Shown here piece by piece: positions 1-64,000 of a stretch of DNA of 64,000 nucleotides. Made by a program: the position numbers and the translations under genes. The stretch comes from Microcoleus sp. GTDB lineage: Bacteria > Cyanobacteriota > Cyanobacteriia > Cyanobacteriales > Microcoleaceae. The notes under the pieces were generated by a model. The model ran no database searches, was not told the DNA's origin, and saw only the letters and a list, made by a program, of their open reading frames with translations. How positions within the stretch are numbered: position 1 is the stretch's first letter; every line of letters starts with the position of its first letter. Where the stretch lies: NCBI GenBank assembly GCA_042408215.1, contig JAYFMW010000030.1, forward strand, positions 544,001 through 608,000, in the 5' to 3' direction.

Positions 1-1284
1 GACGTTTTGACAGTCTAAAATTTTGCGAGTAAGTTGGGATATCAACAGCGGTTGTCCCATTTTCTGAGTTTTGAGGTGGGCGGCGATCGCCTTTTCTACC
101 TGTTCCTCAATTTGTATCCTTTCCGCAGCAGATATCCGCAAATTTGAATTTAATTCAATGCGGAAAACACCATCAATTTCAATGGCATTCGCTGGCTTTA
201 AAATCGCATAAATTCCCGCAGCCCTTACCCGTTCAATCTCCTGTTTGATTTGGCTAACTTTATTGGTATCTTCAAAGTCTATCCCATCGACGAATACTTC
301 AATAACACCAAACTCCCGCAACTCGATCGGTTCACTATTACTGAGATTAAAACTAAGATCCTTGCGTAATGGTTCCCACTGCGTAGTATAACTTTGGTTT
401 AATTCTCCGGCTTTTCCCGGTATCGATGCTTGAACACTCACTTCTACCGTTTCACCGGTAAAATTGATGCTTTCCGTTGTGATAAATTGTTTTCTAGTAG
501 TGGTTTCCAGAACAATAGTTAATTCTGTCCCTCTGGGAATGTGAAGGGGCAATTTTTCCGCTGATACTGGCGTACTAGACAGACTGACTTTTCCTTTCGC
601 ATTATGAAAGTTTTCTCTAACCTTAACTTCCCTAACTCCCGGTAAACTCAACAGGGCATTTTCAATCGATGTTGTATTGGCATTACTAGCAGCAATCAAA
701 GCTTTTTTAGCCCGTTCCCGCAGTTGTTCGTCTGTCTCCCGCAGCTTACCAGTAAAGACAATTGCTTCGGGATTATCAACTGTTTTTACCCCCGGTATCG
801 GCTGGGGCATGATTTTTACAGTTCCGGCTTTTGTAACTTCTGTTTCTCCTGGCTGTATGGCTTGTACCCGCACTTTGATCGATGTTTCCGTGGGGGGAAT
901 AATTTGCGCTTCAATGGTTTTGTAAGCTTTTTTCGGTGATTCTTCCTTATCTTCTGTGGTGACTAATGTTCCGATGGGAATCGTGATATTTTCATCCAGT
1001 CCCAAATCGCGATCGAAAGTAACTATTCCGGTAGCATAATCTGGTTCGCCGCGTTTAATCCCTAAAATCGCGACTACTTTATCTAGATCCACTTCGGCGG
1101 CGGTATCCACATAAGCAGATAGGTAAACCCGCTGCATTTCTTCGTACAAAATCGCCATTTCATAAGCGAAGGATTCGTACAGGGTGCGAACCACACTTCC
1201 GGTTTGAAAGTCGCTGACGGTGGAGACGGTGCGATCGCGCATCGCCTCAAATATTTGGGTAAAATTCTTCTGTTCAAAAACCAT
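1..1284 (-). CDS. Baseplate J/gp47-like protein (partial, runs off left edge)
   Basis: Not in the ORF track. Manual translation from ATG 1284 gives MVFEQKNFTQIFEAMRDRTVSTVSDFQTGSVVRTLYESFAYEMAILYEEMQRVYLSAYVDTAAEVDLDKVVAILGIKRGEPDYATGIVTF, a typical baseplate-J N-terminus. It follows gp25. Confidence 0.85.
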   Translation of the reverse strand, partial: MVFEQKNFTQIFEAMRDRTVSTVSDFQTGSVVRTLYESFAYEMAILYEEMQRVYLSAYVDTAAEVDLDKVVAILGIKRGEPDYATGIVTFDRDLGLDENITIPIGTLVTTEDKEESPKKAYKTIEAQIIPPTETSIKVRVQAIQPGETEVTKAGTVKIMPQPIPGVKTVDNPEAIVFTGKLRETDEQLRERAKKALIAASNANTTSIENALLSLPGVREVKVRENFHNAKGKVSLSSTPVSAEKLPLHIPRGTELTIVLETTTRKQFITTESINFTGETVEVSVQASIPGKAGELNQSYTTQWEPLRKDLSFNLSNSEPIELREFGVIEVFVDGIDFEDTNKVSQIKQEIERVRAAGIYAILKPANAIEIDGVFRIELNSNLRISAAERIQIEEQVEKAIAAHLKTQKMGQPLLISQLTRKILDCQNV

Positions 1285-1295
1285 AATCAAACTTC

Positions 1296-1760
1296 TTAAT
1301 TTCCAACTATCGATATATTCAGAGTCAGCGGTGTATCTAAATCTACCACTTTTACGATGATTTTAGCTTTTAAAGTGTTAGGGTCTTTCAAGCGAGATGG
1401 CGGTTCAAAAACAATATCAATTATCTCATCTATTCTGCTTTCTTGATGCAAACATTCCCGGATATAAATATTGGCTAAACCTTGGGTTTTTATGTTGTTT
1501 AGTTCGCCCACCAACAGATATAAGCGCGAACCATAATCGGGATGTCCTAAACTAGCTAGTTCTCCTTTGCGGGTATAAAGTCGATTTAAAATCGCTTGAC
1601 TTAAATTATCTATTTTTGTTACCGTTGCTAAGTCGCGATTCTCGGCTTCTAAATCTACGTTGTTCCAATCGGCAATTCTGAGCAATTGACGATTCTGCGA
1701 TTCTAAATCTCTGGAGTAGAGAGTTAGTTTTAAATCGAACTTTTGTAAATCATCATCCAT
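1296..1760 (-). CDS. GPW/gp25-family baseplate wedge protein
   Basis: NLSQAILNRLYTRKGEL..HPDYGSRLYLLVGE..ESRI gp25 signature; lies between spike and baseplate J. Confidence 0.85.
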   Translation of the reverse strand: MDDDLQKFDLKLTLYSRDLESQNRQLLRIADWNNVDLEAENRDLATVTKIDNLSQAILNRLYTRKGELASLGHPDYGSRLYLLVGELNNIKTQGLANIYIRECLHQESRIDEIIDIVFEPPSRLKDPNTLKAKIIVKVVDLDTPLTLNISIVGN

Positions 1761-1766
1761 AATTTA

Positions 1767-2291
1767 TCACGATTTTTTGATTTGTTCAATCGTTGCTTGA
1801 GAAAACGTTACATCGGCTTGACTCAAGTCAACTTTTCCGGTGATTTTGACATTCCCAGCGATCGCTAAATTACCAGAAATTTGAATGGGTTTCTCATTCT
1901 GACTAGATAACTGAATGTCACCATCGGCAATTTTGATAATAGTACCACCAAAGCTAACTGTAATCGATCGCTCTGTCACCTCGATCGCTCTTTTGCCATC
2001 ATGCTCAACAGCAAAATTACCTTGAGCCACAATCCGATTCTTAGTCACAAAAGAAATGCCATCTTTTTGGTCTAAGCAAATCTTAGCATGACCGGATTTT
2101 TCGGGTTCTGGACAAGTTTCATCAGTCCCCTGACAAAAACCCTTAGCATGGGGTTTTTCTACCCGACTCGGCATATCGTTGGGACAGATAAAAATCTCTA
2201 AATATAACGGATCGGCATTGGGCTTTTCCTGAATCGTTTGACTCCCTGTATCATAAATATAATCGCTATTAGCACCTTTAATTCTGACCAT
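1767..2291 (-). CDS. Hypothetical tail/spike-associated beta-rich protein
   Basis: Likely start MVRIKGANSDY, because the longer ORF reads through a repeat. Beta-strand-rich C-terminus; inside the tail operon. Confidence 0.55.
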   Translation of the reverse strand: MVRIKGANSDYIYDTGSQTIQEKPNADPLYLEIFICPNDMPSRVEKPHAKGFCQGTDETCPEPEKSGHAKICLDQKDGISFVTKNRIVAQGNFAVEHDGKRAIEVTERSITVSFGGTIIKIADGDIQLSSQNEKPIQISGNLAIAGNVKITGKVDLSQADVTFSQATIEQIKKS

Positions 2292-2444
2292 CTTCTTAAT
2301 ATTTGGGGTGGAAAGTTGACTGAACAAACGAGCATAGGATAAAGGCAAAAAAACCCGGTTTCTTAGAAAAATAGTGGCTCTCCACCAGAGATATCCAGGC
2401 AGAAACCGGGTTTTTGGCCCCGCCTGCGTCCAGGAATGGAGCAA

Positions 2445-3296
2445 TTAACCGACTTGAGTATTTCTAGCTTTGGCTTGAATAGAATTAATCTTTTCAGTTG
2501 GGACCATCACCGGACAAGGCGCACCTAAATTCCCCATGTGAGTGTGCATACTGAGAATAATATCATCACCATCGCCCACTGCATTAGCTAATAATCGGCC
2601 GCCAACTTGGATCGAACCCGTCGCAGCATCACCAATTTTAATGCTACCCATACTTTTGACACTGACATTGTTACTAGCAGCGTCAATAGTAATGCCCCCA
2701 GCTTCGATTTTAATTTTGCAAGTACCATTATCAATGGTAATGTTGCCACCACTCAAAACTACTTTACATTGTTCATTTTTGAGCGTAGCATCTCCCCCCT
2801 CTAAAGTTAAATGACATTTCTCATTCGTCAGATCAATTTTATCATCATTAACCGTAATTACGTGCTTTTCATTTTTGCTAGTGACGGTAATTGATCCCTC
2901 TTTATCAATTTTTAAACTGCCCCCTTTTTCTCGATCGTGTTGCAGCAAAAATTCCTTTTCTTTATTGACTGGAGGTTGGTCTTCATCATTATACAACCGC
3001 CCAATAATTATCGGAGCATTAATATCGCCTCCAATAAAAGTCACCAAGACTAAATCTCCCACATTGGGAATATTCGCCAGTCCAATATGGGGCGTAACAG
3101 TTGGCACTTTCCGCAATTCAAAATCTTTGCCATCGGGCTGCTTTTTATTCTTCAATCTTACGGAACATTGGTAGTTATCTTTATCGCTATCCGAAGCATG
3201 GGGAAATATTGCCGTCACGATGCCAAGTTCGGTAGTATAAATTTTTTGTGCTTCTTGCTGGGCAACTTTTTGCATTACCCCAATAATTGAATCCAT
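2445..3296 (-). CDS. Baseplate assembly protein V / gp5-type spike
   Basis: OB-fold motif IPNVGDLVLVTFIGGDINAPIIIGRLY, beta-helix repeats and C-terminal HTH (HxH) metal-binding tip. Confidence 0.85.
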   Translation of the reverse strand: MDSIIGVMQKVAQQEAQKIYTTELGIVTAIFPHASDSDKDNYQCSVRLKNKKQPDGKDFELRKVPTVTPHIGLANIPNVGDLVLVTFIGGDINAPIIIGRLYNDEDQPPVNKEKEFLLQHDREKGGSLKIDKEGSITVTSKNEKHVITVNDDKIDLTNEKCHLTLEGGDATLKNEQCKVVLSGGNITIDNGTCKIKIEAGGITIDAASNNVSVKSMGSIKIGDAATGSIQVGGRLLANAVGDGDDIILSMHTHMGNLGAPCPVMVPTEKINSIQAKARNTQVG

Positions 3297-4265
3297 TATT
3301 TTTCCTCCCAATCAATCGTGGTTAAAAAACCCTGATGGCGGTTCAGGATATGCTTAATTCCAGTCACTTTAAAACTGCCATTTTGCTTGCTAATGGGCAT
3401 TTTTGTGATTTGGATACCATCGCCTAATTTGACATTGGCTGCACCCATCGCCACGATCTGTCCCCGTTGCTTTTGTTTCAGATGACTTAGCACCCCCCGT
3501 GCAATACTTTGAGCAACAGCTTGGCTGCGTGCGGTGGGATCGGCCAGTCGCAGAACGTTTCCACCCGCATCCCGCCGTGGCTTTCACTTCGTTTTTAGTC
3601 AACCAAGAATAAGCCTGTTCTCCTTGTCCTTGACTGGCTGGACTTTCTCCATAAATTTCTACTTTTTCGATGCCTTTTTGCGGTTGTTTTGAGCAGTATT
3701 TGAGCAAATCTTGACCGTAAGTAAAAGTATGAGTTACAGCAGGAGTGTACTGGGAAAAAATTGCCCGATCGCGATCGTTAGCATAAACATCAAAACCGCA
3801 TTGTCGAGCTAAGTTATACAAGCAATCGGCCGCATTTTGGCGATCGCCCACCGTATAAACCGAAAATTTAATCCCATTCTCAACTTTACCAATAGTCAAC
3901 TTCGCTTGTCTGAGAATATCTTTAACAATATCCCCCCCATGAGATTTTTCATAAACCCGATTCAATCGCAGCAAAGTTAAATCAGTAAAAGCACTAGCCG
4001 CCTCAATCTGAACGCGATCGATTTCCCAATCTACACAAGTCACTCTACCTGTAAATACTAAGGTAGTTTGTTTCTCGTAACCGATTTCTATAGATACCGG
4101 ATCTTTGGGAGAAACCTCCACATTTTTCGGGATACCTAACACAATCCGACAAGTGTTGACGGGAATATGCAAAGAAGCTTGCGATCGCAAATCGAGTAAC
4201 AGCGTTCCATCATTCGCCGTGTAGGTAGTTCTGCCGAGTTGGATTTTGTAACTAATCTTTAACAT
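3296..4265 (-). pseudogene. Late control D / baseplate hub protein, frameshifted near 3565
   Basis: MLKISYKIQLG..LVFTGRV..LARQCGFDVY continues in another frame as GGNVLRLADPTARS..VKLGDGIQ..FKVTGIKH..GFLTTIDWEEK*. Could be a real lesion or a sequencing indel. Confidence 0.75.
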
Positions 4266-4610
4266 CAAAATCACCCCTATACTGGTAAAGCATTTACAGC
4301 AGATTGCAGGTTTATGAAGTACATCCCAGAGCGAGCGATCCCCGTAGGGAAACGGCAATGCTCATTGGTGTAAACTTAACGTCAAACCCTGTCAGAAACG
4401 GCTGTTTGACTATTAAGCCTAGATCCCCCCTAGCCCCCCTTAAGAAGGGGGGGACAAGAGTCCGATCAAAGTCACCCCCTACTCCCCTTCTTAAGGGGGA
4501 TTTAGGGGGATCTAGACTCAGGTAAAAGCGATATTTATCAAGGGTTTCAGGCTTAAGTTGACACTAATGGGCGAAAGCCTTTGTCCCTACTTTAACATCA
4601 AAATCACCCC

Positions 4611-7600
4611 CTATACTGGTAAAGCATTTAACAGGCGATCGAAAGCTTCCTCCACATCTTCTAACCCAATATTTAGTTCACTTTTTAGCTGTTCCAGCCT
4701 CGCCCTTAAGTCTTTAAACAACTTATTAATTGCCTCCCGTAGGGCTTCAGTTTTCTTGACAACTTTCTGATACTGACCGTCGAGACTACTGGCGACAGCA
4801 CCCAGAAGATCGTGGAACAATTGAATAATTTTAGCGTGCAATTTATCCAATTCATCGACAATTTTTTGCGGATAAATTTCTGCTAATTGCTGCTGGATAT
4901 AGGGAAAAATTGACTCAATATTCATCACCAATTCCCCGGCATAATTCGATTCTATCAACACCCGGTTGAAGTGAACAATATTATTTCGATAGTCACCTTG
5001 AGATAACTTTTGCGCTTCAGGAGACAGTTGTATTCCCTGTAATTGGTCTGGTTTATAGAGGTTTTCATCCAACAGTAAGCGATTCAAATCCCGAATTACT
5101 GCTAGTTTTGTGCCGGGGGAGTTGACAGCAAGCAAAGACTGAGTATTCGCAGTCAATTGAGATTTGATATAAACAGTCAGACTGTCTTGAGATTCCCGCA
5201 GTTTTTCCAGAAACTTATCAAAATTGATAAAATCGCTGTCTTCAAAACTATTAATAATTCGGTGCGGGCTGAGGAATTTTACAGTCTCCCAAACATTGTT
5301 ATAGGTTCCTTGCAATGCCGTCACTACTTCGCTAACTAGACTATTAATTACAGCTTTCACTGCATTAATAGCATCGCGTATTTGAGCGCCTAAATTCGTG
5401 GCAATATTGCTCAAAATATCCGCTAATCTTCCTGGTGCTTCTGATAATTTTTGAATCACCAGTTTGATATCACCAAGCACGGAACGAGGTTGTGCTAGTA
5501 AATTATCTAGGGAATTGAGCAGGTTTTGGATCGGATTAATCAGTTGTCGATCCAATTCCTCTGGTAAGAATTGTTTGAAACTGGTAAGCATCTGCTCGGT
5601 ATTAAAGTTTTGAATCACTTCAATACTGTTGGGTAGATTTGGTTTGAGTCGATCGCCATCTGTTGTCAGCAATTGCTCCACTCGTTCATAAACCGACTGC
5701 GGATTGGTGGTGTTGATGCCATCATAAAGTCTTTGTAGGCGATCGCGCAAATCTTGATAATCCACCGCCAATTCTGCTTGGGGACTAAATTGAGCCAAAG
5801 TCAATTGCTTTGCTTCCCACAACACCTGCACTTCAACCATCACCGGAGCATATTCGCTGACAGCCGCTTGCAAACTGCTCAAATCAAAACCAACATTCGG
5901 GTTTTTCTGAATTTTCACATAATCTGTAATTGCCTGTTTCAATCCTCCTACAGATACCGTTAACTGCTCTGTACCGATCGCATTAACTCGCTCAACCACG
6001 CGATCGCGCAGAGATTCAATTTGCTGAATTTTGTCAGCAAAACTGTAGCTCAAAATATTTTCTAACGTCAGCCAAAAATCCGATTGCACCACATCTGCCA
6101 AACCCACACTCGCCATCAACTTATCAACTTGATTCAATCCCTCATTCACTTTTGCTACTAAAGCTTCTACCGGAATCTCATCCAAATTTTTAGTCACAAT
6201 TGCCAACTGCTCCTTCAGAAAATCAGTCATCCTATCTGGAGACAAAGATTCAATAATTTGCACCAGTTTTTGATAAAGCTCATCTAACTTATCAACTAAC
6301 TGCTGAGGATCGATCGCATCCAGCTTCCCAAGCATTTCATCATAAAAATCCTTAACTGGTTTCAGCAAAATCGAAGGTTTGTACTCATCAATTTTCGCTA
6401 CCACCGTATCTAGAGAAGGTTTGACAACTTTTTCAATTAAACTTCCCGGTTGAAAAGATTGAATTTTTGCATCAATTTTATCAACTTCTCCCTGAATCAA
6501 TCCTACCAAGTCTTCTATCGGCTCCAGAATTTCTGCAAAAGCCAAGTTCAATTCTGGATTGACAATCCCCGGTACATCCACCTCTTTAATAATTGTCGTC
6601 CCCACTTTCAGAGCCACTTTAGTTGGGGTAATAAGCTTAGCGGCATCAATCCCGCGCAACTTAGTTTCTAGATCGCCCGTTTTATCAACTACCGCCTTAA
6701 ATGCAGGTTTAAGTGATACTTTTCCTAAGTTATCAGTAATCAATTTAATCCCACTTTCTGCCTCTTTGAGACTGTGTTCTACCAGGGGATTATCTAAGAC
6801 TTGCGTAACTCGATCGAGTAATTGATTGATTTTATCCTCTAAAGCTTGCCTGTTAAGATTAGTTTCAATTTTGGTGTTTAATCCCCCGATACTGCTTCTT
6901 ACTTCCTCCGTTGTTTTGTGAATTTCCACCGAAATTTTATTAATATTATTGACCACAAATGTTGAGGCTTCGTTGCAACTCCGCTTTAGAGGTTTAACCA
7001 ACTCCATTGATTCCGCGCAAATTTTGTCAATGAAATCTTTAATTTCCCGGATTGCATCAGACAGAAAACTTTTGATTTGACTTAAAACGTCCTTACCTTT
7101 GTCGATCGCCTGAGCAATGGCTGTAGTCGCTTGTCTGGCCAATTCCTCCGCCTTGCTAATAGCAGTATCAATCAGTTGAGGGATTTTTTGGGTAAACTGT
7201 CGCAGTTTAGCCGTAATCTCTGCAACTTTTCGATCGATCGTGTCGATATAAACTTGAAGCTGATTAAATAGCGGCACTAAGGAAAGCGTATTTTCATCGC
7301 TGGCGGCTACTTGCGAAAGTTGAACTAAAGCAGTATTGAAACTCTCGATAGTAAAATTATTTAAATTAGCGATCGCCCTTTTAATTCTCGCTTCATTTTC
7401 CTCAATATTTCGAGAAAGTTTCCTAGTTTTTTGACGCAACTCTGCCATCGATAATTTGTCGAGTTTGTTGGGATTTTCTAACTGGTTCAGAATAGCTTGA
7501 TATTCACCAAAATATTCGCGACGCTGATGAATATTCGTTTCAATACTCTGAATCGCCTGGGAAGGAAGTTGTTGGCTTAAGGATAAAACTTGAGCTGTAA

Positions 7601-8174
7601 AAAGGCTGGTTAAACTAGCCGAACCCAGTTGGCTGAGTAATTCATCAGGATTAGATAGTTGATCGAGTAATTTCTGAAACACCTTTAACAAAGCATTAAA
7701 TGTCCGCACTGGCAACATTTGGGCCTTACTCAGGAATTCGTTAAACTCACTAAATATCGAGTTAGCAACAGGTGGCAAATCGCCAAGGCTGATACTGAAG
7801 CTCAAATCTTGAGTCAAACTGACAATTGTTGATTTAACTTCACCCACCAAATCTATATTTTTAAAACTATCAGCACTAGGAATTGGAATAGCTGCGGATA
7901 AACTTGCCAAATTCAGCGTAGTGAGTTGATGGAATTTAGTAGTTACTTCTGCTTTCAGTTCATTGGCTGACAAAGGAACTGATGAAATTGTCTTTTCTAT
8001 ATTGCTTAAATCTAATTTTGGCAGATTTATGCCCTTTTTGAATTCATCAAAATCTGGCAGTTGCGGTGTTACTTGGCCCAGAATAGTTTCCGGGTGACTA
8101 AGTTGATTTGTGAAATCAGCAAAGGTCGCTTCAGGGTTAATGTAATTTAAATCTTCTAAGAGAGAAAGTGCCAT
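4611..8174 (-). CDS. Large alpha-helical repeat protein (tape-measure-like) of the tail operon
   Basis: About 1187 aa with amphipathic helical repeats; embedded in the operon. Function inferred. Confidence 0.55.
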   Translation of the reverse strand: MALSLLEDLNYINPEATFADFTNQLSHPETILGQVTPQLPDFDEFKKGINLPKLDLSNIEKTISSVPLSANELKAEVTTKFHQLTTLNLASLSAAIPIPSADSFKNIDLVGEVKSTIVSLTQDLSFSISLGDLPPVANSIFSEFNEFLSKAQMLPVRTFNALLKVFQKLLDQLSNPDELLSQLGSASLTSLFTAQVLSLSQQLPSQAIQSIETNIHQRREYFGEYQAILNQLENPNKLDKLSMAELRQKTRKLSRNIEENEARIKRAIANLNNFTIESFNTALVQLSQVAASDENTLSLVPLFNQLQVYIDTIDRKVAEITAKLRQFTQKIPQLIDTAISKAEELARQATTAIAQAIDKGKDVLSQIKSFLSDAIREIKDFIDKICAESMELVKPLKRSCNEASTFVVNNINKISVEIHKTTEEVRSSIGGLNTKIETNLNRQALEDKINQLLDRVTQVLDNPLVEHSLKEAESGIKLITDNLGKVSLKPAFKAVVDKTGDLETKLRGIDAAKLITPTKVALKVGTTIIKEVDVPGIVNPELNLAFAEILEPIEDLVGLIQGEVDKIDAKIQSFQPGSLIEKVVKPSLDTVVAKIDEYKPSILLKPVKDFYDEMLGKLDAIDPQQLVDKLDELYQKLVQIIESLSPDRMTDFLKEQLAIVTKNLDEIPVEALVAKVNEGLNQVDKLMASVGLADVVQSDFWLTLENILSYSFADKIQQIESLRDRVVERVNAIGTEQLTVSVGGLKQAITDYVKIQKNPNVGFDLSSLQAAVSEYAPVMVEVQVLWEAKQLTLAQFSPQAELAVDYQDLRDRLQRLYDGINTTNPQSVYERVEQLLTTDGDRLKPNLPNSIEVIQNFNTEQMLTSFKQFLPEELDRQLINPIQNLLNSLDNLLAQPRSVLGDIKLVIQKLSEAPGRLADILSNIATNLGAQIRDAINAVKAVINSLVSEVVTALQGTYNNVWETVKFLSPHRIINSFEDSDFINFDKFLEKLRESQDSLTVYIKSQLTANTQSLLAVNSPGTKLAVIRDLNRLLLDENLYKPDQLQGIQLSPEAQKLSQGDYRNNIVHFNRVLIESNYAGELVMNIESIFPYIQQQLAEIYPQKIVDELDKLHAKIIQLFHDLLGAVASSLDGQYQKVVKKTEALREAINKLFKDLRARLEQLKSELNIGLEDVEEAFDRLLNALPV

Positions 8175-8298
8175 AAATTTAATTCCCAAGGTAAAGATAA
8201 AATGTTTTTTTTTGAGCAGATTTCCAGATTTTCGGGGAACAATTGAAATCTAACAGGTGGCTGGTATTTACTCCTAGGTCTACTTGAATATTTCAGCA

Positions 8299-8883
8299 CT
8301 AAATTTTAAAAAGTGCTTTCAATCCAGCAGTCGCTTGGTCAAAGTTTTTAGTGGCTTCTTTCACAGGTTCTAAACCTGTTTTCAAAGGTGCGATCGGGTT
8401 AGTAATTTCTGGCAAATTCCCCATTTGCAAAGCATCAGTCAGACTCACAACATCCATCAGTTTAGCAGCATCAAGCTTAATTTTTTGATCTAGATTAGAA
8501 ACTCCTGGGGATGCAATGGGTTTGGGAGGTTCAACATACTCTTGAACAATCAGTCGATAGCTAAATTCATCGGGCGATCGCGCAAGTTGCCACACTTCCA
8601 TTTTTTCTAATACAACTTGGCTAAAATAGGCTTGACCGACTATTTCCGCCACAAAGTCAACGGCTTTTCGCTGTTTGTGGATTTTTCGCAGAAAATCTAA
8701 ATCATCCCCTGCTTTTTGTCCGTAAAAAATTCCGCTAATTTCCAATTGTACCGAATCCCTTCCCAAATCTTGCACCAGATTTCCCAATTTACCAGGAATC
8801 CGATGAGTCACCCAATCCGCTTGTTCTAGGGTGACAATTTTATGCACTTTATTGAGTTCAACTTTTCCTAATTTGATGGCCAT
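8299..8883 (-). CDS. Tube initiator / DNA circularization N-terminal domain-like protein
   Basis: HRIPGKLGNLVQDLGRDSVQLEISG motif; position in the tail operon. Confidence 0.65.
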   Translation of the reverse strand: MAIKLGKVELNKVHKIVTLEQADWVTHRIPGKLGNLVQDLGRDSVQLEISGIFYGQKAGDDLDFLRKIHKQRKAVDFVAEIVGQAYFSQVVLEKMEVWQLARSPDEFSYRLIVQEYVEPPKPIASPGVSNLDQKIKLDAAKLMDVVSLTDALQMGNLPEITNPIAPLKTGLEPVKEATKNFDQATAGLKALFKI

Positions 8884-8885
8884 AA

Positions 8886-10046
8886 TTACTCCCCATAAAA
8901 TCGGCGATATTCTCGATTTATTTCTTGGGCGATCGCCTCTAAAATTGTCTCCATCTCTAGTTCGGGATGGCGATCGCTATGCAAAGATGCTTCTACCATA
9001 GCGTACCTATTTCTACTATCATCAGCTATTTTCGTCCTATTTTCCACCTCACTCTCCTGTGGTTCCAGCCATCCACCCTTGGCTGCTACAAATTCTTCGG
9101 AAATATCCGAAACATAACTCATTTTTTCCGATGTTTCCATCTGATAATCGGCTAATTCACTTTCGGAAAACAGGAGATTTTCTGAAGAATCATGTTTGAG
9201 GAAATCCGCCTCAATTATATGTTCTTGATTGGGCTGCGATACCAAAAAAGCCGACAAATCTTTTAAGCCTTTCATTCCCAGTGAATTTTGGGCAAAATCC
9301 CTCTGAATGTGCTCTGTTTGTTCTGTCGCCTTATCCAATTTTGGTAGATTGACATTCTGGGCAAATTGTGTTTTTATTTCCCTTGGTTCATCCACTACAG
9401 ACAAAACTTCTGAAGTTGGGTCTGAATCAGATTTATAGAAGGCTAATTCCTGAGATAAAACTCGATCGCCTCCCTCAGCATCAGATTCATCAAAACCTAA
9501 ATCCCTAGGATTAATCCTTGTATCTACCAGGGGAATTTCTGCCACAGAATCTGAATAATTCCCCAGCGCAGGATGATTTTTTTGCCCTTCTCCCGGCGCC
9601 ACAACTCTCTGGGATATCGCTTGAGGTTTTGACGAAGTATCCCCCAGAGATAAAGATGGCGATCGCCTTTTTGCATAACTAGATTGGCTATTAGCAGTAG
9701 GGATTGGTCGATCGGGATTAACCAAAGACTCGTATCTTCTCCAAGTTTCTAAGTAAGGATGAATTTTTGGGCGATCGTCCGATGTAGTTTCCTCCCCTAG
9801 ATTGATATTATTTAAACTTCCCAAATCAGGCGGAATAAACCCTGTAGTCAGCAATTTTTCCCAAACTTTAGATTCATTGATGACTACCTCGAATCGCTCA
9901 GTTTCCTGATACAAAAGCGCGATTTCCGCCCAATCTTCGCTACTCAAAAGATTGTCAGTCAACCATCCACTCGTATAGTTACACAATAAAGCTTGAAATT
10001 CATTGCTCAGATTGATGCCAAGATCTTTTAAACTTTCATCACCCAT
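8886..10046 (-). CDS. Acidic, largely disordered hypothetical protein of the tail operon
   Basis: The ORF-track start MCNDPL comes from a repeat; likely start is MGDESLK. Ends in a helical ILEAIAQEINREYRRFYGE. Confidence 0.55.
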   Translation of the reverse strand: MGDESLKDLGINLSNEFQALLCNYTSGWLTDNLLSSEDWAEIALLYQETERFEVVINESKVWEKLLTTGFIPPDLGSLNNINLGEETTSDDRPKIHPYLETWRRYESLVNPDRPIPTANSQSSYAKRRSPSLSLGDTSSKPQAISQRVVAPGEGQKNHPALGNYSDSVAEIPLVDTRINPRDLGFDESDAEGGDRVLSQELAFYKSDSDPTSEVLSVVDEPREIKTQFAQNVNLPKLDKATEQTEHIQRDFAQNSLGMKGLKDLSAFLVSQPNQEHIIEADFLKHDSSENLLFSESELADYQMETSEKMSYVSDISEEFVAAKGGWLEPQESEVENRTKIADDSRNRYAMVEASLHSDRHPELEMETILEAIAQEINREYRRFYGE

Positions 10047-10698
10047 CTTCACTTTGTCGCTCCTCTGTACTTCACTAAAACAGGACTTATACCAATTTAA
10101 TGGGTCGTTGCACATATCTCGATCCCCCTAAATCCCCCCCTCCCCTAGGGCGTGACTTTCAGACTACGCCTTAAGATCTTAGATCCCCCTACATCCCCCT
10201 TAAAAAGGGGGACTTCCAGACTCTTTCCCCCCCCTTATTAAGGGGGGCTGGGGCCGATCTTAATGGGTCGTTGCACATATCTCGATCGCCCTAGCTCCCC
10301 CCCAAGGGGGGAAGGGGGACTTTGAGAAGAATCTTGTCCCACACCCCCTACTCCCCTACTCCCCTTATTAAGGGGGGTTATACCAATTTAATGGGTCGTT
10401 GCACATATCTCGATCCCCCTAAATCCCCCTTAACAAGGGGGACTTTGAGAAGAATCTTGTCCCCCCCTTATTAAGGGGGGTTAGGGGGGATCGAAATTCT
10501 ATGCAGCCTCATAAAAAACAGGTATTAGGGGGGATCGAAATTCTATGCAGCCTCATAAAAAACAGGACTTACGCACGCGGAGCCAAAAACCCGGTTTCTA
10601 CATCAATATCTCTCGGCTCAAGCCACGATTTTCAAAGAAACCGGGTTTTTTTGGCCTTAGTCCTATAAAAAAAGCCATCCCCACATCGCCACATCCCC

Positions 10699-10861
10699 TC
10701 ATTTTTCCGAGCGATTTTCCTCATCTAACAGTTGTAGATACATTGACACCTGCGCCATTGTCATCGATCCCACTTGTTGAGGAGTCCAACCAAAAGCACG
10801 CGCTAATCGAAAGCTAGCTAACACCAGTGGCGAATTACTTAACTCGAAATCATTTTTTTTT
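10699..10861 (-). CDS. -1 frameshift extension of the tail chaperone (gpGT/gpE'-like)
   Basis: GAA AAA AAA ATG read in the -1 frame gives NDFELSNSPLVLASFRLARAFGWTPQQVGSMTMAQVSMYLQLLDEENRSEK*. Confidence 0.75.
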
Positions 10862-11180
10862 CCGTCAATCCGCTAATTTGCCGAATCTCACCGATCAGAA
10901 AGTTAACTAATCCTAGATTCATGCTTTTAACTTGTTCCAAGGAGAGACTAGGTTGTACTAGGGATTCTTTAATCATCAACAAAGGAATCAGGGCGGGATC
11001 GCTTTTCGCTGCTTTCATAATCAGCCCAAAAGCCCCAATCGTCAGCGGGCGCAATTGCACCACTAATTCCCGCTCTTTATTAGTGCTACTTGTGCTATGT
11101 TCCAATACCTCTGGGGGAATCGCGACATCAAAAATAATTTCTGAACCACCTAGCAGTTCTTCCGGCGTTAAAAATTGCAT
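10839..11180 (-). CDS. Tail assembly chaperone (gpG-like)
   Basis: 113 aa directly after the tube gene (VQLRPLTIG..SLEQVKSM..IRQISGL); ends at an A9 slippery run. Confidence 0.7.
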   Translation of the reverse strand: MQFLTPEELLGGSEIIFDVAIPPEVLEHSTSSTNKERELVVQLRPLTIGAFGLIMKAAKSDPALIPLLMIKESLVQPSLSLEQVKSMNLGLVNFLIGEIRQISGLTEKKMISS

Positions 11181-11384
11181 TTGAGGGTGAGGATTTAGGA
11201 AAAGTTTAAGTCAGGAATTACGCAGAAAAAGTCAAGGGTTCCGGTTTTTTTTACCGAGGTGATAGTTGTCACTAGATTAGTCCTGGACGCATGGGGACTC
11301 AGAAACCGGGTTTTTTACGAAAATATGCGATCGAGCCAGCACCCAAGGTAAAAAACCTGGTTTCTGTTGTTGATAGGTAAACTA

Positions 11385-11891
11385 TCAACCTGTCTCCTCA
11401 GAACTAATGCGTAAAGCTTTAAACGTCACTCCTTCCATCACAAAATCATCTTCAGGTAAAGTAAAACTCCAGCTTTCAAACTTGACCCCAAAGACTGTCA
11501 GTGTACTGCTGTTATCTGGTAAAGCTGGATTTTTCAGCGAGATGACAATATTAAAAGAAGGCTGAGGAATTGCGCCGGTAGGAGGAGGACTCGTCGCCCC
11601 ATCACCTAGGAGTAAGTGTAACAGGGCTCCATTGATGTGCGCGCGATCGATAAAACCCGAAACGCTAATATTACCCGGACGTAATTCTGTAGCAAAGCGT
11701 TTTCCTAATTCGTGATAGGGTCGTAATTCGTTTTCTACCTTAACCTGGACATTTTGTAAACGTCCCACTACGCTAGATAATTCGTACTTCCCGATCAAAG
11801 CTTCTGCTAATTTCCCCTCAACAGATTCTTGATTATCGACAGCTAAAACCAGCGAAGCATCCGAGCCGCGAAAAACATTGACATTAGGCAT
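11385..11891 (-). CDS. Tail tube protein
   Basis: 168 aa after the sheath; VGRLQNV..YHELG..PGNISVSG..FESWSF..EGVTFKA tube pattern. Confidence 0.8.
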   Translation of the reverse strand: MPNVNVFRGSDASLVLAVDNQESVEGKLAEALIGKYELSSVVGRLQNVQVKVENELRPYHELGKRFATELRPGNISVSGFIDRAHINGALLHLLLGDGATSPPPTGAIPQPSFNIVISLKNPALPDNSSTLTVFGVKFESWSFTLPEDDFVMEGVTFKALRISSEETG

Positions 11892-11958
11892 AATTTTCTC
11901 TTCTATTCAGGGCAAAAATTCTTGAAATTCCCGTTTTTGCGATCGATGTATCCTTGAT

Positions 11959-13026
11959 TTATCCTAGATACATTGTCACTTGAATAAAATCAATACTGAA
12001 CGTCGGTTGCAGAATCATTTTCACGGCAACTTCCCCAGCAATTTCTTGTCGGCGGGTAGCCGAAACTTCCAGTTGATAACTTACCAGAGATTCGCTGTCT
12101 ACCATACTGGTAAGAAACGCATCCAAGGTGGCTTTCATTGCTCCTCGCACGCGATCGTTATTCAGCTTGCCAATATAAGGATCGCAAGAGGAGCGCACTC
12201 CATAAATTGCATAGTCAACAATGCGGCGCGTGGTGATTTGATTCCAAGGACTATCGGCTGTGGTGATGCCTTTGACGATTCGATATCCACTGCGGGCTTC
12301 TACCGTCAAGACTTTTTTTTGCACCAGTTCTTTTAGCTGAGCATTGTTAAACTCAGTGGTGATCCCTTCAATACTCAGAGTTTTATTAGTGGGGCTAGCT
12401 TGCACGTTCAAAGAAGCAATTAAGCCAGCTATAGCAGCGGCTAAATAACCCCCAGGAAGTTTGTGTTGCTTGCCTTTAGCCGTTAACAAAATTCCGGGTG
12501 CTGTAAATATCAGCCGACCTCGATCGTCGCTGAGATTGTGGCCGCTAATTTGCTCTAAATCGTCTTTACCGTTTTTAAACCCACTACCAATAATTCCAAT
12601 TCTTTCGCGTTTAATTTCGGCCGTAGTGTTCAAATGTCCTTTGAGGGCATCTACCATCCCAGCTTGGTTAGCATCTTGCCCCGCTAGGACAACTATATTG
12701 ACAATTTTGTTTTCTAATAGTGCTAAACTTTCTTGATAAGCATCAGTGGTTGCTCCCGAAGTTCGCACTGCATAAACCGTCTGTCCGCCATTTTTATAAA
12801 TCAATTCCAAGGCGCGAACTAAAGTTAGTTCGTCTTGCTCTCCGCCTTGCCATTCATTGCTCTCACCAAAAATTTCTTTAGCTTCCGAAAGACTACTGAG
12901 TAATGTTACTTCATTCTCAGTACCCTGACTGGCAGTACCAACAATACCAATATTCCCTGTAGCAACTCCACTGGGCGCAATTAAGCCTTCGGGGCGCACT
13001 TCAACGTAAGTGCCAGGTAAAATCAT
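11959..13026 (-). CDS. Contractile tail sheath protein
   Basis: PGTYVE N-terminus, SPTNK, ITTRRIVDY..YIGKLN and LQPTFSIDFIQVT sheath motifs. The original first four codons (MAQT, 13466-13477) are cut off by an insertion. Confidence 0.9.
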   Translation of the reverse strand: MILPGTYVEVRPEGLIAPSGVATGNIGIVGTASQGTENEVTLLSSLSEAKEIFGESNEWQGGEQDELTLVRALELIYKNGGQTVYAVRTSGATTDAYQESLALLENKIVNIVVLAGQDANQAGMVDALKGHLNTTAEIKRERIGIIGSGFKNGKDDLEQISGHNLSDDRGRLIFTAPGILLTAKGKQHKLPGGYLAAAIAGLIASLNVQASPTNKTLSIEGITTEFNNAQLKELVQKKVLTVEARSGYRIVKGITTADSPWNQITTRRIVDYAIYGVRSSCDPYIGKLNNDRVRGAMKATLDAFLTSMVDSESLVSYQLEVSATRRQEIAGEVAVKMILQPTFSIDFIQVTMYLG

Positions 13027-13465
13027 AAAAACCTCACGGGAGCTTGGAAACCCAGTGGCTTGAGCCTAGGGAGGAAAAGCGATACGGGATGCTTTAGCGT
13101 CCCATGAATATTTTCAAAATCCATAGCTATCAAAAAATGGGTTGAAACCCGTCTTTCTAAGACGGTTTTATATTTCCCCTTTCGGGGTAGAGGGGTATGG
13201 TTGCCCCTCTAGGAAGATATGGTTGTCTCCATTTTTCCCTTTCGGGTAAAGTTCGCTTCGCCAATGTTTTAAGAGCTTTTTAAACCTGCAACACTGTTTC
13301 AGTGACCTTAAAACTGTTTAATTGCAGATGACAGAGCGGAAAACTAGCGTCGCATTCAAGGAGTGTCTTGACTCAAAAAACGTAGTCAGCTAAGACTTAG
13401 GCTGGTCAGAATGGCTTGTTTGATTACTCTTGCAAGCCCCGTCCCTTAAGGGCGGGGTTCCTGAC
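13027..13465 (-). mobile_element. Non-autonomous IS200/IS605 (IscB-type) element carrying a HEARO/omegaRNA-like RNA, no ORF
   Basis: Begins GTCAGGAACCCCGCCC..GGGGCTTG..GACCAGCCTAAG..CTACGTT..AAGACAC..GCTCTGTC..TTAAACAG..ATTGGCGAAG..CCCGAAAGGG. Ends with a hairpin followed by ATGA. Homologous to 26809-27195. Confidence 0.8.
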
Positions 13466-13616
13466 TGTTTGAGCCATAAAATATCTTTTGTATTTCTCAG
13501 AACTATTTATCTCACATGAATGTTATTTTGAATAAAAAATGTAATAAAACTTATTATTGTTCAAGTTGGGTGATGGTTTCAAACTGAATCTAAGAACTAA
13601 GCTACCGAAGATGATG

Positions 13617-13758
13617 TGATCTCAAATCCGGTAGCATCGGAATTAATATTACTCACAGCCAGGACACGGCAGTGCCGTGTCCCTACAATTAATCACGGTA
13701 GTCCAAGGACACTGCCGTGTCCTCTCTCTATATCATTCCGGTGCAACCGGAATTGATG
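13617..13758. repeat. MITE-like repeat (TIR TCAAATCCGGTAGCATCGGAAT / ATTCCGGTGCAACCGGAATTGA) with internal REP palindromes
   Basis: Inverted ends are visible. Related ends at 13862-14075, 19662/21650, 46030-46135 and 52090/53702. Confidence 0.65.
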
Positions 13759-13892
13759 TGAGTCATTGAGATTTTTTAGTAAAACTTAAAAAAGTCAAAA
13801 GTAAGAAAGCTTTCAGTAAAAACAAGGTTTTTTAGTCTCAACTTTTAACTTTTGACTGGTTATATCAATTCCGGTTGCACTCTTGGAGATGA

Positions 13893-14041
13893 TTGTTGAC
13901 GGTTGACGGTTGACGGTTGACGGTTGACAGTAGACAGTTAACAGTTAACAGTTAACAGTTAACAGTAGACAGTTAACAGTTAACAGTTAACAGTTAACAG
14001 TTAACAGTTAACAGTTAACAGTTAACAGTTAACAGTTAACT
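13893..14041. repeat. Heptamer STRR array (GTTGACG/GTTAACA) inside a MITE
   Basis: Directly visible 7-bp tandem repeats. Confidence 0.9.
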
Positions 14042-14111
14042 CAAATTTACTATTCCGATGCTAACGGATTTGATATTACACATTGAGTATTCAACTCAAA
14101 ACTCAAAACTT

Positions 14112-15140
14112 CTAAGGTGCCGCCGCCGCCCTACGGTTGGCGACAACCAGATTTGCCTGATACTCTGCCGCCTTTTGCTGAGCCTTTTGATGGTTCGGGC
14201 TAGTTGGTGGCACGGATCTCATCAGCCCAACTGCTTTCTGCCACTGGCTTGCTACTGCGTTCCACTCAGTTTGGGACTGAGCCGTCTGGGCCAGAATTGC
14301 TGCACTCTGAGCTTGATTAACCGCTTCCCTCCAAGGGTCAGACTTGGGCGCGGTGGCTTTGGGTACGCCAGAGGCTGGCTTGGGTGTGGCAGATGCCGCT
14401 GGGCTTGCCGGCTTAGCAGCATTAGGAGTGGCGACCGGCGCTGTTGAGGCTGGCTGTGGAGTGGCGACCGATTCACCGGGAGAGGGTGTGGCAGCTTTAG
14501 ACGCGGGTGGTGAGGCTTTGGGCTTGGGCGAAGCTGCTTCCGGGGCGCTTGGTTCTGAGGTCGATCTGCTCACGAATGGTAAATTACCAGTAAAGAAGAG
14601 TCCTGCGATCGCCACAAGAGGCACTAAGATTCCCACAGGTATTACCCATTTGGGGAATTGCTGTTTCGGAGGCGGATTTTCCTCGTCTTCGTCGTCTTCG
14701 TCCTCGTCTTCGTCCTCGTCTTCGTCCTCGTCTCGATCGAACTCTTCCTCTTGATAATATTCTGAGCCTTCGGACTCGTCATCATCTAAACCGGAGGAGT
14801 CCTTAGGCCTTGAACCCTCGTCTGGATAAAGCATTGGCTCCGGCGCCGGCATCAGCTCTATTTCGTCCTCCCAGGCTGGCGAGCGATCGCCCGCCCGACG
14901 CCCGTAGACTTTTACCGTGTGAATGGATTCGACTCCCAACTTCGTCATCCCGTTACGGATGAAATCGACCAATGCCATTTGACTCGGTACTTTGCCTGAC
15001 TCCAGAGTTATGTGGAGGCAGCCGTTGTCCCGGGTCACTTCGGCGTTGATGCCTTTGGGTTGGAGTGTACCGTTGATGCTAGATGCGATCGCTTTTGGAT
15101 CGCCCTGCTTGAGAAGTTCCCGCAGATTCTGTTGTGTCAT
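14112..15140 (-). CDS. Hypothetical single-pass membrane protein (acidic tract, Pro/Ala linker, helical C-domain)
   Basis: Start MTQQNL; D/E run; TM segment WVIPVGILVPLVAIAGLFF. Confidence 0.75.
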   Translation of the reverse strand: MTQQNLRELLKQGDPKAIASSINGTLQPKGINAEVTRDNGCLHITLESGKVPSQMALVDFIRNGMTKLGVESIHTVKVYGRRAGDRSPAWEDEIELMPAPEPMLYPDEGSRPKDSSGLDDDESEGSEYYQEEEFDRDEDEDEDEDEDEDDEDEENPPPKQQFPKWVIPVGILVPLVAIAGLFFTGNLPFVSRSTSEPSAPEAASPKPKASPPASKAATPSPGESVATPQPASTAPVATPNAAKPASPAASATPKPASGVPKATAPKSDPWREAVNQAQSAAILAQTAQSQTEWNAVASQWQKAVGLMRSVPPTSPNHQKAQQKAAEYQANLVVANRRAAAAP

Positions 15141-15679
15141 GGCTGGCGCTGCTATACAAAACTTGGCTAAACTTATCAAATCGCTTCACCATGCAACTAG
15201 AAGTAATTTCTAGAGAGGCTGCTTTCTGGTTTCACCAAGGGAGTCGATCCGCAACTGTTGTCCACAGGCGTAAATTTGGGCGGAGCATCACCCTATTTTA
15301 CATGGTCATATATTTTTTTTAAAGCTTTTAACCATTGTTCTAACCATTTTCAACCAAATTAACAAATCGTGGTATCCCGATCGACCTTTGTATAGGCTGG
15401 TTAGTTTTGAATCGATCGCAGATTACTTACCGATCGAATCTGTAGCCTTGCCCATCTAAAAAACAACACCGCCTTGTAGCAAACCTAGCAGAAAAATACC
15501 ACCCTGTCAACACAAACGCCATCCATAACTATGAAAAACCAGAGTTCAGAAATAATCCAAGAATATTTGCCAAGACACACCGAGAAAAAATCCCAACTCA
15601 ACCCAACGACCCTAGATTTGACACACCACCCGCCCACCTAACAAAAATATAAGAGACCATGACCGGCGGAATCGTTCAA

Positions 15680-16070
15680 TTTGACACTCTCCGACCTAAA
15701 GGTACGGAGATTCTTAAGCAGTTTTGACACTCTTAAAGGCGCTGTCTTGACACCTCTAGACGTTCAAAACAACTACCTTTCGGTGTTGCAATTACGCTTA
15801 CTTTTGGTTTATGCTTTCCTTCGCAATGCCTCAACACTAAGCCAGTTCGGTACGCTCACCATCCTGCGTTGCTTGCAGTGCCAAGCGTCTTTCTCTGACG
15901 AAAACGCTGAGGGTGTCTTACTGCCCGGAATCTCACCGTTCTAGGAATGGTTCAGCACGTAGTTGATACACTTGTTAAGCACAATTCAAGTTTAACACAA
16001 AATACTGGCAGCTATCAGGCTGCAACTGCGTTTCATACCCTGCGGGAAAGACCGGGGTTGGCGCGTGACG
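15680..16070 (-). mobile_element. Non-autonomous IS605-derived element (right end + probable omegaRNA, no tnpB)
   Basis: Minus strand ends AAGAATCTCCGTACCTTTAGGTCGGAGAGTGTCAA, the same architecture as the tnpB right ends at 18444 and 53628. The other boundary is approximate. Confidence 0.6.
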
Positions 16071-16083
16071 CGCTATAGCGCCG

Positions 16084-17064
16084 TTAGCGAAACAAGCTAG
16101 AGAGTTCTATCACTTTGGTTTGCAGGGTTGATATTTCTTCTCGCCCCCGCTTTAAAGAGGCTTCTAATTCTAGCAGTAAAGGCAAAGTTTTTTGCAGTTG
16201 TTCTAAGCTGGCGCTCTTGACTTCTTGGCGAAAATAATATACTCGCTTGGGATTGCCGAGGTCTAGAGCTTGAGCAATTTTATCATCGCGATCGCCCGAT
16301 TCGATCGCCGCCTTCACCCACAGCCAAATCCGAAACTTACCCGTCAAGCCAGCCACAATCCTTAAACCAGGCTCGCTGTGGCTCGTTAAGCCAGCCAATA
16401 ACTCCAAAGCTAGGGGGGTATCTCCAGAGCGAATAGCATCGGCTAACTGGAAAGTATTCTGGGCGTGACAGTGCACCAAAGCTGCTACCTCCTCCGGGTT
16501 CAGAGGTTGGCTGCGATCGCCCGCAAACAGCAGCAATTTTTCGAGTTCGCTATATAGCCCACGGGTATCGCTGCCGACGGATTCGGCCAAAAGTTCGATC
16601 GCCGTCGCGGTCAATTTTACTCCAAGTTCGCCAGCGACTTGGCGCACCCGTTGGGCTAATTCTTTGTCATTCCAAGGCGGAATCGGAGAAAATTCCCGCA
16701 CTTCGGCGGCGGACTTTACGAGTAACTTGGTAGACTTGAGCCGACTGTCCGGTTTTTTGACCGATGTCAGCAGCAGCACGGTGGTGTCGGGGATAACTGG
16801 CAAAGTCCGTTCCAATTGGGCTAAAAGTTCTGGAGAACACTGCTGCGTTACAGTCGTATTTGCCAGCCAGACAAAACGGCTGCCAGTACCAAAGGGGGGC
16901 GTTAAGGCTCGATCGAGTCCTTCGACCACGGCGTCCGCTCGATCGGCAATAATTTTGTCATAGTTAAAACTAGCCCAGTTGGGGTCAAGGGCTGTTTGGC
17001 GCAAACTGGTAACAGCTTGGGCAAGAGCAAAGTCGTCTTCCCCCCAAAAAAGGTAAATTTGCAT
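16084..17064 (-). CDS. holA: DNA polymerase III delta subunit
   Basis: IYLFWGEDDF, TPPFGTGSR, KPDSRLKSTK, ELEKL motifs. Confidence 0.92.
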   Translation of the reverse strand: MQIYLFWGEDDFALAQAVTSLRQTALDPNWASFNYDKIIADRADAVVEGLDRALTPPFGTGSRFVWLANTTVTQQCSPELLAQLERTLPVIPDTTVLLLTSVKKPDSRLKSTKLLVKSAAEVREFSPIPPWNDKELAQRVRQVAGELGVKLTATAIELLAESVGSDTRGLYSELEKLLLFAGDRSQPLNPEEVAALVHCHAQNTFQLADAIRSGDTPLALELLAGLTSHSEPGLRIVAGLTGKFRIWLWVKAAIESGDRDDKIAQALDLGNPKRVYYFRQEVKSASLEQLQKTLPLLLELEASLKRGREEISTLQTKVIELSSLFR

Positions 17065-17104
17065 TTCTAGCACAAAGCGACCCAGTAATGGTGTATTATC
17101 AGGA

Positions 17105-18444
17105 AATTGGGTTTAAAACCCCGTCCTTTTAGGACGGCTTTAATTGTAAACCTTTGTTACGATACCAGCCAATCTTGTGCTGAAATATCTAGCATAAGGC
17201 AGGAGGTAAGGCGATGCTAGTTTTTGAGTTCAAAGCTTACGGAAAATCCAGTCAGATTGCAGCAGTAAATGAAGCGATTCGTACAGCACAATTTGTCCGC
17301 AATAGCTGTTTACGCTATTGGATGGACAACCCAAAAATAGATAAGTACGATTTAAACAAATATTGTGCTGTGCTGGCCAAGAATTTCCCGTTTGCCGACG
17401 AACTTAACTCTCAAGCTAGACAAGCTAGCGCTGAACGAGCCTGGTCTGCTATCTCCCGATTTTACGAGAACTGCAAAAAGTCAATTCCAGGTAAAAAAGG
17501 ATATCCACAATTTCAGAAAGACTGTCGCTCAGTTGAGTATAAATCAACTGGATGGAAACTTGCGGATGACAGAAAATCAATCAAATTCACCGACAAAAAA
17601 GGGATTGGTAAACTCAAATTAAAGGGAACACGGGATTTGCATTTCTATCAAATCGCCCAAATCAAACGGGTAAGATTGGTAAAACGTGCAGACGGCGTGT
17701 ATGTCCAATTCTGTGTCGATGTCGATCGAAAGGAAAACACAGAGCCTTCTGGAAATACCATTGGATTAGACGTAGGATTGAAAGAATATTACACTGATTC
17801 CAACGGAGTGATGGTTGAAAATCCGAGATGCCTCCGAACAGGTGAAAAAGTTCTCAGACGTTCTCATCGTCGTGTATCTAGGAAGGTAAAAGGTTCAAAA
17901 AATAGAGGCAAAGCTAGACAGATTTTAGGAAAACGCCATCTCAAAATAAGTAGGCAACGCCAAGACCATGCTGTGAAATTAGCGCGGTGCGTAGTTCAGT
18001 CAAACGACTTGATAGCTTACGAAGATTTGAGAATTAAAAATCTGGTGAGAAATAATTGTCTGGCTAAGTCAATTAACGATGCTTCTTGGTATCATTTCCG
18101 TATCTGGATTGAATATTTCGGTCAAGTATTTGAAAGAGTTACGGTGGCGGTAAATCCGCAATACACTAGCCAAGAATGCTCTAGCTGCGGTGCAATTGTG
18201 AAGAAAACGCTATCCACTAGGACGCACGTTTGCAAGTGTGGATGCACTCTTGACAGGGATGAAAACGCAGCTAGAAATATCCTGAGTCGAGGATTGAGTA
18301 CGGTAGGGATACGGTCACTTTCGGACTAGATCCGAGCAACGCTTTGGGAGAATTGACCTCTACTCTGATTGGAGAAATCCTGTCCGCAGCACGTTAGCTC
18401 TACGAACAAAGAATCCCCACGCCTTGATAGCTGGGGAGTGTCAA
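17105..18444 (+). mobile_element. IS200/IS605-family element (tnpB only)
   Basis: Left hairpin GGGTTTAAAACCCCGTCCTTTTAGGACGGCTTT; right end AAGAATCCCCA..GGGGAGTGTCAA. Confidence 0.8.
17214..18329 (+). CDS. tnpB: RNA-guided endonuclease TnpB
   Basis: RuvC residues GLDVG / YEDL / DRDENAA and Zn finger CSSCG..CKCG. Confidence 0.93.
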   Translation: MLVFEFKAYGKSSQIAAVNEAIRTAQFVRNSCLRYWMDNPKIDKYDLNKYCAVLAKNFPFADELNSQARQASAERAWSAISRFYENCKKSIPGKKGYPQFQKDCRSVEYKSTGWKLADDRKSIKFTDKKGIGKLKLKGTRDLHFYQIAQIKRVRLVKRADGVYVQFCVDVDRKENTEPSGNTIGLDVGLKEYYTDSNGVMVENPRCLRTGEKVLRRSHRRVSRKVKGSKNRGKARQILGKRHLKISRQRQDHAVKLARCVVQSNDLIAYEDLRIKNLVRNNCLAKSINDASWYHFRIWIEYFGQVFERVTVAVNPQYTSQECSSCGAIVKKTLSTRTHVCKCGCTLDRDENAARNILSRGLSTVGIRSLSD

Positions 18445-18674
18445 ATAAAGTTTGTTACGAATAGTTAAAGATTCTATTCGATAATTTTTACATCTTGCAC
18501 TATTCTCAACTATCTAGAATTTGAAGTTAGGATTTGTGCGATCGTGACAACTTCTGTCACAGTCAACAGCACGCGCTCTCTCTAAACATAGATTTTTCGC
18601 GATCGGCGCCAGCCCTAACAATTTTCAAGTCGAGTAAGTGCCCAAAGCTATTAATTACCACGAGGAAATCGAGA

Positions 18675-19460
18675 TTGGACGATACATATCAAACATACGT
18701 GAATAGGGTAGCGCGCATGACGCTGCTGGACTCCTACAAGTCCCAGGTAGAACACATTCAGGAATCTACCAAGTTTAAACCAGACGAAGCCGGTGTCAGA
18801 GTTCCTGTACCTTTTCCCGGCTATTCGGTGATTACGCCACCTGCGGCGGAAGATGTAGAAAATGCTGCACTTTATACTAACTTGCAGTCCTGCCAACAAC
18901 GGCTGTTGCACGAACTTAGTCCCGGCTCGATCGTGGCGCTACCACCTGATAGCTTCCATTTAACAGTGGCAGATTTAATTTGGAACAGCGCTTATCGAGA
19001 TGTCACCGCTCAAAATCCTGAATTTGAGGAGCAACTGCGATCGCAGATAGCTGATTGTTTCGTGGCCTCAAAACCAGCCCTGGTAAGTGGCTCCGAGATT
19101 CGCTGGATAGTTCTGGGCTTCATTGTGATGACGAGAGCTGTGGGTGTCTGTTTGGCACCGACCGATGAAAACGCTTACAAGCAAATTCTGGAGTTGCGCC
19201 GATCGATCTATCAAAATCCCGATTTAATTGCCTTGGGAATTGAACAGCAATATCATTTGACGGCGCACATTACTCTGGGCTATTTTGGGGACATCGGGCC
19301 AAACCTAGAACGAGAGCGCTTATGCTCTCTGGTAAATGAGTTAAACGATCAATGGCTAGACACGCCCCAAGAACTTGTCGTGCACCGAGCCGAACTGCGG
19401 AAGTTTGACGATATGATGAGCTACTATCGGGAACCAGACTGGCCTGTTTTGGAGTTTTGA
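18675..19460 (+). CDS. DUF1868 / 2H-phosphoesterase-like protein
   Basis: HLT and HIT 2H motifs; FPGYSVITP; TTG start after GAGGA. Confidence 0.75.
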   Translation: MDDTYQTYVNRVARMTLLDSYKSQVEHIQESTKFKPDEAGVRVPVPFPGYSVITPPAAEDVENAALYTNLQSCQQRLLHELSPGSIVALPPDSFHLTVADLIWNSAYRDVTAQNPEFEEQLRSQIADCFVASKPALVSGSEIRWIVLGFIVMTRAVGVCLAPTDENAYKQILELRRSIYQNPDLIALGIEQQYHLTAHITLGYFGDIGPNLERERLCSLVNELNDQWLDTPQELVVHRAELRKFDDMMSYYREPDWPVLEF

Positions 19461-19832
19461 GCCGATCGTCGAAGGTAAGTTTTGAGTTGGAAGTTTTGAG
19501 TTTTGAGTTGACAAATTCACTGAACGAAAAACGGACAACTCAAAACAACCCGCAAAGGCATCGCCAAACCAAAGATTTCTGAGAAGAAACCGGATTTTTG
19601 AGTGTAAGTCTTAGGGTGGCAGATTAAATGGTTTAATTATTTTGGCTTGGCAACAAAGTCCTATCAATTCCGGTTGCACCGTCAGGTGATTGTTGACTGT
19701 TGACTGTTGACTGTTGACTGTTGACTCGGGGTCAAAAAACTGAATGATGGTTGACTGTTTAACTAAATAAAATTTTTGCTGGACTTTTCCGGATATTAAG
19801 GTATACTGGGGGAGTCTGTAGAAAGAATAACC

Positions 19833-20450
19833 ATGTCCGACAAATATGTCACACCAGCAGATGCGGCTAGAACTTTGGGAGTCAACGAACGAACCCTTAG
19901 ACGTTGGGAAGAGGACGGTAAAATCCCAGCGTTCCGAACACCAGGGGGCAAAAGACGTTACGACATCTCAGGATTTACAACTAAGTCTTTCCGCTCTACG
20001 ATCATCTACGCCCGCGTCTCAAGCCCCAAGCAAAGAGACGACTTACAGCGTCAATGTGAATATTTACAATCTAAATACCCTACAGCAGAAGTTGTCTCAG
20101 AAGTTGGCGGAGGACTCAATTACAAGCGGAAAAAGTTTCTCACCCTATTGGAACGAGTTATGTCAGGAGATGTCGAACGCATTGTTATCGCATACAAAGA
20201 CCGACTCGCCAGATTTGGGTTTGATTTCTTCGCTTGGCTCTGTGTCCAAAACTCTTGCGAAATCGTGGTTCTCAACCAAGTTGAATTATCTCCCGAACGC
20301 GAAATGGTTGAAGACATCCTTGCCATCCTCCATTGCTTCTCATCCAGATTGTATGGACTTAGAAAGTACAAGTCTGAAATCATTAAAGATCCGGATTTAC
20401 CCAGAGCCGAAACTCCATCAAATTTGGCAAAAATGGTTAGCAGCAACTAA
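19833..20450 (+). CDS. tnpA: IS607 serine-recombinase transposase
   Basis: MerR-like HTH (LGVNERTLRRWE..RTPGGKRRY), YARVSS, DRLARFG. Confidence 0.93.
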   Translation: MSDKYVTPADAARTLGVNERTLRRWEEDGKIPAFRTPGGKRRYDISGFTTKSFRSTIIYARVSSPKQRDDLQRQCEYLQSKYPTAEVVSEVGGGLNYKRKKFLTLLERVMSGDVERIVIAYKDRLARFGFDFFAWLCVQNSCEIVVLNQVELSPEREMVEDILAILHCFSSRLYGLRKYKSEIIKDPDLPRAETPSNLAKMVSSN

Positions 20451-21600
20451 ATATTGTTACAACCAATCAATTGTACACTTAAGGAAGCACGGTAAAGTAT
20501 CTAAATATGATTTAAGGAAACTAATTCTCAATCATGCACAGGATTGGGTTAAAGAATGTCCATACAATCCTAAAGGTGAAGCAGTTTTAGATGCTTATGA
20601 TGCTTTTGTTGAAAGCAGTAAGCACGGAACCAAACAAGCCGAAGCAGGTAGATTTAGGAGTTGGCGGGATAGTAAACGAGCGCTCAAATTTCAACCAAAA
20701 AATTACTCCAATGGCACTTGGTATTGCCATGAAACCAAGGATTTAAAGTTTAAAGCTTCTGAGACACTACCAACTTTAGACATTGAATATCAGGCCAAAC
20801 AAAAGGACAAATCCTTTAAACCTCGTATTCGCCAACAATCCTGGAATGCCTCAACTCAGCTCGTGTATGACAAGAAACGTTGGTTTGCCATATTTCCTGT
20901 TGAGTTTGAAAGAACCTACTCAGACCAAGAAACAATGATAGCGTTAGATCCTGGAGTTAGGTCTTTCTTGACTGGATTTGATGGTAGCAAGTTCGTTGAC
21001 ATTGGCAATAATGACATATCCAAAATATATAGGTTGTGTCGTTTTATTGATGGATTGATTTCTCATAAATCCCTGTTAAAAGGACGGAAAAATAAACGAC
21101 AACGCCACAGGAAGCAGCGTCAGATTGATAGTTTGTTGCTCCGTGTTCGCCACCTAATAGATGAGTGTCATAAAAAAGTAGCTAAATGGCTAACTACTGA
21201 ATATAGATTAATCTTCCTCCCGACTTTTGAGACTTCCCAAATGGTAGCCAAGAGTGGGGTCAAGCCGAGAAAGATTAATTCTAAGACGGTTCGCCAAATG
21301 CTGAATTGGTCACATTATCGTTTCAAACAAGTATTAAAATTCCAAGCCTTTAAGCGTGGTGCAACCCTGTTAGATGTTACGGAAGAGTTTACCTCGAAAA
21401 CTTGCACGAAATGCGGTCATATCCACGTTAAATTAGGTGGCTCTAAAAAGTTTAAATGTCCCAAATGTGGACACGGACTGCCTAGAGACTGGAATGGCGC
21501 TTTGGGGATTTTCTTCAAAGCATTGCGAGATATTGCCGGACTGGATGCGATTGTATTCAGTACGCTAGGCCCGGAAAAATCCTCAAGTATCCGGGTTTGA
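19846..21600 (+). CDS. tnpB: IS607 TnpB (pro-Fanzor-like), start uncertain, overlaps tnpA
   Basis: ALDPG, TEEFTSKTCTKCG, CPKCG..RDWNGA. Confidence 0.85.
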   Translation: MSHQQMRLELWESTNEPLDVGKRTVKSQRSEHQGAKDVTTSQDLQLSLSALRSSTPASQAPSKETTYSVNVNIYNLNTLQQKLSQKLAEDSITSGKSFSPYWNELCQEMSNALLSHTKTDSPDLGLISSLGSVSKTLAKSWFSTKLNYLPNAKWLKTSLPSSIASHPDCMDLESTSLKSLKIRIYPEPKLHQIWQKWLAATKYCYNQSIVHLRKHGKVSKYDLRKLILNHAQDWVKECPYNPKGEAVLDAYDAFVESSKHGTKQAEAGRFRSWRDSKRALKFQPKNYSNGTWYCHETKDLKFKASETLPTLDIEYQAKQKDKSFKPRIRQQSWNASTQLVYDKKRWFAIFPVEFERTYSDQETMIALDPGVRSFLTGFDGSKFVDIGNNDISKIYRLCRFIDGLISHKSLLKGRKNKRQRHRKQRQIDSLLLRVRHLIDECHKKVAKWLTTEYRLIFLPTFETSQMVAKSGVKPRKINSKTVRQMLNWSHYRFKQVLKFQAFKRGATLLDVTEEFTSKTCTKCGHIHVKLGGSKKFKCPKCGHGLPRDWNGALGIFFKALRDIAGLDAIVFSTLGPEKSSSIRV

Positions 21601-21716
21601 AGTATCTGTTAACTCGATTTTACAATTTTTATGCTAACGGATTTGAGATCAAGTAAAAAAAATATGAGAAATCAGGAAAAATTAGTAATTCTGATTTTTT
21701 GCTTTGAGCTGAAAAA

Positions 21717-23030
21717 GTGACAGTACACGTAGTTGGTATAGGTTTAGATGGAGCTGCTGGGCTGAGTGAGTCGGCGCGGCTGGTTGTAGAAATGGCCGCT
21801 CTATTAGTAGGGAGCGATCGGCATTTGAGCTATTTTCCCACCGCACCAGCAGAGCGCTGGGTGTTGTCAGATTTGACCGAGGCAATTCTGGAAATTCGGC
21901 GCTGGTTGGCTCCTGGAACCGATTTAGAGCCTGCTGCGGAGACGGTAGAATCCTCCCCTGGGCCCTCGGCTCAACTAATTGTGATTTTGGTGGCCGGCGA
22001 TCCCCTGTTCTACGGCTGGGGAAAGTTACTAATTGCCCAATTGCCGCCAGAAAAATTGACTTTTCACCCCCATGTCAGTTGTGTACAGTTGGCTTTTAAT
22101 CGCTTGAGAATCCCTTGGCAAGATGCTCATTGTATAGGAGCTCAAGGACGCTATTTTGAGGAGCTGACGGCGAAGCTGAAGGCTGGTGCGGAGAAGATTG
22201 CGGTGCTGGCGGACGAAAATCATACTCCGGCTGCACTGGCAAAGTTGGTGAAAGCTCTAGATTTGCCGACACGCTACGAGTTTTGGGTTTGCGAAAATTT
22301 GGGAGGGGCTGATGAACGGGTAAGCCGATCGCCTCTGGAAGCTTTGCTGAGAGAGTCTTTTGCACCGCTGAGCGTGGTGGTGATGCTGCGCTCGTCGCCG
22401 ATCGCGGCGGTCCCTTTGGATTTGACGAAATTGCCTTTGTTGGGAATACCGGATGCAGCTTTTATCGGTTGCGGCGATCGCCCGGGTTTGACGGTAGAAC
22501 GGGAAGTGCGGGTGCTGGTGTTGGCCCAATTGGCTCTACAACCGGGACAGGTTGTTTGGGATGTGGGTGCTGGAAATGGTTCTGTGTCGATCGAAATTGC
22601 TCGCTTGTTTCCTGATTCTCAGGTGTACGCGATCGAAAAAACGGTTTCTGGTACTTGTGCGATCGAACTTAACTTTAGCCGCTTTGGGGTTAAAAATGGG
22701 ACCTCGATTCACGGTAGCGCCCCGGAAATCTTGCACCGTTTGCGCCCCCCGCACCGGATTTTTATTGGGGGTAGTGGTGGCGGGTTAACTAAAATTTTGG
22801 GTGTTTGCGCTTTGCGGCTGTTACCTGGGGGTTCGATGGTCCTGGCTTTGGCTACTTTGGAACATATTGGCACTGTTTTGAGTTGGATGGACGATCGGGT
22901 GCGCCGGGAACCGCACTGGAGTTACCGGATTGTGCAGGTGCAGTTGTCGCGTTCTATACCTGTGGGTAATTTGACTGGTTTTGAGGCGCTGCATCCGATC
23001 GCGATTGTGACGATCGATCGGTTAGATTAA
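21717..23030 (+). CDS. cbiET: Bifunctional precorrin-6Y C5,15-methyltransferase (CbiE/CbiT)
   Basis: VVGIG, GDPLFYG, ENLGG and WDVGAGNGSVSIE motifs. Confidence 0.9.
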   Translation: MTVHVVGIGLDGAAGLSESARLVVEMAALLVGSDRHLSYFPTAPAERWVLSDLTEAILEIRRWLAPGTDLEPAAETVESSPGPSAQLIVILVAGDPLFYGWGKLLIAQLPPEKLTFHPHVSCVQLAFNRLRIPWQDAHCIGAQGRYFEELTAKLKAGAEKIAVLADENHTPAALAKLVKALDLPTRYEFWVCENLGGADERVSRSPLEALLRESFAPLSVVVMLRSSPIAAVPLDLTKLPLLGIPDAAFIGCGDRPGLTVEREVRVLVLAQLALQPGQVVWDVGAGNGSVSIEIARLFPDSQVYAIEKTVSGTCAIELNFSRFGVKNGTSIHGSAPEILHRLRPPHRIFIGGSGGGLTKILGVCALRLLPGGSMVLALATLEHIGTVLSWMDDRVRREPHWSYRIVQVQLSRSIPVGNLTGFEALHPIAIVTIDRLD

Positions 23031-23216
23031 TGTCGGAATTTTTACTGCAATTTAATGCAGGTTGATGGCTGTTTTATCTGTGTTTTTTTGTGGTTTCTGT
23101 TCTCGCTTAGTTGAATCTATTCTTTTTTTTTACCGCAGAGGGCGCAGAGGGCGCAGAGGAAGTGAGGAAGTGAGGAAGTGAATGGGTCTTTTTTCAGGGG
23201 TTTTGGGTATTATGTT

Positions 23217-24086
23217 TTAATTTTTTATTGACAAAAGCACGGCTGCTGTTGCTAGCAATAACAGGATTCCGGCTGCACCTGCTAGGGGTTTTTCTGCTAT
23301 TCCTGTAATCCATTCGGGTACGCTGGAAGTAGGCTTAATTGCGCCTTCTGTGTCTAAGGTAGTTATACCCCAAATCCAAGCTGCGTGAATGCCGATCGCT
23401 AATCCTAAACTGCCATTGTCTGCTATGCGACCTAGTGTTAATACCATCCCCATTAGCCATAATCCTGGTAGTTGAGGTAGGGTTTCTTTTGTTTCCCAAA
23501 TTAGGTGGGCGATGGCGAAAATTAAACTGGCGATCGCTGCTGCTATTAGCACTGAGTAATCTTGCTGGAGTATTGTTTGGAAGCAGCCACGAAAGATTAA
23601 CTCTTCTGTGCCGCTAATCCACAGTGCTAATAACAGAGTCAGGATACTAGAATGGCTCAGGATTAAGCGCCAAGGATTAATGATTTTTTCGCCTGTTTCG
23701 GTGGATTTTTCGCCCCTTTGTATCTCAATCCAGCCGGCGGTTAATTGCAGACTGAATAAAATTACTAAGCTGATTATTCCGATTCCTAATCCCCGCAGTA
23801 ATGACATCACAACTGCGGGTTCCCAATACCAACCCCAGTCAGCAAAAGATGTATTTTCGATCCTGGTTGTTACCCATAAAATCAGGGGGACAATCAGGTA
23901 GAGGGAACCGAGTAAAGGTAGTTTTTTGTTTCCCAAGGGTTGGGGTGGATGCCATTTGAGGGCGATCGCTAGCGCAATCGCTACGGGAAGCCACAAACCA
24001 ACCCAAGTTGAGAAAAACCAGATTATTTTGACAATTGCTGGTATTGACGGCGACAGCAGTCGCAGGTTAGTTATGTTATTCCACAT
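23217..24086 (-). CDS. CPBP/Abi-family intramembrane glutamic protease
   Basis: EELIFRG, FAIAH, HAAW motifs; multiple TM segments. Confidence 0.85.
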   Translation of the reverse strand: MWNNITNLRLLSPSIPAIVKIIWFFSTWVGLWLPVAIALAIALKWHPPQPLGNKKLPLLGSLYLIVPLILWVTTRIENTSFADWGWYWEPAVVMSLLRGLGIGIISLVILFSLQLTAGWIEIQRGEKSTETGEKIINPWRLILSHSSILTLLLALWISGTEELIFRGCFQTILQQDYSVLIAAAIASLIFAIAHLIWETKETLPQLPGLWLMGMVLTLGRIADNGSLGLAIGIHAAWIWGITTLDTEGAIKPTSSVPEWITGIAEKPLAGAAGILLLLATAAVLLSIKN

Positions 24087-24306
24087 TTAACGGGTGGCGA
24101 TCGCCTCGCAACTAGAACAGATTATGGGACGATCGATCGTCAGTCCGATCGATTTCAACAAAAGTAACAACAAAGTATAACGATTTTGTTGTTACTTTTG
24201 ATCTCATGTCGGCATTCCTTCTTTGATCTCCGACATGACATGATTTATTAATTTATGTTCTACCCTTCGGCTACGCGAGCGGGCACCGCTTTTGATCGAG
24301 CAAGCT

Positions 24307-24738
24307 TTAATCCTCGGAATTATCGGCCTCTGCTTCTTCCAGCGAGCCATTATTTTCGTCCAAAGTGCGATCGCTATCCACTTGAATCAAGTGAATGTGC
24401 TTGTAGCCCAGCTTGATGTCAAACTTGTCTCCAGGTATTAACCCCATCGATTCGGTGTAAGTCGTACCTATCACAATTTGACCGTTTTTGTGGACTATGG
24501 CTCGATAAGTTGCTTCTCTACCTCGACCATCTTTCCTGCCTTCTTGACTTAAGGGAATACCCTTGGCCGCCAAGACTGCGTTGTAAAAACTGGTGAGATT
24601 AACGCGGATCTGTTGATTTTTTGTAGTCGAGTAATAGCCACAGAGCTTTGCGGTTTCTCGCCGGCGCAAGTGTTCGAGTTCTTTTACTTTTTGAAGCAGG
24701 GCTTTTCCTGTCAGTGGAGTTGTTGCAGTTTCTGTCAT
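24307..24738 (-). CDS. Cyanobacterial AbrB-like transcriptional regulator
   Basis: LTGKALLQKVK..CGYY..GRGREATYR..NGQIVIG..KLGYKHIHL. Confidence 0.9.
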   Translation of the reverse strand: MTETATTPLTGKALLQKVKELEHLRRRETAKLCGYYSTTKNQQIRVNLTSFYNAVLAAKGIPLSQEGRKDGRGREATYRAIVHKNGQIVIGTTYTESMGLIPGDKFDIKLGYKHIHLIQVDSDRTLDENNGSLEEAEADNSED

Positions 24739-24974
24739 CAAACTTTTTTGTAGAATTATAAATAATATATACTTAATGTCACCTGTTTTACTAAAAATAT
24801 TTAAGTAGGTCGCTCTAATTAAACGTAATCGGGTATCTGGCTGTTCTTTTAGATCGCTCGGCGATTGAAATCCCCTACTACACATAGGACGTTCGCTCCA
24901 GCGCCGACTGCATAAAAGACGGGTAAGAAAAGCGGATTTGGTATGACAACTGACTAATAACTAATAACTAATGG

Positions 24975-26015
24975 CTACCGATCGAGCTGACGCTGAATTT
25001 GCCTCAAAGATTGGTACATTTCTGGGAGGCGGCTGTAGATGGCTGCGGCTTTCAGAAATAGTTTGTGGGGAATTGCCGGCACACCAGTCACGATCGCACC
25101 TGCGGGCACGTCACTGTGAATTCCCGCTTTGGCTGTGGCGATCGCCCCGTCTCCGATTTTGGCTTGATTAGCAATTCCCACTTGACCAGCCAAAATCACA
25201 TTATTGCCAATTTTGACCCCGCCAGCCATGCCAACATGAGCAGCAAAAGCGCAATTTTTCCCCACTTGACAGCCGTGACCTACCTGTACTAAATTGTCAA
25301 TCTTGGTATTTTGACCGATGCGGGTTTCTCCAACAGCAGGCCTGTCAATGGTGCTGTTGCAGCCCACCTCAACGCTCTCTTCCAATACCGTGCATCCAGA
25401 CTGCTCCATTTTTACCCACCCGGAGGCTGTCGGCACGAACCCGAAACCTTCGCTCCCGATCGCCGCACCACTGTGAATCACGCAATTTGCCCCGATGCGA
25501 GTACGTTCGTGAATCACACAGTTAGCGTGTAAAACAGTGCCGGGGCCTATTTCCGCATCTGGGTAAATTACCACATTTGGGTGAATGCAAACATTGTTGC
25601 CAATTTTGACTCCGGCTTGAATAACGACGTGGGGGCCGATATAGACATTTTCACCAATTTGTGCTTCGGGGTGAATGGTGGCTGCGGGATGAATTTCTGC
25701 TGCTGGGCGAAAGGGTTGATAAAAAAGGGCGATCGTGTGAGCAAATAACAGTCGCGGATCGGCTGCGGCTATCCAAGCTATATTGCGATCGTCACATTCA
25801 GCCTGGAGGCTTTCATCTAAGGGCAGAATTAACGCCGAAGCATTTGTCGAGGCTGTATGAGAGGCAAATTTAGCACCTTCTATGTAACTGATTGTCCCCG
25901 ATGGGGCTTCATCAACTGGGGCGGGCCCAGTAATTTCTGGATCGGTAGCAACCGACGCTGTGAGGCTGCGACTGCTGGCTAAATTAAGTTTTTTTACTAT
26001 TTCGCTAAACTTCAT
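24975..26015 (-). CDS. lpxD: UDP-3-O-(3-hydroxymyristoyl)glucosamine N-acyltransferase
   Basis: Hexapeptide repeats; GSEGFGF, IDRPAVGET, KIDNLVQVGH. Confidence 0.95.
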   Translation of the reverse strand: MKFSEIVKKLNLASSRSLTASVATDPEITGPAPVDEAPSGTISYIEGAKFASHTASTNASALILPLDESLQAECDDRNIAWIAAADPRLLFAHTIALFYQPFRPAAEIHPAATIHPEAQIGENVYIGPHVVIQAGVKIGNNVCIHPNVVIYPDAEIGPGTVLHANCVIHERTRIGANCVIHSGAAIGSEGFGFVPTASGWVKMEQSGCTVLEESVEVGCNSTIDRPAVGETRIGQNTKIDNLVQVGHGCQVGKNCAFAAHVGMAGGVKIGNNVILAGQVGIANQAKIGDGAIATAKAGIHSDVPAGAIVTGVPAIPHKLFLKAAAIYSRLPEMYQSLRQIQRQLDR

Positions 26016-26116
26016 CTATAAAAATTCGCTATTAACAGAGATTCACCACTGTTAAAATTACCAGGTTTGGAGCACTATCTGAGCAGTTGGCATTAAAAAA
26101 ACAGTCCCACCCGACG

Positions 26117-26428
26117 AAAGAAACCGGGTTTTTCTTTAATCTGCGATGCTCCAAGGAAGTATTTTCGTAAAAAACCCGGTTTCTAGGGCCCCGCGATGAA
26201 AGAAACCGGGTTTTTCTTTAATCTGCGATGCTCTAAGGAAGTATTTTCGTAAAAAACCCGGTTTCTAGGGCCCCGCGACGAAAGAAACCGGGTTTTTCTT
26301 TAATCTGCGATGCTCCAAGGAAGTATTTTCGTAAAAAACCCGGTTTCTAGTTTTTCTTTAGTCTGCGATGCTCCAAGGAAGTATTTTCGTAAAAAACCCG
26401 GTTTCTAGGGCCCCATGTGTAAGTGCTA
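26117..26428. repeat. Tandem array of about 80-bp palindromic AGAAACCGGGTTTTT/AAAAACCCGGTTTCT units
   Basis: 3-4 near-identical units. Same family at 2342-2430, 10563-10665, 11300-11365 and 36530-37000. Confidence 0.85.
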
Positions 26429-26493
26429 CACAATAACAAGAGCCCCGACAACTTCTGCGAAGTCGGGGCTCTAACAGGAATTATTTTTGGCAG

Positions 26494-26808
26494 TTATTGG
26501 ACTGAAACTGCATCGACGTCAACGGTGCTGGTTTTAGCTTCAGAAGGGCTGTCGGTGGCTTGGGATGTTGAATTTGTCTGAGTCTGGCGGGATTTAAAAT
26601 AGTCGATCGACATTTGGGAAATTTCGGAAATCAGCAGCACTGCGATCGCCACATCGTCAATTTGTCCGACAACGGGTAGGAAATCGGGCGCAATGTCGAT
26701 CGGGCTTACCAGATATGCTAGGGTTCCGAGAATAATCCACCAGCGGTATTTGGGGTTGCGGATCGTGTCACGGTACCAATTGTAAACAGATTGTATTGAA
26801 AAGTTCAT
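26494..26808 (-). CDS. YkvA/DUF1232 family membrane protein
   Basis: YLVSPIDIAPDFLPVVGQIDD motif. Confidence 0.88.
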   Translation of the reverse strand: MNFSIQSVYNWYRDTIRNPKYRWWIILGTLAYLVSPIDIAPDFLPVVGQIDDVAIAVLLISEISQMSIDYFKSRQTQTNSTSQATDSPSEAKTSTVDVDAVSVQ

Positions 26809-27195
26809 AAAAAAAGCTCGGTAAGTGGGAAACTCAGAGTCTTCAGACCTGAGAGGGAAACTTTCGCGTGGGGTTTTAACCGCCGTCAGTATTGGATCTG
26901 ACCTTTCCCTTTCAGGATTGGAGGGGTATGGTTCCCCCTCCGGTGAGGTATGGTTGCTTCGCTCTCCCTTTCGGGGTTATGTTAGCTTCGCCAAAGTTAA
27001 CTAGGCTTGTGAGGCTAAATGCACTGTTCCAGTGACCTTAGAACTGTTTAACAAGTAGCGACAGAGCATGGAACTAGCTTCGCATCCCAGGGTGTCTTGA
27101 CCTAATTAACGTAGCCATTTAAGACTTAGGCTGGTCAATACAGCTTGCTTGATTGCTCTTACAAGCTCAGTCCCGGAGCGGGCTGGGTTACTGAC
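26809..27195 (-). mobile_element. Second non-autonomous HEARO/omegaRNA-like element
   Basis: GTCAGTAACCCAGCCC..GACCAGCCTAAG..CTACGTT..AAGACACC..GGATGC..GCTCTGTC..TTGGCGAAG..CCCGAAAGGG; ends immediately before the ATGA of the DUF1232 gene. Confidence 0.8.
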
Positions 27196-27915
27196 GGCGT
27201 TGTCCTCTACTTATATTCTCAATCTTGACAGATTGTCGATCGAAACGCTTGTGGAGATATCCCCCCTAGGGTTGGTTAGAGAATTCTACCTGGGAGTATT
27301 GGGAATTGGGATTGGGAGGATTGGGCAAGCTGTGTCAGTCGTCAGTTGGGCATACTTGGGCTCTTGGGCCTTGGGCCTTGGCAGCCTTCGGTTGACTCTT
27401 GGGATTAAATCCTCTGCTTCATCGGAATGGTCGTAAACTGAGGACACGGCACTGCCGTGTCCCTGACAACTGGCGTAGTGACACGGCACTGCCGAGACCT
27501 CGGACATACCGATGCAACCGGACACGATATGAGCGGTTGAAACCGCCCACTCCCTTGTATTTTCAGATTTTCAAACGGTTCGTACAGTGAACCGTTTTTT
27601 AGTATAAAATAACACTTAGATTTTTCAATGTTTTGAACAGAGCCGATCGCCTGAATTACTGACATTTCGATCGCTCAAACTCAGTCAAAAAAAACATTTA
27701 TTGATGCTCAATATTGTCTGAAACCATTGTATTGATTGACTCTCAGCATAATGTAACTTCTCACTCTGGGTATCAGTCATCCAATTTTCAGCATTACTGA
27801 CAACCCCGATATCGACATCAACTATCTAAGTACACATTTGCCAATTTAGTATAATAAAATACCCGTAAGTCAAAAAACGGATAGACCATGAATTTAATCC
27901 CAAAAACCCTCCCAC

Positions 27916-29028
27916 TCACGAAGCTTGAAACGTCCATCTTTGGTCGCCGATCGCAATTTCGCAGCCGGAAGTTAGCCAGAAAGGTTCGTTAGCGGCCAGT
28001 CTTTGTCCACCGACAAAAGTGCCGTTGGAACTGCCGCAATCTACAAGTTGATATCGCTGTTTTCCTTGTTCGTCATTGGCCCGGCGGATCTGAGCGTGGT
28101 GGCGGGAACTTTGCGGATCTTGTAACACTAATGTATTAGTCGGTTCCCGTCCGATTGTAAAGGGATTTGCTGTGAGGGCGATCGCCTGTCCAGAAAGTTT
28201 GTATACTAAATATGCGGTTGTTTGGCGATCGCTACTTGCTAATACCGTCGGTGCAAGTTGGGGGGGATTTCTCGCAGGTGGGAGACTGTTTTGAGCGAGT
28301 TGTTCTGTGAGTTGTCTTAAATCGCGATCGAATCCTGCTGTATCAGAAGCTGGCAGATTTGCAGGAGATTGAGCTGCTATTAAGTTTAACTGTTGTACGG
28401 GAGCTTGAGGCAGAATTGGCCGCCCTGCTTCGGCTATTCTCATTTGTAGGGCGGCGGAGTTTTCGGCTTCTTGTCTGGCGCTCATTCCTTCAACTTGGCG
28501 AATAACTCCGTTAGTTTCGGGAAAGCTGACATCGCCAATTCGCACATCTTCTAAGTTAAATCCTAATGTGTAGAAGTCTTGGACGCGATCGAGCAAGTTT
28601 TGGCGCAGCAACAGCCGTCCTTGACTGATAAGCTGGTTGAGGGGAATTTGCCCGATCGCAACTCCCATGCAATCTTTAACTGCACTTGCTAAAGCAGCGA
28701 TCGGATCGGACAATTCTAATGCTACTCTTTTCGGATCTATAACTTGATAAATAACTGTCAGTGTAGCATCAATTAAAAACCGATCTTTAGACAAAAAATC
28801 GCCCTGAGAGTGTACGTCTAAGTTGCGGAGTTTGGTGTCTACGAGAACAATTTGACACTGTTCGAGCAAGGGAAGGGCAAAGGTGAAATGCCGCCCCGCT
28901 TTCAGGGTACGCACGACGCGGCCGTTTTTGACCAGCAAACCCGCGTAACCGGCCCCGATAAAGTCCATGCTTAAGCCGGCCCAGCGTTCGGGTGTGACGG
29001 TTTGAATCAGGGGAGAAGCGTTGTTCAT
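27916..29028 (-). CDS. SPFH/band-7 domain + C-terminal FHA domain protein
   Basis: SPFH-like N-half; FHA motifs FTIGR, SRHHA, SSNGTFV. Confidence 0.8.
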   Translation of the reverse strand: MNNASPLIQTVTPERWAGLSMDFIGAGYAGLLVKNGRVVRTLKAGRHFTFALPLLEQCQIVLVDTKLRNLDVHSQGDFLSKDRFLIDATLTVIYQVIDPKRVALELSDPIAALASAVKDCMGVAIGQIPLNQLISQGRLLLRQNLLDRVQDFYTLGFNLEDVRIGDVSFPETNGVIRQVEGMSARQEAENSAALQMRIAEAGRPILPQAPVQQLNLIAAQSPANLPASDTAGFDRDLRQLTEQLAQNSLPPARNPPQLAPTVLASSDRQTTAYLVYKLSGQAIALTANPFTIGREPTNTLVLQDPQSSRHHAQIRRANDEQGKQRYQLVDCGSSNGTFVGGQRLAANEPFWLTSGCEIAIGDQRWTFQAS

Positions 29029-29197
29029 GGGAGGGAGTTCGAGGGAGGGGAGATTCTATTTTGAGAATAGCAAATTGCTGGGGGGCGCGATCGGGCGGTG
29101 TGCCGGTTCCGCAACTTCTATTCTATACTTCTGGAGTGCTAGGGATTCCGCCCGGACTGGATCTAGTTTGCATCTAGTTTGCATCTAGTTTGCACTG

Positions 29198-29362
29198 ATA
29201 CCAATTTAATGGGTCGTTGCACATATTTCGATCCGCCTAAATCCCCCTTAAGAAGGGAGTAGGGTGTGAGTAGGGGTTGACTTTGATCGGAATCTTGTCC
29301 CCCCCTTATTAAGGGGGGTTAGGGGGGATCAGATTCTATGCAACGACCTATAAAATTGGTAT
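29198..29362. repeat. MITE with TIR ATACCAATTT..GGTCGTTGCA and a G/C-run core (CCCCCTTAAGAAGGG)
   Basis: Inverted ends are visible. Related copies at 10088-10560; the core is also at 4421-4515. Confidence 0.7.
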
Positions 29363-29436
29363 GAGGGCGATCGAAATGCCGTTCGTAGGGTAATTTATTT
29401 GCTATACTTAAGGTATCATCCTAGTTTGTAAGCCAG

Positions 29437-29925
29437 ATGAACACGAGCGCGATCGCCCTTTCAGATGAGCGCCTCCTGAAGTTACAAAAAATCGCCAACG
29501 ACCTGAATCTATCAATAGAAGAGTTGGTATTAATAGGCATAGAAAACTTACTCGCACAGTCAGAAGTTTCTGCACCAAATCCCGCTCAAAATATCCTCAA
29601 CAAAAGTGCGGAAATTTCCGCAGAGGTAGTTGACAGATTTTATGCACTAGCCTCGGATTGGGAAAAAGAGGTTGCTGGACTTTCTTCAACTGCCCAAATG
29701 TCTCAGCATCCGGCGTATCTGGAAATTATTAATATGGGCCGTAAAATCGTGCCGCTGTTGCTATCGGAACTGAAAAGAAATCCCCTTTACTGGTTATCGG
29801 CGTTGAGTGCAATTACGGGCGAAAATCCCATTAAGCCCGAACAAAGGGGAAGGGTAAAACAGATGGCATCAGCTTGGATAGATTGGGGGAGAAATCAAGG
29901 CTACGCGATTGAATATAATGTATAG
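29437..29925 (+). CDS. Hypothetical protein with RHH-like N-terminus (antitoxin-like)
   Basis: LSDERLLKLQKIANDLNLSIEELV; overlaps the next gene. Confidence 0.6.
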   Translation: MNTSAIALSDERLLKLQKIANDLNLSIEELVLIGIENLLAQSEVSAPNPAQNILNKSAEISAEVVDRFYALASDWEKEVAGLSSTAQMSQHPAYLEIINMGRKIVPLLLSELKRNPLYWLSALSAITGENPIKPEQRGRVKQMASAWIDWGRNQGYAIEYNV

Positions 29926-30190
29926 AAGACCAGAATTTGAATTTAAGTGGCCCAATTTGTCTCGCACGGATTATCAAGTTACCAGTCTCAAATCTCAAGA
30001 ATATAACTGCTTTGCATGGGCTGCTGAGGAAGACGATCGTTGGTGGAAACCGATACCTGGAGAGCAATTTTATTGGCCTGATGGTGTGCCACAAGAGGAG
30101 ACTCTAGAAGCGTATATTCAGGCTTATGAGACGCTTTGGCATTGCTTTAGTATTACCGGGCTACCGCATCTACAGCACTTACCAAGGTAG
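29918..30190 (+). pseudogene. Probably truncated papain-like (YNCFAWA) protein
   Basis: NC motif present, but the ORF ends soon after YIQAYETL. Confidence 0.45.
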
Positions 30191-30255
30191 CTATGACCCT
30201 TGATAAGCATAAGCTTGACGGCATCACTCAAATTACTGCAAAAATTTTGCATTGT

Positions 30256-30465
30256 TCAGAGTAAATCTTCTTCAGATAGCTGGGCTATTTTCATTAAGGC
30301 TCTCAAGGTTCCAACTTTCAAATCTTGATTGCGGTGAACAGGAATTGACAAAATTTGCTCTAATTCTGGGTTTTCATAGATATGATGACTGCCAGTAATT
30401 CTTTTCAAAACCCAACCTTTCTGCTCTACTATTTTGCAAAGTTGTTTGCCAGAAATAGATTTCAT
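30256..30465 (-). CDS. hicA: HicA toxin
   Basis: GWVLKRITGSHHIY..IPVH..LKVGTL. Confidence 0.9.
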   Translation of the reverse strand: MKSISGKQLCKIVEQKGWVLKRITGSHHIYENPELEQILSIPVHRNQDLKVGTLRALMKIAQLSEEDLL

Positions 30466-30665
30466 ACAGCAATCTCCACAATTTTATCTGTGGAGGCAAC
30501 TGCTTCACGACTATTAGCAACTTCGAGCCAGCCGACCATAGCATCTTTTAAATTAATCATCACTTCTTCGATAGTGTCTCCTTCAGTAATGCACCCCGGC
30601 AGTGCGGGAACTTCTGCCCAATAGCCACCTTCTTCTGCTGGATGAATGATTGCTCTAATTTTCAT
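30462..30665 (-). CDS. hicB: HicB antitoxin
   Basis: GGYWAEVPALPGCITEGDTIEE; 4-bp overlap with hicA. Confidence 0.9.
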   Translation of the reverse strand: MKIRAIIHPAEEGGYWAEVPALPGCITEGDTIEEVMINLKDAMVGWLEVANSREAVASTDKIVEIAV

Positions 30666-30735
30666 ACATTTATTCAGTTATTTGTTAAGCCTATCATAGC
30701 AAATATCAATCAATTATAGTTAGTATCTAGTAGAA

Positions 30736-31074
30736 TCATTGCAACACTTCCCAATCTTCCAACGAAACCGCAGGTTCAAACGGTTCATCATAATCAATAA
30801 CTGTACCGCGCAAAGGATATAGAAAAGTATTTTTCATGGTTTCATTTACCAAATTTAGATAGCTAATGAATTCTCGATATCCATCCAATTCTGTTTGTTC
30901 TTCGGAAGTTAGATTTGATGCTTGTTGTTGAGCTGTTAAAGTTTTAATTCGTTCCTGGGTTTGAATGGAAGCGCTGAATATTAAGAGTCCGTTGACTAAT
31001 TCAATGTGGACAGAACCTTCGCTGGGTAAACTGTTGGGTAAGTGAGGCAGTTTGAGGGGTAAATTAGCAATCAT
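30736..31074 (-). CDS. Hypothetical antitoxin-like protein
   Basis: LTSEEQTELDGY and a PLRGTVIDYDEPFEP..DWE tail; lies in the TA island. Confidence 0.5.
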   Translation of the reverse strand: MIANLPLKLPHLPNSLPSEGSVHIELVNGLLIFSASIQTQERIKTLTAQQQASNLTSEEQTELDGYREFISYLNLVNETMKNTFLYPLRGTVIDYDEPFEPAVSLEDWEVLQ

Positions 31075-31214
31075 GGCATTAATTGACTGTATTTAATGTT
31101 GATTTTTCAATTATACCGATCGCAGTGAAAATTAGGTTATGTTAAACTACAACTAGCCTGCCGGCGTTTTAGCGTAAGTTATAATCAAGATCGATGTGTC
31201 CGGTTAATCTCCCA

Positions 31215-31508
31215 ATGACTACACAATCTGCTTCGCGTTATGTCGCACGTCACCCTGAAATCTTGCAAGGGGAACCAATTATCGCAGGAACGAGAACTTC
31301 TGTTCGTGCGATCGTGGAATTGTGGCGTTTAGGTATTACTCCTGAAGAAATCCCGATGCACTTACCTCATCTGAAATTAGCTCAAATTTTTGACGCACTG
31401 AGCTTTTATTTGGATAACCAAGAAGAAATAAATACTTATATTGAGCGCAATCGAATTCCTGAAGAATTGATTCATCCTGCTGTGAAAGCTGCCATGAAAA
31501 AACTGTGA
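31215..31508 (+). CDS. DUF433 antitoxin-like protein
   Basis: PEILQGEPIIAGTRTSVRAI..AQIFDALSFY. Confidence 0.85.
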   Translation: MTTQSASRYVARHPEILQGEPIIAGTRTSVRAIVELWRLGITPEEIPMHLPHLKLAQIFDALSFYLDNQEEINTYIERNRIPEELIHPAVKAAMKKL

Positions 31509-31570
31509 AACTATTTGCAACTACCTTACAATAAAAATTGAAACTAATTAGGGGGTGAGCAAGAGTTATA

Positions 31571-31916
31571 ATGAAACTACCCAATGGTGATCGGGCTGAA
31601 GTTTCTCTGCAAAAGCTAGTCGGCTACTGCTTAAATCCAGAGCAATAAGAGCGGAAAACACAAAGCCAGAGTCTTTGCATCGGTTTTGGGAATCACGGCT
31701 AATAATGCAGAAGTTTTGCAAGAGCTTATTCAAAAAGCAGCCATTGAAGGTGAAGTTGTCCAAGAAAATACTACTGATTTTGGGCAACAGTTTAAAGTTG
31801 ATTGGACTATACCCGATACAGCGGGGATTGAGCTTCGGACAATCTGGGAAATTACTCGGACTAATTCTAACCCTCGTTTGATTTCAGCTTTTTTAAACCA
31901 TGATAAAAAACTTTAG
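31571..31916 (+). pseudogene. DUF6883-like protein, frameshifted near 31645
   Basis: MKLPNGDRAEVSLQKLVGYCLNPE continues in another frame as KSGKHKARVFASVLGIT..FGQQF..PRLISAF. Confidence 0.65.
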
Positions 31917-32163
31917 ACTTTTGGATTCTGTGGCGATTCTCAATCCGGTTTCAAATACGCGATTAACGCTAGTGGAACCGGAATACGAATCTGTTTCTAG
32001 TTTGCCAGTAGGACTTGTGGGAACTATTGTCGAAGTGTATGATACGGGAAAGGAATGTCAGTATTTAGTGGAGTTTTCTGATAGTCAAGGGATTGAATAT
32101 GCTATGGCTATTTTGAAGGCAGATGAAATTTTAGTTCTGCAATATGAACTTGCAGTTGCTTAG
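31900..32163 (+). CDS. DUF4926 domain protein
   Basis: LDSVAIL..GLVGTIVEV..YLVEFSDSQG. Confidence 0.8.
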   Translation: MIKNFRLLDSVAILNPVSNTRLTLVEPEYESVSSLPVGLVGTIVEVYDTGKECQYLVEFSDSQGIEYAMAILKADEILVLQYELAVA

Positions 32164-32335
32164 TAATGTGAGGGGAGTAAAAGTTCGATAAGCGCGATCG
32201 CCCTTTTGCTTATTTGGGCGAAAAGGGCGATCGCACTTTGACCAGTCCTCATAGAGGCCGACACTGAAAGTAGCATCGCACTTTGGGAAAAAAGACTATC
32301 GCCCCTAAGCATAAAAGGGGCGATACCACTACATT

Positions 32336-33097
32336 TCAAAGTGAAATACCGGGCAGTGGCAAATTAGGTAACACAGGAATAGGATCAGAAGGCTGTGGAG
32401 GTTGCCCTGGTGTATTTACAGTCCCAGGACTCTCAAGCAGTGGTTGATTAGGCAACAAAAGCCTTGTAGTTGTGATACTGGAAGCTGGAACATTATTCAG
32501 TTGGGCTAATTGTTCACCTGTGCTTCTAACACTAAGTAGGGTATTAACACCTGCGGCTTGAATCAAGATGTCACTGATATTTACACCTGCTGGTACTTGG
32601 ATGAAATCGCTCCCATTTCCAAAGTCGGTGATGATATCTAAACCGCCACCTGTTGACAGTACAAATCTATCATTTCCCAGTCCACCTGTGAGGGTATCAT
32701 TTCCCTGATCGCCTGAGAGGAAATCATCTCCTGCATCGCCAAAGAGTTGATCGTTGCCTTTACCACCAAATAAACTGTCGTTTTCGTCTCCGCCTCTAAT
32801 GATATCTTCATTGGCATCGCCTCGGATAGAGTCGCTGCCAATTCCTCCATCTACGAAATCGTTATCTTTACCACCTATCAGGGTATCGTTACCAGCACCA
32901 CCTGAAATGCTATCTTGACCTTCGTTTCCCAAAATTAATTCGCTGTCAGCAGAGCCTATGACTGTATCATTGCCACCGAGAAACCACGCGCCACCTGGAA
33001 TATTTGCTAGTTGTCCGGGGGATAGGGTGATAAATTCAGAGGTGTTATCGCCGATAAATCGAGAGATTCCGTTTACTACGTTAGGTTGTAATGCCAT
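32336..33097 (-). CDS. RTX (hemolysin-type Ca-binding) repeat protein
   Basis: Multiple GGxGND nonapeptides; DIITDF. Confidence 0.88.
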   Translation of the reverse strand: MALQPNVVNGISRFIGDNTSEFITLSPGQLANIPGGAWFLGGNDTVIGSADSELILGNEGQDSISGGAGNDTLIGGKDNDFVDGGIGSDSIRGDANEDIIRGGDENDSLFGGKGNDQLFGDAGDDFLSGDQGNDTLTGGLGNDRFVLSTGGGLDIITDFGNGSDFIQVPAGVNISDILIQAAGVNTLLSVRSTGEQLAQLNNVPASSITTTRLLLPNQPLLESPGTVNTPGQPPQPSDPIPVLPNLPLPGISL

Positions 33098-33223
33098 ATT
33101 TGACGCTTTCAAATCTGAATTGTACTGGATTTTATAAGGGTGATGGGAGATTGATCGCGGTTGAGAAAGGAAAGGGTAATCGCTCTGTTAACTATATGTT
33201 TATTTGCGAATTTCTTCTAGGAA

Positions 33224-35241
33224 TTACGCATACTCAAGACTACTATATTTCCCCCCCAATGGAACTAACCGAGAATCAAAATCTATTTTTGCTTCAAACT
33301 CAGGACCAGGACGCCAGGGCTTACCAGCAGACGAACCCATCTGGTCTAAATTAAATAGTTTGCTGATTTGGTCAGGATTTATTTCATTATTATTCTCGAT
33401 CATTTTTGCAAAAGCTGTGACAACAGCGATATGTTTATCGGTTTCGAGAAGCTGAACAACAGAATTAAATTTCAAATAAAAAGACTCATCAGCGGTATAT
33501 GCACGATCAAAATTACCTAATGCACTGCCATAAAATGCCCATGCCCACTTGGAGTAATCTGAAAAGTTCACATTTCCTTCTTGGTATCCGCCATTTGTAG
33601 TTGCAGCAGGATCTAAAGCAATGAGTTTATTGACTCCTCCGAGATCTTTAGCAGTTTGCCAAGCTACATAAGACCCTAAACTGTGACCTACTAAGTTAAT
33701 GTTGCTAGGATCTATTTTCCATTCATCGAATAGTTTCTTTTTAGTAGCATCTGCTACAGGCTCAATCCAAGAAGCTGCTTCTGATAAATTAATGCCAGCA
33801 TTAGCAGCTTTCCTCCAATCAAGAATCAATACCTGAACTCTGTCTTGATACCTATCGTATATGGCCTTGGCTAAAGACTGAATTTTATCATCATCTGAAC
33901 TATCATTAAAGCCATGAGTGAGTACCCAAGTAGGACGGTTAGCGATCTCTGATAATGGGCGACCTACAGACTTAAATTCTATAGGTTTAGACTCACTTCC
34001 CTTAGTGGCTGTACCCGAACCAGATATGGGATTAGATACTTTATCCCAAGACAGGGCAAAACTGGCTGCACCTTCTTGTTCTTTATATCCACCATAGACC
34101 CAATATTTGCCAGTAGTTCCCGGAGTAAAAGTGTATTTTTTGCCGCCGTAAGCATCATTTAACCAATTCCAATTTTGACCACTTATGTTAACCCATTGAT
34201 TCCCGTTAACGGGAAAAGCTCCTATTCTGTAAGAATCATCTGCTTTTATTGAAAACTCGTAAGTTTTACCTGCTTCAAAATCTGCTTTTGTATAGAAGTT
34301 AACTCCAAATTTATCTGAGCCAGTTAAGCCTAAATTACTAAGAGGAGCTCCATCACCCCAATTTCTGGAAATAGCGTTTCTACTACTAATAGCATTTCCG
34401 TCATTAAGAGTAAATTTATAAAATCCTTTACTTGTGATTCCTGAACTCCAATCAAAAATTTCGCCTCCCCAGTTTTGAGCATAGTAGTCATCAGCCTTCT
34501 CAATGGAAATTGTTTGCCCATTGAAGAGAACAGTCGCACTATCATTTTTATCCTTCAACCCCTGAAGATCACCCTCACTCAACTCCTTACCCTGAACAAC
34601 CCTCGCAAAAATCGCTCCCTCATCTCCCGGTGAATCCGTAACATTCAACCGCGCATCAACAGAGTGCCCTACCTCTTCCCGCAACACATCCGCGATCGCC
34701 CCCAAATTCCCCCCAGCCAATAATTCCCTCGATAAATAAATCGTATCCGTCGCCTCAGCAAAAGCCCCATTCGCCCCACCAATCTCAGCAGACGAGACAA
34801 CTTTCACCGGCGGGATATCGCTAAAATCTCCCTGAAACCATGCTTCAGCTAAGGTTTTCGCAGCCCCAGCATCCCAGTTTACCCCAAAAGGCACATTCAG
34901 CTTAGCCGCGAAATCTGGATCGGCCGCAAACTTACTCAAATCCCCATAAACCTCTGACATCGCCTGACCTGTTAGCAAATCGACAGAGCTATCCGGTAAA
35001 CTGCTGTTGGAGTCAGCGTGCTCACTGCACTAGCCATCCGGGTTAGCGCAGCGTCAGGCAAAATGATATTGTCATAGGCTTGAGGCGTTAAAGTTGGGAT
35101 ATTAACTTCCTGACCAATACCCCCCGTTAGCACAGGGTTAGCATCTAGCTTCGGGATAATAGCCTTAGTCGGTTCTAGGCTGGCATTCCAAGGAGCGATC
35201 GCACTTTCGTTATTAAATTCAGGCGTAAAAAAATTAGACAC
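33224..35241 (-). pseudogene. Secreted-type alpha/beta-hydrolase (lipase) multidomain protein, frameshift near 35020
   Basis: THGF, ILDW, GHSLG and LDPA lipase motifs; upstream EEVGH and PA14-like domains; the N-terminal 34972-35241 lies in a different frame. Confidence 0.7.
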
Positions 35242-35332
35242 GTTATTCTCCCCTGTTGATTAGAGACAAGTACATAGACTTGCCCTATGTTTGCTGAGAT
35301 TAAATAAACTGTTTGTTATCAAAGCCGATCGG

Positions 35333-35873
35333 CCGATCGCCCTGATACACCCTGAGCCCGGATGCACCGCAAAAGTAGCGGTAATTCTAGAGCTCTATTT
35401 ATCTATCAGGTTCAGTCCCCAAGTTTTATGCAAAATACTGGTCTTTTGTTACAAAACTTTACATAATCCGTTCCTGACCCTGACAGATAGTAGCTTTGAG
35501 CTGAATTAGAGCGATCGCCCTAATCCACCCTGAGCCCCGATGAACCGCAAAAGTAGCGGTAATTCTAGAGCTCTATTTATCTATCAGGTTCAGTCCCCAA
35601 GTTTTATGCAAAATACTGGTCTTTTGTTACAAAACTTTACATAATCCGTTCCTAACCCTGACAGATAGTAGGTTTGAGCTGAATTAGAGCGATCGCCCTA
35701 ATCCACCCTGAGCCCCGACGCACCGCAAAAGTAGCGGTAATTCTAGAGCTCTATTTATCTATCAGGTTCAGTCCCCAAGTTTTATGCAAAATACTGGTCT
35801 TTTGTTACAAAACTTTACCTAGCGCCCTCAGACGTTCGCATATAGTAGCTTTGAGGTAACATGAAGCGATCGC
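35333..35873. repeat. Three tandem 178-bp copies of a divergent promoter segment
   Basis: Period 178 (GTTACAAA at 35448, 35626 and 35804). Confidence 0.9.
35448..35465 (+). promoter_or_regulatory. HLR1 (RpaB-type) motif; copies at 35626 and 35804
   Basis: GTTACAAA-ac-TTTACATA fits (G/T)TTACA(T/A)(T/A)-N2-(G/T)TTACA(T/A)(T/A). Confidence 0.55.
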
Positions 35874-36012
35874 GCCTCCCGTTTATCTAAGTATCTACAC
35901 TGATAGATTTAGTCGTTAGTAAAATACTACACTAGCTAAAGCTAGCTAGCAACTAACAAACGCTAGCAATTTCGGTTATGCTATCGTTAGTCAAATCTCA
36001 ACACACCCGAAA

Positions 36013-36462
36013 ATGATACCAAAGGAAGACTTATTTACCGAAGCCGCCAAAAACTGGGACTTAGAAAGACTCTACCAAGCTTTTGCAGAAGCTAAACGGC
36101 AAATCTCACCCCGATCGCGCCGGGGACTCACAGAAACCGAAAAACTCTACCTCCGAGGCTTGCTTTCCGGTTGCAGTCCCGCCGAAATCGCTCGCCAACT
36201 CCTTCAGACTTCCAAAAGTGCAGAGGTTTATTTATGTAAAACTTTATACCAATATGTTAAAAAAATCGCAGATGTACCTAACGAACCTGTAGGAAATTGG
36301 CGCAATATTTGCGATCGGCTACAGGAAGCCGGATATCAAAGTCAGTCTTCTCCTGAATTGAAACTAAATAATTCAGTACCTACAGAAGCATTAATAAAGA
36401 TAGTTGGTATAGGTGTGATTGAGAAGAAAGTACAATATCAATGGATATCAACATTCAATTAA
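36013..36462 (+). CDS. Small HTH regulator-like protein (possible C-terminal frameshift to 36518)
   Basis: LTETEKLYLRGLLSGCSPAEIARQL..LYQYVK..NWR. Confidence 0.65.
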   Translation: MIPKEDLFTEAAKNWDLERLYQAFAEAKRQISPRSRRGLTETEKLYLRGLLSGCSPAEIARQLLQTSKSAEVYLCKTLYQYVKKIADVPNEPVGNWRNICDRLQEAGYQSQSSPELKLNNSVPTEALIKIVGIGVIEKKVQYQWISTFN

Positions 36463-36529
36463 CATTCCCCTCAACTTCAGAAACTCCAAAAACCGAAGAC
36501 TTGGATAAAAAAGACTAGATGTGTTACGG

Positions 36530-37000
36530 ATGGGGTTCAGAAACCGGGGTTTTTTCCGAAATACTTCGTTGTCACCCGCAGACTTGGTGAAACACATTCG
36601 GCTTCGCTCAGTGCTTTGTCGGAGTGCGTGGGGTTCAGAAACCGGGTTTTTTCCGAGATACTTCGTTGTTACCCACAGACTTGGTAAAAAACCCGGTTTC
36701 TTGTCGGAGTGTAAGTCCAGAAACCGGGTTTTTTCCGAAATACTTCGTTGTCACCCACAGACTTGGTAAAAAACCCGGTTTCTTGTCGGAGTGCGTGGGG
36801 TTCAGAAACCGGGTTTTTTCCGAAATACTTCGTTGTCACCCACAGACTTGGTAAAAAACCCGGTTTCTTGTCGGAGTGCGTGGGGTTCAGAAACCGGGTT
36901 TTTTCCGAGATACTTCGTTGTTACCCACAGACTTGGTAAAAAACCCGGTTTCTTGTCGGAGTGCGTGGGGTTCAGAAACCGGGTTTTTTCCGAAATACTT
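36530..37000. repeat. Tandem array of about 86-bp palindromic repeat units
   Basis: 5-6 copies of CAGAAACCGGGTTTTTTCCG..AAAAACCCGGTTTCT; explains the spurious repetitive ORFs here. Confidence 0.9.
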
Positions 37001-37029
37001 AGGATAAACCCGCCCCACCCCACCTTAAT

Positions 37030-38439
37030 TCACCGTACCAAAAAAGCCGCACACTCCACATGAGAAGTCTGAGGAAAGAAATCAGCCGGCTGTACCCGCA
37101 CTAATTTATAATCCCCATTTTCACACAAGATTTTGAGGTCACGAGCCAAAGTAGCCGGCTTACAACTAACATAAACAATCCGATTCGGTTGTATTTCCTT
37201 AATAGTTTCCAAAACCGCGCGATCGCAACCTTTACGCGGCGGATCTAACAACAGAATATCCGGCTTCACCCCCAACTGCGGCAGCAAATCTTCCACAGTT
37301 CCAACATGAAATGTCACATTTGTCAAGTCATTTAACTCAGCATTTAACTCCGCTTGGGCGATCGCCTCCCGTTGCACTTCCAAACCTATTGCTATTTGCA
37401 CTTGTTTCGCCAGCGGCAAAGTAAAAGTCCCAATCCCGCAATAAGCATCCACCAAAACCTCATTTCCCTGCAAATTCAATTCAGATGCGATCGCCTGCAA
37501 CAAACCCTCAGCCGCCTCTGTATTCACCTGAAAAAAAGTATCCGCCCTTAACTGAAAATCCAAACCAGCAAACTCTTCTCGCAGATAAGCACGACCGGCA
37601 ATGCAGCGAGTTTCTGCACCAAAAATTACATTGGTTTTCGCAGAATTGATATTCAAACAAACACCCGCAAGTTTAGGATAGCTCTTTAACCAATCAGATG
37701 CTTGCGTTTCCAATCCCGGCAAATCTCCAGTCCTAGCTATTAAAGTTAGCAGCATCTCCCCCGTGCGTCGTCCGATTCGCAAGGATAAATGACGCAATTC
37801 TCCAGTATGTTGCTTTTCATCGTACACTGGCCATTTCATCCAGTGTATGTCTTCTTTGATTTCTTTTAATAAAGGATCGAGGCGCGGATCTTGCACCGGG
37901 CACTGATTCAAATTAACTAATTTGTGAGTGCTTTTTTGATAGTAACCAGCTTGGATTTTACCAGCCGCCGATCTTGCTAAAGGATAGGTGGCTTTGTTCC
38001 GGTATCCCAAGAATTGGGGGAAATTATCTATTTTCCCCGCTAAGATTTCATCCACTCGCAAATCGCTAAAGCCACCAATTCGTTCTAAGGCTTGAATTAC
38101 TTGATTTTGCTTGGCTTTAAGCTGATAGTCATAATTTACGTGCTGCCACTGACAGCCGCCGCACTTGTCGGCGACAATACAGTTGGGTCTGATGCGGTGT
38201 TCCGATGCTTCGAGAAGTGTCTCCAGCTTGGCTGTAGCATAGGTGGATTTGACTTGTACGAGGCGGACGAGAACTCGATCGCCCGGAACCGTATCGGGTA
38301 CAAACACCACCAAGGAGTCAAAACGACCAACTCCGTCGCCTGTGTCTGCTAAGTCGGTAATCTCTATTTCAATCAGTTGACCTTGCTGGCAAGGGTTTGC
38401 TGGTTTCGGGTTGAGGATGGGGGAATTTGATTTGGTCAC
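37030..38439 (-). CDS. rlmD: 23S rRNA (uracil-1939-C5)-methyltransferase
   Basis: TRAM domain, CGGCQWQH, FFQVN, DAYCGIG, DPPRKG, YVSC, DFFPQTSHVE. Confidence 0.93.
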   Translation of the reverse strand: MTKSNSPILNPKPANPCQQGQLIEIEITDLADTGDGVGRFDSLVVFVPDTVPGDRVLVRLVQVKSTYATAKLETLLEASEHRIRPNCIVADKCGGCQWQHVNYDYQLKAKQNQVIQALERIGGFSDLRVDEILAGKIDNFPQFLGYRNKATYPLARSAAGKIQAGYYQKSTHKLVNLNQCPVQDPRLDPLLKEIKEDIHWMKWPVYDEKQHTGELRHLSLRIGRRTGEMLLTLIARTGDLPGLETQASDWLKSYPKLAGVCLNINSAKTNVIFGAETRCIAGRAYLREEFAGLDFQLRADTFFQVNTEAAEGLLQAIASELNLQGNEVLVDAYCGIGTFTLPLAKQVQIAIGLEVQREAIAQAELNAELNDLTNVTFHVGTVEDLLPQLGVKPDILLLDPPRKGCDRAVLETIKEIQPNRIVYVSCKPATLARDLKILCENGDYKLVRVQPADFFPQTSHVECAAFLVR

Positions 38440-38466
38440 AAGTAGTTGTGGTATAATTCACTATGT

Positions 38467-39700
38467 TGACACTCCCCGTCCTTTCCTGAGCGGGGATTCT
38501 TGGTTCAGCGAGACCACTTAGACTAGATACCTGGCAGCGTCTAACAAGCGAGGTGGGACTCTCCCCAAGCATTAATTTGGGTATGCCCTACCCTATTCGC
38601 ATTACTGCGGAGGGTGGCAACGAGACGAGGATTCATTGCCATAATCATGGTAAAATCCTCAGATATTGAACCGCAGAATCACAATCTAGGTCTAGATCGG
38701 AAACTTTTCATCCCACAAGTGGGGCGGGGCGTATTCCTCACTATAAAACGCCGTAGAGGTAAACAAATGTGAGTACCTTGAAGGAAGTTCTAGATATCCT
38801 TAACAGGATAGTGGAACCCAAACCATACCGCTTGCGGTTGGTGTGGGAGCGTCACACAGGTTGATTACCTTTCCTGTATAGCTGGTAAAAGTATAGTCAT
38901 CTATTACAGTGCCGTGGGAGGCGTTCAGTCCCTCCCCTTTCGCTTTCACTTCGAGCGGATTAACCCTTCTAAAGCTGAACTACGCAGCTCTCTATCAAGA
39001 GTGCTAAACGCATTTGGGATTGCTTTTCTCAAAATATTGTAAGACCCGTTAACATCGGCGTTAATCAATCGACCCTTCTGACTATATGATACTACCATTG
39101 TCTATTGATGCTTACAATCTTAATGAAGTTTTACAATACTCAATATTATCACAAAATTGGGCGGAGCGTAGCGGAGGGTTAAAACCCCGTCCTTTTAGGA
39201 CGGCTTTTGCCATTGTTAAGTAATGTAACACATCTATCTCAACAAATGAATATGGTAGAATCAGTACATCAGACAAGATTTAAAAACCTACCCCCGGACT
39301 GGGGGAAAGTCTACGCCCAAAACATTCACAGAGGAGACATGACTACGCACTTACGTGCAAACGTGGTCAGCCTGGGAACTAAGCGCCATAGGGATATTAA
39401 GACCGAAAAGTCTTAAGAATCCTATGGTCTTTAGGTCTAGGAGTGTCAACACAAAATATTGAGATCTGCTATGGGGACGCAGACAGAACTCGTCAAAGAG
39501 TCCAAATGTCGATCGAGATTCAAACTCTCGATCGCAGTTTTTGAATTTTCCCCGCAGTACCTTGGGACACAAGGAAACTGGCTTAGTTACTAAGCATAAC
39601 GCTTGCGGAGATTTATCTTCTACTTCTCTTGTTGATAAATGTTAGAATTAAGGTAAATCGCTGAACCAAGAATCTCATCTTTCAGGGATGAGAATGTCAA
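38467..39700. mobile_element. Cluster of IS605 remnants (tnpB 3' fragments and right/left ends)
   Basis: Minus-strand right end at 38467; minus-strand INADVNGSYNILRK fragment at about 38950-39085; left hairpin at 39176-39207; plus-strand right ends (..TGTCAA) near 39449 and 39700. Confidence 0.7.
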
Positions 39701-39741
39701 TTAATGTTAATCTCAAATATCCTCAAATTTTTTGAATAACA

Positions 39742-40227
39742 ATGAGCGTAGTTAGCCAACTAATTCTCCAAGCCGACGATGAACTTCGCTATCCCAGTAC
39801 CGGCGAACTTCAAAGCATCAAAGATTTCTTGAAAACGGGCGAACAGCGGGTACGCATTGCTACTGCGCTTTCTGACAGTGAGAGAAAAATTGTTGATGAA
39901 GCTAGCAAAAAACTCTGGAAAAAGCGCCCTGACTTTATCTCCCCCGGAGGTAATGCTTACGGTCAACGCGAACGGGCTTTGTGTCTGCGCGACTACGGCT
40001 GGTATTTGCGCCTGATTACCTATGGTATCTTGGCGGGTGACAAGGAGCCGATCGAAAGTATTGGTTTGATTGGCGTTCGGGAAATGTACAATTCTCTGGG
40101 CGTTCCTGTTCCTGGAATGGTGGAAGCTATCCGCTGTTTGAAGGAAGCTTCTTTGGCTTTGCTCAATCAGGATGATGCGAAGGAAGCTGCTCCTTATTTT
40201 GATTATATCGCTCAGGCCATGTCCTAA
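39742..40227 (+). CDS. apcD: Allophycocyanin alpha-B subunit
   Basis: [36 protein letters not shown]. Confidence 0.93.
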
Positions 40228-40343
40228 TTGCTTTTGTGGCCGATGTGGCGAAGCATTTGCGCGTGATTTTGGGGTGAATTTGTCTCGCAATTACTCGTGA
40301 ATGTTTCGCTTCTGTTTGGTTCGGGAAATCTGCTTGATTTCTA

Positions 40344-40727
40344 TTAGGAAGCGCAAGTTTTCAAAGTTTCCCAAATTTCCAGAGTGTCTTGGCGTTGAAT
40401 GCACATTTGTCGCAAAAAGTCAAGGGTTTTTTGGCAATATTGTTTTTTGAATTTGCGGCTGTCCTGTTGAATGGATGTGGCGAGTTGCGAGAGTTCCGAG
40501 AGGTTGGGGCAATTTTGGATCTGGTGGGCGATCGCATTTCGCCATTCTTCCAGCCTGCGGTACGAGATAAATTGTCCGCCTCGATCGCGCCGATGCACAA
40601 ACACCACATTAGCCCAAGATTCCACTCGCTTAATTAGATTTTGGGGGATTTTGAGCATTTGGGCGATCGACCTCACGGTGATGCGGAGCTTTTTCGAGGG
40701 TTGGATGCGACGAAATAGTGGTGTCAT
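40344..40727 (-). CDS. Conserved 127-aa hypothetical protein, copy 1
   Basis: Three near-identical copies with an intact frame. Confidence 0.75.
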   Translation of the reverse strand: MTPLFRRIQPSKKLRITVRSIAQMLKIPQNLIKRVESWANVVFVHRRDRGGQFISYRRLEEWRNAIAHQIQNCPNLSELSQLATSIQQDSRKFKKQYCQKTLDFLRQMCIQRQDTLEIWETLKTCAS

Positions 40728-40845
40728 GGCTGCTGGTCGAGCGTTGATGCTAACATTGTAACAAAAATAATGAAAGTTGCCAACTTAAAAATCGAAACTA
40801 GAATCAGGCATGGTAACTTAGCTGTATGCAGATAGGGGATGACTA

Positions 40846-41226
40846 ATGGTTGTAGCAGAAGCTAAACGAGAAAAAGAATACTTAAGACGAAGATTTACTG
40901 ATACCGGGCTGCGGCGGTTGGGTAAATTGCTGCGATCGTGGCGGGAAGCTAGGGGCTGGAGCGTTCACGAATTGAGCGAACAGACCAAGCAGCATGAGGC
41001 TCAATTTTACATTCTGGGGGGAGAGCCTTTGCCGAAACTTTTGGGGGTCAGCATTGCAGGGATTTCGAGAATCGAAAATGGCTATTACAACAAGCCAGCA
41101 CCGGATCTTTTGTGGCTGTTTCTCGATGTTCTCGAACCAGTGCACCCAGTAGAGCAGCGCTTGCTTACTTTGGAAGACTTACTGTTGATCGGAACAGAAT
41201 TTTGGAACCCAAACGTTGAGGCCTAG
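40846..41226 (+). CDS. XRE-family HTH regulator 1
   Basis: LGKLLRSWREARGWS..SIAGISRIENG. Confidence 0.8.
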   Translation: MVVAEAKREKEYLRRRFTDTGLRRLGKLLRSWREARGWSVHELSEQTKQHEAQFYILGGEPLPKLLGVSIAGISRIENGYYNKPAPDLLWLFLDVLEPVHPVEQRLLTLEDLLLIGTEFWNPNVEA

Positions 41227-41268
41227 GAGTGTCAAATATTGGTCAACAGGAAAGGCGCTAATTCCTGT

Positions 41269-41652
41269 TTAAGATGCCACACTGTTCAAAGTTTCCCAAC
41301 TTTCGAGAGTGTCTTGGCGTTGAATGCACATTTGTCGCAAAAAGTCAAGGGTTTTTTGGCAATATTGTTTTTTGAATTTGCGGCTGTCCTGTTGAATCGA
41401 TGTGGCGAGTTGCGAGAGTTCCGAGAGGTTGGGGGAAGTTTGGATCTGGTGGGCGATCGCATTTTGCCATTCTTCCAGCCTGCGGTACGAGATAAATTGT
41501 CCGCCTCGATCGCGCCGATGCACAAACACCACATTAGCCCAAGATTCCACTCGCTTAATTAGATTTTGGGGGATTTTCAGGAGTCGGGCGATCGACCTCA
41601 CGGTGATGCGGAGCTTTTTCGATGGTTGAATCCGGCGAAATAGTGGTGTCAT
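41269..41652 (-). CDS. Conserved 127-aa hypothetical protein, copy 2
   Basis: About 9 aa differences from copy 1. Confidence 0.75.
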   Translation of the reverse strand: MTPLFRRIQPSKKLRITVRSIARLLKIPQNLIKRVESWANVVFVHRRDRGGQFISYRRLEEWQNAIAHQIQTSPNLSELSQLATSIQQDSRKFKKQYCQKTLDFLRQMCIQRQDTLESWETLNSVAS

Positions 41653-41840
41653 GGCTGTATACTTTGGGTTGAAGACAGAAGTTTGTGTGTTTCTGAATTA
41701 GATTTTACGACATATCAGACTCTTATTGCACTTGTGCAAGGAATTTATTTAAATAAAACTATATTTAAACTCGGATGTCGATCGTGCAATCCTCAATCGT
41801 TGGTACTGTCCTAGTTTGAGAGTTAAGGTAGGTGGGAAAA

Positions 41841-42242
41841 ATGTCAAGACTCTCTAACAAAGTTGTGGTAAACAAAGAGCAGGAATTGCGTCCAGTTCGC
41901 TTCACTGAAACCGGACGGATGCGTTTGGGCAAAATTTTGAAAGTCGCAAGACAGGAAACAGGCTGGTCTGTTAGCGAAACGGAATTTAAGACGAAAGCAT
42001 ACGAAGAAGCACTGTTTACAGCTACCAATCAACCCATACCTAGAGATATCGGTATTAGTGCTGCTACAGTTAACCGTTACGAGCGCGGGAAGTTGGATAA
42101 TCTAGATTGGCGATCGCTCAGTTTGTTATGCTTTGTACTTAAGCCGATCGACCCGGTGACAGGAGAAGCCCTCGAACCGACAAATGCGCTTTACATCGCT
42201 TGCGAACATCCGCCTTATAATGATGCGAAGCTCTATGAGTAG
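41841..42242 (+). CDS. XRE-family HTH regulator 2
   Basis: LGKILKVARQETGWS..SAATVNRYERG. Confidence 0.8.
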   Translation: MSRLSNKVVVNKEQELRPVRFTETGRMRLGKILKVARQETGWSVSETEFKTKAYEEALFTATNQPIPRDIGISAATVNRYERGKLDNLDWRSLSLLCFVLKPIDPVTGEALEPTNALYIACEHPPYNDAKLYE

Positions 42243-42357
42243 TTGATTTGCCATAGGTTAGCTTTTGCTCGCTTTGCAGGAATTGCTGTCGATCGGAACT
42301 GAGTTTTGGGGTCGAAACGACAAGCTACCGATCGCAGGAAAGGCCCCTAATTCCTGT

Positions 42358-42741
42358 TTAAGATGCCACACTGTTCAAAGTTTCCCAACTTTCCAGAGTG
42401 TCTTGGCGTTGAATGCACATTTGTCGCAAAAAGTCAAGGGTTTTTTGGCAATATTGTTTTTTGAATTTGCGGCTGTCCTGTTGAATCGATGTGGCGAGTT
42501 GGCAGATTTCCGAGAGGTTGGGGGAAGTTTGGATCTGGTGGGCGATCGCATTTTGCCATTCTTCCAGCCTGCGGTACGAGATAAATTGTCCGCCTCGATC
42601 GCGCCGATGCACAAACACCACATTAGCCCAAGATTCCACCCGCTGAATTAGATTTTGGGGAATTTTCAGGAGTCGGGCGATCGACCTCACGGTGATGCGG
42701 AGCTTTTTCGATGGTTGAATCCGGCGAAATAGAGGTGTCAT
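42358..42741 (-). CDS. Conserved 127-aa hypothetical protein, copy 3
   Basis: 3 aa differences from copy 2. Confidence 0.75.
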   Translation of the reverse strand: MTPLFRRIQPSKKLRITVRSIARLLKIPQNLIQRVESWANVVFVHRRDRGGQFISYRRLEEWQNAIAHQIQTSPNLSEICQLATSIQQDSRKFKKQYCQKTLDFLRQMCIQRQDTLESWETLNSVAS

Positions 42742-42926
42742 GGCTGAGTCACTCCTGAACTTGGGTGAGTTAGTTGGTGTTCGTGCTTTGTTCTTACTAG
42801 ATCATATCATTCTACACGAATGAAAGTAAGTTGCAGTAATGTTTCTAAATGTGTAATGCTAAAACCCTGTCTGCTGCCAGCAAGGCAAAAGTACAGCTAG
42901 CTTAAGACTTAAATTGGGTTTGTAAA

Positions 42927-43328
42927 ATGTCGGGATTTCTTGACTTTAAGGCTGTCGTCGAGCAGGAAAAACTACGCCCTGTGCGATTCACGGATACGGG
43001 ACGTGGTAGATTGGGTAAACTTCTGAACGCAGCTAGAGGGATTCGTGGCTGGTCAATCATTGAAACAGAAATGGTCACAAAAGAATACGAAGCCGCTCTA
43101 TTTCGGACCGCAGGAGATCCTGTACCAAAAGATGTCGGTATTAGTAATGCTACTGTTAGTCGCTACGAACGCGGGAAGCTAGAAAGTTTGGATTGGCGAT
43201 CGCTCAGTTTGTTATGCTTTGTACTTAAGCCGATCGACCCGGTGACAGGAGAAGCCCTCGAACCGACAAATGCGCTTTACATCGCTTGCGAACATCCGCC
43301 TTATAATGACGCGAAGCTCTATGAGTAG
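42927..43328 (+). CDS. XRE-family HTH regulator 3
   Basis: LGKLLNAARGIRGWS..SNATVSRYERG. Confidence 0.8.
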   Translation: MSGFLDFKAVVEQEKLRPVRFTDTGRGRLGKLLNAARGIRGWSIIETEMVTKEYEAALFRTAGDPVPKDVGISNATVSRYERGKLESLDWRSLSLLCFVLKPIDPVTGEALEPTNALYIACEHPPYNDAKLYE

Positions 43329-43378
43329 TTGATTTTACTGGACAAAAATAAACCATGTCATTGCGACGCACTGCGAAT

Positions 43379-44441
43379 AATGACATGGTTATGTTTATTT
43401 GTGTCGGACTACTTATTTAGTTGGATTTGGAGTTTTTAACCGCAGAGGGCGCAGAGGGCGCAGAGGAGGAGAAGTGAGAGATTAGTCATTCTGATACTAG
43501 CGGATTTGATATTACTTATTGCCCTTTTTCTTGGCCAGCTTTGCTTTGGCTTGCTGCCAAATTTCTTCTAGTTCTTCTACTGGATAATCGGATAACGGCC
43601 GATCGCACTTTTCTTCAACTAACCTAAACCGCTCCACAAACCGCTGATTTGTCCCCTGTAAACCTGACGATGGATCTAAACCGTACCACCGAGCTAGTTG
43701 AATTAACACAAACATAATATCTCCTAATCACTAACAATGACATGGTTACTTTTATTTGTGTCGGACTACTTATTTAGTTGGATTTGGAGTTTTTAACCGC
43801 AGAGGGCGCAGAGGGCGCAGAGGAGGAGAAGTGAGAGATTAGTCATTCTGATACTAGCGGATTTGATATTACTTATTGCCCTTTTTCTTGGCCAGCTTTG
43901 CTTTGGCTTGCTGCCAAATTTCTTCTAGTTCTTCTACTGGATAATCGGATAACGGCCGATCTCACTTTTCTTCAACTAAGCTAAACCGCTCCACAAACCG
44001 CTGATTTGTCCCCTGTAAACCTGACGATGGATCTAAACCGTACCACCGAGCTAGTTGAATTAACGCAAACATAATATCTCCTAATCACTAACAATGACAT
44101 GGTTACTTTTATTTGTGTCGGACTACTTATTTAGTTGGATTTGGAGTTTTTAACCGCAGAGGGCGCAGAGGGCGCAGAGGAGGAGAAGTGAGAGATTAGT
44201 CATTCTGATACTAGCGGATTTGATATTACTTATTGCCCTTTTTCTTGGCCAGCTTTGCTTTGGCTTGCTGCCAAATTTCTTCTAGTTCTTCTACTGGATA
44301 ATCGGATAACGGCCGATCGCACTTTTCTTCAACTAACCTAAACCGCTCCACAAACCGCTGATTTGTCCCCTGTAAAGCTGACGACGCATCTAAACCATAC
44401 CACCGAGCTAGTTGAATTAACACAAACATAATATCTCCTAA
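43379..44441. repeat. Three tandem 357-bp units, each containing the mazG 3' end (two pseudo-copies + the real gene end)
   Basis: AATGACATGGTTA at 43379, 43736 and 44093. Confidence 0.9.
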
Positions 44442-45050
44442 TTCTGACTGCTGCGCTTCTTTGTCTTCATGTTTGAGAGCCTGTTCAAATTCTGCCATTT
44501 CTTCGTGAAATTTATCCCAAACACCGTCTACTCTGTCCCAATCAAAACTCGCTTCTGCCGCTTTTTGAGAGATTTTCATCCCGGCGGCGATCGGAGGTAA
44601 TGTGCTAGCATAACGGCTCATTTTTGATGCTACAGTTGGCTTTTGCGAGGTTTCGCCTTTTTCTGCTGCTTTGATTTTTTCCCAGTTTTCGTTGACTTCA
44701 TCTACGCTTTTGATCTCGACATCGCCGAAGACGTGGGGATGTCGCCGAATTAGTTTTTCTGTAATCCCATTGGCGATTTCTGCGAGGGTGAATTGACTGG
44801 TTTCGCTGGCAATTTGAGCTTGGAGCACTACTTGTAAGAGTAAGTCTCCTAATTCTTCGGCGATCGCATCTTTTTCCCCCCGACGAATCGCATCGGCGAC
44901 TTCATAAGCTTCTTCGATAATATGGGGAATTAGGGTTTGGGGCGTTTGGGCTAAATCCCAAGGACATCCGCCCTCGGGATCTCGCAATTTTGCTACAACT
45001 TCGATTAATTTTTCCACTGCTATGAGCGATCGACTTTCAGAATTAGACAT
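44226..45050 (-). CDS. mazG: Nucleoside triphosphate pyrophosphohydrolase MazG
   Basis: GCPWD, EEAYEV, EELGDLL, RRHPHVF. Confidence 0.95.
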   Translation of the reverse strand: MSNSESRSLIAVEKLIEVVAKLRDPEGGCPWDLAQTPQTLIPHIIEEAYEVADAIRRGEKDAIAEELGDLLLQVVLQAQIASETSQFTLAEIANGITEKLIRRHPHVFGDVEIKSVDEVNENWEKIKAAEKGETSQKPTVASKMSRYASTLPPIAAGMKISQKAAEASFDWDRVDGVWDKFHEEMAEFEQALKHEDKEAQQSELGDIMFVLIQLARWYGLDASSALQGTNQRFVERFRLVEEKCDRPLSDYPVEELEEIWQQAKAKLAKKKGNK

Positions 45051-45126
45051 CATAATTTACCTTATTTACCTTTTCTAGCAACCTTCTCGCCGCTTAGGAC
45101 ATTGTTAATCGCCCAAACCATTGATT

Positions 45127-45783
45127 TTATTGCTTCTTCCTTCTTTGTACTCTGAGCGCATTCCCCGGGCCTTCTTCCTTTTTCTTTCTGACTTCTACTA
45201 TGGATTTGCTAGATGTGTGAATGGGAGCTTTGCGTTTGCGCCTCTTAATTGGGCTTGGAGGCCGCCACCCGCTCAATCCTTTCTTTTTGAATCTTTTGTA
45301 AGCAGAGCCACCCCAATCGCTTAGATAGTGGCTCATAGCGCCCAATTCTAAGCCGATGTAAACCGTCAAAAGTTCAATGTGGTATTGAGCGATCGATCGC
45401 CAACAACTTAAAACCACTTCCTCCCAATTCCATCCAGGGTTTCCGACTGTTTGAGCAATTGTCAATCCAAATATCCCCACAAACCCGATCCAGGTAGTCA
45501 GGTACAATATTCGCAAAGCAGTGCCAATTAGAGGGCCGTGAGACAGGAAAGAGCGATGGCGCAGGCTTTTCTGGTACGGGAGCCAAATCGGCCGCAACCA
45601 TCCCCAGCGCTGATACTGACAGGAGTAGATGTCTAAGTCTGGCCCAAACATCAGCCCGCCAAATAAAAAGCTGCTGGAAACCAGCAAAGTCAGATTGCTG
45701 CTTTGAGTCTGGCCAAATGTGAGTGCTGCTACAAAGGGCAAACTCCACAGGGTTATGCGATCGTGGGTGTAGCCAGAGGGCAT
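45127..45783 (-). CDS. DUF2227 metal-binding membrane protein
   Basis: MPSGYTHD, GPDLD, HRSFLSHG, SHYLSD. Confidence 0.8.
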   Translation of the reverse strand: MPSGYTHDRITLWSLPFVAALTFGQTQSSNLTLLVSSSFLFGGLMFGPDLDIYSCQYQRWGWLRPIWLPYQKSLRHRSFLSHGPLIGTALRILYLTTWIGFVGIFGLTIAQTVGNPGWNWEEVVLSCWRSIAQYHIELLTVYIGLELGAMSHYLSDWGGSAYKRFKKKGLSGWRPPSPIKRRKRKAPIHTSSKSIVEVRKKKEEGPGNALRVQRRKKQ

Positions 45784-45854
45784 TTAAAGTTTAGGATTTT
45801 TTTATTTGATTTTTCTGAGATACTGTGATATGATAAATCCTTGTGAGTGCAAAT

Positions 45855-45926
45855 GGGCGATTAGCTCAGTGGTAGAGCGCCTGCTTTACACGCAGGATGC
45901 CGTAGGTTCAAATCCTACATCGCCCA
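45855..45926 (+). tRNA. trnV: tRNA-Val(TAC)
   Basis: GGGCGAT..TAGCTCAGTGGTAGAGC, anticodon arm CCTGC-TTTACAC-GCAGG, GGTTCAAATCC..ATCGCCCA. Confidence 0.95.
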
Positions 45927-46341
45927 TCCGATAACTCAATATCTACAGTTTCAGCCGTTTTTCGCCCTCCAGCGGAGAACGGCTGACATTGTATTGGATG
46001 ACGGTTGACTGGTGATGCTTGGGTGTTGTCATATCTAATCCGGTAGCATCGGAATTATTCATCTCTCTCTTCTCTCCCTCTGCGCCCTCTGGCGCTGGAG
46101 CGGTTAAATCATTCCGATGCAACCGGAAACGATATCAGTTGGATTTGGTGATGACTATAGCAACCGCGCCCGGTGCCACCGGATCGTCTTAATTGCTGAA
46201 ACCATTACTGGGAATTGCATTTCCCTTCTTCCTTCTTCCTTCGGCTGTAAATTCAACATTCTGTGGCGGATGTCAGCAAAGTTGGCACTCGATGTTGGAA
46301 AATTAATTAATTCATTGATTTTCTTTTTTACAATCCTGTAT

Positions 46342-46725
46342 ATGAAGCCGAAAATAACTAGCCCGATCGCATGGCAGCAAGCTGAACTGCTGATGCAGCC
46401 CGCCCTGATTCGAGTGCTCGACAATATCCGCAAACAACTAGAAGAGTCTGTTTGGACAGGGACTTATCAAGAGGTGCACACTCCATTTCCTGGCTATCAA
46501 CTAATTTTAGAGCGACAAGGCGATCGAAGGTGCGTCGATATTTGGGAACTTTGCTATCGAGTCTGTTTTGTTAACTACCAACCAGCTCACTCTGATATGC
46601 AAAGTCAGGAAGTTGAAATTGATCCTCTTTTGATTGAGGAGGATACTGGCGATGTAGATTGGATTCGTCTAGATGCTAAAACTAGCCAATTAATACAGGA
46701 AATATTCGCTAATTTGGCTAATTAG
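46342..46725 (+). CDS. Conserved cyanobacterial hypothetical protein
   Basis: MKPK..AELLMQPALIRVLDNIRKQLE; the longer ORF starts inside a MITE. Confidence 0.7.
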   Translation: MKPKITSPIAWQQAELLMQPALIRVLDNIRKQLEESVWTGTYQEVHTPFPGYQLILERQGDRRCVDIWELCYRVCFVNYQPAHSDMQSQEVEIDPLLIEEDTGDVDWIRLDAKTSQLIQEIFANLAN

Positions 46726-46932
46726 TCATTGGTCATTGGTCATTGGTCATTGGTCATTAGTCATTAGTCATCAGTCATTAGTCATTAGTCATCAGTCATT
46801 AGTCATTAGTCATTAGTCATCAGTCATCAGTCATTAGTCATTAGTCATCAGTCATCAGTCATCAGTCATTAGTCATTAGTCATTAGTCATTAGTCATCAG
46901 TCAACAGTCAACAGTTAACAGTCAACAGTCAA
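46724..46932. repeat. Heptamer STRR array (GTCATTG/GTCATTA/GTCATCA)
   Basis: Directly visible. Confidence 0.9.
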
Positions 46933-46941
46933 CAAAATCTT

Positions 46942-47994
46942 ATGCTGATTCAGGAATTGCAAGACATTCAAGCATCCGCAGGTGCTATCTTTGGTGAGTT
47001 AACAACCGGAGAAACAGTCCCTGTTACTTTTGGGAATGATCCAGCCGCCATCGCCGCAACTAAAGAAAGTGTAGCTTTGTGCGATCGCACTTATTGGGGA
47101 CGCATTCAAATTTCTGATAGCGATCGCCTACGGTTTTTGCACAATCAAACTACTAATAATTTCAATATACTCAAACCCGGTCAAGGTTGCGACACCGTTT
47201 TCGTGACTTTCACCGCGCGCACGATCGATCTCGCCACCGCCTATGCTACAGAAGATGCTGTGCTGCTGTTAGTTTCTCCCAACCGCCGCCAACAATTGCT
47301 CGAATTACTCGATCGCTATATTTTCCCAATGGATCGCGTAGAATTAACAGATTTAACTGATACAACTGTTAGTTTCAGTCTCCTCGGCCCGGAAAGTATT
47401 AAGTTCCTCGAAAAACTCGGAGTTAGCGAACTGGAAAATCAACCCTATGCTACTCACAAATTAATAAAATTTGCAGGAAGAGACGTCAGAGTTGCTGTTG
47501 GTAGCGGTTTAGCATCTCCTGGATACACCTTAATTGCGTCAGCCAGCGATGCAGCTAACTTGTGGCATGAATTAGTCGAAGCTGGGGCCGTACCAATGGG
47601 CGATCGCATCTGGGAACAACTGCGAATAGAACAAGGCCGCCCCGCAGTAGATTTTGAACTCACAGATGATTACAACCCCCTAGAAGCAAGACTTTTACAC
47701 ACGATTACCTATGATAAAGGCTGCTACATTGGTCAAGAAACAATTGCTCGATTGAACACCTACAAAGGAGTCAAACAGCAACTTTGGGGCGTGCAATTGA
47801 GCGGTGCTGTTGAACCGGGTACTGTAGTTACAATCGGAGAGGAAAAAGTCGGAAAAATTACCAGTTTTACTGAAACAGAATCTGGCTTTTTTGGTCTGGC
47901 TTACATCCGCACAAAGGCTGGAGGCGAAGGATTGAAAGTACAGGTGGGAGAAATTTATGGGGAAGTGGTAAATGTGCCTTTTTTAAGTTTATAG
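46942..47994 (+). CDS. ygfZ: Folate-binding protein YgfZ/GcvT family
   Basis: KGCYIGQE motif. Confidence 0.88.
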   Translation: MLIQELQDIQASAGAIFGELTTGETVPVTFGNDPAAIAATKESVALCDRTYWGRIQISDSDRLRFLHNQTTNNFNILKPGQGCDTVFVTFTARTIDLATAYATEDAVLLLVSPNRRQQLLELLDRYIFPMDRVELTDLTDTTVSFSLLGPESIKFLEKLGVSELENQPYATHKLIKFAGRDVRVAVGSGLASPGYTLIASASDAANLWHELVEAGAVPMGDRIWEQLRIEQGRPAVDFELTDDYNPLEARLLHTITYDKGCYIGQETIARLNTYKGVKQQLWGVQLSGAVEPGTVVTIGEEKVGKITSFTETESGFFGLAYIRTKAGGEGLKVQVGEIYGEVVNVPFLSL

Positions 47995-48128
47995 CCGAAG
48001 GAAGGAGGAATCAGGAATAAAGTGTTCATAAGATTTTTTCACCGCAGATAAACGCCAATAAACGCCGATGCAATTCCATCGGCGTTCATCTGTGTTGATC
48101 CGCTGATATCTGCGGTGAAAAAAAGTCC

Positions 48129-48635
48129 TTATTTTGCCGATTTATGTGCTTTGTTTTCAGGTTCTGGAGATTGCAAAGCTTCGTCAAGAATTGCACGGGC
48201 CCCCTCGGCTTTACTCCTAGCATCTCGATAGCGGACTTGAGCTTGAGCGAAGTTTTTGAGAACCTTGAAACCGTCTTTGAGACTGCTGATTTCCTCAGCA
48301 TTTACAGGCTCATCTGTAAACAAAATGTCGATCGCAGCCCGGATTTTCAGTGCTTCTTCGCGGGATTCCATTACCTTCAATTTGAGACTTGCCAAATTGC
48401 TCAGAATCTGTACTGCTTCAGTAATCGCGTCTTCGCCTTCAGACGCAGCATCTTCCATCTCTTTAACTTCGACAAACTGTTTTGGCCCAAATCCTTCTTT
48501 GAGATCCGTAGGTAGTTGACCAGCATCCATGAGCTCCATCAGCTTATCCATCGCTTCTTCGCGGGCTTTGGCTGAATCTTTCCCTTTGACAGTTAAAATA
48601 ATTTCGGGGCTTTGAGGAAGTGTATAGCGAACCAT
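48129..48635 (-). CDS. Conserved hypothetical protein
   Basis: MVRYTLPQSPEIIL; helical ORF with normal composition. Confidence 0.7.
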   Translation of the reverse strand: MVRYTLPQSPEIILTVKGKDSAKAREEAMDKLMELMDAGQLPTDLKEGFGPKQFVEVKEMEDAASEGEDAITEAVQILSNLASLKLKVMESREEALKIRAAIDILFTDEPVNAEEISSLKDGFKVLKNFAQAQVRYRDARSKAEGARAILDEALQSPEPENKAHKSAK

Positions 48636-48773
48636 ATTTTGATAGCCTGTGCGCGACAACAATTAATGATATTTTATCTTTATTCGATCGCCAGTTGCAG
48701 CTATCAATCCCGCCAACTGGCTAACCGCTTGCCAAAAGTTGACACATATACACTCAAAAGGAACACTAAAATA

Positions 48774-49016
48774 ATGAAAGATAAATTTCTTAACTGGCTC
48801 AACATATTTTTAGTCGCTGACGTATTTTTCGTCTTTGCTAGCTTTGCGTGGTTTGCGATCGCAGTATTAGGTCGATCGACCGGCGTGAATCTCGGTTTCG
48901 ATCTGTGGTACAGTCTGTGGCAGCCCGTATTTAATCCCGCCCTCGGAATTCTCATGGGTGGCGCTATTCTGAGCGGCATTATTAATCAGATTTCTAAGCG
49001 CCTCAATCCCAAGTAA
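48774..49016 (+). CDS. Small membrane protein
   Basis: MKDKFLNWLN; two TM segments. Confidence 0.7.
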   Translation: MKDKFLNWLNIFLVADVFFVFASFAWFAIAVLGRSTGVNLGFDLWYSLWQPVFNPALGILMGGAILSGIINQISKRLNPK

Positions 49017-49156
49017 GATTTTGGTAAACAGCCTCTTTCCAGAAAGTTCGATCGCCCGCCTGTCAGTTTTGATGCCACAGAGGTACGATGGAACCTAGGG
49101 AGGATGCCAGGCCTGGTACGGTTAAGCTTGGCGAGAATACCCACAGGAAGGGAAAA

Positions 49157-50584
49157 ATGACACTTAACTTGCGGCGACCGGTTTTAATTGGCGGAATAGG
49201 ACTTTCAGCAGCACTGTGGCTGTTGGAAAGTCTACAGCACTCTGGCTCAGAAATGGGCGAAACGGCACTCATCGGCTTGGTGGCAGCTAGTGCGGGATAC
49301 TGGTGGTGGCAGCGACAATCGCCCAAACTTGAACTCGCACTCCCGCAACCCCTGGCAAGTCGGGAAGCAGCCGAAAAAGCAATCGCGACTTCAGAAGCTG
49401 CAATTAATTTGCTAGCCTCAGAAGCTCAAAACTCCCCAGATCCTGCTCATCTAAAAGCACAGCTCGATCGACTAACCGCCGAATTAGACCGACAAGATTT
49501 GCGGATTAGCATCACTGGCGGCAAAGCTGTAGGCAAAACTGCCTTAATTCAAGTTTTAAATTCTAATTGGGCATCCCAACACTCACAAAAACTGAGTTTT
49601 CAAGAAACAGCCCCGCTATTTATTAATACGACGAATGCCGATGCCAAAATCAGCGATGATTTAGTGCTGTTTGTAACATCTGGCGACATCACGGATTCAG
49701 AATTTAAAACATTATCTCAGCTAGCCTCCGCCGGTCAGCGCTTGCTGTTAGTGTGGAACAAACAAGACCAATATTTACCGACTCAGCAGTCGCAAATTTT
49801 GCATTCTTTGCAGCAAAGAATGCAAGGAATACTGGGTACAGAAGATATAATTGCGATCGCAGCTTCCCCCAATTCGATTAAAGTGCGGCAGCACCAACCG
49901 GACGGCACTTTTCAAGAACGGATGGAAAATCAAGTCTCTCAAATTCAGCCGCTGACAGCAAGATTGACTCAAATCTTAACTCAAGAAAGTCAACAATTGG
50001 TCTGGGCTAACACAGTGCGATCGGCAGCAACAGTCAAATTAGAGGCGAAAACTCTATTAAATGCAGTCAGAGGCGATCGAGCTTTTCCCATCATCGAACA
50101 ATATCAGTACATCGCAGCCGCCGCCGTCTTTGCTAATCCCGTTCCCGCCTTAGACTTGCTCGCAACAACAGCCATCAGCACCCAACTTGTAATCGACCTC
50201 GGCGCTATCTACCAGCAAAAGTTTTCCTTAGACCAAGCTAAGGCAGTAGCGGCAACTTTGGCAAGCCAAATGTTCAAATTGGGATTAGTAGAACTCTCAA
50301 CTCAAACTATTACTGGACTTCTCAAAACCAATGCCGTCACCTTTGTCGCCGGAGGCGCAGTGCAGGGAATTAGTGCAGCCTATTTTACCAGAATCGCTGG
50401 ACTAAGTTTAATTGAATATTTCCAAAGTCGATCCCTGGAAAATTCTGTTAATGGTAGCTTAAATATTGACCAGTTGACTAAAACTTTGCAAGCAGTATTT
50501 AAGCAAAATCAGCAAATTTCCTTCTTGCAATCTTTCATCAACCAAATTGCGAGTAGCCTCTCGCCTCAAACATCCATCCGTTAA
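49157..50584 (+). CDS. GTPase-like DUF697/YcjF protein
   Basis: GGKAVGKT, WNKQD, NPVPALDLL. Confidence 0.8.
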   Translation: MTLNLRRPVLIGGIGLSAALWLLESLQHSGSEMGETALIGLVAASAGYWWWQRQSPKLELALPQPLASREAAEKAIATSEAAINLLASEAQNSPDPAHLKAQLDRLTAELDRQDLRISITGGKAVGKTALIQVLNSNWASQHSQKLSFQETAPLFINTTNADAKISDDLVLFVTSGDITDSEFKTLSQLASAGQRLLLVWNKQDQYLPTQQSQILHSLQQRMQGILGTEDIIAIAASPNSIKVRQHQPDGTFQERMENQVSQIQPLTARLTQILTQESQQLVWANTVRSAATVKLEAKTLLNAVRGDRAFPIIEQYQYIAAAAVFANPVPALDLLATTAISTQLVIDLGAIYQQKFSLDQAKAVAATLASQMFKLGLVELSTQTITGLLKTNAVTFVAGGAVQGISAAYFTRIAGLSLIEYFQSRSLENSVNGSLNIDQLTKTLQAVFKQNQQISFLQSFINQIASSLSPQTSIR

Positions 50585-50617
50585 ATCCGTTACACAATCC
50601 GCTGCCGAACTTCTCCA

Positions 50618-52090
50618 ATGGCTGACAATTCCATTCAAGAAAATCGCTTATCCCTCGCCCGCGCCAGTTTGCGCCTCGCCCTGGCGCGCTATTCTCACCT
50701 ACGCCAAATCAAAAAAGACTCGAATACAGACTCGAATACAGAATTAGAAGCGGCACTGCAAAATCAGTTAGATATCTTAACTTACACCTCCGAAAAACTC
50801 GACCACAGCGTCATTCGCATCGCTACTTTCGGCTTAGTTAGTCGCGGCAAATCAGCAGTATTAAATGCACTTTTAGGTCAAAAAATTCTGCAAACAGGCC
50901 CTCTCAATGGCGTTACCCAATGGCCGCGATCCGTGCGCTGGCCAGTGCCTTTATCCCTGAATAACGGGGAGTCATCCGCAGTGCAAGTCGAATTAATTGA
51001 TACACCCGGAATTGATGAAGTTGGCGGCGAAGTGCGCGGGGAAATGGCGAAACAAGTAACTCGTCAAGCAGACTTAATTTTGTTTGTTGTTGCCGGTGAT
51101 ATCACCCGCACTGAATATCAAGCACTGTGCGAATTACAAACAGCTCAAAAACCGCTGATTTTAGTTTTTAATAAAATTGACCTCTATCCAGAATTAGACA
51201 GAAAAGCTATTTACAAAAGTTTGCAAGCCCTGGGAAATGCCGAAAAGTTAGCAGCCGATGCGGTGACAGATAAATCAGATAGCGAAAATTTGTCCCCAAA
51301 CAATCCCTCACCTAAATCTGCTACAAAATCGCCTACAAAATCCGCTCCTAAAAATGCCAAATCTTTAGAAATAGTGATGATAGCTGCGGAACCGGCACCG
51401 ATGCAGGTACGAATTGAATGGCCCGATGGCAGAATTACTCACGAATGGGAGTCGCCGCCACCGCAGGTAGACGAGCTCAAACAGAAAATTTTGACGATTC
51501 TTAACCGAGAAGGTCGATCGCTCCTAGCTCTCAATGCTTTAATGGAAGCTAGAGATGCTGAAGCAAATATAGCCCATCAAATTCTCAAATTGCGACAAAC
51601 AGAAGCCGAAGATTTAATCTGGCAATTTGCCAAATATAAAGCTCTAGCTGTTGGCTTAAATCCCATTGCTTTCCTCGACGTCATGGGAGCAACTGTCGCC
51701 GATTTAGCCTTAATTCGCTCTTTATCCAGACTTTACGGTTTACCCATGACTGGTTACGAAGCGGGGAAACTTTGGCAAACTATTTTCTCTAGTGCTGGTG
51801 GCGTACTTTTGGGAGAATTGGGTAGCAGTTTTCTCTTGGGATTCGGCAAAAGTGCAGCCATTGCTGCTCCCCAAATCGGCTTTTCTACTTTTGCAGGAGT
51901 TGCAGTTACTCAAGCTAGTTTAGCAGCTTATGGAACCTATGCTGTCGGTCGCGCCGCCCAAGTTTATTTAGAAAAAGGCTGCACTTGGGGTCCCCTGGGA
52001 CAAGATACAGTAATTCAAGAAATTCTCGGCACCATAGAACGAGATACAATTATCGATCGCCTACAGCAAGAATTCAAAAGTCATCAGTGA
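50618..52090 (+). CDS. GTP-binding DUF697 protein
   Basis: GLVSRGKS, DTPG, NKID. Confidence 0.85.
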   Translation: MADNSIQENRLSLARASLRLALARYSHLRQIKKDSNTDSNTELEAALQNQLDILTYTSEKLDHSVIRIATFGLVSRGKSAVLNALLGQKILQTGPLNGVTQWPRSVRWPVPLSLNNGESSAVQVELIDTPGIDEVGGEVRGEMAKQVTRQADLILFVVAGDITRTEYQALCELQTAQKPLILVFNKIDLYPELDRKAIYKSLQALGNAEKLAADAVTDKSDSENLSPNNPSPKSATKSPTKSAPKNAKSLEIVMIAAEPAPMQVRIEWPDGRITHEWESPPPQVDELKQKILTILNREGRSLLALNALMEARDAEANIAHQILKLRQTEAEDLIWQFAKYKALAVGLNPIAFLDVMGATVADLALIRSLSRLYGLPMTGYEAGKLWQTIFSSAGGVLLGELGSSFLLGFGKSAAIAAPQIGFSTFAGVAVTQASLAAYGTYAVGRAAQVYLEKGCTWGPLGQDTVIQEILGTIERDTIIDRLQQEFKSHQ

Positions 52091-52194
52091 TCTCAATTCC
52101 GGCTGCGCCGGAATGATCTACCGAAACAGCGTCAAAAGTGCAACGAGGACAAGTTATATCAAATGTTGACATCGGAATTATAAGAAATACCCTG

Positions 52195-53628
52195 AAAACC
52201 CTGCGACTTGAGTCCAGGGATGAAAGGGCGAGGGAGACTTTAGTCTCCCAATTAGATACTTCTAAATATAGTACAATTAATCAAAGGAGGTGAAATTAAT
52301 GTACGCAGTGCAAAAAGATGTATGGCATTTAAAAGGACTTGACAAAACCATTGTTGAACAACTGTTGAGATGGTCAAACAATCTGTTTAATGTCGGAACT
52401 TACGAAAGTCGGCAACGGTACTTCAAAGACCAAGGCGCAATTAAATACCCAGACCTGTACAAAATTGCCAAAACCAACGAAAATTACGGATTGCTTTACT
52501 CGCAAGTGGCTCAACAATCCCTCAAATCTGTTGCTGAATCCTTTAGCTCTTTCCGAGCCTTAGAAAGGTTAGCCAAGAAAGGAGAACTTAATCAAAAACC
52601 GAGATTGCCCAAGTACAGAACCAAGGGAGCAATGTACCAGGTGACCTACCCTGGGCAAGCCTTGAAAATAGTCGGTAATCGGGTGAGACTACCTTTAGGA
52701 ACCAAAGGGAAAGAACACTTTGGGACAGATGCTCTCTGGGTGACTTTACCGGAAAGACTGAAGAATTGCCAGATTAAAGAACTTCGAATAATCCCTAGAA
52801 ATGGCAAGGTTTGGGTCGAATTTGTCCACGAAAGTCTAACCAAACAAGCCCCTAGCTGTAGCTGGGAAGTAACGGGAATTTTAGGTATTGATCATGGCAT
52901 CAATAACTGGCTAACTTGTGTTTCTAGTAATGGTAAACCATTTATTATTGATGGTCACAAATTAAAGTCTTGGAACCAAGGGTTTAACAAGGAAAAAGCC
53001 CGGATTCAATCAGAACACGCACGGTATAAATTACCCAAAGGTTTTTCGTCGAAAAGACTGCAACAGTTGTCAGAAAAACGCGCCAGAAGGATGAGAGATG
53101 CTGTTAACAAAGCAGTCAGAACCATCATTGATTATTGCGAAAATCATCAAATTAACTTCTTAGTCTTTGGTTGGAATAAAGGACAGAAGCAAGAAGTCAA
53201 TATGGGAGGTAAGACCAACCAGAACTTTGTCCAAATACCGACAGCTAAAGTTAAAGATAGACTCATGCAAGAGTGTGACTTAAGGGGTTGGCGATTTGTA
53301 GAGCAAGACGAATCTTACACCTCAAAATCAAGTTTTTTAGACCGAGATTTGTTGCCAGTGAAAGTCGGTGAAAAACCTGACAATTGGCAATCATCAGGTA
53401 AAAGAATTAAACGAGGTTTGTACCGTTCGGCTCAGGGATTAACTCTGAATGCCGATGTTAACGGTGCAGCAAACATCATCCGAAAATCAAAAGTAGCCAT
53501 AGACTCAGTTATTGAGCGAGTGGGTAGCGGGTTACTGACTAACCCTTTAAGAATTAAACTTTGGGCGGATTCATCCCCCCAAAGTTTGTCCTTAAGAATC
53601 CCCGTGTCTTCAGACCGGGGAGTGTCAA
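52195..53628 (+). mobile_element. IS200/IS605-family element (tnpB only), nested in a MITE
   Basis: Left hairpin CCCTG..CAGGG; right end AAGAATCCCCG..CGGGGAGTGTCAA. Confidence 0.75.
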
Positions 53629-53645
53629 TTCTCTCTCTTCTCTAA
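52290..53645 (+). CDS. tnpB: TnpB (IS605 OrfB)
   Basis: GIDHG, DESYTSK, NADVNGAANI. Confidence 0.9.
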   Translation: MKLMYAVQKDVWHLKGLDKTIVEQLLRWSNNLFNVGTYESRQRYFKDQGAIKYPDLYKIAKTNENYGLLYSQVAQQSLKSVAESFSSFRALERLAKKGELNQKPRLPKYRTKGAMYQVTYPGQALKIVGNRVRLPLGTKGKEHFGTDALWVTLPERLKNCQIKELRIIPRNGKVWVEFVHESLTKQAPSCSWEVTGILGIDHGINNWLTCVSSNGKPFIIDGHKLKSWNQGFNKEKARIQSEHARYKLPKGFSSKRLQQLSEKRARRMRDAVNKAVRTIIDYCENHQINFLVFGWNKGQKQEVNMGGKTNQNFVQIPTAKVKDRLMQECDLRGWRFVEQDESYTSKSSFLDRDLLPVKVGEKPDNWQSSGKRIKRGLYRSAQGLTLNADVNGAANIIRKSKVAIDSVIERVGSGLLTNPLRIKLWADSSPQSLSLRIPVSSDRGVSILSLL

Positions 53646-53746
53646 CTCTGCGTCCTCTGCGTCCTCTGCGGTTCAATCATTCCGATACAACCGGAAACGA
53701 TAGGATTCCCAATTCTTTAATCGCCCATCGAAAATCGCAAATGGTA

Positions 53747-54448
53747 TTACCTCCTAGCGATCGCAATACCCTGCCTAAAATGAACGATCGTCGCAATTAC
53801 AGCAATAGAAAAGTAAAATATTCTAATCAGCCAAAAACAAATGAGCATCGACCAAGAAACAATAGTCGGAGCTAGCCCTGTCAACTGCACGAATCTGGAG
53901 TTAACTTTTTTTTCAAAGCGATCGAGGTCTTTCATCTCAGATTGATTCGTAGGAATCACCGGAAACTGACCGGTATAGAAGTAATAGCCAAGAAAACCCT
54001 GCATTCCTACCTGTTTTTTCAAAAATGAGTCAGTTAATGTTGTAGTTTCAGCCGGCGATAATTTGTCCAATTCTTCTACTTTTTCCAGCCAATGATTATA
54101 TCTAATAATCGGCGTACTCATAAAAACCAAGGGAACGATCGCTATCAACAAAATAGCACTAACTTGGCGACCGTATTGAGGCTTTAAAAGTCTGGTAGCC
54201 AAACCAAATCCCATACCAATAAAAGCAAAGATTAAGATATTTAATAATTCAATAATTTCGATGCCTCTCAACAAATCGCCCAGAATTAAAATTGTATATA
54301 ATATTTTGTCTGCCAACATCAGGGCGACAAATTTGATCAGGACTGAAATGCCCACAATCATCGCTGCACTCGCTACATAGCCGATGCCACCTAACAGGTA
54401 CAATAAAAGCGAACGAACTTGTTTGAATGACTGCTGCATATTATTCAC
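53747..54448 (-). CDS. Hypothetical multi-pass membrane protein
   Basis: Several hydrophobic segments. Confidence 0.7.
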   Translation of the reverse strand: MNNMQQSFKQVRSLLLYLLGGIGYVASAAMIVGISVLIKFVALMLADKILYTILILGDLLRGIEIIELLNILIFAFIGMGFGLATRLLKPQYGRQVSAILLIAIVPLVFMSTPIIRYNHWLEKVEELDKLSPAETTTLTDSFLKKQVGMQGFLGYYFYTGQFPVIPTNQSEMKDLDRFEKKVNSRFVQLTGLAPTIVSWSMLICFWLIRIFYFSIAVIATIVHFRQGIAIARR

Positions 54449-54452
54449 TAAC

Positions 54453-55304
54453 TCAAAGGTGAGAAGCAGGATCGATCAGTCCCCGCCTGGCCGCCTGTGT
54501 GACTTGTGCGATCCGTTCTTTCATCACACTCTCTTCCACAGCATTTTGCTCCGACTGCTGTTGTCGATCGCTCCCTAACCATAAAAGATACTCGATATTG
54601 CCAGCCGGGCCAAGTAAAGGCGACCAAGTTAAGCCCCGTTCTTCCCATCCTAAAGCAATGGCTGCTTTCCACACTTGGAAAATCGCATCGGCTTGGGTGG
54701 CTGAGTCTCGCACTACGCCTTTTTTCCCGACGCGATCGCGCCCAACCTCAAACTGCGGCTTTACCAGCAACACCACTTCTCGCGGTGGCGCCAACAACTC
54801 CCACAGCGCCGGTAAAATCTTATCCAGGGAAATAAACGACACATCTACTACCGCCAAATCTGCTAGGGTCGAGTCGCCATAAAGCTCAGCAGCCGTCATA
54901 TACCGCAAATTGGTGCGTTCTTTCAAAATTACCCTCGGATCGTTCCTCAAGCCCCAATCAGCTTGACCGTAGCCAACATCTATCCCATAGACTTTCGCTG
55001 CACCGGCTTGCAGCAAACAGTCGGTAAAACCGCCTGTGGAAATGCCACCATCGAGACAAATTCTCTCTGTAATGGAAATGGCAAAAACTTCTAAAGCTTT
55101 AGCTAATTTTTCGCCGCCTCTAGAAACGTAGCGCGATCGCTCTTTAATCTGAATGTTTGCCGCCATGTCAACCTCAGTGCCCGGTTTGTCAACTAGCTGC
55201 TGGTTGACTGTGACTTTCCCAGTCCGAATCAAAGCTTGAGCTTGTTGTCTAGAAGTACACAAATCTAGGTTGACCAATAAAGTATCTAGTCGCTGTTTAG
55301 CCAA
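54453..55304 (-). CDS. tlyA: TlyA-family rRNA methyltransferase
   Basis: S4 domain, YVSRGGEKL, DGGISTGGFTD, KPQFE, GNIEY. Confidence 0.92.
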   Translation of the reverse strand: MAKQRLDTLLVNLDLCTSRQQAQALIRTGKVTVNQQLVDKPGTEVDMAANIQIKERSRYVSRGGEKLAKALEVFAISITERICLDGGISTGGFTDCLLQAGAAKVYGIDVGYGQADWGLRNDPRVILKERTNLRYMTAAELYGDSTLADLAVVDVSFISLDKILPALWELLAPPREVVLLVKPQFEVGRDRVGKKGVVRDSATQADAIFQVWKAAIALGWEERGLTWSPLLGPAGNIEYLLWLGSDRQQQSEQNAVEESVMKERIAQVTQAARRGLIDPASHL

Positions 55305-55571
55305 GGTTTTTAATCTGTACCGATCGAGTAAAGGACAGTACCAGATTAGCACTTACGATCGCAAGTCCCCGGAACGCGGTCGTGGGAGCAATCTCAAATC
55401 TCAAATCCGATGATGGGCGATCGGCCTCACCCCGGTTTATGTGAGTTCTCTCACTGGATTTGTTGAGTTTTATCACAAAAAGACCTTCCTCTCATCACAC
55501 CAAAACTTGCGGGACTAGCAGATGATGTAGAACAGGTCAAAGCACGACAAATAAAATACTAACAATCGGCC

Positions 55572-55769
55572 ATGAAAAACTATAACTTTCCCATCAGAAA
55601 TCCCGACCATTATCCAGAACATCCGATCGCCATCGTCAGCCGCGACATCATCCACATTCTCTACCCCAACGGCCAAGTAGAAGCCGCCACAGTCGATCAA
55701 ATTGATTTCCTCAAAACTAAAACTTCCCTTGACAAATGCCTCGTTTGGGGATATGTAGACGTTCTTTAA
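55572..55769 (+). CDS. Small hypothetical protein
   Basis: 65-aa ATG ORF followed by a terminator-like hairpin. Confidence 0.45.
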   Translation: MKNYNFPIRNPDHYPEHPIAIVSRDIIHILYPNGQVEAATVDQIDFLKTKTSLDKCLVWGYVDVL

Positions 55770-55959
55770 CAAATAAAAAAGACCGCTTCTTTGCGCTCGA
55801 TGCCCAAAAAAGCGATCCCTTAACTCAAATTGCTAGTTATCCAATCAAAATTGACAAAAATTAACAATCGACGATTCAGGGTGGCAAATAGGAAATAGCA
55901 ACCACCAATCACCAATCACCAATTACCAGTTACCAATCACCAACAACTAGCAAATTGAC

Positions 55960-56469
55960 TTAAATATCTTGTTCGCTCAATTCGCGAATCATGTAATCAA
56001 AAGGCTGTTCCAGAAAAGGCCCCACAGACAAGCCAGCAGCTTCCACTTGAGCCTTAACCATCTCCTTCATAATACTAATCCCCATCACCGTCGGGCCAAT
56101 GGGTACACCCAGAGAATTGTAAGTTTCCCGCAAACCTTGCAGCACCCGCTCATCAAGCACATCTGTACTTCCAGCCACCAGGGCGTAAGTAGCATAGCGC
56201 AAGTAATAGTCCATATCCCGCAGACAAGCCGCGTAACGACGAGTCGTGTAGGCATTTCCACCAGGACGGATCAGTTCTGGCTGTTCAGCGAATAGCTGAA
56301 TACCAGCTTGCTTGACAATTGCCGCAGCATTGCTATTAATTGCAGCAGCAGCAAGTACCCGTGCTGTACCCGTTGCAAAATAAGATTTCAACCGATCGAT
56401 ACCATCCCGGTCTAAATACTTACCAGCAACATCATAATTTTCAATCAGACTCGTCACTGCATCCCGCAT
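55960..56469 (-). CDS. apcF: Allophycocyanin beta-18 subunit
   Basis: MRDAVTSLIENYDVAGKYLD..AACLRDMDYYLRY; 169 aa; divergent from glnA. Confidence 0.93.
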   Translation of the reverse strand: MRDAVTSLIENYDVAGKYLDRDGIDRLKSYFATGTARVLAAAAINSNAAAIVKQAGIQLFAEQPELIRPGGNAYTTRRYAACLRDMDYYLRYATYALVAGSTDVLDERVLQGLRETYNSLGVPIGPTVMGISIMKEMVKAQVEAAGLSVGPFLEQPFDYMIRELSEQDI

Positions 56470-56701
56470 AAGTTTCTCTCCCAAAAATCTTTATCAATAC
56501 TTTGCTATCTGAGACAGACCGCCTATTGTAGACTACTACAAATCGGCATTTGATTAAGATTTGAGATGAGATCTTCACTCCAGGTAGTCAATCCCGGCAG
56601 AATCACCAAAATTCTGCCCAATACTTGTATCTTCAGCCGAAAAATCCACAGAACAAGACTAGCGAACTGTTCGGCCACCCTCATGCCCCTTGGCAAATTT
56701 T

Positions 56702-56743
56702 GTATCGAGAGATACAATAATCTAGGTACTGAATGCCTATCAT
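56702..56743 (+). promoter_or_regulatory. NtcA-activated promoter of glnA
   Basis: GTA-TCGAGAGA-TAC (GTA-N8-TAC), a 22-nt spacer, then TATCAT -10. Confidence 0.85.
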
Positions 56744-56823
56744 CGCCGAAATAGTCTGAAATCTGCCGTTAGCGAAGCCCTCGAAGAGGATCGCCCAGAC
56801 CAAACCAATATCAGGAGTAAGTC

Positions 56824-58245
56824 ATGTTCCAGACACCCCAAGAAGCCTTAAACTACATAAAAGAAAATAAAATCCAGATCGTTGACCTCAAATTCATTGA
56901 TATGCCGGGGATCTGGCAACACCTATCCCTGTTCCACGACCAAATCGACGAAACCGCATTCACAGACGGCGTACCCTTCGACGGTTCCAGCATACGGGGC
57001 TGGAAAGCCATCAACGAATCAGACATGACAATGGTCATCGATCCTACCACCGCTTGGATCGACCCCTTCATGGCAGAACCCACCCTCAGCTTCATTTGCA
57101 GCATCAAAGAACCCCGCACAGGCGAACCCTACGGCCGCTGTCCCCGCACCATAGCCCAAAAAGCCGTAGACTACTTAGTTACCACCGGTCTCGGCGATAC
57201 CGCATTCTTTGGCCCGGAAGCAGAATTCTTCATTTTTGACGACGTTCGCTACGACCAAACCCAAAACAGTGGCTATTATTATGTAGACTCAATAGAAGGA
57301 CGTTGGAATTCCGGCAAAGAAGAACCAGGCGGCAACCTCGGCTACAAACCTCGCTACAAAGAAGGTTATTTCCCCGTTGCACCAACCGATACCTCTCAAG
57401 ACATGAGAACGGAAATGCTGCTGACAATGGCAAAATGCGGCGTACCCATTGAAAAGCACCACCACGAAGTCGCCACCGGCGGCCAGTGCGAACTCGGCTT
57501 CCGCTTTGACACTTTAGTCAAAGCCGCTGACTATTTGCTGACTTACAAATATGTCATCAAAAACGTCGGCAAAAAATACGGCAAAACCATAACTTTTATG
57601 CCCAAACCCTTGTTTAACGACAACGGTTCCGGGATGCACGTTCACCAGTCAATTTGGAAAGACGGTCAACCCCTATTTGCTGGCGATCGATATGCTGGTT
57701 TCAGTCAAATGGGACTGCATTACATCGGCGGTATTCTCAAGCACGCACCAGCACTTTTGGCACTCACCAATCCCACAACTAATTCCTATAAACGGTTGGT
57801 TCCGGGTTTTGAAGCGCCTGTAAACTTAGCTTACTCTCAAGGAAATCGATCGGCCTCAGTACGGATTCCCTTGTCGGGAACCAACCCCAAAGCTAAACGC
57901 TTAGAATTCCGCTGTCCCGATGCCAGTTCTAACCCCTATCTAGCCTTTGCAGCCATGCTGTGCGCGGGCCTAGACGGCATCAAGAATCAAATCGATCCCG
58001 GTGAACCTTTGGATGTGGATATCTACGACCTTTCCCCTGAAGAATTGAGCAAAATTCCTTCGACTCCCGGTTCCTTGGAAGGTGCTTTGGAAGCTTTGGA
58101 ACAAGACCACGGTTTCTTGACTGAAACTGGCGTATTTACCGAAGACTTCATCAAAACTTGGATTTCCTACAAACTCGACAATGAAGTCAACCCGATGCGG
58201 TTACGTCCTCACCCCTACGAGTTTGCTTTGTACTACGATTGTTAG
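56824..58245 (+). CDS. glnA: Glutamine synthetase type I
   Basis: [37 protein letters not shown]. Confidence 0.97.
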
Positions 58246-58324
58246 ATAAGTTAATAATTAAAAATTAAAAGTTAAAAATGGTAATTATACCATTTTTAAC
58301 CGAGGATTTTTAATTAAAAAGAAC

Positions 58325-58350
58325 GCCGCCCTTAAAAGCGGCTTCTTTTT
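58325..58350 (+). terminator. Probable intrinsic terminator after glnA
   Basis: GCCGC-ccttaaaa-GCGGC followed by TTCTTTTT. Confidence 0.5.
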
Positions 58351-58354
58351 GAGT

Positions 58355-58849
58355 TTAGAACTGCTGGATCGGGGCCCAGACTCTCCCGTTACCCGACACT
58401 ATCTGGGCAACGCTGTGAGTAGTAGGGCCCATTGTAGCCTCAGAGACATCCTCTACAGCCCATTTATTTGCTTTCTCATCAACAATAAACAAATCGTTAG
58501 CGGTAGTGCCTTCTTGAATTCGATATATTTTATTGAGAATAAAACGCTGGTTAGCCTCGGCTTTTGGTATGCCCGTAACTTCATCAGGATCGATGGAAAT
58601 GGCACTGCCTTCTTTTAATGTGCCTTTGGAATTGCTCAAATTTGGCTGTGTCTTTCCTGCTACTTGCGGGTGGCCGGGCCGCTCCCTCGGTACAGGATAT
58701 GATAAATTAGAGACACTAGCGATCGCCCCATATGCTTGCCAACCAAGAAGTGTAGCACTAGCCGTCAAAATCACCCAAGTTTTCCAATAATTCACAGCAA
58801 TTAAACTCCTAAACAGATGATTCCCAGCATCAGAAATAGAACCGTTCAA
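58355..58849 (-). CDS. Hypothetical exported protein
   Basis: Hydrophobic N-terminal segment; start uncertain. Confidence 0.55.
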   Translation of the reverse strand: MNGSISDAGNHLFRSLIAVNYWKTWVILTASATLLGWQAYGAIASVSNLSYPVPRERPGHPQVAGKTQPNLSNSKGTLKEGSAISIDPDEVTGIPKAEANQRFILNKIYRIQEGTTANDLFIVDEKANKWAVEDVSEATMGPTTHSVAQIVSGNGRVWAPIQQF

Positions 58850-59303
58850 ACCTTTTTTTCTTTGAAGAGTGAACTGGTTTTATTCTAAACTAAAAACTTA
58901 CTTGATTCAAGAATTGTCGCAATTCTTAATTTGTCAATGATTGAAATATTTACCGACCTACTTGAATTAAAGCCATCCGAAAAGGCGATGTGCTGAGCCC
59001 TTCGGCGCAGTTTACCCGCGAGCGTCGCGGCGCACGCTCCCCCTTCGGCTACGCTCAGGATAAACTCCGTCGAAGTCTCGAAGGGCTCAGGATAAACTGC
59101 ATCGAAGTAACGGGGTTTTAAACCCATTTTTCTGATCGTAAACATCTCCAAAAAAGCCTGTGCAAAACAGGACGGCGGTGGCCGAGCCCGAAATCGAAGG
59201 GATGCCTGTTTTACCAACCAACTTCTACCTGGCGAGTGAATTAGGAATCCCAAAAACTGCGTTACAATCCTAAAGGTATCTTTACAAAAAAAAACATAAA
59301 ACA

Positions 59304-60209
59304 ATGACCGTAGCCTATCCCCGCAAGCTTCGCAATGGCATGGGAGCCCGTGAAATTTTAGCTCAAGTCGTGGGCGATCGCGAAATTCACCCGATCGCCC
59401 TCAACCGCTACCGCTTTAGCGAACAGCGCAGTTGCAAAGACCTCACCGACTTGATCGAACAGCTAGACGGGGAACCAGCCGAACTCGTCCGCGACCTCTC
59501 CCGGCACATTGCTGATGAAGCGCGACACGCCATGTGGCTGACTGACTTGCTGGTAGATATCGGCTGTGACATTGGTAAGCCGCCGGGAGTATCCTACATC
59601 GACGAGTTTGAAAGACTCCTCGACAGCGACCAAAAAGACCCCGCCAAAGACCGGGAAGACTTTGTAATTTCTTCCCTAGCCGCAATTAACGTCACCGAAA
59701 AGCGGGGCTGCGAATACTTCTCAGCGCACATCCACGCCCTGAAAAACGCTCCGCAAACTGATGAAAACGTCAAAATCCGCGAAACTATCGAAAAGATCTT
59801 TCCCGAAGAAGCAGGCCACGTCCGCTGGGGGAATCGCTGGCTGGGAAAAATAGCGGCCGAAAGCCCCGCCCACGCACAGAAAGTAGAACAGGCTAAGCGG
59901 AAGTATGTGGCGATCGAACAAGCTGCATTTGCATCGGGAATGGATATCATGCTGGGGGCGGAACTGCGCCGTGTCACTCGCTTGGTGGATATTGCTAACA
60001 CGATGCCTATGTGGGAACGGCCCCAATACTTGATGGAACGGTTGGCTGGAACTTTGCTGGCCCCGGATTTGCAAATGACTAGAGTTAATGTGGCTCAGCG
60101 GGCCTGGAACCGTGACCCCCAGGCATTTGTGGAGAAGTTTGTGCCGATGTTTCTCAATGGGCTCAATAACAACCAGAAGAAGCCGGCGGCGACTAAGCCT
60201 AGGGCTTGA
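59304..60209 (+). CDS. Ferritin-like di-iron domain protein
   Basis: E..DEARH / E..EEAGH di-iron ligand pattern. Confidence 0.8.
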   Translation: MTVAYPRKLRNGMGAREILAQVVGDREIHPIALNRYRFSEQRSCKDLTDLIEQLDGEPAELVRDLSRHIADEARHAMWLTDLLVDIGCDIGKPPGVSYIDEFERLLDSDQKDPAKDREDFVISSLAAINVTEKRGCEYFSAHIHALKNAPQTDENVKIRETIEKIFPEEAGHVRWGNRWLGKIAAESPAHAQKVEQAKRKYVAIEQAAFASGMDIMLGAELRRVTRLVDIANTMPMWERPQYLMERLAGTLLAPDLQMTRVNVAQRAWNRDPQAFVEKFVPMFLNGLNNNQKKPAATKPRA

Positions 60210-60218
60210 AAATAAGTC

Positions 60219-60412
60219 CGGCAGGGGTTGAAATCAGTAAACGGCAGGGGTTGAAATCAGTAAACGGCAGGGGTTGAAATCAGTAAACGGCAGGGGTTGA
60301 AATCAGTAAACGGCAGGGGTTGAAATCAGGAAACGGCAAGGGTTGAAATCAGGAAACGGCAGTGCCGTTTCCCTACCTGATTATTTTGGGGTAGGGAAAC
60401 GGCACTGCCGTC
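60219..60412. repeat. Six tandem 23-bp units running into a GTAG-type REP doublet
   Basis: CGGCAGGGGTTGAAATCAGTAAA x6, then GGCAGTGCCGTTTCCCTAC / GTAGGGAAACGGCACTGCCG. Confidence 0.85.
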
Positions 60413-60505
60413 TCCTCCGTTCTACTGGTTCCCAGGTAGAGTCGGGGAACCAGGAACCAGTTAAGGTAAAATGATGATTGGAATAGTTTCCATCTAATTA
60501 CAACC

Positions 60506-61009
60506 ATGACTACCAGCGAACCCAACCAAGAAACAGTTTCCACTGAAAGCCTCTCAAGTGAAAGTGCGATCGCCTCTGAGCAGGTCGAAACAGCCACAGC
60601 AGTCAGTTATACAGAAGAAATTGAAACTGTCATCGCCAGCATGGCTGTAGACCAAAAAGTCATGGTCGGTCAAAATGAAGCTGGCGGACATCTTTGGAAA
60701 TTCAAGTACGGTAGTGTCGAAGTGTTGGTGCAACTCACGGGCGAAACGGAAGATGATACTTTGACTGTATGGGCTTTTGTGCTTCAGTTGCCGGCTAAGA
60801 ATGAAGCTCAGTTAATGCGGAAACTTCTGGAAATGAATTGGCTGTCTACTTTGGAATCTCATTTTGCGATCGTTGATAATCAAGTTGCAGTAATTTCTAC
60901 TCGGACGATCGCCGAAATCTCGACTGGGGAAATTTCTCGCGCTATTACTATTGTCGCGACTATCGCCGATGACAATGACGATCTTCTGCAAGCTGAATTT
61001 GGACTGTAG
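60506..61009 (+). CDS. YbjN/CesT-like chaperone-fold protein
   Basis: WKFKYGSVEV..LMRKLLEMNW..EISRAITIVATIADDND. Confidence 0.75.
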   Translation: MTTSEPNQETVSTESLSSESAIASEQVETATAVSYTEEIETVIASMAVDQKVMVGQNEAGGHLWKFKYGSVEVLVQLTGETEDDTLTVWAFVLQLPAKNEAQLMRKLLEMNWLSTLESHFAIVDNQVAVISTRTIAEISTGEISRAITIVATIADDNDDLLQAEFGL

Positions 61010-61100
61010 GGTGCGCGACTTTTAGGCGATAGACATTCCGCTAAATTATTGGCAGTTGTGCACCTGAAACTTAAGTAAGGTGCGCTACTCTTAGGTCTAT

Positions 61101-61583
61101 TTATTTAAACAGAAATGGTTTGATACAGGTCGCCATACGATCTAGTTCTGGTTTGTTGTGTTTGAGAAGATTATGTCCCCATAACTTACTTGTGTTGTCT
61201 GAACAATCTTTGGCAAGAGCTTCACCAATCTCCTCAAAAGTCTTTTTGCTCTCTCTTTTTAGATGCTCTGGTTCAGATAGCACTCCCAGCACGAATACTC
61301 TTGCTTTTAGGTCATCTGGAATATGACTTTCTACATAACTCAACCGATTTTCATCATCATCAAAATCAATAAACAAAACAATCCTTCTGTGTGAGTATTT
61401 TCGCATTTCAGGGGCATGATCGTCCGTGAAGGACTTAACAACGTTTTTCCAACCACGAAGAGGTGGCAGGACTTGAATAGCACGGTCATTAAGATTTGGA
61501 TGGAGAACAAATCCGTTTGCAATGTGGATATTAGCCTCGTCTTCGGGCAACACCAGAATGTGCGGTTTATACTTATTACTCAT
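61101..61583 (-). CDS. Hypothetical TOPRIM-like protein
   Basis: ILVLPED and FIDFD acidic motifs; 4-bp overlap with the ATPase. Confidence 0.55.
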   Translation of the reverse strand: MSNKYKPHILVLPEDEANIHIANGFVLHPNLNDRAIQVLPPLRGWKNVVKSFTDDHAPEMRKYSHRRIVLFIDFDDDENRLSYVESHIPDDLKARVFVLGVLSEPEHLKRESKKTFEEIGEALAKDCSDNTSKLWGHNLLKHNKPELDRMATCIKPFLFK

Positions 61584-62689
61584 AGCTCTATATCGCCACG
61601 AATTAAAGTATTTACAAGATCGCCTCTAACAGGTAGATCGCTGAGCAATCTGACCAAAGTTGGCTCTAAGTGGCTTTTTCGATCTAATACAAAGATATTT
61701 TCATTTGAAAACTTGCGGATTGCTTCCTCATTATGCGAGGTCACTAAAATTTGACCACTATTTTTAAATGAGCGTCGCAGAGACATGACAAAATGTCCAA
61801 CCTCCGATAAGGATAGATAGTTATCAGGCTCATCCCAGAAGCAAAAAAGTGGGCCATAGGATTTGTTGGCAGCCAAGACGACAGCGCAAAGAAAAAAGCA
61901 TTTCTCACCGTCTGATAAGTCTTTAAAGTAAACACTCAGATTCGCATTATTTTCTTCAAACCGAACAATCATGCTTTTGAAGTCTTTGCCGATGAGTTCA
62001 TTCAGAAAATCCTTAATGTCAGGCATAACTTCTCGGAGATATTGGTCTACCTGTGTGTAGGCGGCAGGATAGCGACTGAGTAACCCAGAAAACCACTCCC
62101 CAAAGTTTGAACCATCTCGCTTTGGCTCTAAAGTTTCGCCGCTGGAGTCTCCAGTCATCAAGCTGGGAATCGGGGCTAAAATGATTATGCGAGCAAGCCA
62201 AATCTTAAAAATATGAAGCGGATCAGTCTCAGATTGCTCCTGAATTACTGGAAGGGCAACAAGATGCCAATCCACCAGAAACTGAGCTTCACGATTTTGC
62301 GAGCTGGTGTGAAGAGTGACTTGGGCTTCTTTTCGAGAGTAAATTGGATCTCCTGCAACTAGCAGTTGCTCTTCAAAAACTCGAAGCTCTCTAAATTTTT
62401 CTGGCAACTCCAAGGCAAGGACATATTTGTATAATTTATCCTCCAGTAATACTTCTATTTCAAACCGGATCGGGACATCAGACCTTCCACGAGCGAAATC
62501 TTTCGACCCGACGAGTTGTCCAACTCTATTTATTCCTCGACCGATGCGCTGAAGTACCTCTAATGCAATGGCGATAGTTGATTTACCTGCACCGTTTTTT
62601 CCAATCAAAAGAGCGGATGGCGTCCCCTGTATGTTCAGTTCAAAATTTTCTAGGCATCTGAAGTTGTTTATATATAGTCTTTGGATCAT
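61580..62689 (-). CDS. ABC-type (AAA_21/AAA_15) ATPase
   Basis: INNFRCL, GKNGAGKS, LSDGE, WDEPD, TSH. Confidence 0.88.
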   Translation of the reverse strand: MIQRLYINNFRCLENFELNIQGTPSALLIGKNGAGKSTIAIALEVLQRIGRGINRVGQLVGSKDFARGRSDVPIRFEIEVLLEDKLYKYVLALELPEKFRELRVFEEQLLVAGDPIYSRKEAQVTLHTSSQNREAQFLVDWHLVALPVIQEQSETDPLHIFKIWLARIIILAPIPSLMTGDSSGETLEPKRDGSNFGEWFSGLLSRYPAAYTQVDQYLREVMPDIKDFLNELIGKDFKSMIVRFEENNANLSVYFKDLSDGEKCFFLCAVVLAANKSYGPLFCFWDEPDNYLSLSEVGHFVMSLRRSFKNSGQILVTSHNEEAIRKFSNENIFVLDRKSHLEPTLVRLLSDLPVRGDLVNTLIRGDIEL

Positions 62690-62905
62690 AGCAAAACGAC
62701 TCCAAGGAGTGGGAAGTGAAAAAACTTTTTGAACTTTTTGATCTGCTTAATTAGGGAATAGGCACTGCCATAAACTTCCAAAAAGTTCGGGTGCTTTTCT
62801 GAGCTAGAGACGGATTAGTTGGCGAACTATTAATCCCTGCCGCCGACATTTACCTCCAACTCGTCAAAAAACACCACTTCCCCAAATCTACTCCAAACTC
62901 CAAAC

Positions 62906-63364
62906 TTAATAAGCAGGCCCGGCCAGCCAAGAAATAGTTATTCCTAGCCCCAAACCGACAAACACTTGAAAAGGAGTATGTCCTAGCAACTCCTTCAGAC
63001 GAGCCTCATTAAAATTGTGGTCTTCCTCAAAAAACTCATCAATAATTTGATTGAGGATGCGAGCTTGCTTGCCGGCAGCTTGGCGGACGCCAGCAGCATC
63101 GTACATGACAATAATCGCAAAAATCGTAGCGATCGCAAACTCTGGACTTTCCCATCCCAGCGTTTGTCCCACCCCAGAAGCCAAAGCACCCACAAAAGCC
63201 GAGTGAGAGCTAGGCATTCCGCCAGTTGTGACTAAATTCCGAAGATTAAACTTCCGATTTTTGATTAATTCGATCGGCAATTTCAATACTTGAGCAGCCA
63301 GACAAGCGATTAAAGAAATCACCAGTACATGATTGTTTAAGATGCCGCTGCAAATTTCCTGCAT
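62906..63364 (-). CDS. Divergent PAP2 family (DUF212)
   Basis: GGMPSSHSA, VMYDAAGVR, LGHTP. Confidence 0.9.
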   Translation of the reverse strand: MQEICSGILNNHVLVISLIACLAAQVLKLPIELIKNRKFNLRNLVTTGGMPSSHSAFVGALASGVGQTLGWESPEFAIATIFAIIVMYDAAGVRQAAGKQARILNQIIDEFFEEDHNFNEARLKELLGHTPFQVFVGLGLGITISWLAGPAY

Positions 63365-63378
63365 AGTATTTGGCATTT

Positions 63379-64000
63379 CTAGTTACTGCGGCTGGTAATA
63401 TAATCGGCGATCGCCAGCAGCGGTAGGGCTTTATTCCCAAACACTGCCAGTTGAGCCTTAGCATCAGCAACAAGTTGTTGAGCTTGACGCCTTGACTCCT
63501 CAATTCCCCACAAACTGGGATATGTCACCTTTCCGGCTTGAAGATCTTTCCCAGCCGTTTTACCAAGTTCTTCGGCAGTAGCAGTAATATCCAGAATGTC
63601 ATCAATAATCTGGAAAGCCAACCCAATATTTTGAGCGAAACGGGAAAGCCGCTGCAAATCCGCAGCAGAAGCCCCAGCCAGAATTGCCCCACAAACCACC
63701 GAGGATTCTAACACCGCGCCGGTTTTGTGAGCATGAATGTAATTCAAAGTTTCTAGAGAAACATCTTTCAATCCTTCCGATTCCAGGTCAACCACCTGAC
63801 CGCCTACGAGTCCAGCAGCGCCCGATGCCCGCGCCAAATGGGCGATCGTCTGCAACACCTGATAGGGGGGTACGTTCTCAGTTTTAGTGGCGATATATTC
63901 AAAGGCATAGCTCAACAAACCATCGCCAGCCAAAATTGCGATATCTTCGCCGTAGACCTTGTGGTTAGTCAGTTGGCCGCGCCGATAGTCGTCATTGTCC
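63379..64000 (-). CDS. crtE: Geranylgeranyl diphosphate synthase (partial, runs off right edge)
   Basis: [33 protein letters not shown]. Confidence 0.92.

Follow-up and report, generated by a model that had tools for sequence, protein, structure and literature searches.

R-type tailocins such as R-pyocin and diffocin are headless contractile tails with a simple baseplate, fibres, a collar and no ATPase that kill related bacteria through membrane puncture, and according to the accessible text of PMC10598620 the genes for a holin, an endolysin and a regulator lie beside their tail genes. The eCIS or PLTS (Afp, PVC, MAC, tCIS and Streptomyces CIS; PMC6899500, PMC4122934, PMC8213781) are headless too and have no lysis cassette. 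Markers of this superfamily are an Afp1/5 tube of the T4 gp19 type, an Afp15 AAA+ ATPase, an Afp16/DUF4255 terminator, and an Afp11 baseplate J that falls into lineage I or II. T6SS i-iii consist of an Hcp tube, a TssB/C sheath, ClpV and a membrane complex, and contain neither a gpJ-type J nor a terminator. The tail genes of phage Mu follow the order L-M-41-42-N-P-45-46-47-48-S. In this study, a tail operon at the left edge of the window (the whole 64,000-nucleotide stretch of Microcoleus DNA that was analysed) was compared with these systems; the source cyanobacterium is a mat former. The evidence supports a headless contractile tail that has long been resident in its host and belongs neither to a prophage nor to any catalogued eCIS subtype. 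The original prediction of a domesticated injection system of a less-studied type stands with regard to the missing head, the residence in the host and the position outside the catalogued eCIS subtypes, whereas the sequence kinship with P2 and Mu does not.

Gene content and extent of the operon

All eleven genes of the original prediction were found, co-oriented on the minus strand and in the predicted order. Positions 1..13477 had been taken as the operon, and here the genes and their order hold but the extent does not: the operon is about 19 kb long (19.3 kb), of which 6.3 kb lie left of the window edge. The left extension, for which coordinates are given in L001 (C30:525001-545000), adds a gpI-like wedge, a 171-aa protein, a fibre, a coiled-coil protein and a tail terminator, after which host genes come next. 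Upstream of the sheath, where only repeats and host genes had been predicted, repeats, one host gene and holA were found.

The tail sheath (11959..13026, minus strand; PF04984 and PF17482) is a short form of 355 aa. Its length had been pointed out as unusual; the short form is present here, but it is just one among relatives of about 350, 470 or 560 aa that differ by one internal insertion. With three lengths among relatives, the short sheath was rejected as a special trait. The tail tube (11385..11891, minus strand; 168 aa) is not of the gp19/Afp1-5 type. It matches PF18906 weakly (5e-4), Phi812_tail_tube is found on 10% of the members of its neighbour cluster in the Atlas, and PF06841 (gp19-type tube) had no match in the Microcoleus genome. 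The tail assembly chaperone (10699..11180, minus strand; 113 aa) has a predicted -1 frameshift with a G-T-type extension, and the in-frame A AAA AAA at 10854-10860 followed by a 51-codon -1 extension agrees with the frameshifting chaperone originally described. Slip site and extension peptide are alike in 29 of the 37 loci examined (30 with a looser filter; Terriglobia, whose extension peptide is different, were left out). At the other end, the tail terminator (L001 12717-13364, minus strand; 215 aa) was assigned from its model (pLDDT 83) by Foldseek and a VIA fold match, with a Z score of 13.6 and an rmsd of 2.6 over 122 aligned residues against lambda gpU; phage terminators ranked above CIS caps. 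A coiled-coil protein of 86 aa is encoded beside it (L001 13371-13631, minus strand). Searches of PDB with profiles of the tube, terminator, 171-aa protein and initiator alignments gave nothing relevant.

The baseplate genes comprise a gp27/gpD-like hub (3296..4265; PF05954/phrog_196), a gpV-type spike (2445..3296; PF04717, with TIGR01644 below cut-off), a gp25 sheath initiator (1296..1760; PF10934, phrog_975), a baseplate J of about 836 aa with a long C-terminal extension (1..1284 in the window, whole gene G000:C30:542774-545284; PF04865) and a gpI-like wedge partner of 678 aa (L001 15732-17768), assigned by position and by relatives that match phrog_1160 and phrog_6, all on the minus strand. 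The genes for spike, gp25, J and the gpI-like protein occur together in 35 of 38 loci. A small beta protein (1767..2291, minus strand) is likely a spike tip or extension; its slot is taken by a PAAR gene in 6 of 38 loci. Also on the minus strand are a conserved 171-aa protein (L001 15192-15707; phrog_5417, 9e-21), a collar fibre of 307 aa (L001 14233-15156; phrog_8469, phrog_1800) and a second-fibre stub of 43 codons (L001 14050-14181). The fibres have a common N-terminus, but their tips differ (collar, H-lectin, FGE-sulfatase, NHL, S74 chaperone). In this assembly only, an additional base near 3568-3570 breaks the hub frame. Because of this frameshift and the second-fibre stub, the present copy may be inactive.

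The acidic protein, the tube initiator and the helical protein

The tube initiator (8299..8883, minus strand) contains a Mu gpN N-terminal or gpU-like domain (PF07157, 26.2 bits, over cut-off), and one distant protein with this domain carries fused OmpA and PG-binding domains. Next to it lies the gene for an acidic low-complexity protein (8886..10046, minus strand) with a conserved C-terminal helix, whose motif is present in 29 aligned rows. The acidic protein varies from 330 to 816 aa across loci (CV 21%), its gene sits in the slot of Mu gp42, P2 T and the HF1 TMP, and it is likely a tape measure or plug. When the hub trimer was modelled together with the last 32 residues of the acidic protein, the predicted complex scored 0.00, a result that was counted neither way.

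An all-helical amphipathic protein of 1187 aa is encoded at 4611..8174 on the minus strand, after the initiator rather than the chaperone, just as the original prediction had it for this operon. Its length (CV 4%) and prolines are fixed and it has no TM segment. The model (pLDDT 74, pTM 0.40) retrieved only generic helical matches from PDB and BFVD with Foldseek (TM about 0.03-0.10), and an Atlas search gave scores under 0.9. Judged from this model, the protein may have no known fold, a provisional assessment since the whole chain and not single domains was folded; PF26039 is annotated on its homologues. The gene is movable: in 4 of 38 loci, all from Bacteroidota and possibly going back to a single event, it is fused on behind the initiator, and in another 4 of 38 it stands behind the terminator. 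The gene after it gave sub-cut-off M23 peptidase matches in 4 of 8 copies scanned; this M23-like gene travels with the helical gene in 4 loci and is absent from every cyanobacterial locus read.

The helical protein matches tape-measure PHROGs (best 4e-14), which counts against the preferred assignment and means that the two roles may be reversed, with the helical protein as a tape measure setting a roughly fixed tail length and the acidic protein as plug or cargo. This arrangement, which is somewhat unlikely in our estimate, would also suit the all-helical model and the C-terminal helix of the acidic protein, which we take to resemble that of eCIS. Against it, the acidic gene keeps its place after the chaperone in the very loci where the helical gene is fused or moved, and the helical protein is fixed in length and prolines. 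Fusion to the initiator would moreover set its N-terminus at the baseplate, whereas tape measures usually have the opposite orientation.

Distribution and residence in the host

Sheath relatives were found at 237 places in GTDB genomes, with identities of 46-98% among the 80 genome loci listed. The 37 loci read at length keep the Mu-like order and come from Cyanobacteria, Chloroflexota, Bacteroidota, Acidobacteriota and others, so that the operon is not specific to cyanobacteria but belongs to a family spread over several phyla. Genes left of the window were read for head genes, whose presence would point to a prophage, and none was there; no linked terminase, portal, capsid or integrase was found at the Microcoleus locus, nor did its operon yield genes for a head, a terminase, an ATPase or lysis. 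A genome-wide profile search covering PF03237 (terminase) and PF04860 (portal), in which positive controls matched, found neither in the Microcoleus genome. In none of 37 carrier genomes does a PF03237 terminase lie within 400 kb of the operon on its contig; 15 of them have one elsewhere. The host HIP1 sites originally noted are present: 1-13477 contains 12 of them and the complete 19.3-kb operon 17, where a second-order Markov model expects 0.44; their density is 0.88/kb in the operon and 0.69/kb in the genome. The operon genes are under purifying selection, with dN/dS against Kamptonema of 0.07-0.34 for 15 of 16 genes and 0.49 for the acidic gene. Contigs from two RNA runs cover sheath and tube, although such contigs cannot show transcription.

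These data bear on the reading of the operon as a decaying prophage remnant without present function. The two lesions in this assembly (hub frameshift and second-fibre stub) would fit decay, as would the rarity of the tube, which searches found in 4 of 79 genomes of the genus and in 3 of 401 of the phylum, one complete congener genome with scars of the operon only, and the presence of the operon on four IMG/VR contigs. In these four contigs the operon begins 0.3-2.6 kb from the fetched end, leaving no room to judge heads. However, the hub is uninterrupted in 5 of 5 runs with contigs over the frameshift site, the same headless order recurs in several phyla, and the terminator has been relocated to the 3' end. 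Purifying selection and host-level HIP1 argue in the same direction, as do the cultured phages, among which no close sheath (best about 30%) and no tube match was found. A remnant is therefore highly improbable, and for the family largely refuted already.

Proposed function and comparison with known systems

Taking as established the parts list, the cross-phylum conservation, the purifying selection, the host-like HIP1 density and the failure to find genes for a head, an ATPase or lysis, we tentatively propose from sequence that the host-resident operon builds a free contractile syringe, which would bind neighbouring bacteria through its variable fibres and puncture their envelope. In such a particle, the hub trimer and spike would nucleate the baseplate with gp25, J and the gpI-like protein, the chaperone pair would load the acidic protein as tape measure, and the initiator ring would allow tube growth, followed by the sheath and capping by the terminator. 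Because no lysis cassette is linked, release would occur upon cell lysis by the host or by outside means. Fibre binding would trigger a single contraction, and the helical protein, attached or fused to the initiator, would be delivered into the envelope of the target, accompanied in some lineages by the partner that weakly matches a peptidoglycan peptidase. The M23-like gene and the OmpA/PG-binding initiator fusion are hints that the target may be bacterial. No convincing TM segment that could serve as membrane anchor was found in the operon proteins of this genome, which counts for a free particle.

Alternatively, the system could be cytoplasmic or membrane-attached and, under stress, lyse the producing cell or a segment of its filament in the manner of Streptomyces CIS and Anabaena tCIS, with the helical protein or the long J and gpI extensions as membrane tether. 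We consider this unlikely, although the missing lysis cassette, the amphipathic helical protein with its fixed prolines and length, and the many carriers that are filamentous by their record names would agree with it, and intracellular CISs are described in cyanobacteria, Streptomyces and Chloroflexota in the accessible parts of the literature. Those described systems are eCIS-type, which this family is not; the operon has no TM anchor gene, and the diverse, duplicated fibre tips suggest an outward choice of target. Less probable still is a free particle directed against eukaryotes, whether grazers or hosts, with protein cargo as in Afp/PVC. Lectin-type fibre tips, a hub and spike nearest to eCIS, and an insert in the Leptolyngbya PCC 7375 locus with a PAD and ubiquitin-hydrolase protein and DUF4123 speak for such a target, but neither the operon nor its surroundings hold a conserved effector family, the present copy has no cargo-like gene except the helical protein, and an Afp15-type ATPase is missing.

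A free bacterial-targeting syringe would be a candidate trait for competition within benthic mats of cyanobacteria and, as our own suggestion, a candidate source of some unexplained rhapidosome tubes (the term as used in the accessible part of PMC8910223). The family would add a lineage to injection-machine evolution together with a new large component. Direct testing is possible in named carriers (Herpetosiphon aurantiacus DSM 785, Leptolyngbya PCC 7375, Kamptonema UHCC 0994 and Microcoleus anatoxicus PTRS2). In Herpetosiphon and the present Microcoleus, no gp19 tube and one sheath match each were found, so that tail-like particles there should be attributable.

In its conservation the family resembles a secretion system, but eCIStem, the one catalogue whose locus list was compared, has no entry at the family locus for three carrier genomes that it screened. 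The dbeCIS screen used Afp/PVC/MAC gene seeds and required an Afp1/5-type tube, and thus should not see this family. In the openly accessible literature, no description of the family was found. As predicted, the parts are not those of the Afp/PVC list, since there is no gp19 tube and no ATPase, and the operon falls outside eCIS. PF06841 matches occur in 23 of 37 carrier genomes, some of them inside two operons listed by eCIStem and none at the family tube. Walker-A ORFs lie near 5 of 38 loci only (by motif scan, not profile), with no conserved Afp15-type AAA+ ATPase, and Pvc16_N (Afp16/DUF4255) did not match the terminator, its genome search giving no positive control match. The sheath phylogeny that had been suggested as a check placed the family in its own clade: in a FastTree analysis, 22 family rows formed one clade (0.91) with MTATph1 as sister (0.96), while 12 sheaths from loci of the gp19 type, which carry no eCIS subtype assignment, lay apart from it. 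Other supports were modest (J 0.28, with one eCIS row in the tree; hub 0.81; spike 0.76). The sole eCIS J scored 5e-6 with the J profile versus 1e-13 to 1e-38 for phage J proteins, and the hub and spike profiles scored best on eCIS proteins. A split hub and spike also exists in eCIS subtypes IIa-c (PMC6899500) and does not discriminate.

Of the predicted P2/Mu/R-pyocin parts list, the Mu gene order was recovered and the sequence kinship was not. Mu has the same order, chaperone slot and DNA_circ_N initiator followed by a helical part, but its sheath and tube show no significant similarity, and only J (7e-4), the hub (6e-8) and gpN (0.02-0.04) respond to the family profiles. P2 FI, FII and J and Mu L and M gave no significant score, whereas HF1-, Herelleviridae- and other prophage-type tails do score. 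The best outside scores were phi812 (1e-9 in PDB) and Moorella phage MTATph1 (7e-27) for the sheath, halovirus HF1 (3e-38) and phi812 ORF62 (2.5e-8) for J, and Lactobacillus 521B (1e-13) for gp25. Sheath, tube and J thus appear nearest to phi812/HF1-type tails, and kinship with P2 and Mu would be one of order only.

Unlike Mu, the family has no head or transposase. It differs from the Herelleviridae (phi812, 521B), HF1 and MTATph1 tails by a sheath identity under about 30%, by being headless and by the affinity of hub and spike. R-type tailocins share the headless plan, but their linked holin, endolysin and SOS-type regulator have no counterpart: none was found at the Microcoleus locus, and a scan of 97 proteins from flanks or inserts showed none to be conserved, glycosidase and PG-binding genes being scattered there in single loci. 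The R-pyocin sheath reaches only 2e-6 with the family profile, R-type tailocins are genus-bound whereas the family crosses phyla, and the large J and gpI extensions are peculiar to the latter. With eCIS/PLTS it shares a predicted terminator cap and a patchy spread across phyla, differing in its one tube gene, the missing LysM match, the terminator at the 3' end and the extra 1.2-kaa helical gene. Compared with T6SS i-iii, it has one phage-type sheath, a J and a terminator, and neither ATPase nor TM protein. The family may therefore represent a phage-tail domestication independent of T6SS, eCIS and genus-bound tailocins, a tentative reading in which trunk and wedge of the phi812/HF1 type would be joined to an eCIS-like hub and spike in a cross-phylum machine. 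Such a machine would need no ATPase or lysis genes, would use a disordered tape measure, and would deliver or anchor through the helical protein on the tube initiator.

Gene content and extent of the operon

The original prediction of a tail operon with eleven listed genes was borne out: all of them lie on the minus strand, from window position 13026 to the left edge, and family matches back the sheath, tube, initiator, hub, spike, gp25 and baseplate J. The operon passes the left edge of the window (C30:544001-608000 of the host genome) and covers C30:537717-557026. Inspection of the genes left of the window, proposed earlier as a check, revealed tail parts followed by a host cluster. With this DNA the J gene is whole, at about 836 aa, and is joined by a gpI-like gene (678 aa), a 171-aa gene, a collar fibre (307 aa), a stub of a second fibre (43 codons), a coiled-coil protein (86 aa) and a terminator gene (215 aa), and past the operon end lies a convergent host GGDEF/CheC/receiver cluster. 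The model of the 215-aa protein has a tail terminator fold (pLDDT 83), with Foldseek matches to T5 p142, the E217 gateway, T4 gp15 and the PVC cap; its VIA Z was 13.7-12.0 among the top six, and 13.6 for lambda gpU. With this protein as terminator the operon encodes a complete tail, the gene for the cap having moved to the end.

Sheath PF04984 has a single match in the host genome. Neither terminase PF03237 nor portal PF04860 was found there, the positive controls being matched in both searches, and profiles made from the family detected no second copy of any operon part elsewhere in this genome.

Between operon genes, the intergenic stretches at window 4320-4560, 10120-10660 and 13060-14050 contain palindromic repeats of high copy number and 7-base tandem repeats, and the summed contig depth at these repeats is 10-200x higher. 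Two further stretches hold genes of transposon type by sequence: window 17214-18329 a putative TnpB-like ORF, and 19833-21600 a putative resolvase opposite a 584-aa putative TnpB-like ORF.

Residence in the host and state of this copy

Among the 80 of 237 places listed, the nearest named relatives are Microcoleus, with a sheath identity of 98%. The host HIP1 sites noted earlier in the operon were confirmed, at a density equal to or above that of the genome (17 sites vs 0.44 expected). Of the genomes searched, 4 of 79 from the genus and 3 of 401 from the phylum carry the tube, the host genome being included in these counts, and all 14 cyanobacterial tubes fall in one clade (96/86) of a 37-row tree. 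In two of five congeners without the operon, a gap of 1.0-1.3 kb separates the two genes that flank it elsewhere, and the gaps gave no protein-level match. One of these two congeners, with a complete genome (G106, L152:1391-2359), carries three single-copy scars of 143, 57 and 50 bases, 83-90% identical, that derive from the terminator and gpI-like genes, so the operon was lost from this site at least once. Against Kamptonema, dN/dS is 0.07-0.34 in 15 of 16 genes, with the acidic gene at 0.49. In the comparison with the nearest strain it is 1.1-1.25 for three genes, of which two rest on very few changes and the third is the acidic gene.

The hub gene has one additional base near window 3568-3570, which is missing from the nearest named strain and from all five sequencing runs with contigs over the site (X1, X2, X5, X6 and X13, where X1 and X2 are one sample; the listed pieces of X3 leave a gap there). 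Either an assembly error or a private mutation accounts for it. In the nearest strain the second fibre, a stub here, is 644 aa long, and run X13 contains about 1.4 kb of additional DNA at this site. Two RNA runs, X14 and X15, have contigs over the sheath and tube genes, though these are no proof of transcription.

Spread of the family and its two unusual proteins

At E<=0.001, 2493 proteins match the sheath, with identities of 53-100% among the top 120, and a GTDB scan confirmed 237 places, 80 of them listed. The listed places are named as Cyanobacteria, Chloroflexota, Bacteroidota, Acidobacteriota, Gemmatimonadota, Myxococcota, Desulfobacterota, Leptospirales and Gammaproteobacteria; most carriers are MAGs, and single taxon labels may be wrong. 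Extension of 37 of the 80 listed loci, picked for long contigs, gave 38 loci with the window; the part profiles derive from these loci themselves, some of which are cut by contig ends or the 29-kb reach. Sheath, tube and chaperone were each found in all 38, the hub in 36, spike, gp25, J, gpI-like and helical genes in 35 each, the 171-aa gene and fibre in 33 each, the terminator in 29 and the coiled-coil gene in 27. The Adonisia and Gemmatimonadota loci end after the initiator within the 29-kb reach. Both the slippery site and the associated -1 peptide are conserved in 29 of 37 loci.

The flanks are chiefly unrelated host genes, and a scan of 97 flanking or inserted proteins gave no match to any family of head, terminase or holin proteins. 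Fifteen of the 37 carrier genomes have terminase matches, but in none of the 37 does one lie on the same contig less than 400 kb from the operon. A dead prophage is highly improbable. In IMG/VR, four close contigs are the same operon and 19 are distant. In a phage collection nothing matched the tube, and sheath identity is <=30% among the 20 of 37 matches listed.

One Bacteroidales MAG carries the operon twice in tandem, about 22 kb apart (L069 and L065, G086:C2:196553-220002), and one IMG/VR contig (L128) five consecutive sheath-like ORFs. Gammaproteobacterial loci (L086/L123, L082-L085) form a divergent branch in which a conserved 371-aa gene precedes the sheath and a second initiator-domain gene is fused to OmpA and PG-binding domains; neither helical nor terminator profile matched in this branch.

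The acidic protein (window 8886..10046) comes after the chaperone in each of the 37 loci from which it was taken, and this position is the tape-measure slot of Mu, P2 and HF1. It is Pro/Ser-rich, 330 to 816 aa long, with a conserved C-terminal helix. The helical protein (1187 aa, window 4611..8174) has 1124-1317 aa in 26 unfused copies, with 23 conserved prolines and amphipathic periodicity, and no hydrophobic stretch exceeded the threshold in 27 of 30 copies. In four of the 38 loci it forms the rear part of a fusion with the initiator, in four it has been relocated behind the terminator, and in nine a second large gene accompanies it, four of eight scanned copies of the latter having sub-cut-off M23 matches. 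Mu gpN, a protein that is injected into the host, similarly combines an initiator domain with a longer tail. The helical protein is probably a delivered or baseplate-bound element; that it is the tape measure is the less likely reading.

In Leptolyngbya PCC 7375 (L042:13953-20583, L107:7549-17611) decapeptide repeats and CarboxypepD-like domains lengthen the initiator to 984 aa. Helical gene and hub are separated there by an insert of about 11 kb, a possible cargo cassette, which encodes PG-binding and DUF4123 proteins and one protein that combines PAD and ubiquitin-hydrolase domains.

Kinship, predicted function and catalogued systems

In the PDB, the sheath profile is closest to phi812 (1e-9), followed by R-pyocin (2e-6), with Afp3 at 0.03 and the Anabaena CIS sheath at 0.64. 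J is closest to phi812 ORF62 and HF1 (3e-38), and the tube is similar to a viral cluster in which 10% of the members carry Phi812_tail_tube. The hub is closest to eCIS VgrG-type chains (4e-10 to 1e-7), with Mu gp44 behind at 1e-5, and hub and spike profiles score highest on gp19-type loci from the same genomes. The P2/Mu/R-pyocin parts list held in part: the order agrees with Mu from sheath to fibre, but P2 FI, FII and J and Mu L and M score nothing. FastTree trees of sheath (0.91), hub (0.81), spike (0.76) and J (0.28) each recover the family as a single clade that contains no eCIS row; in the sheath phylogeny, a check proposed earlier, its sister is phage MTATph1. The profile scores thus suggest a mosaic origin, which the trees do not prove.

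The leading, tentative prediction for the family is a single-use, free, tailocin-like syringe aimed at neighbouring bacteria, whose particles would be released through lysis that the operon itself does not encode. A device that lyses its own cell from inside is a less likely alternative, and an injector aimed at eukaryotes is unlikely.

The screen of Chen 2019, in the portions available, requires afp11 and a non-phage afp1/5 and counts Afp15 and Afp16 as core (PMC6899500). An eCIS requires a gp19-type tube, whereas the family tube has no gp19 match. AAA+ ATPase is always present in PLTS clusters according to the available text of Sarris 2014 (PMC4122934), whereas Walker-A ORFs lie near just 5 of 38 family loci. 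H. aurantiacus was among the genomes that Chen 2019 screened, and DSM 785 scored 0 in the eCIStem supplements available (PMC8213781). In the same supplements, PCC 7375 has entries solely at 7.64-7.67 Mb, its family locus being at 0.36 Mb. The entry on M. bouillonii scaffold Ga0081470_101 is at 2.08-2.11 Mb (among 30 of 36 Moorea places listed), with the family locus at 3.68 Mb. Since 23 of the 37 carriers (G061-G097) hold gp19-type tubes elsewhere, the family often coexists with ordinary eCIS. It is not described in the accessible parts of PMC12998442, PhageTAILor, PMC11566945, PMC12210884, PMC10598620, PMC3482391, PMC9230969, PMC8910223 or bioRxiv 2023.04.12.536658, and general tools like PhageTAILor may pick up loci of this kind but leave them undescribed. 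As far as the searchable literature shows, an uncatalogued cross-phylum lineage is well supported. The family would act like an eCIS or R-tailocin, yet it falls outside the defining gene tests of both.
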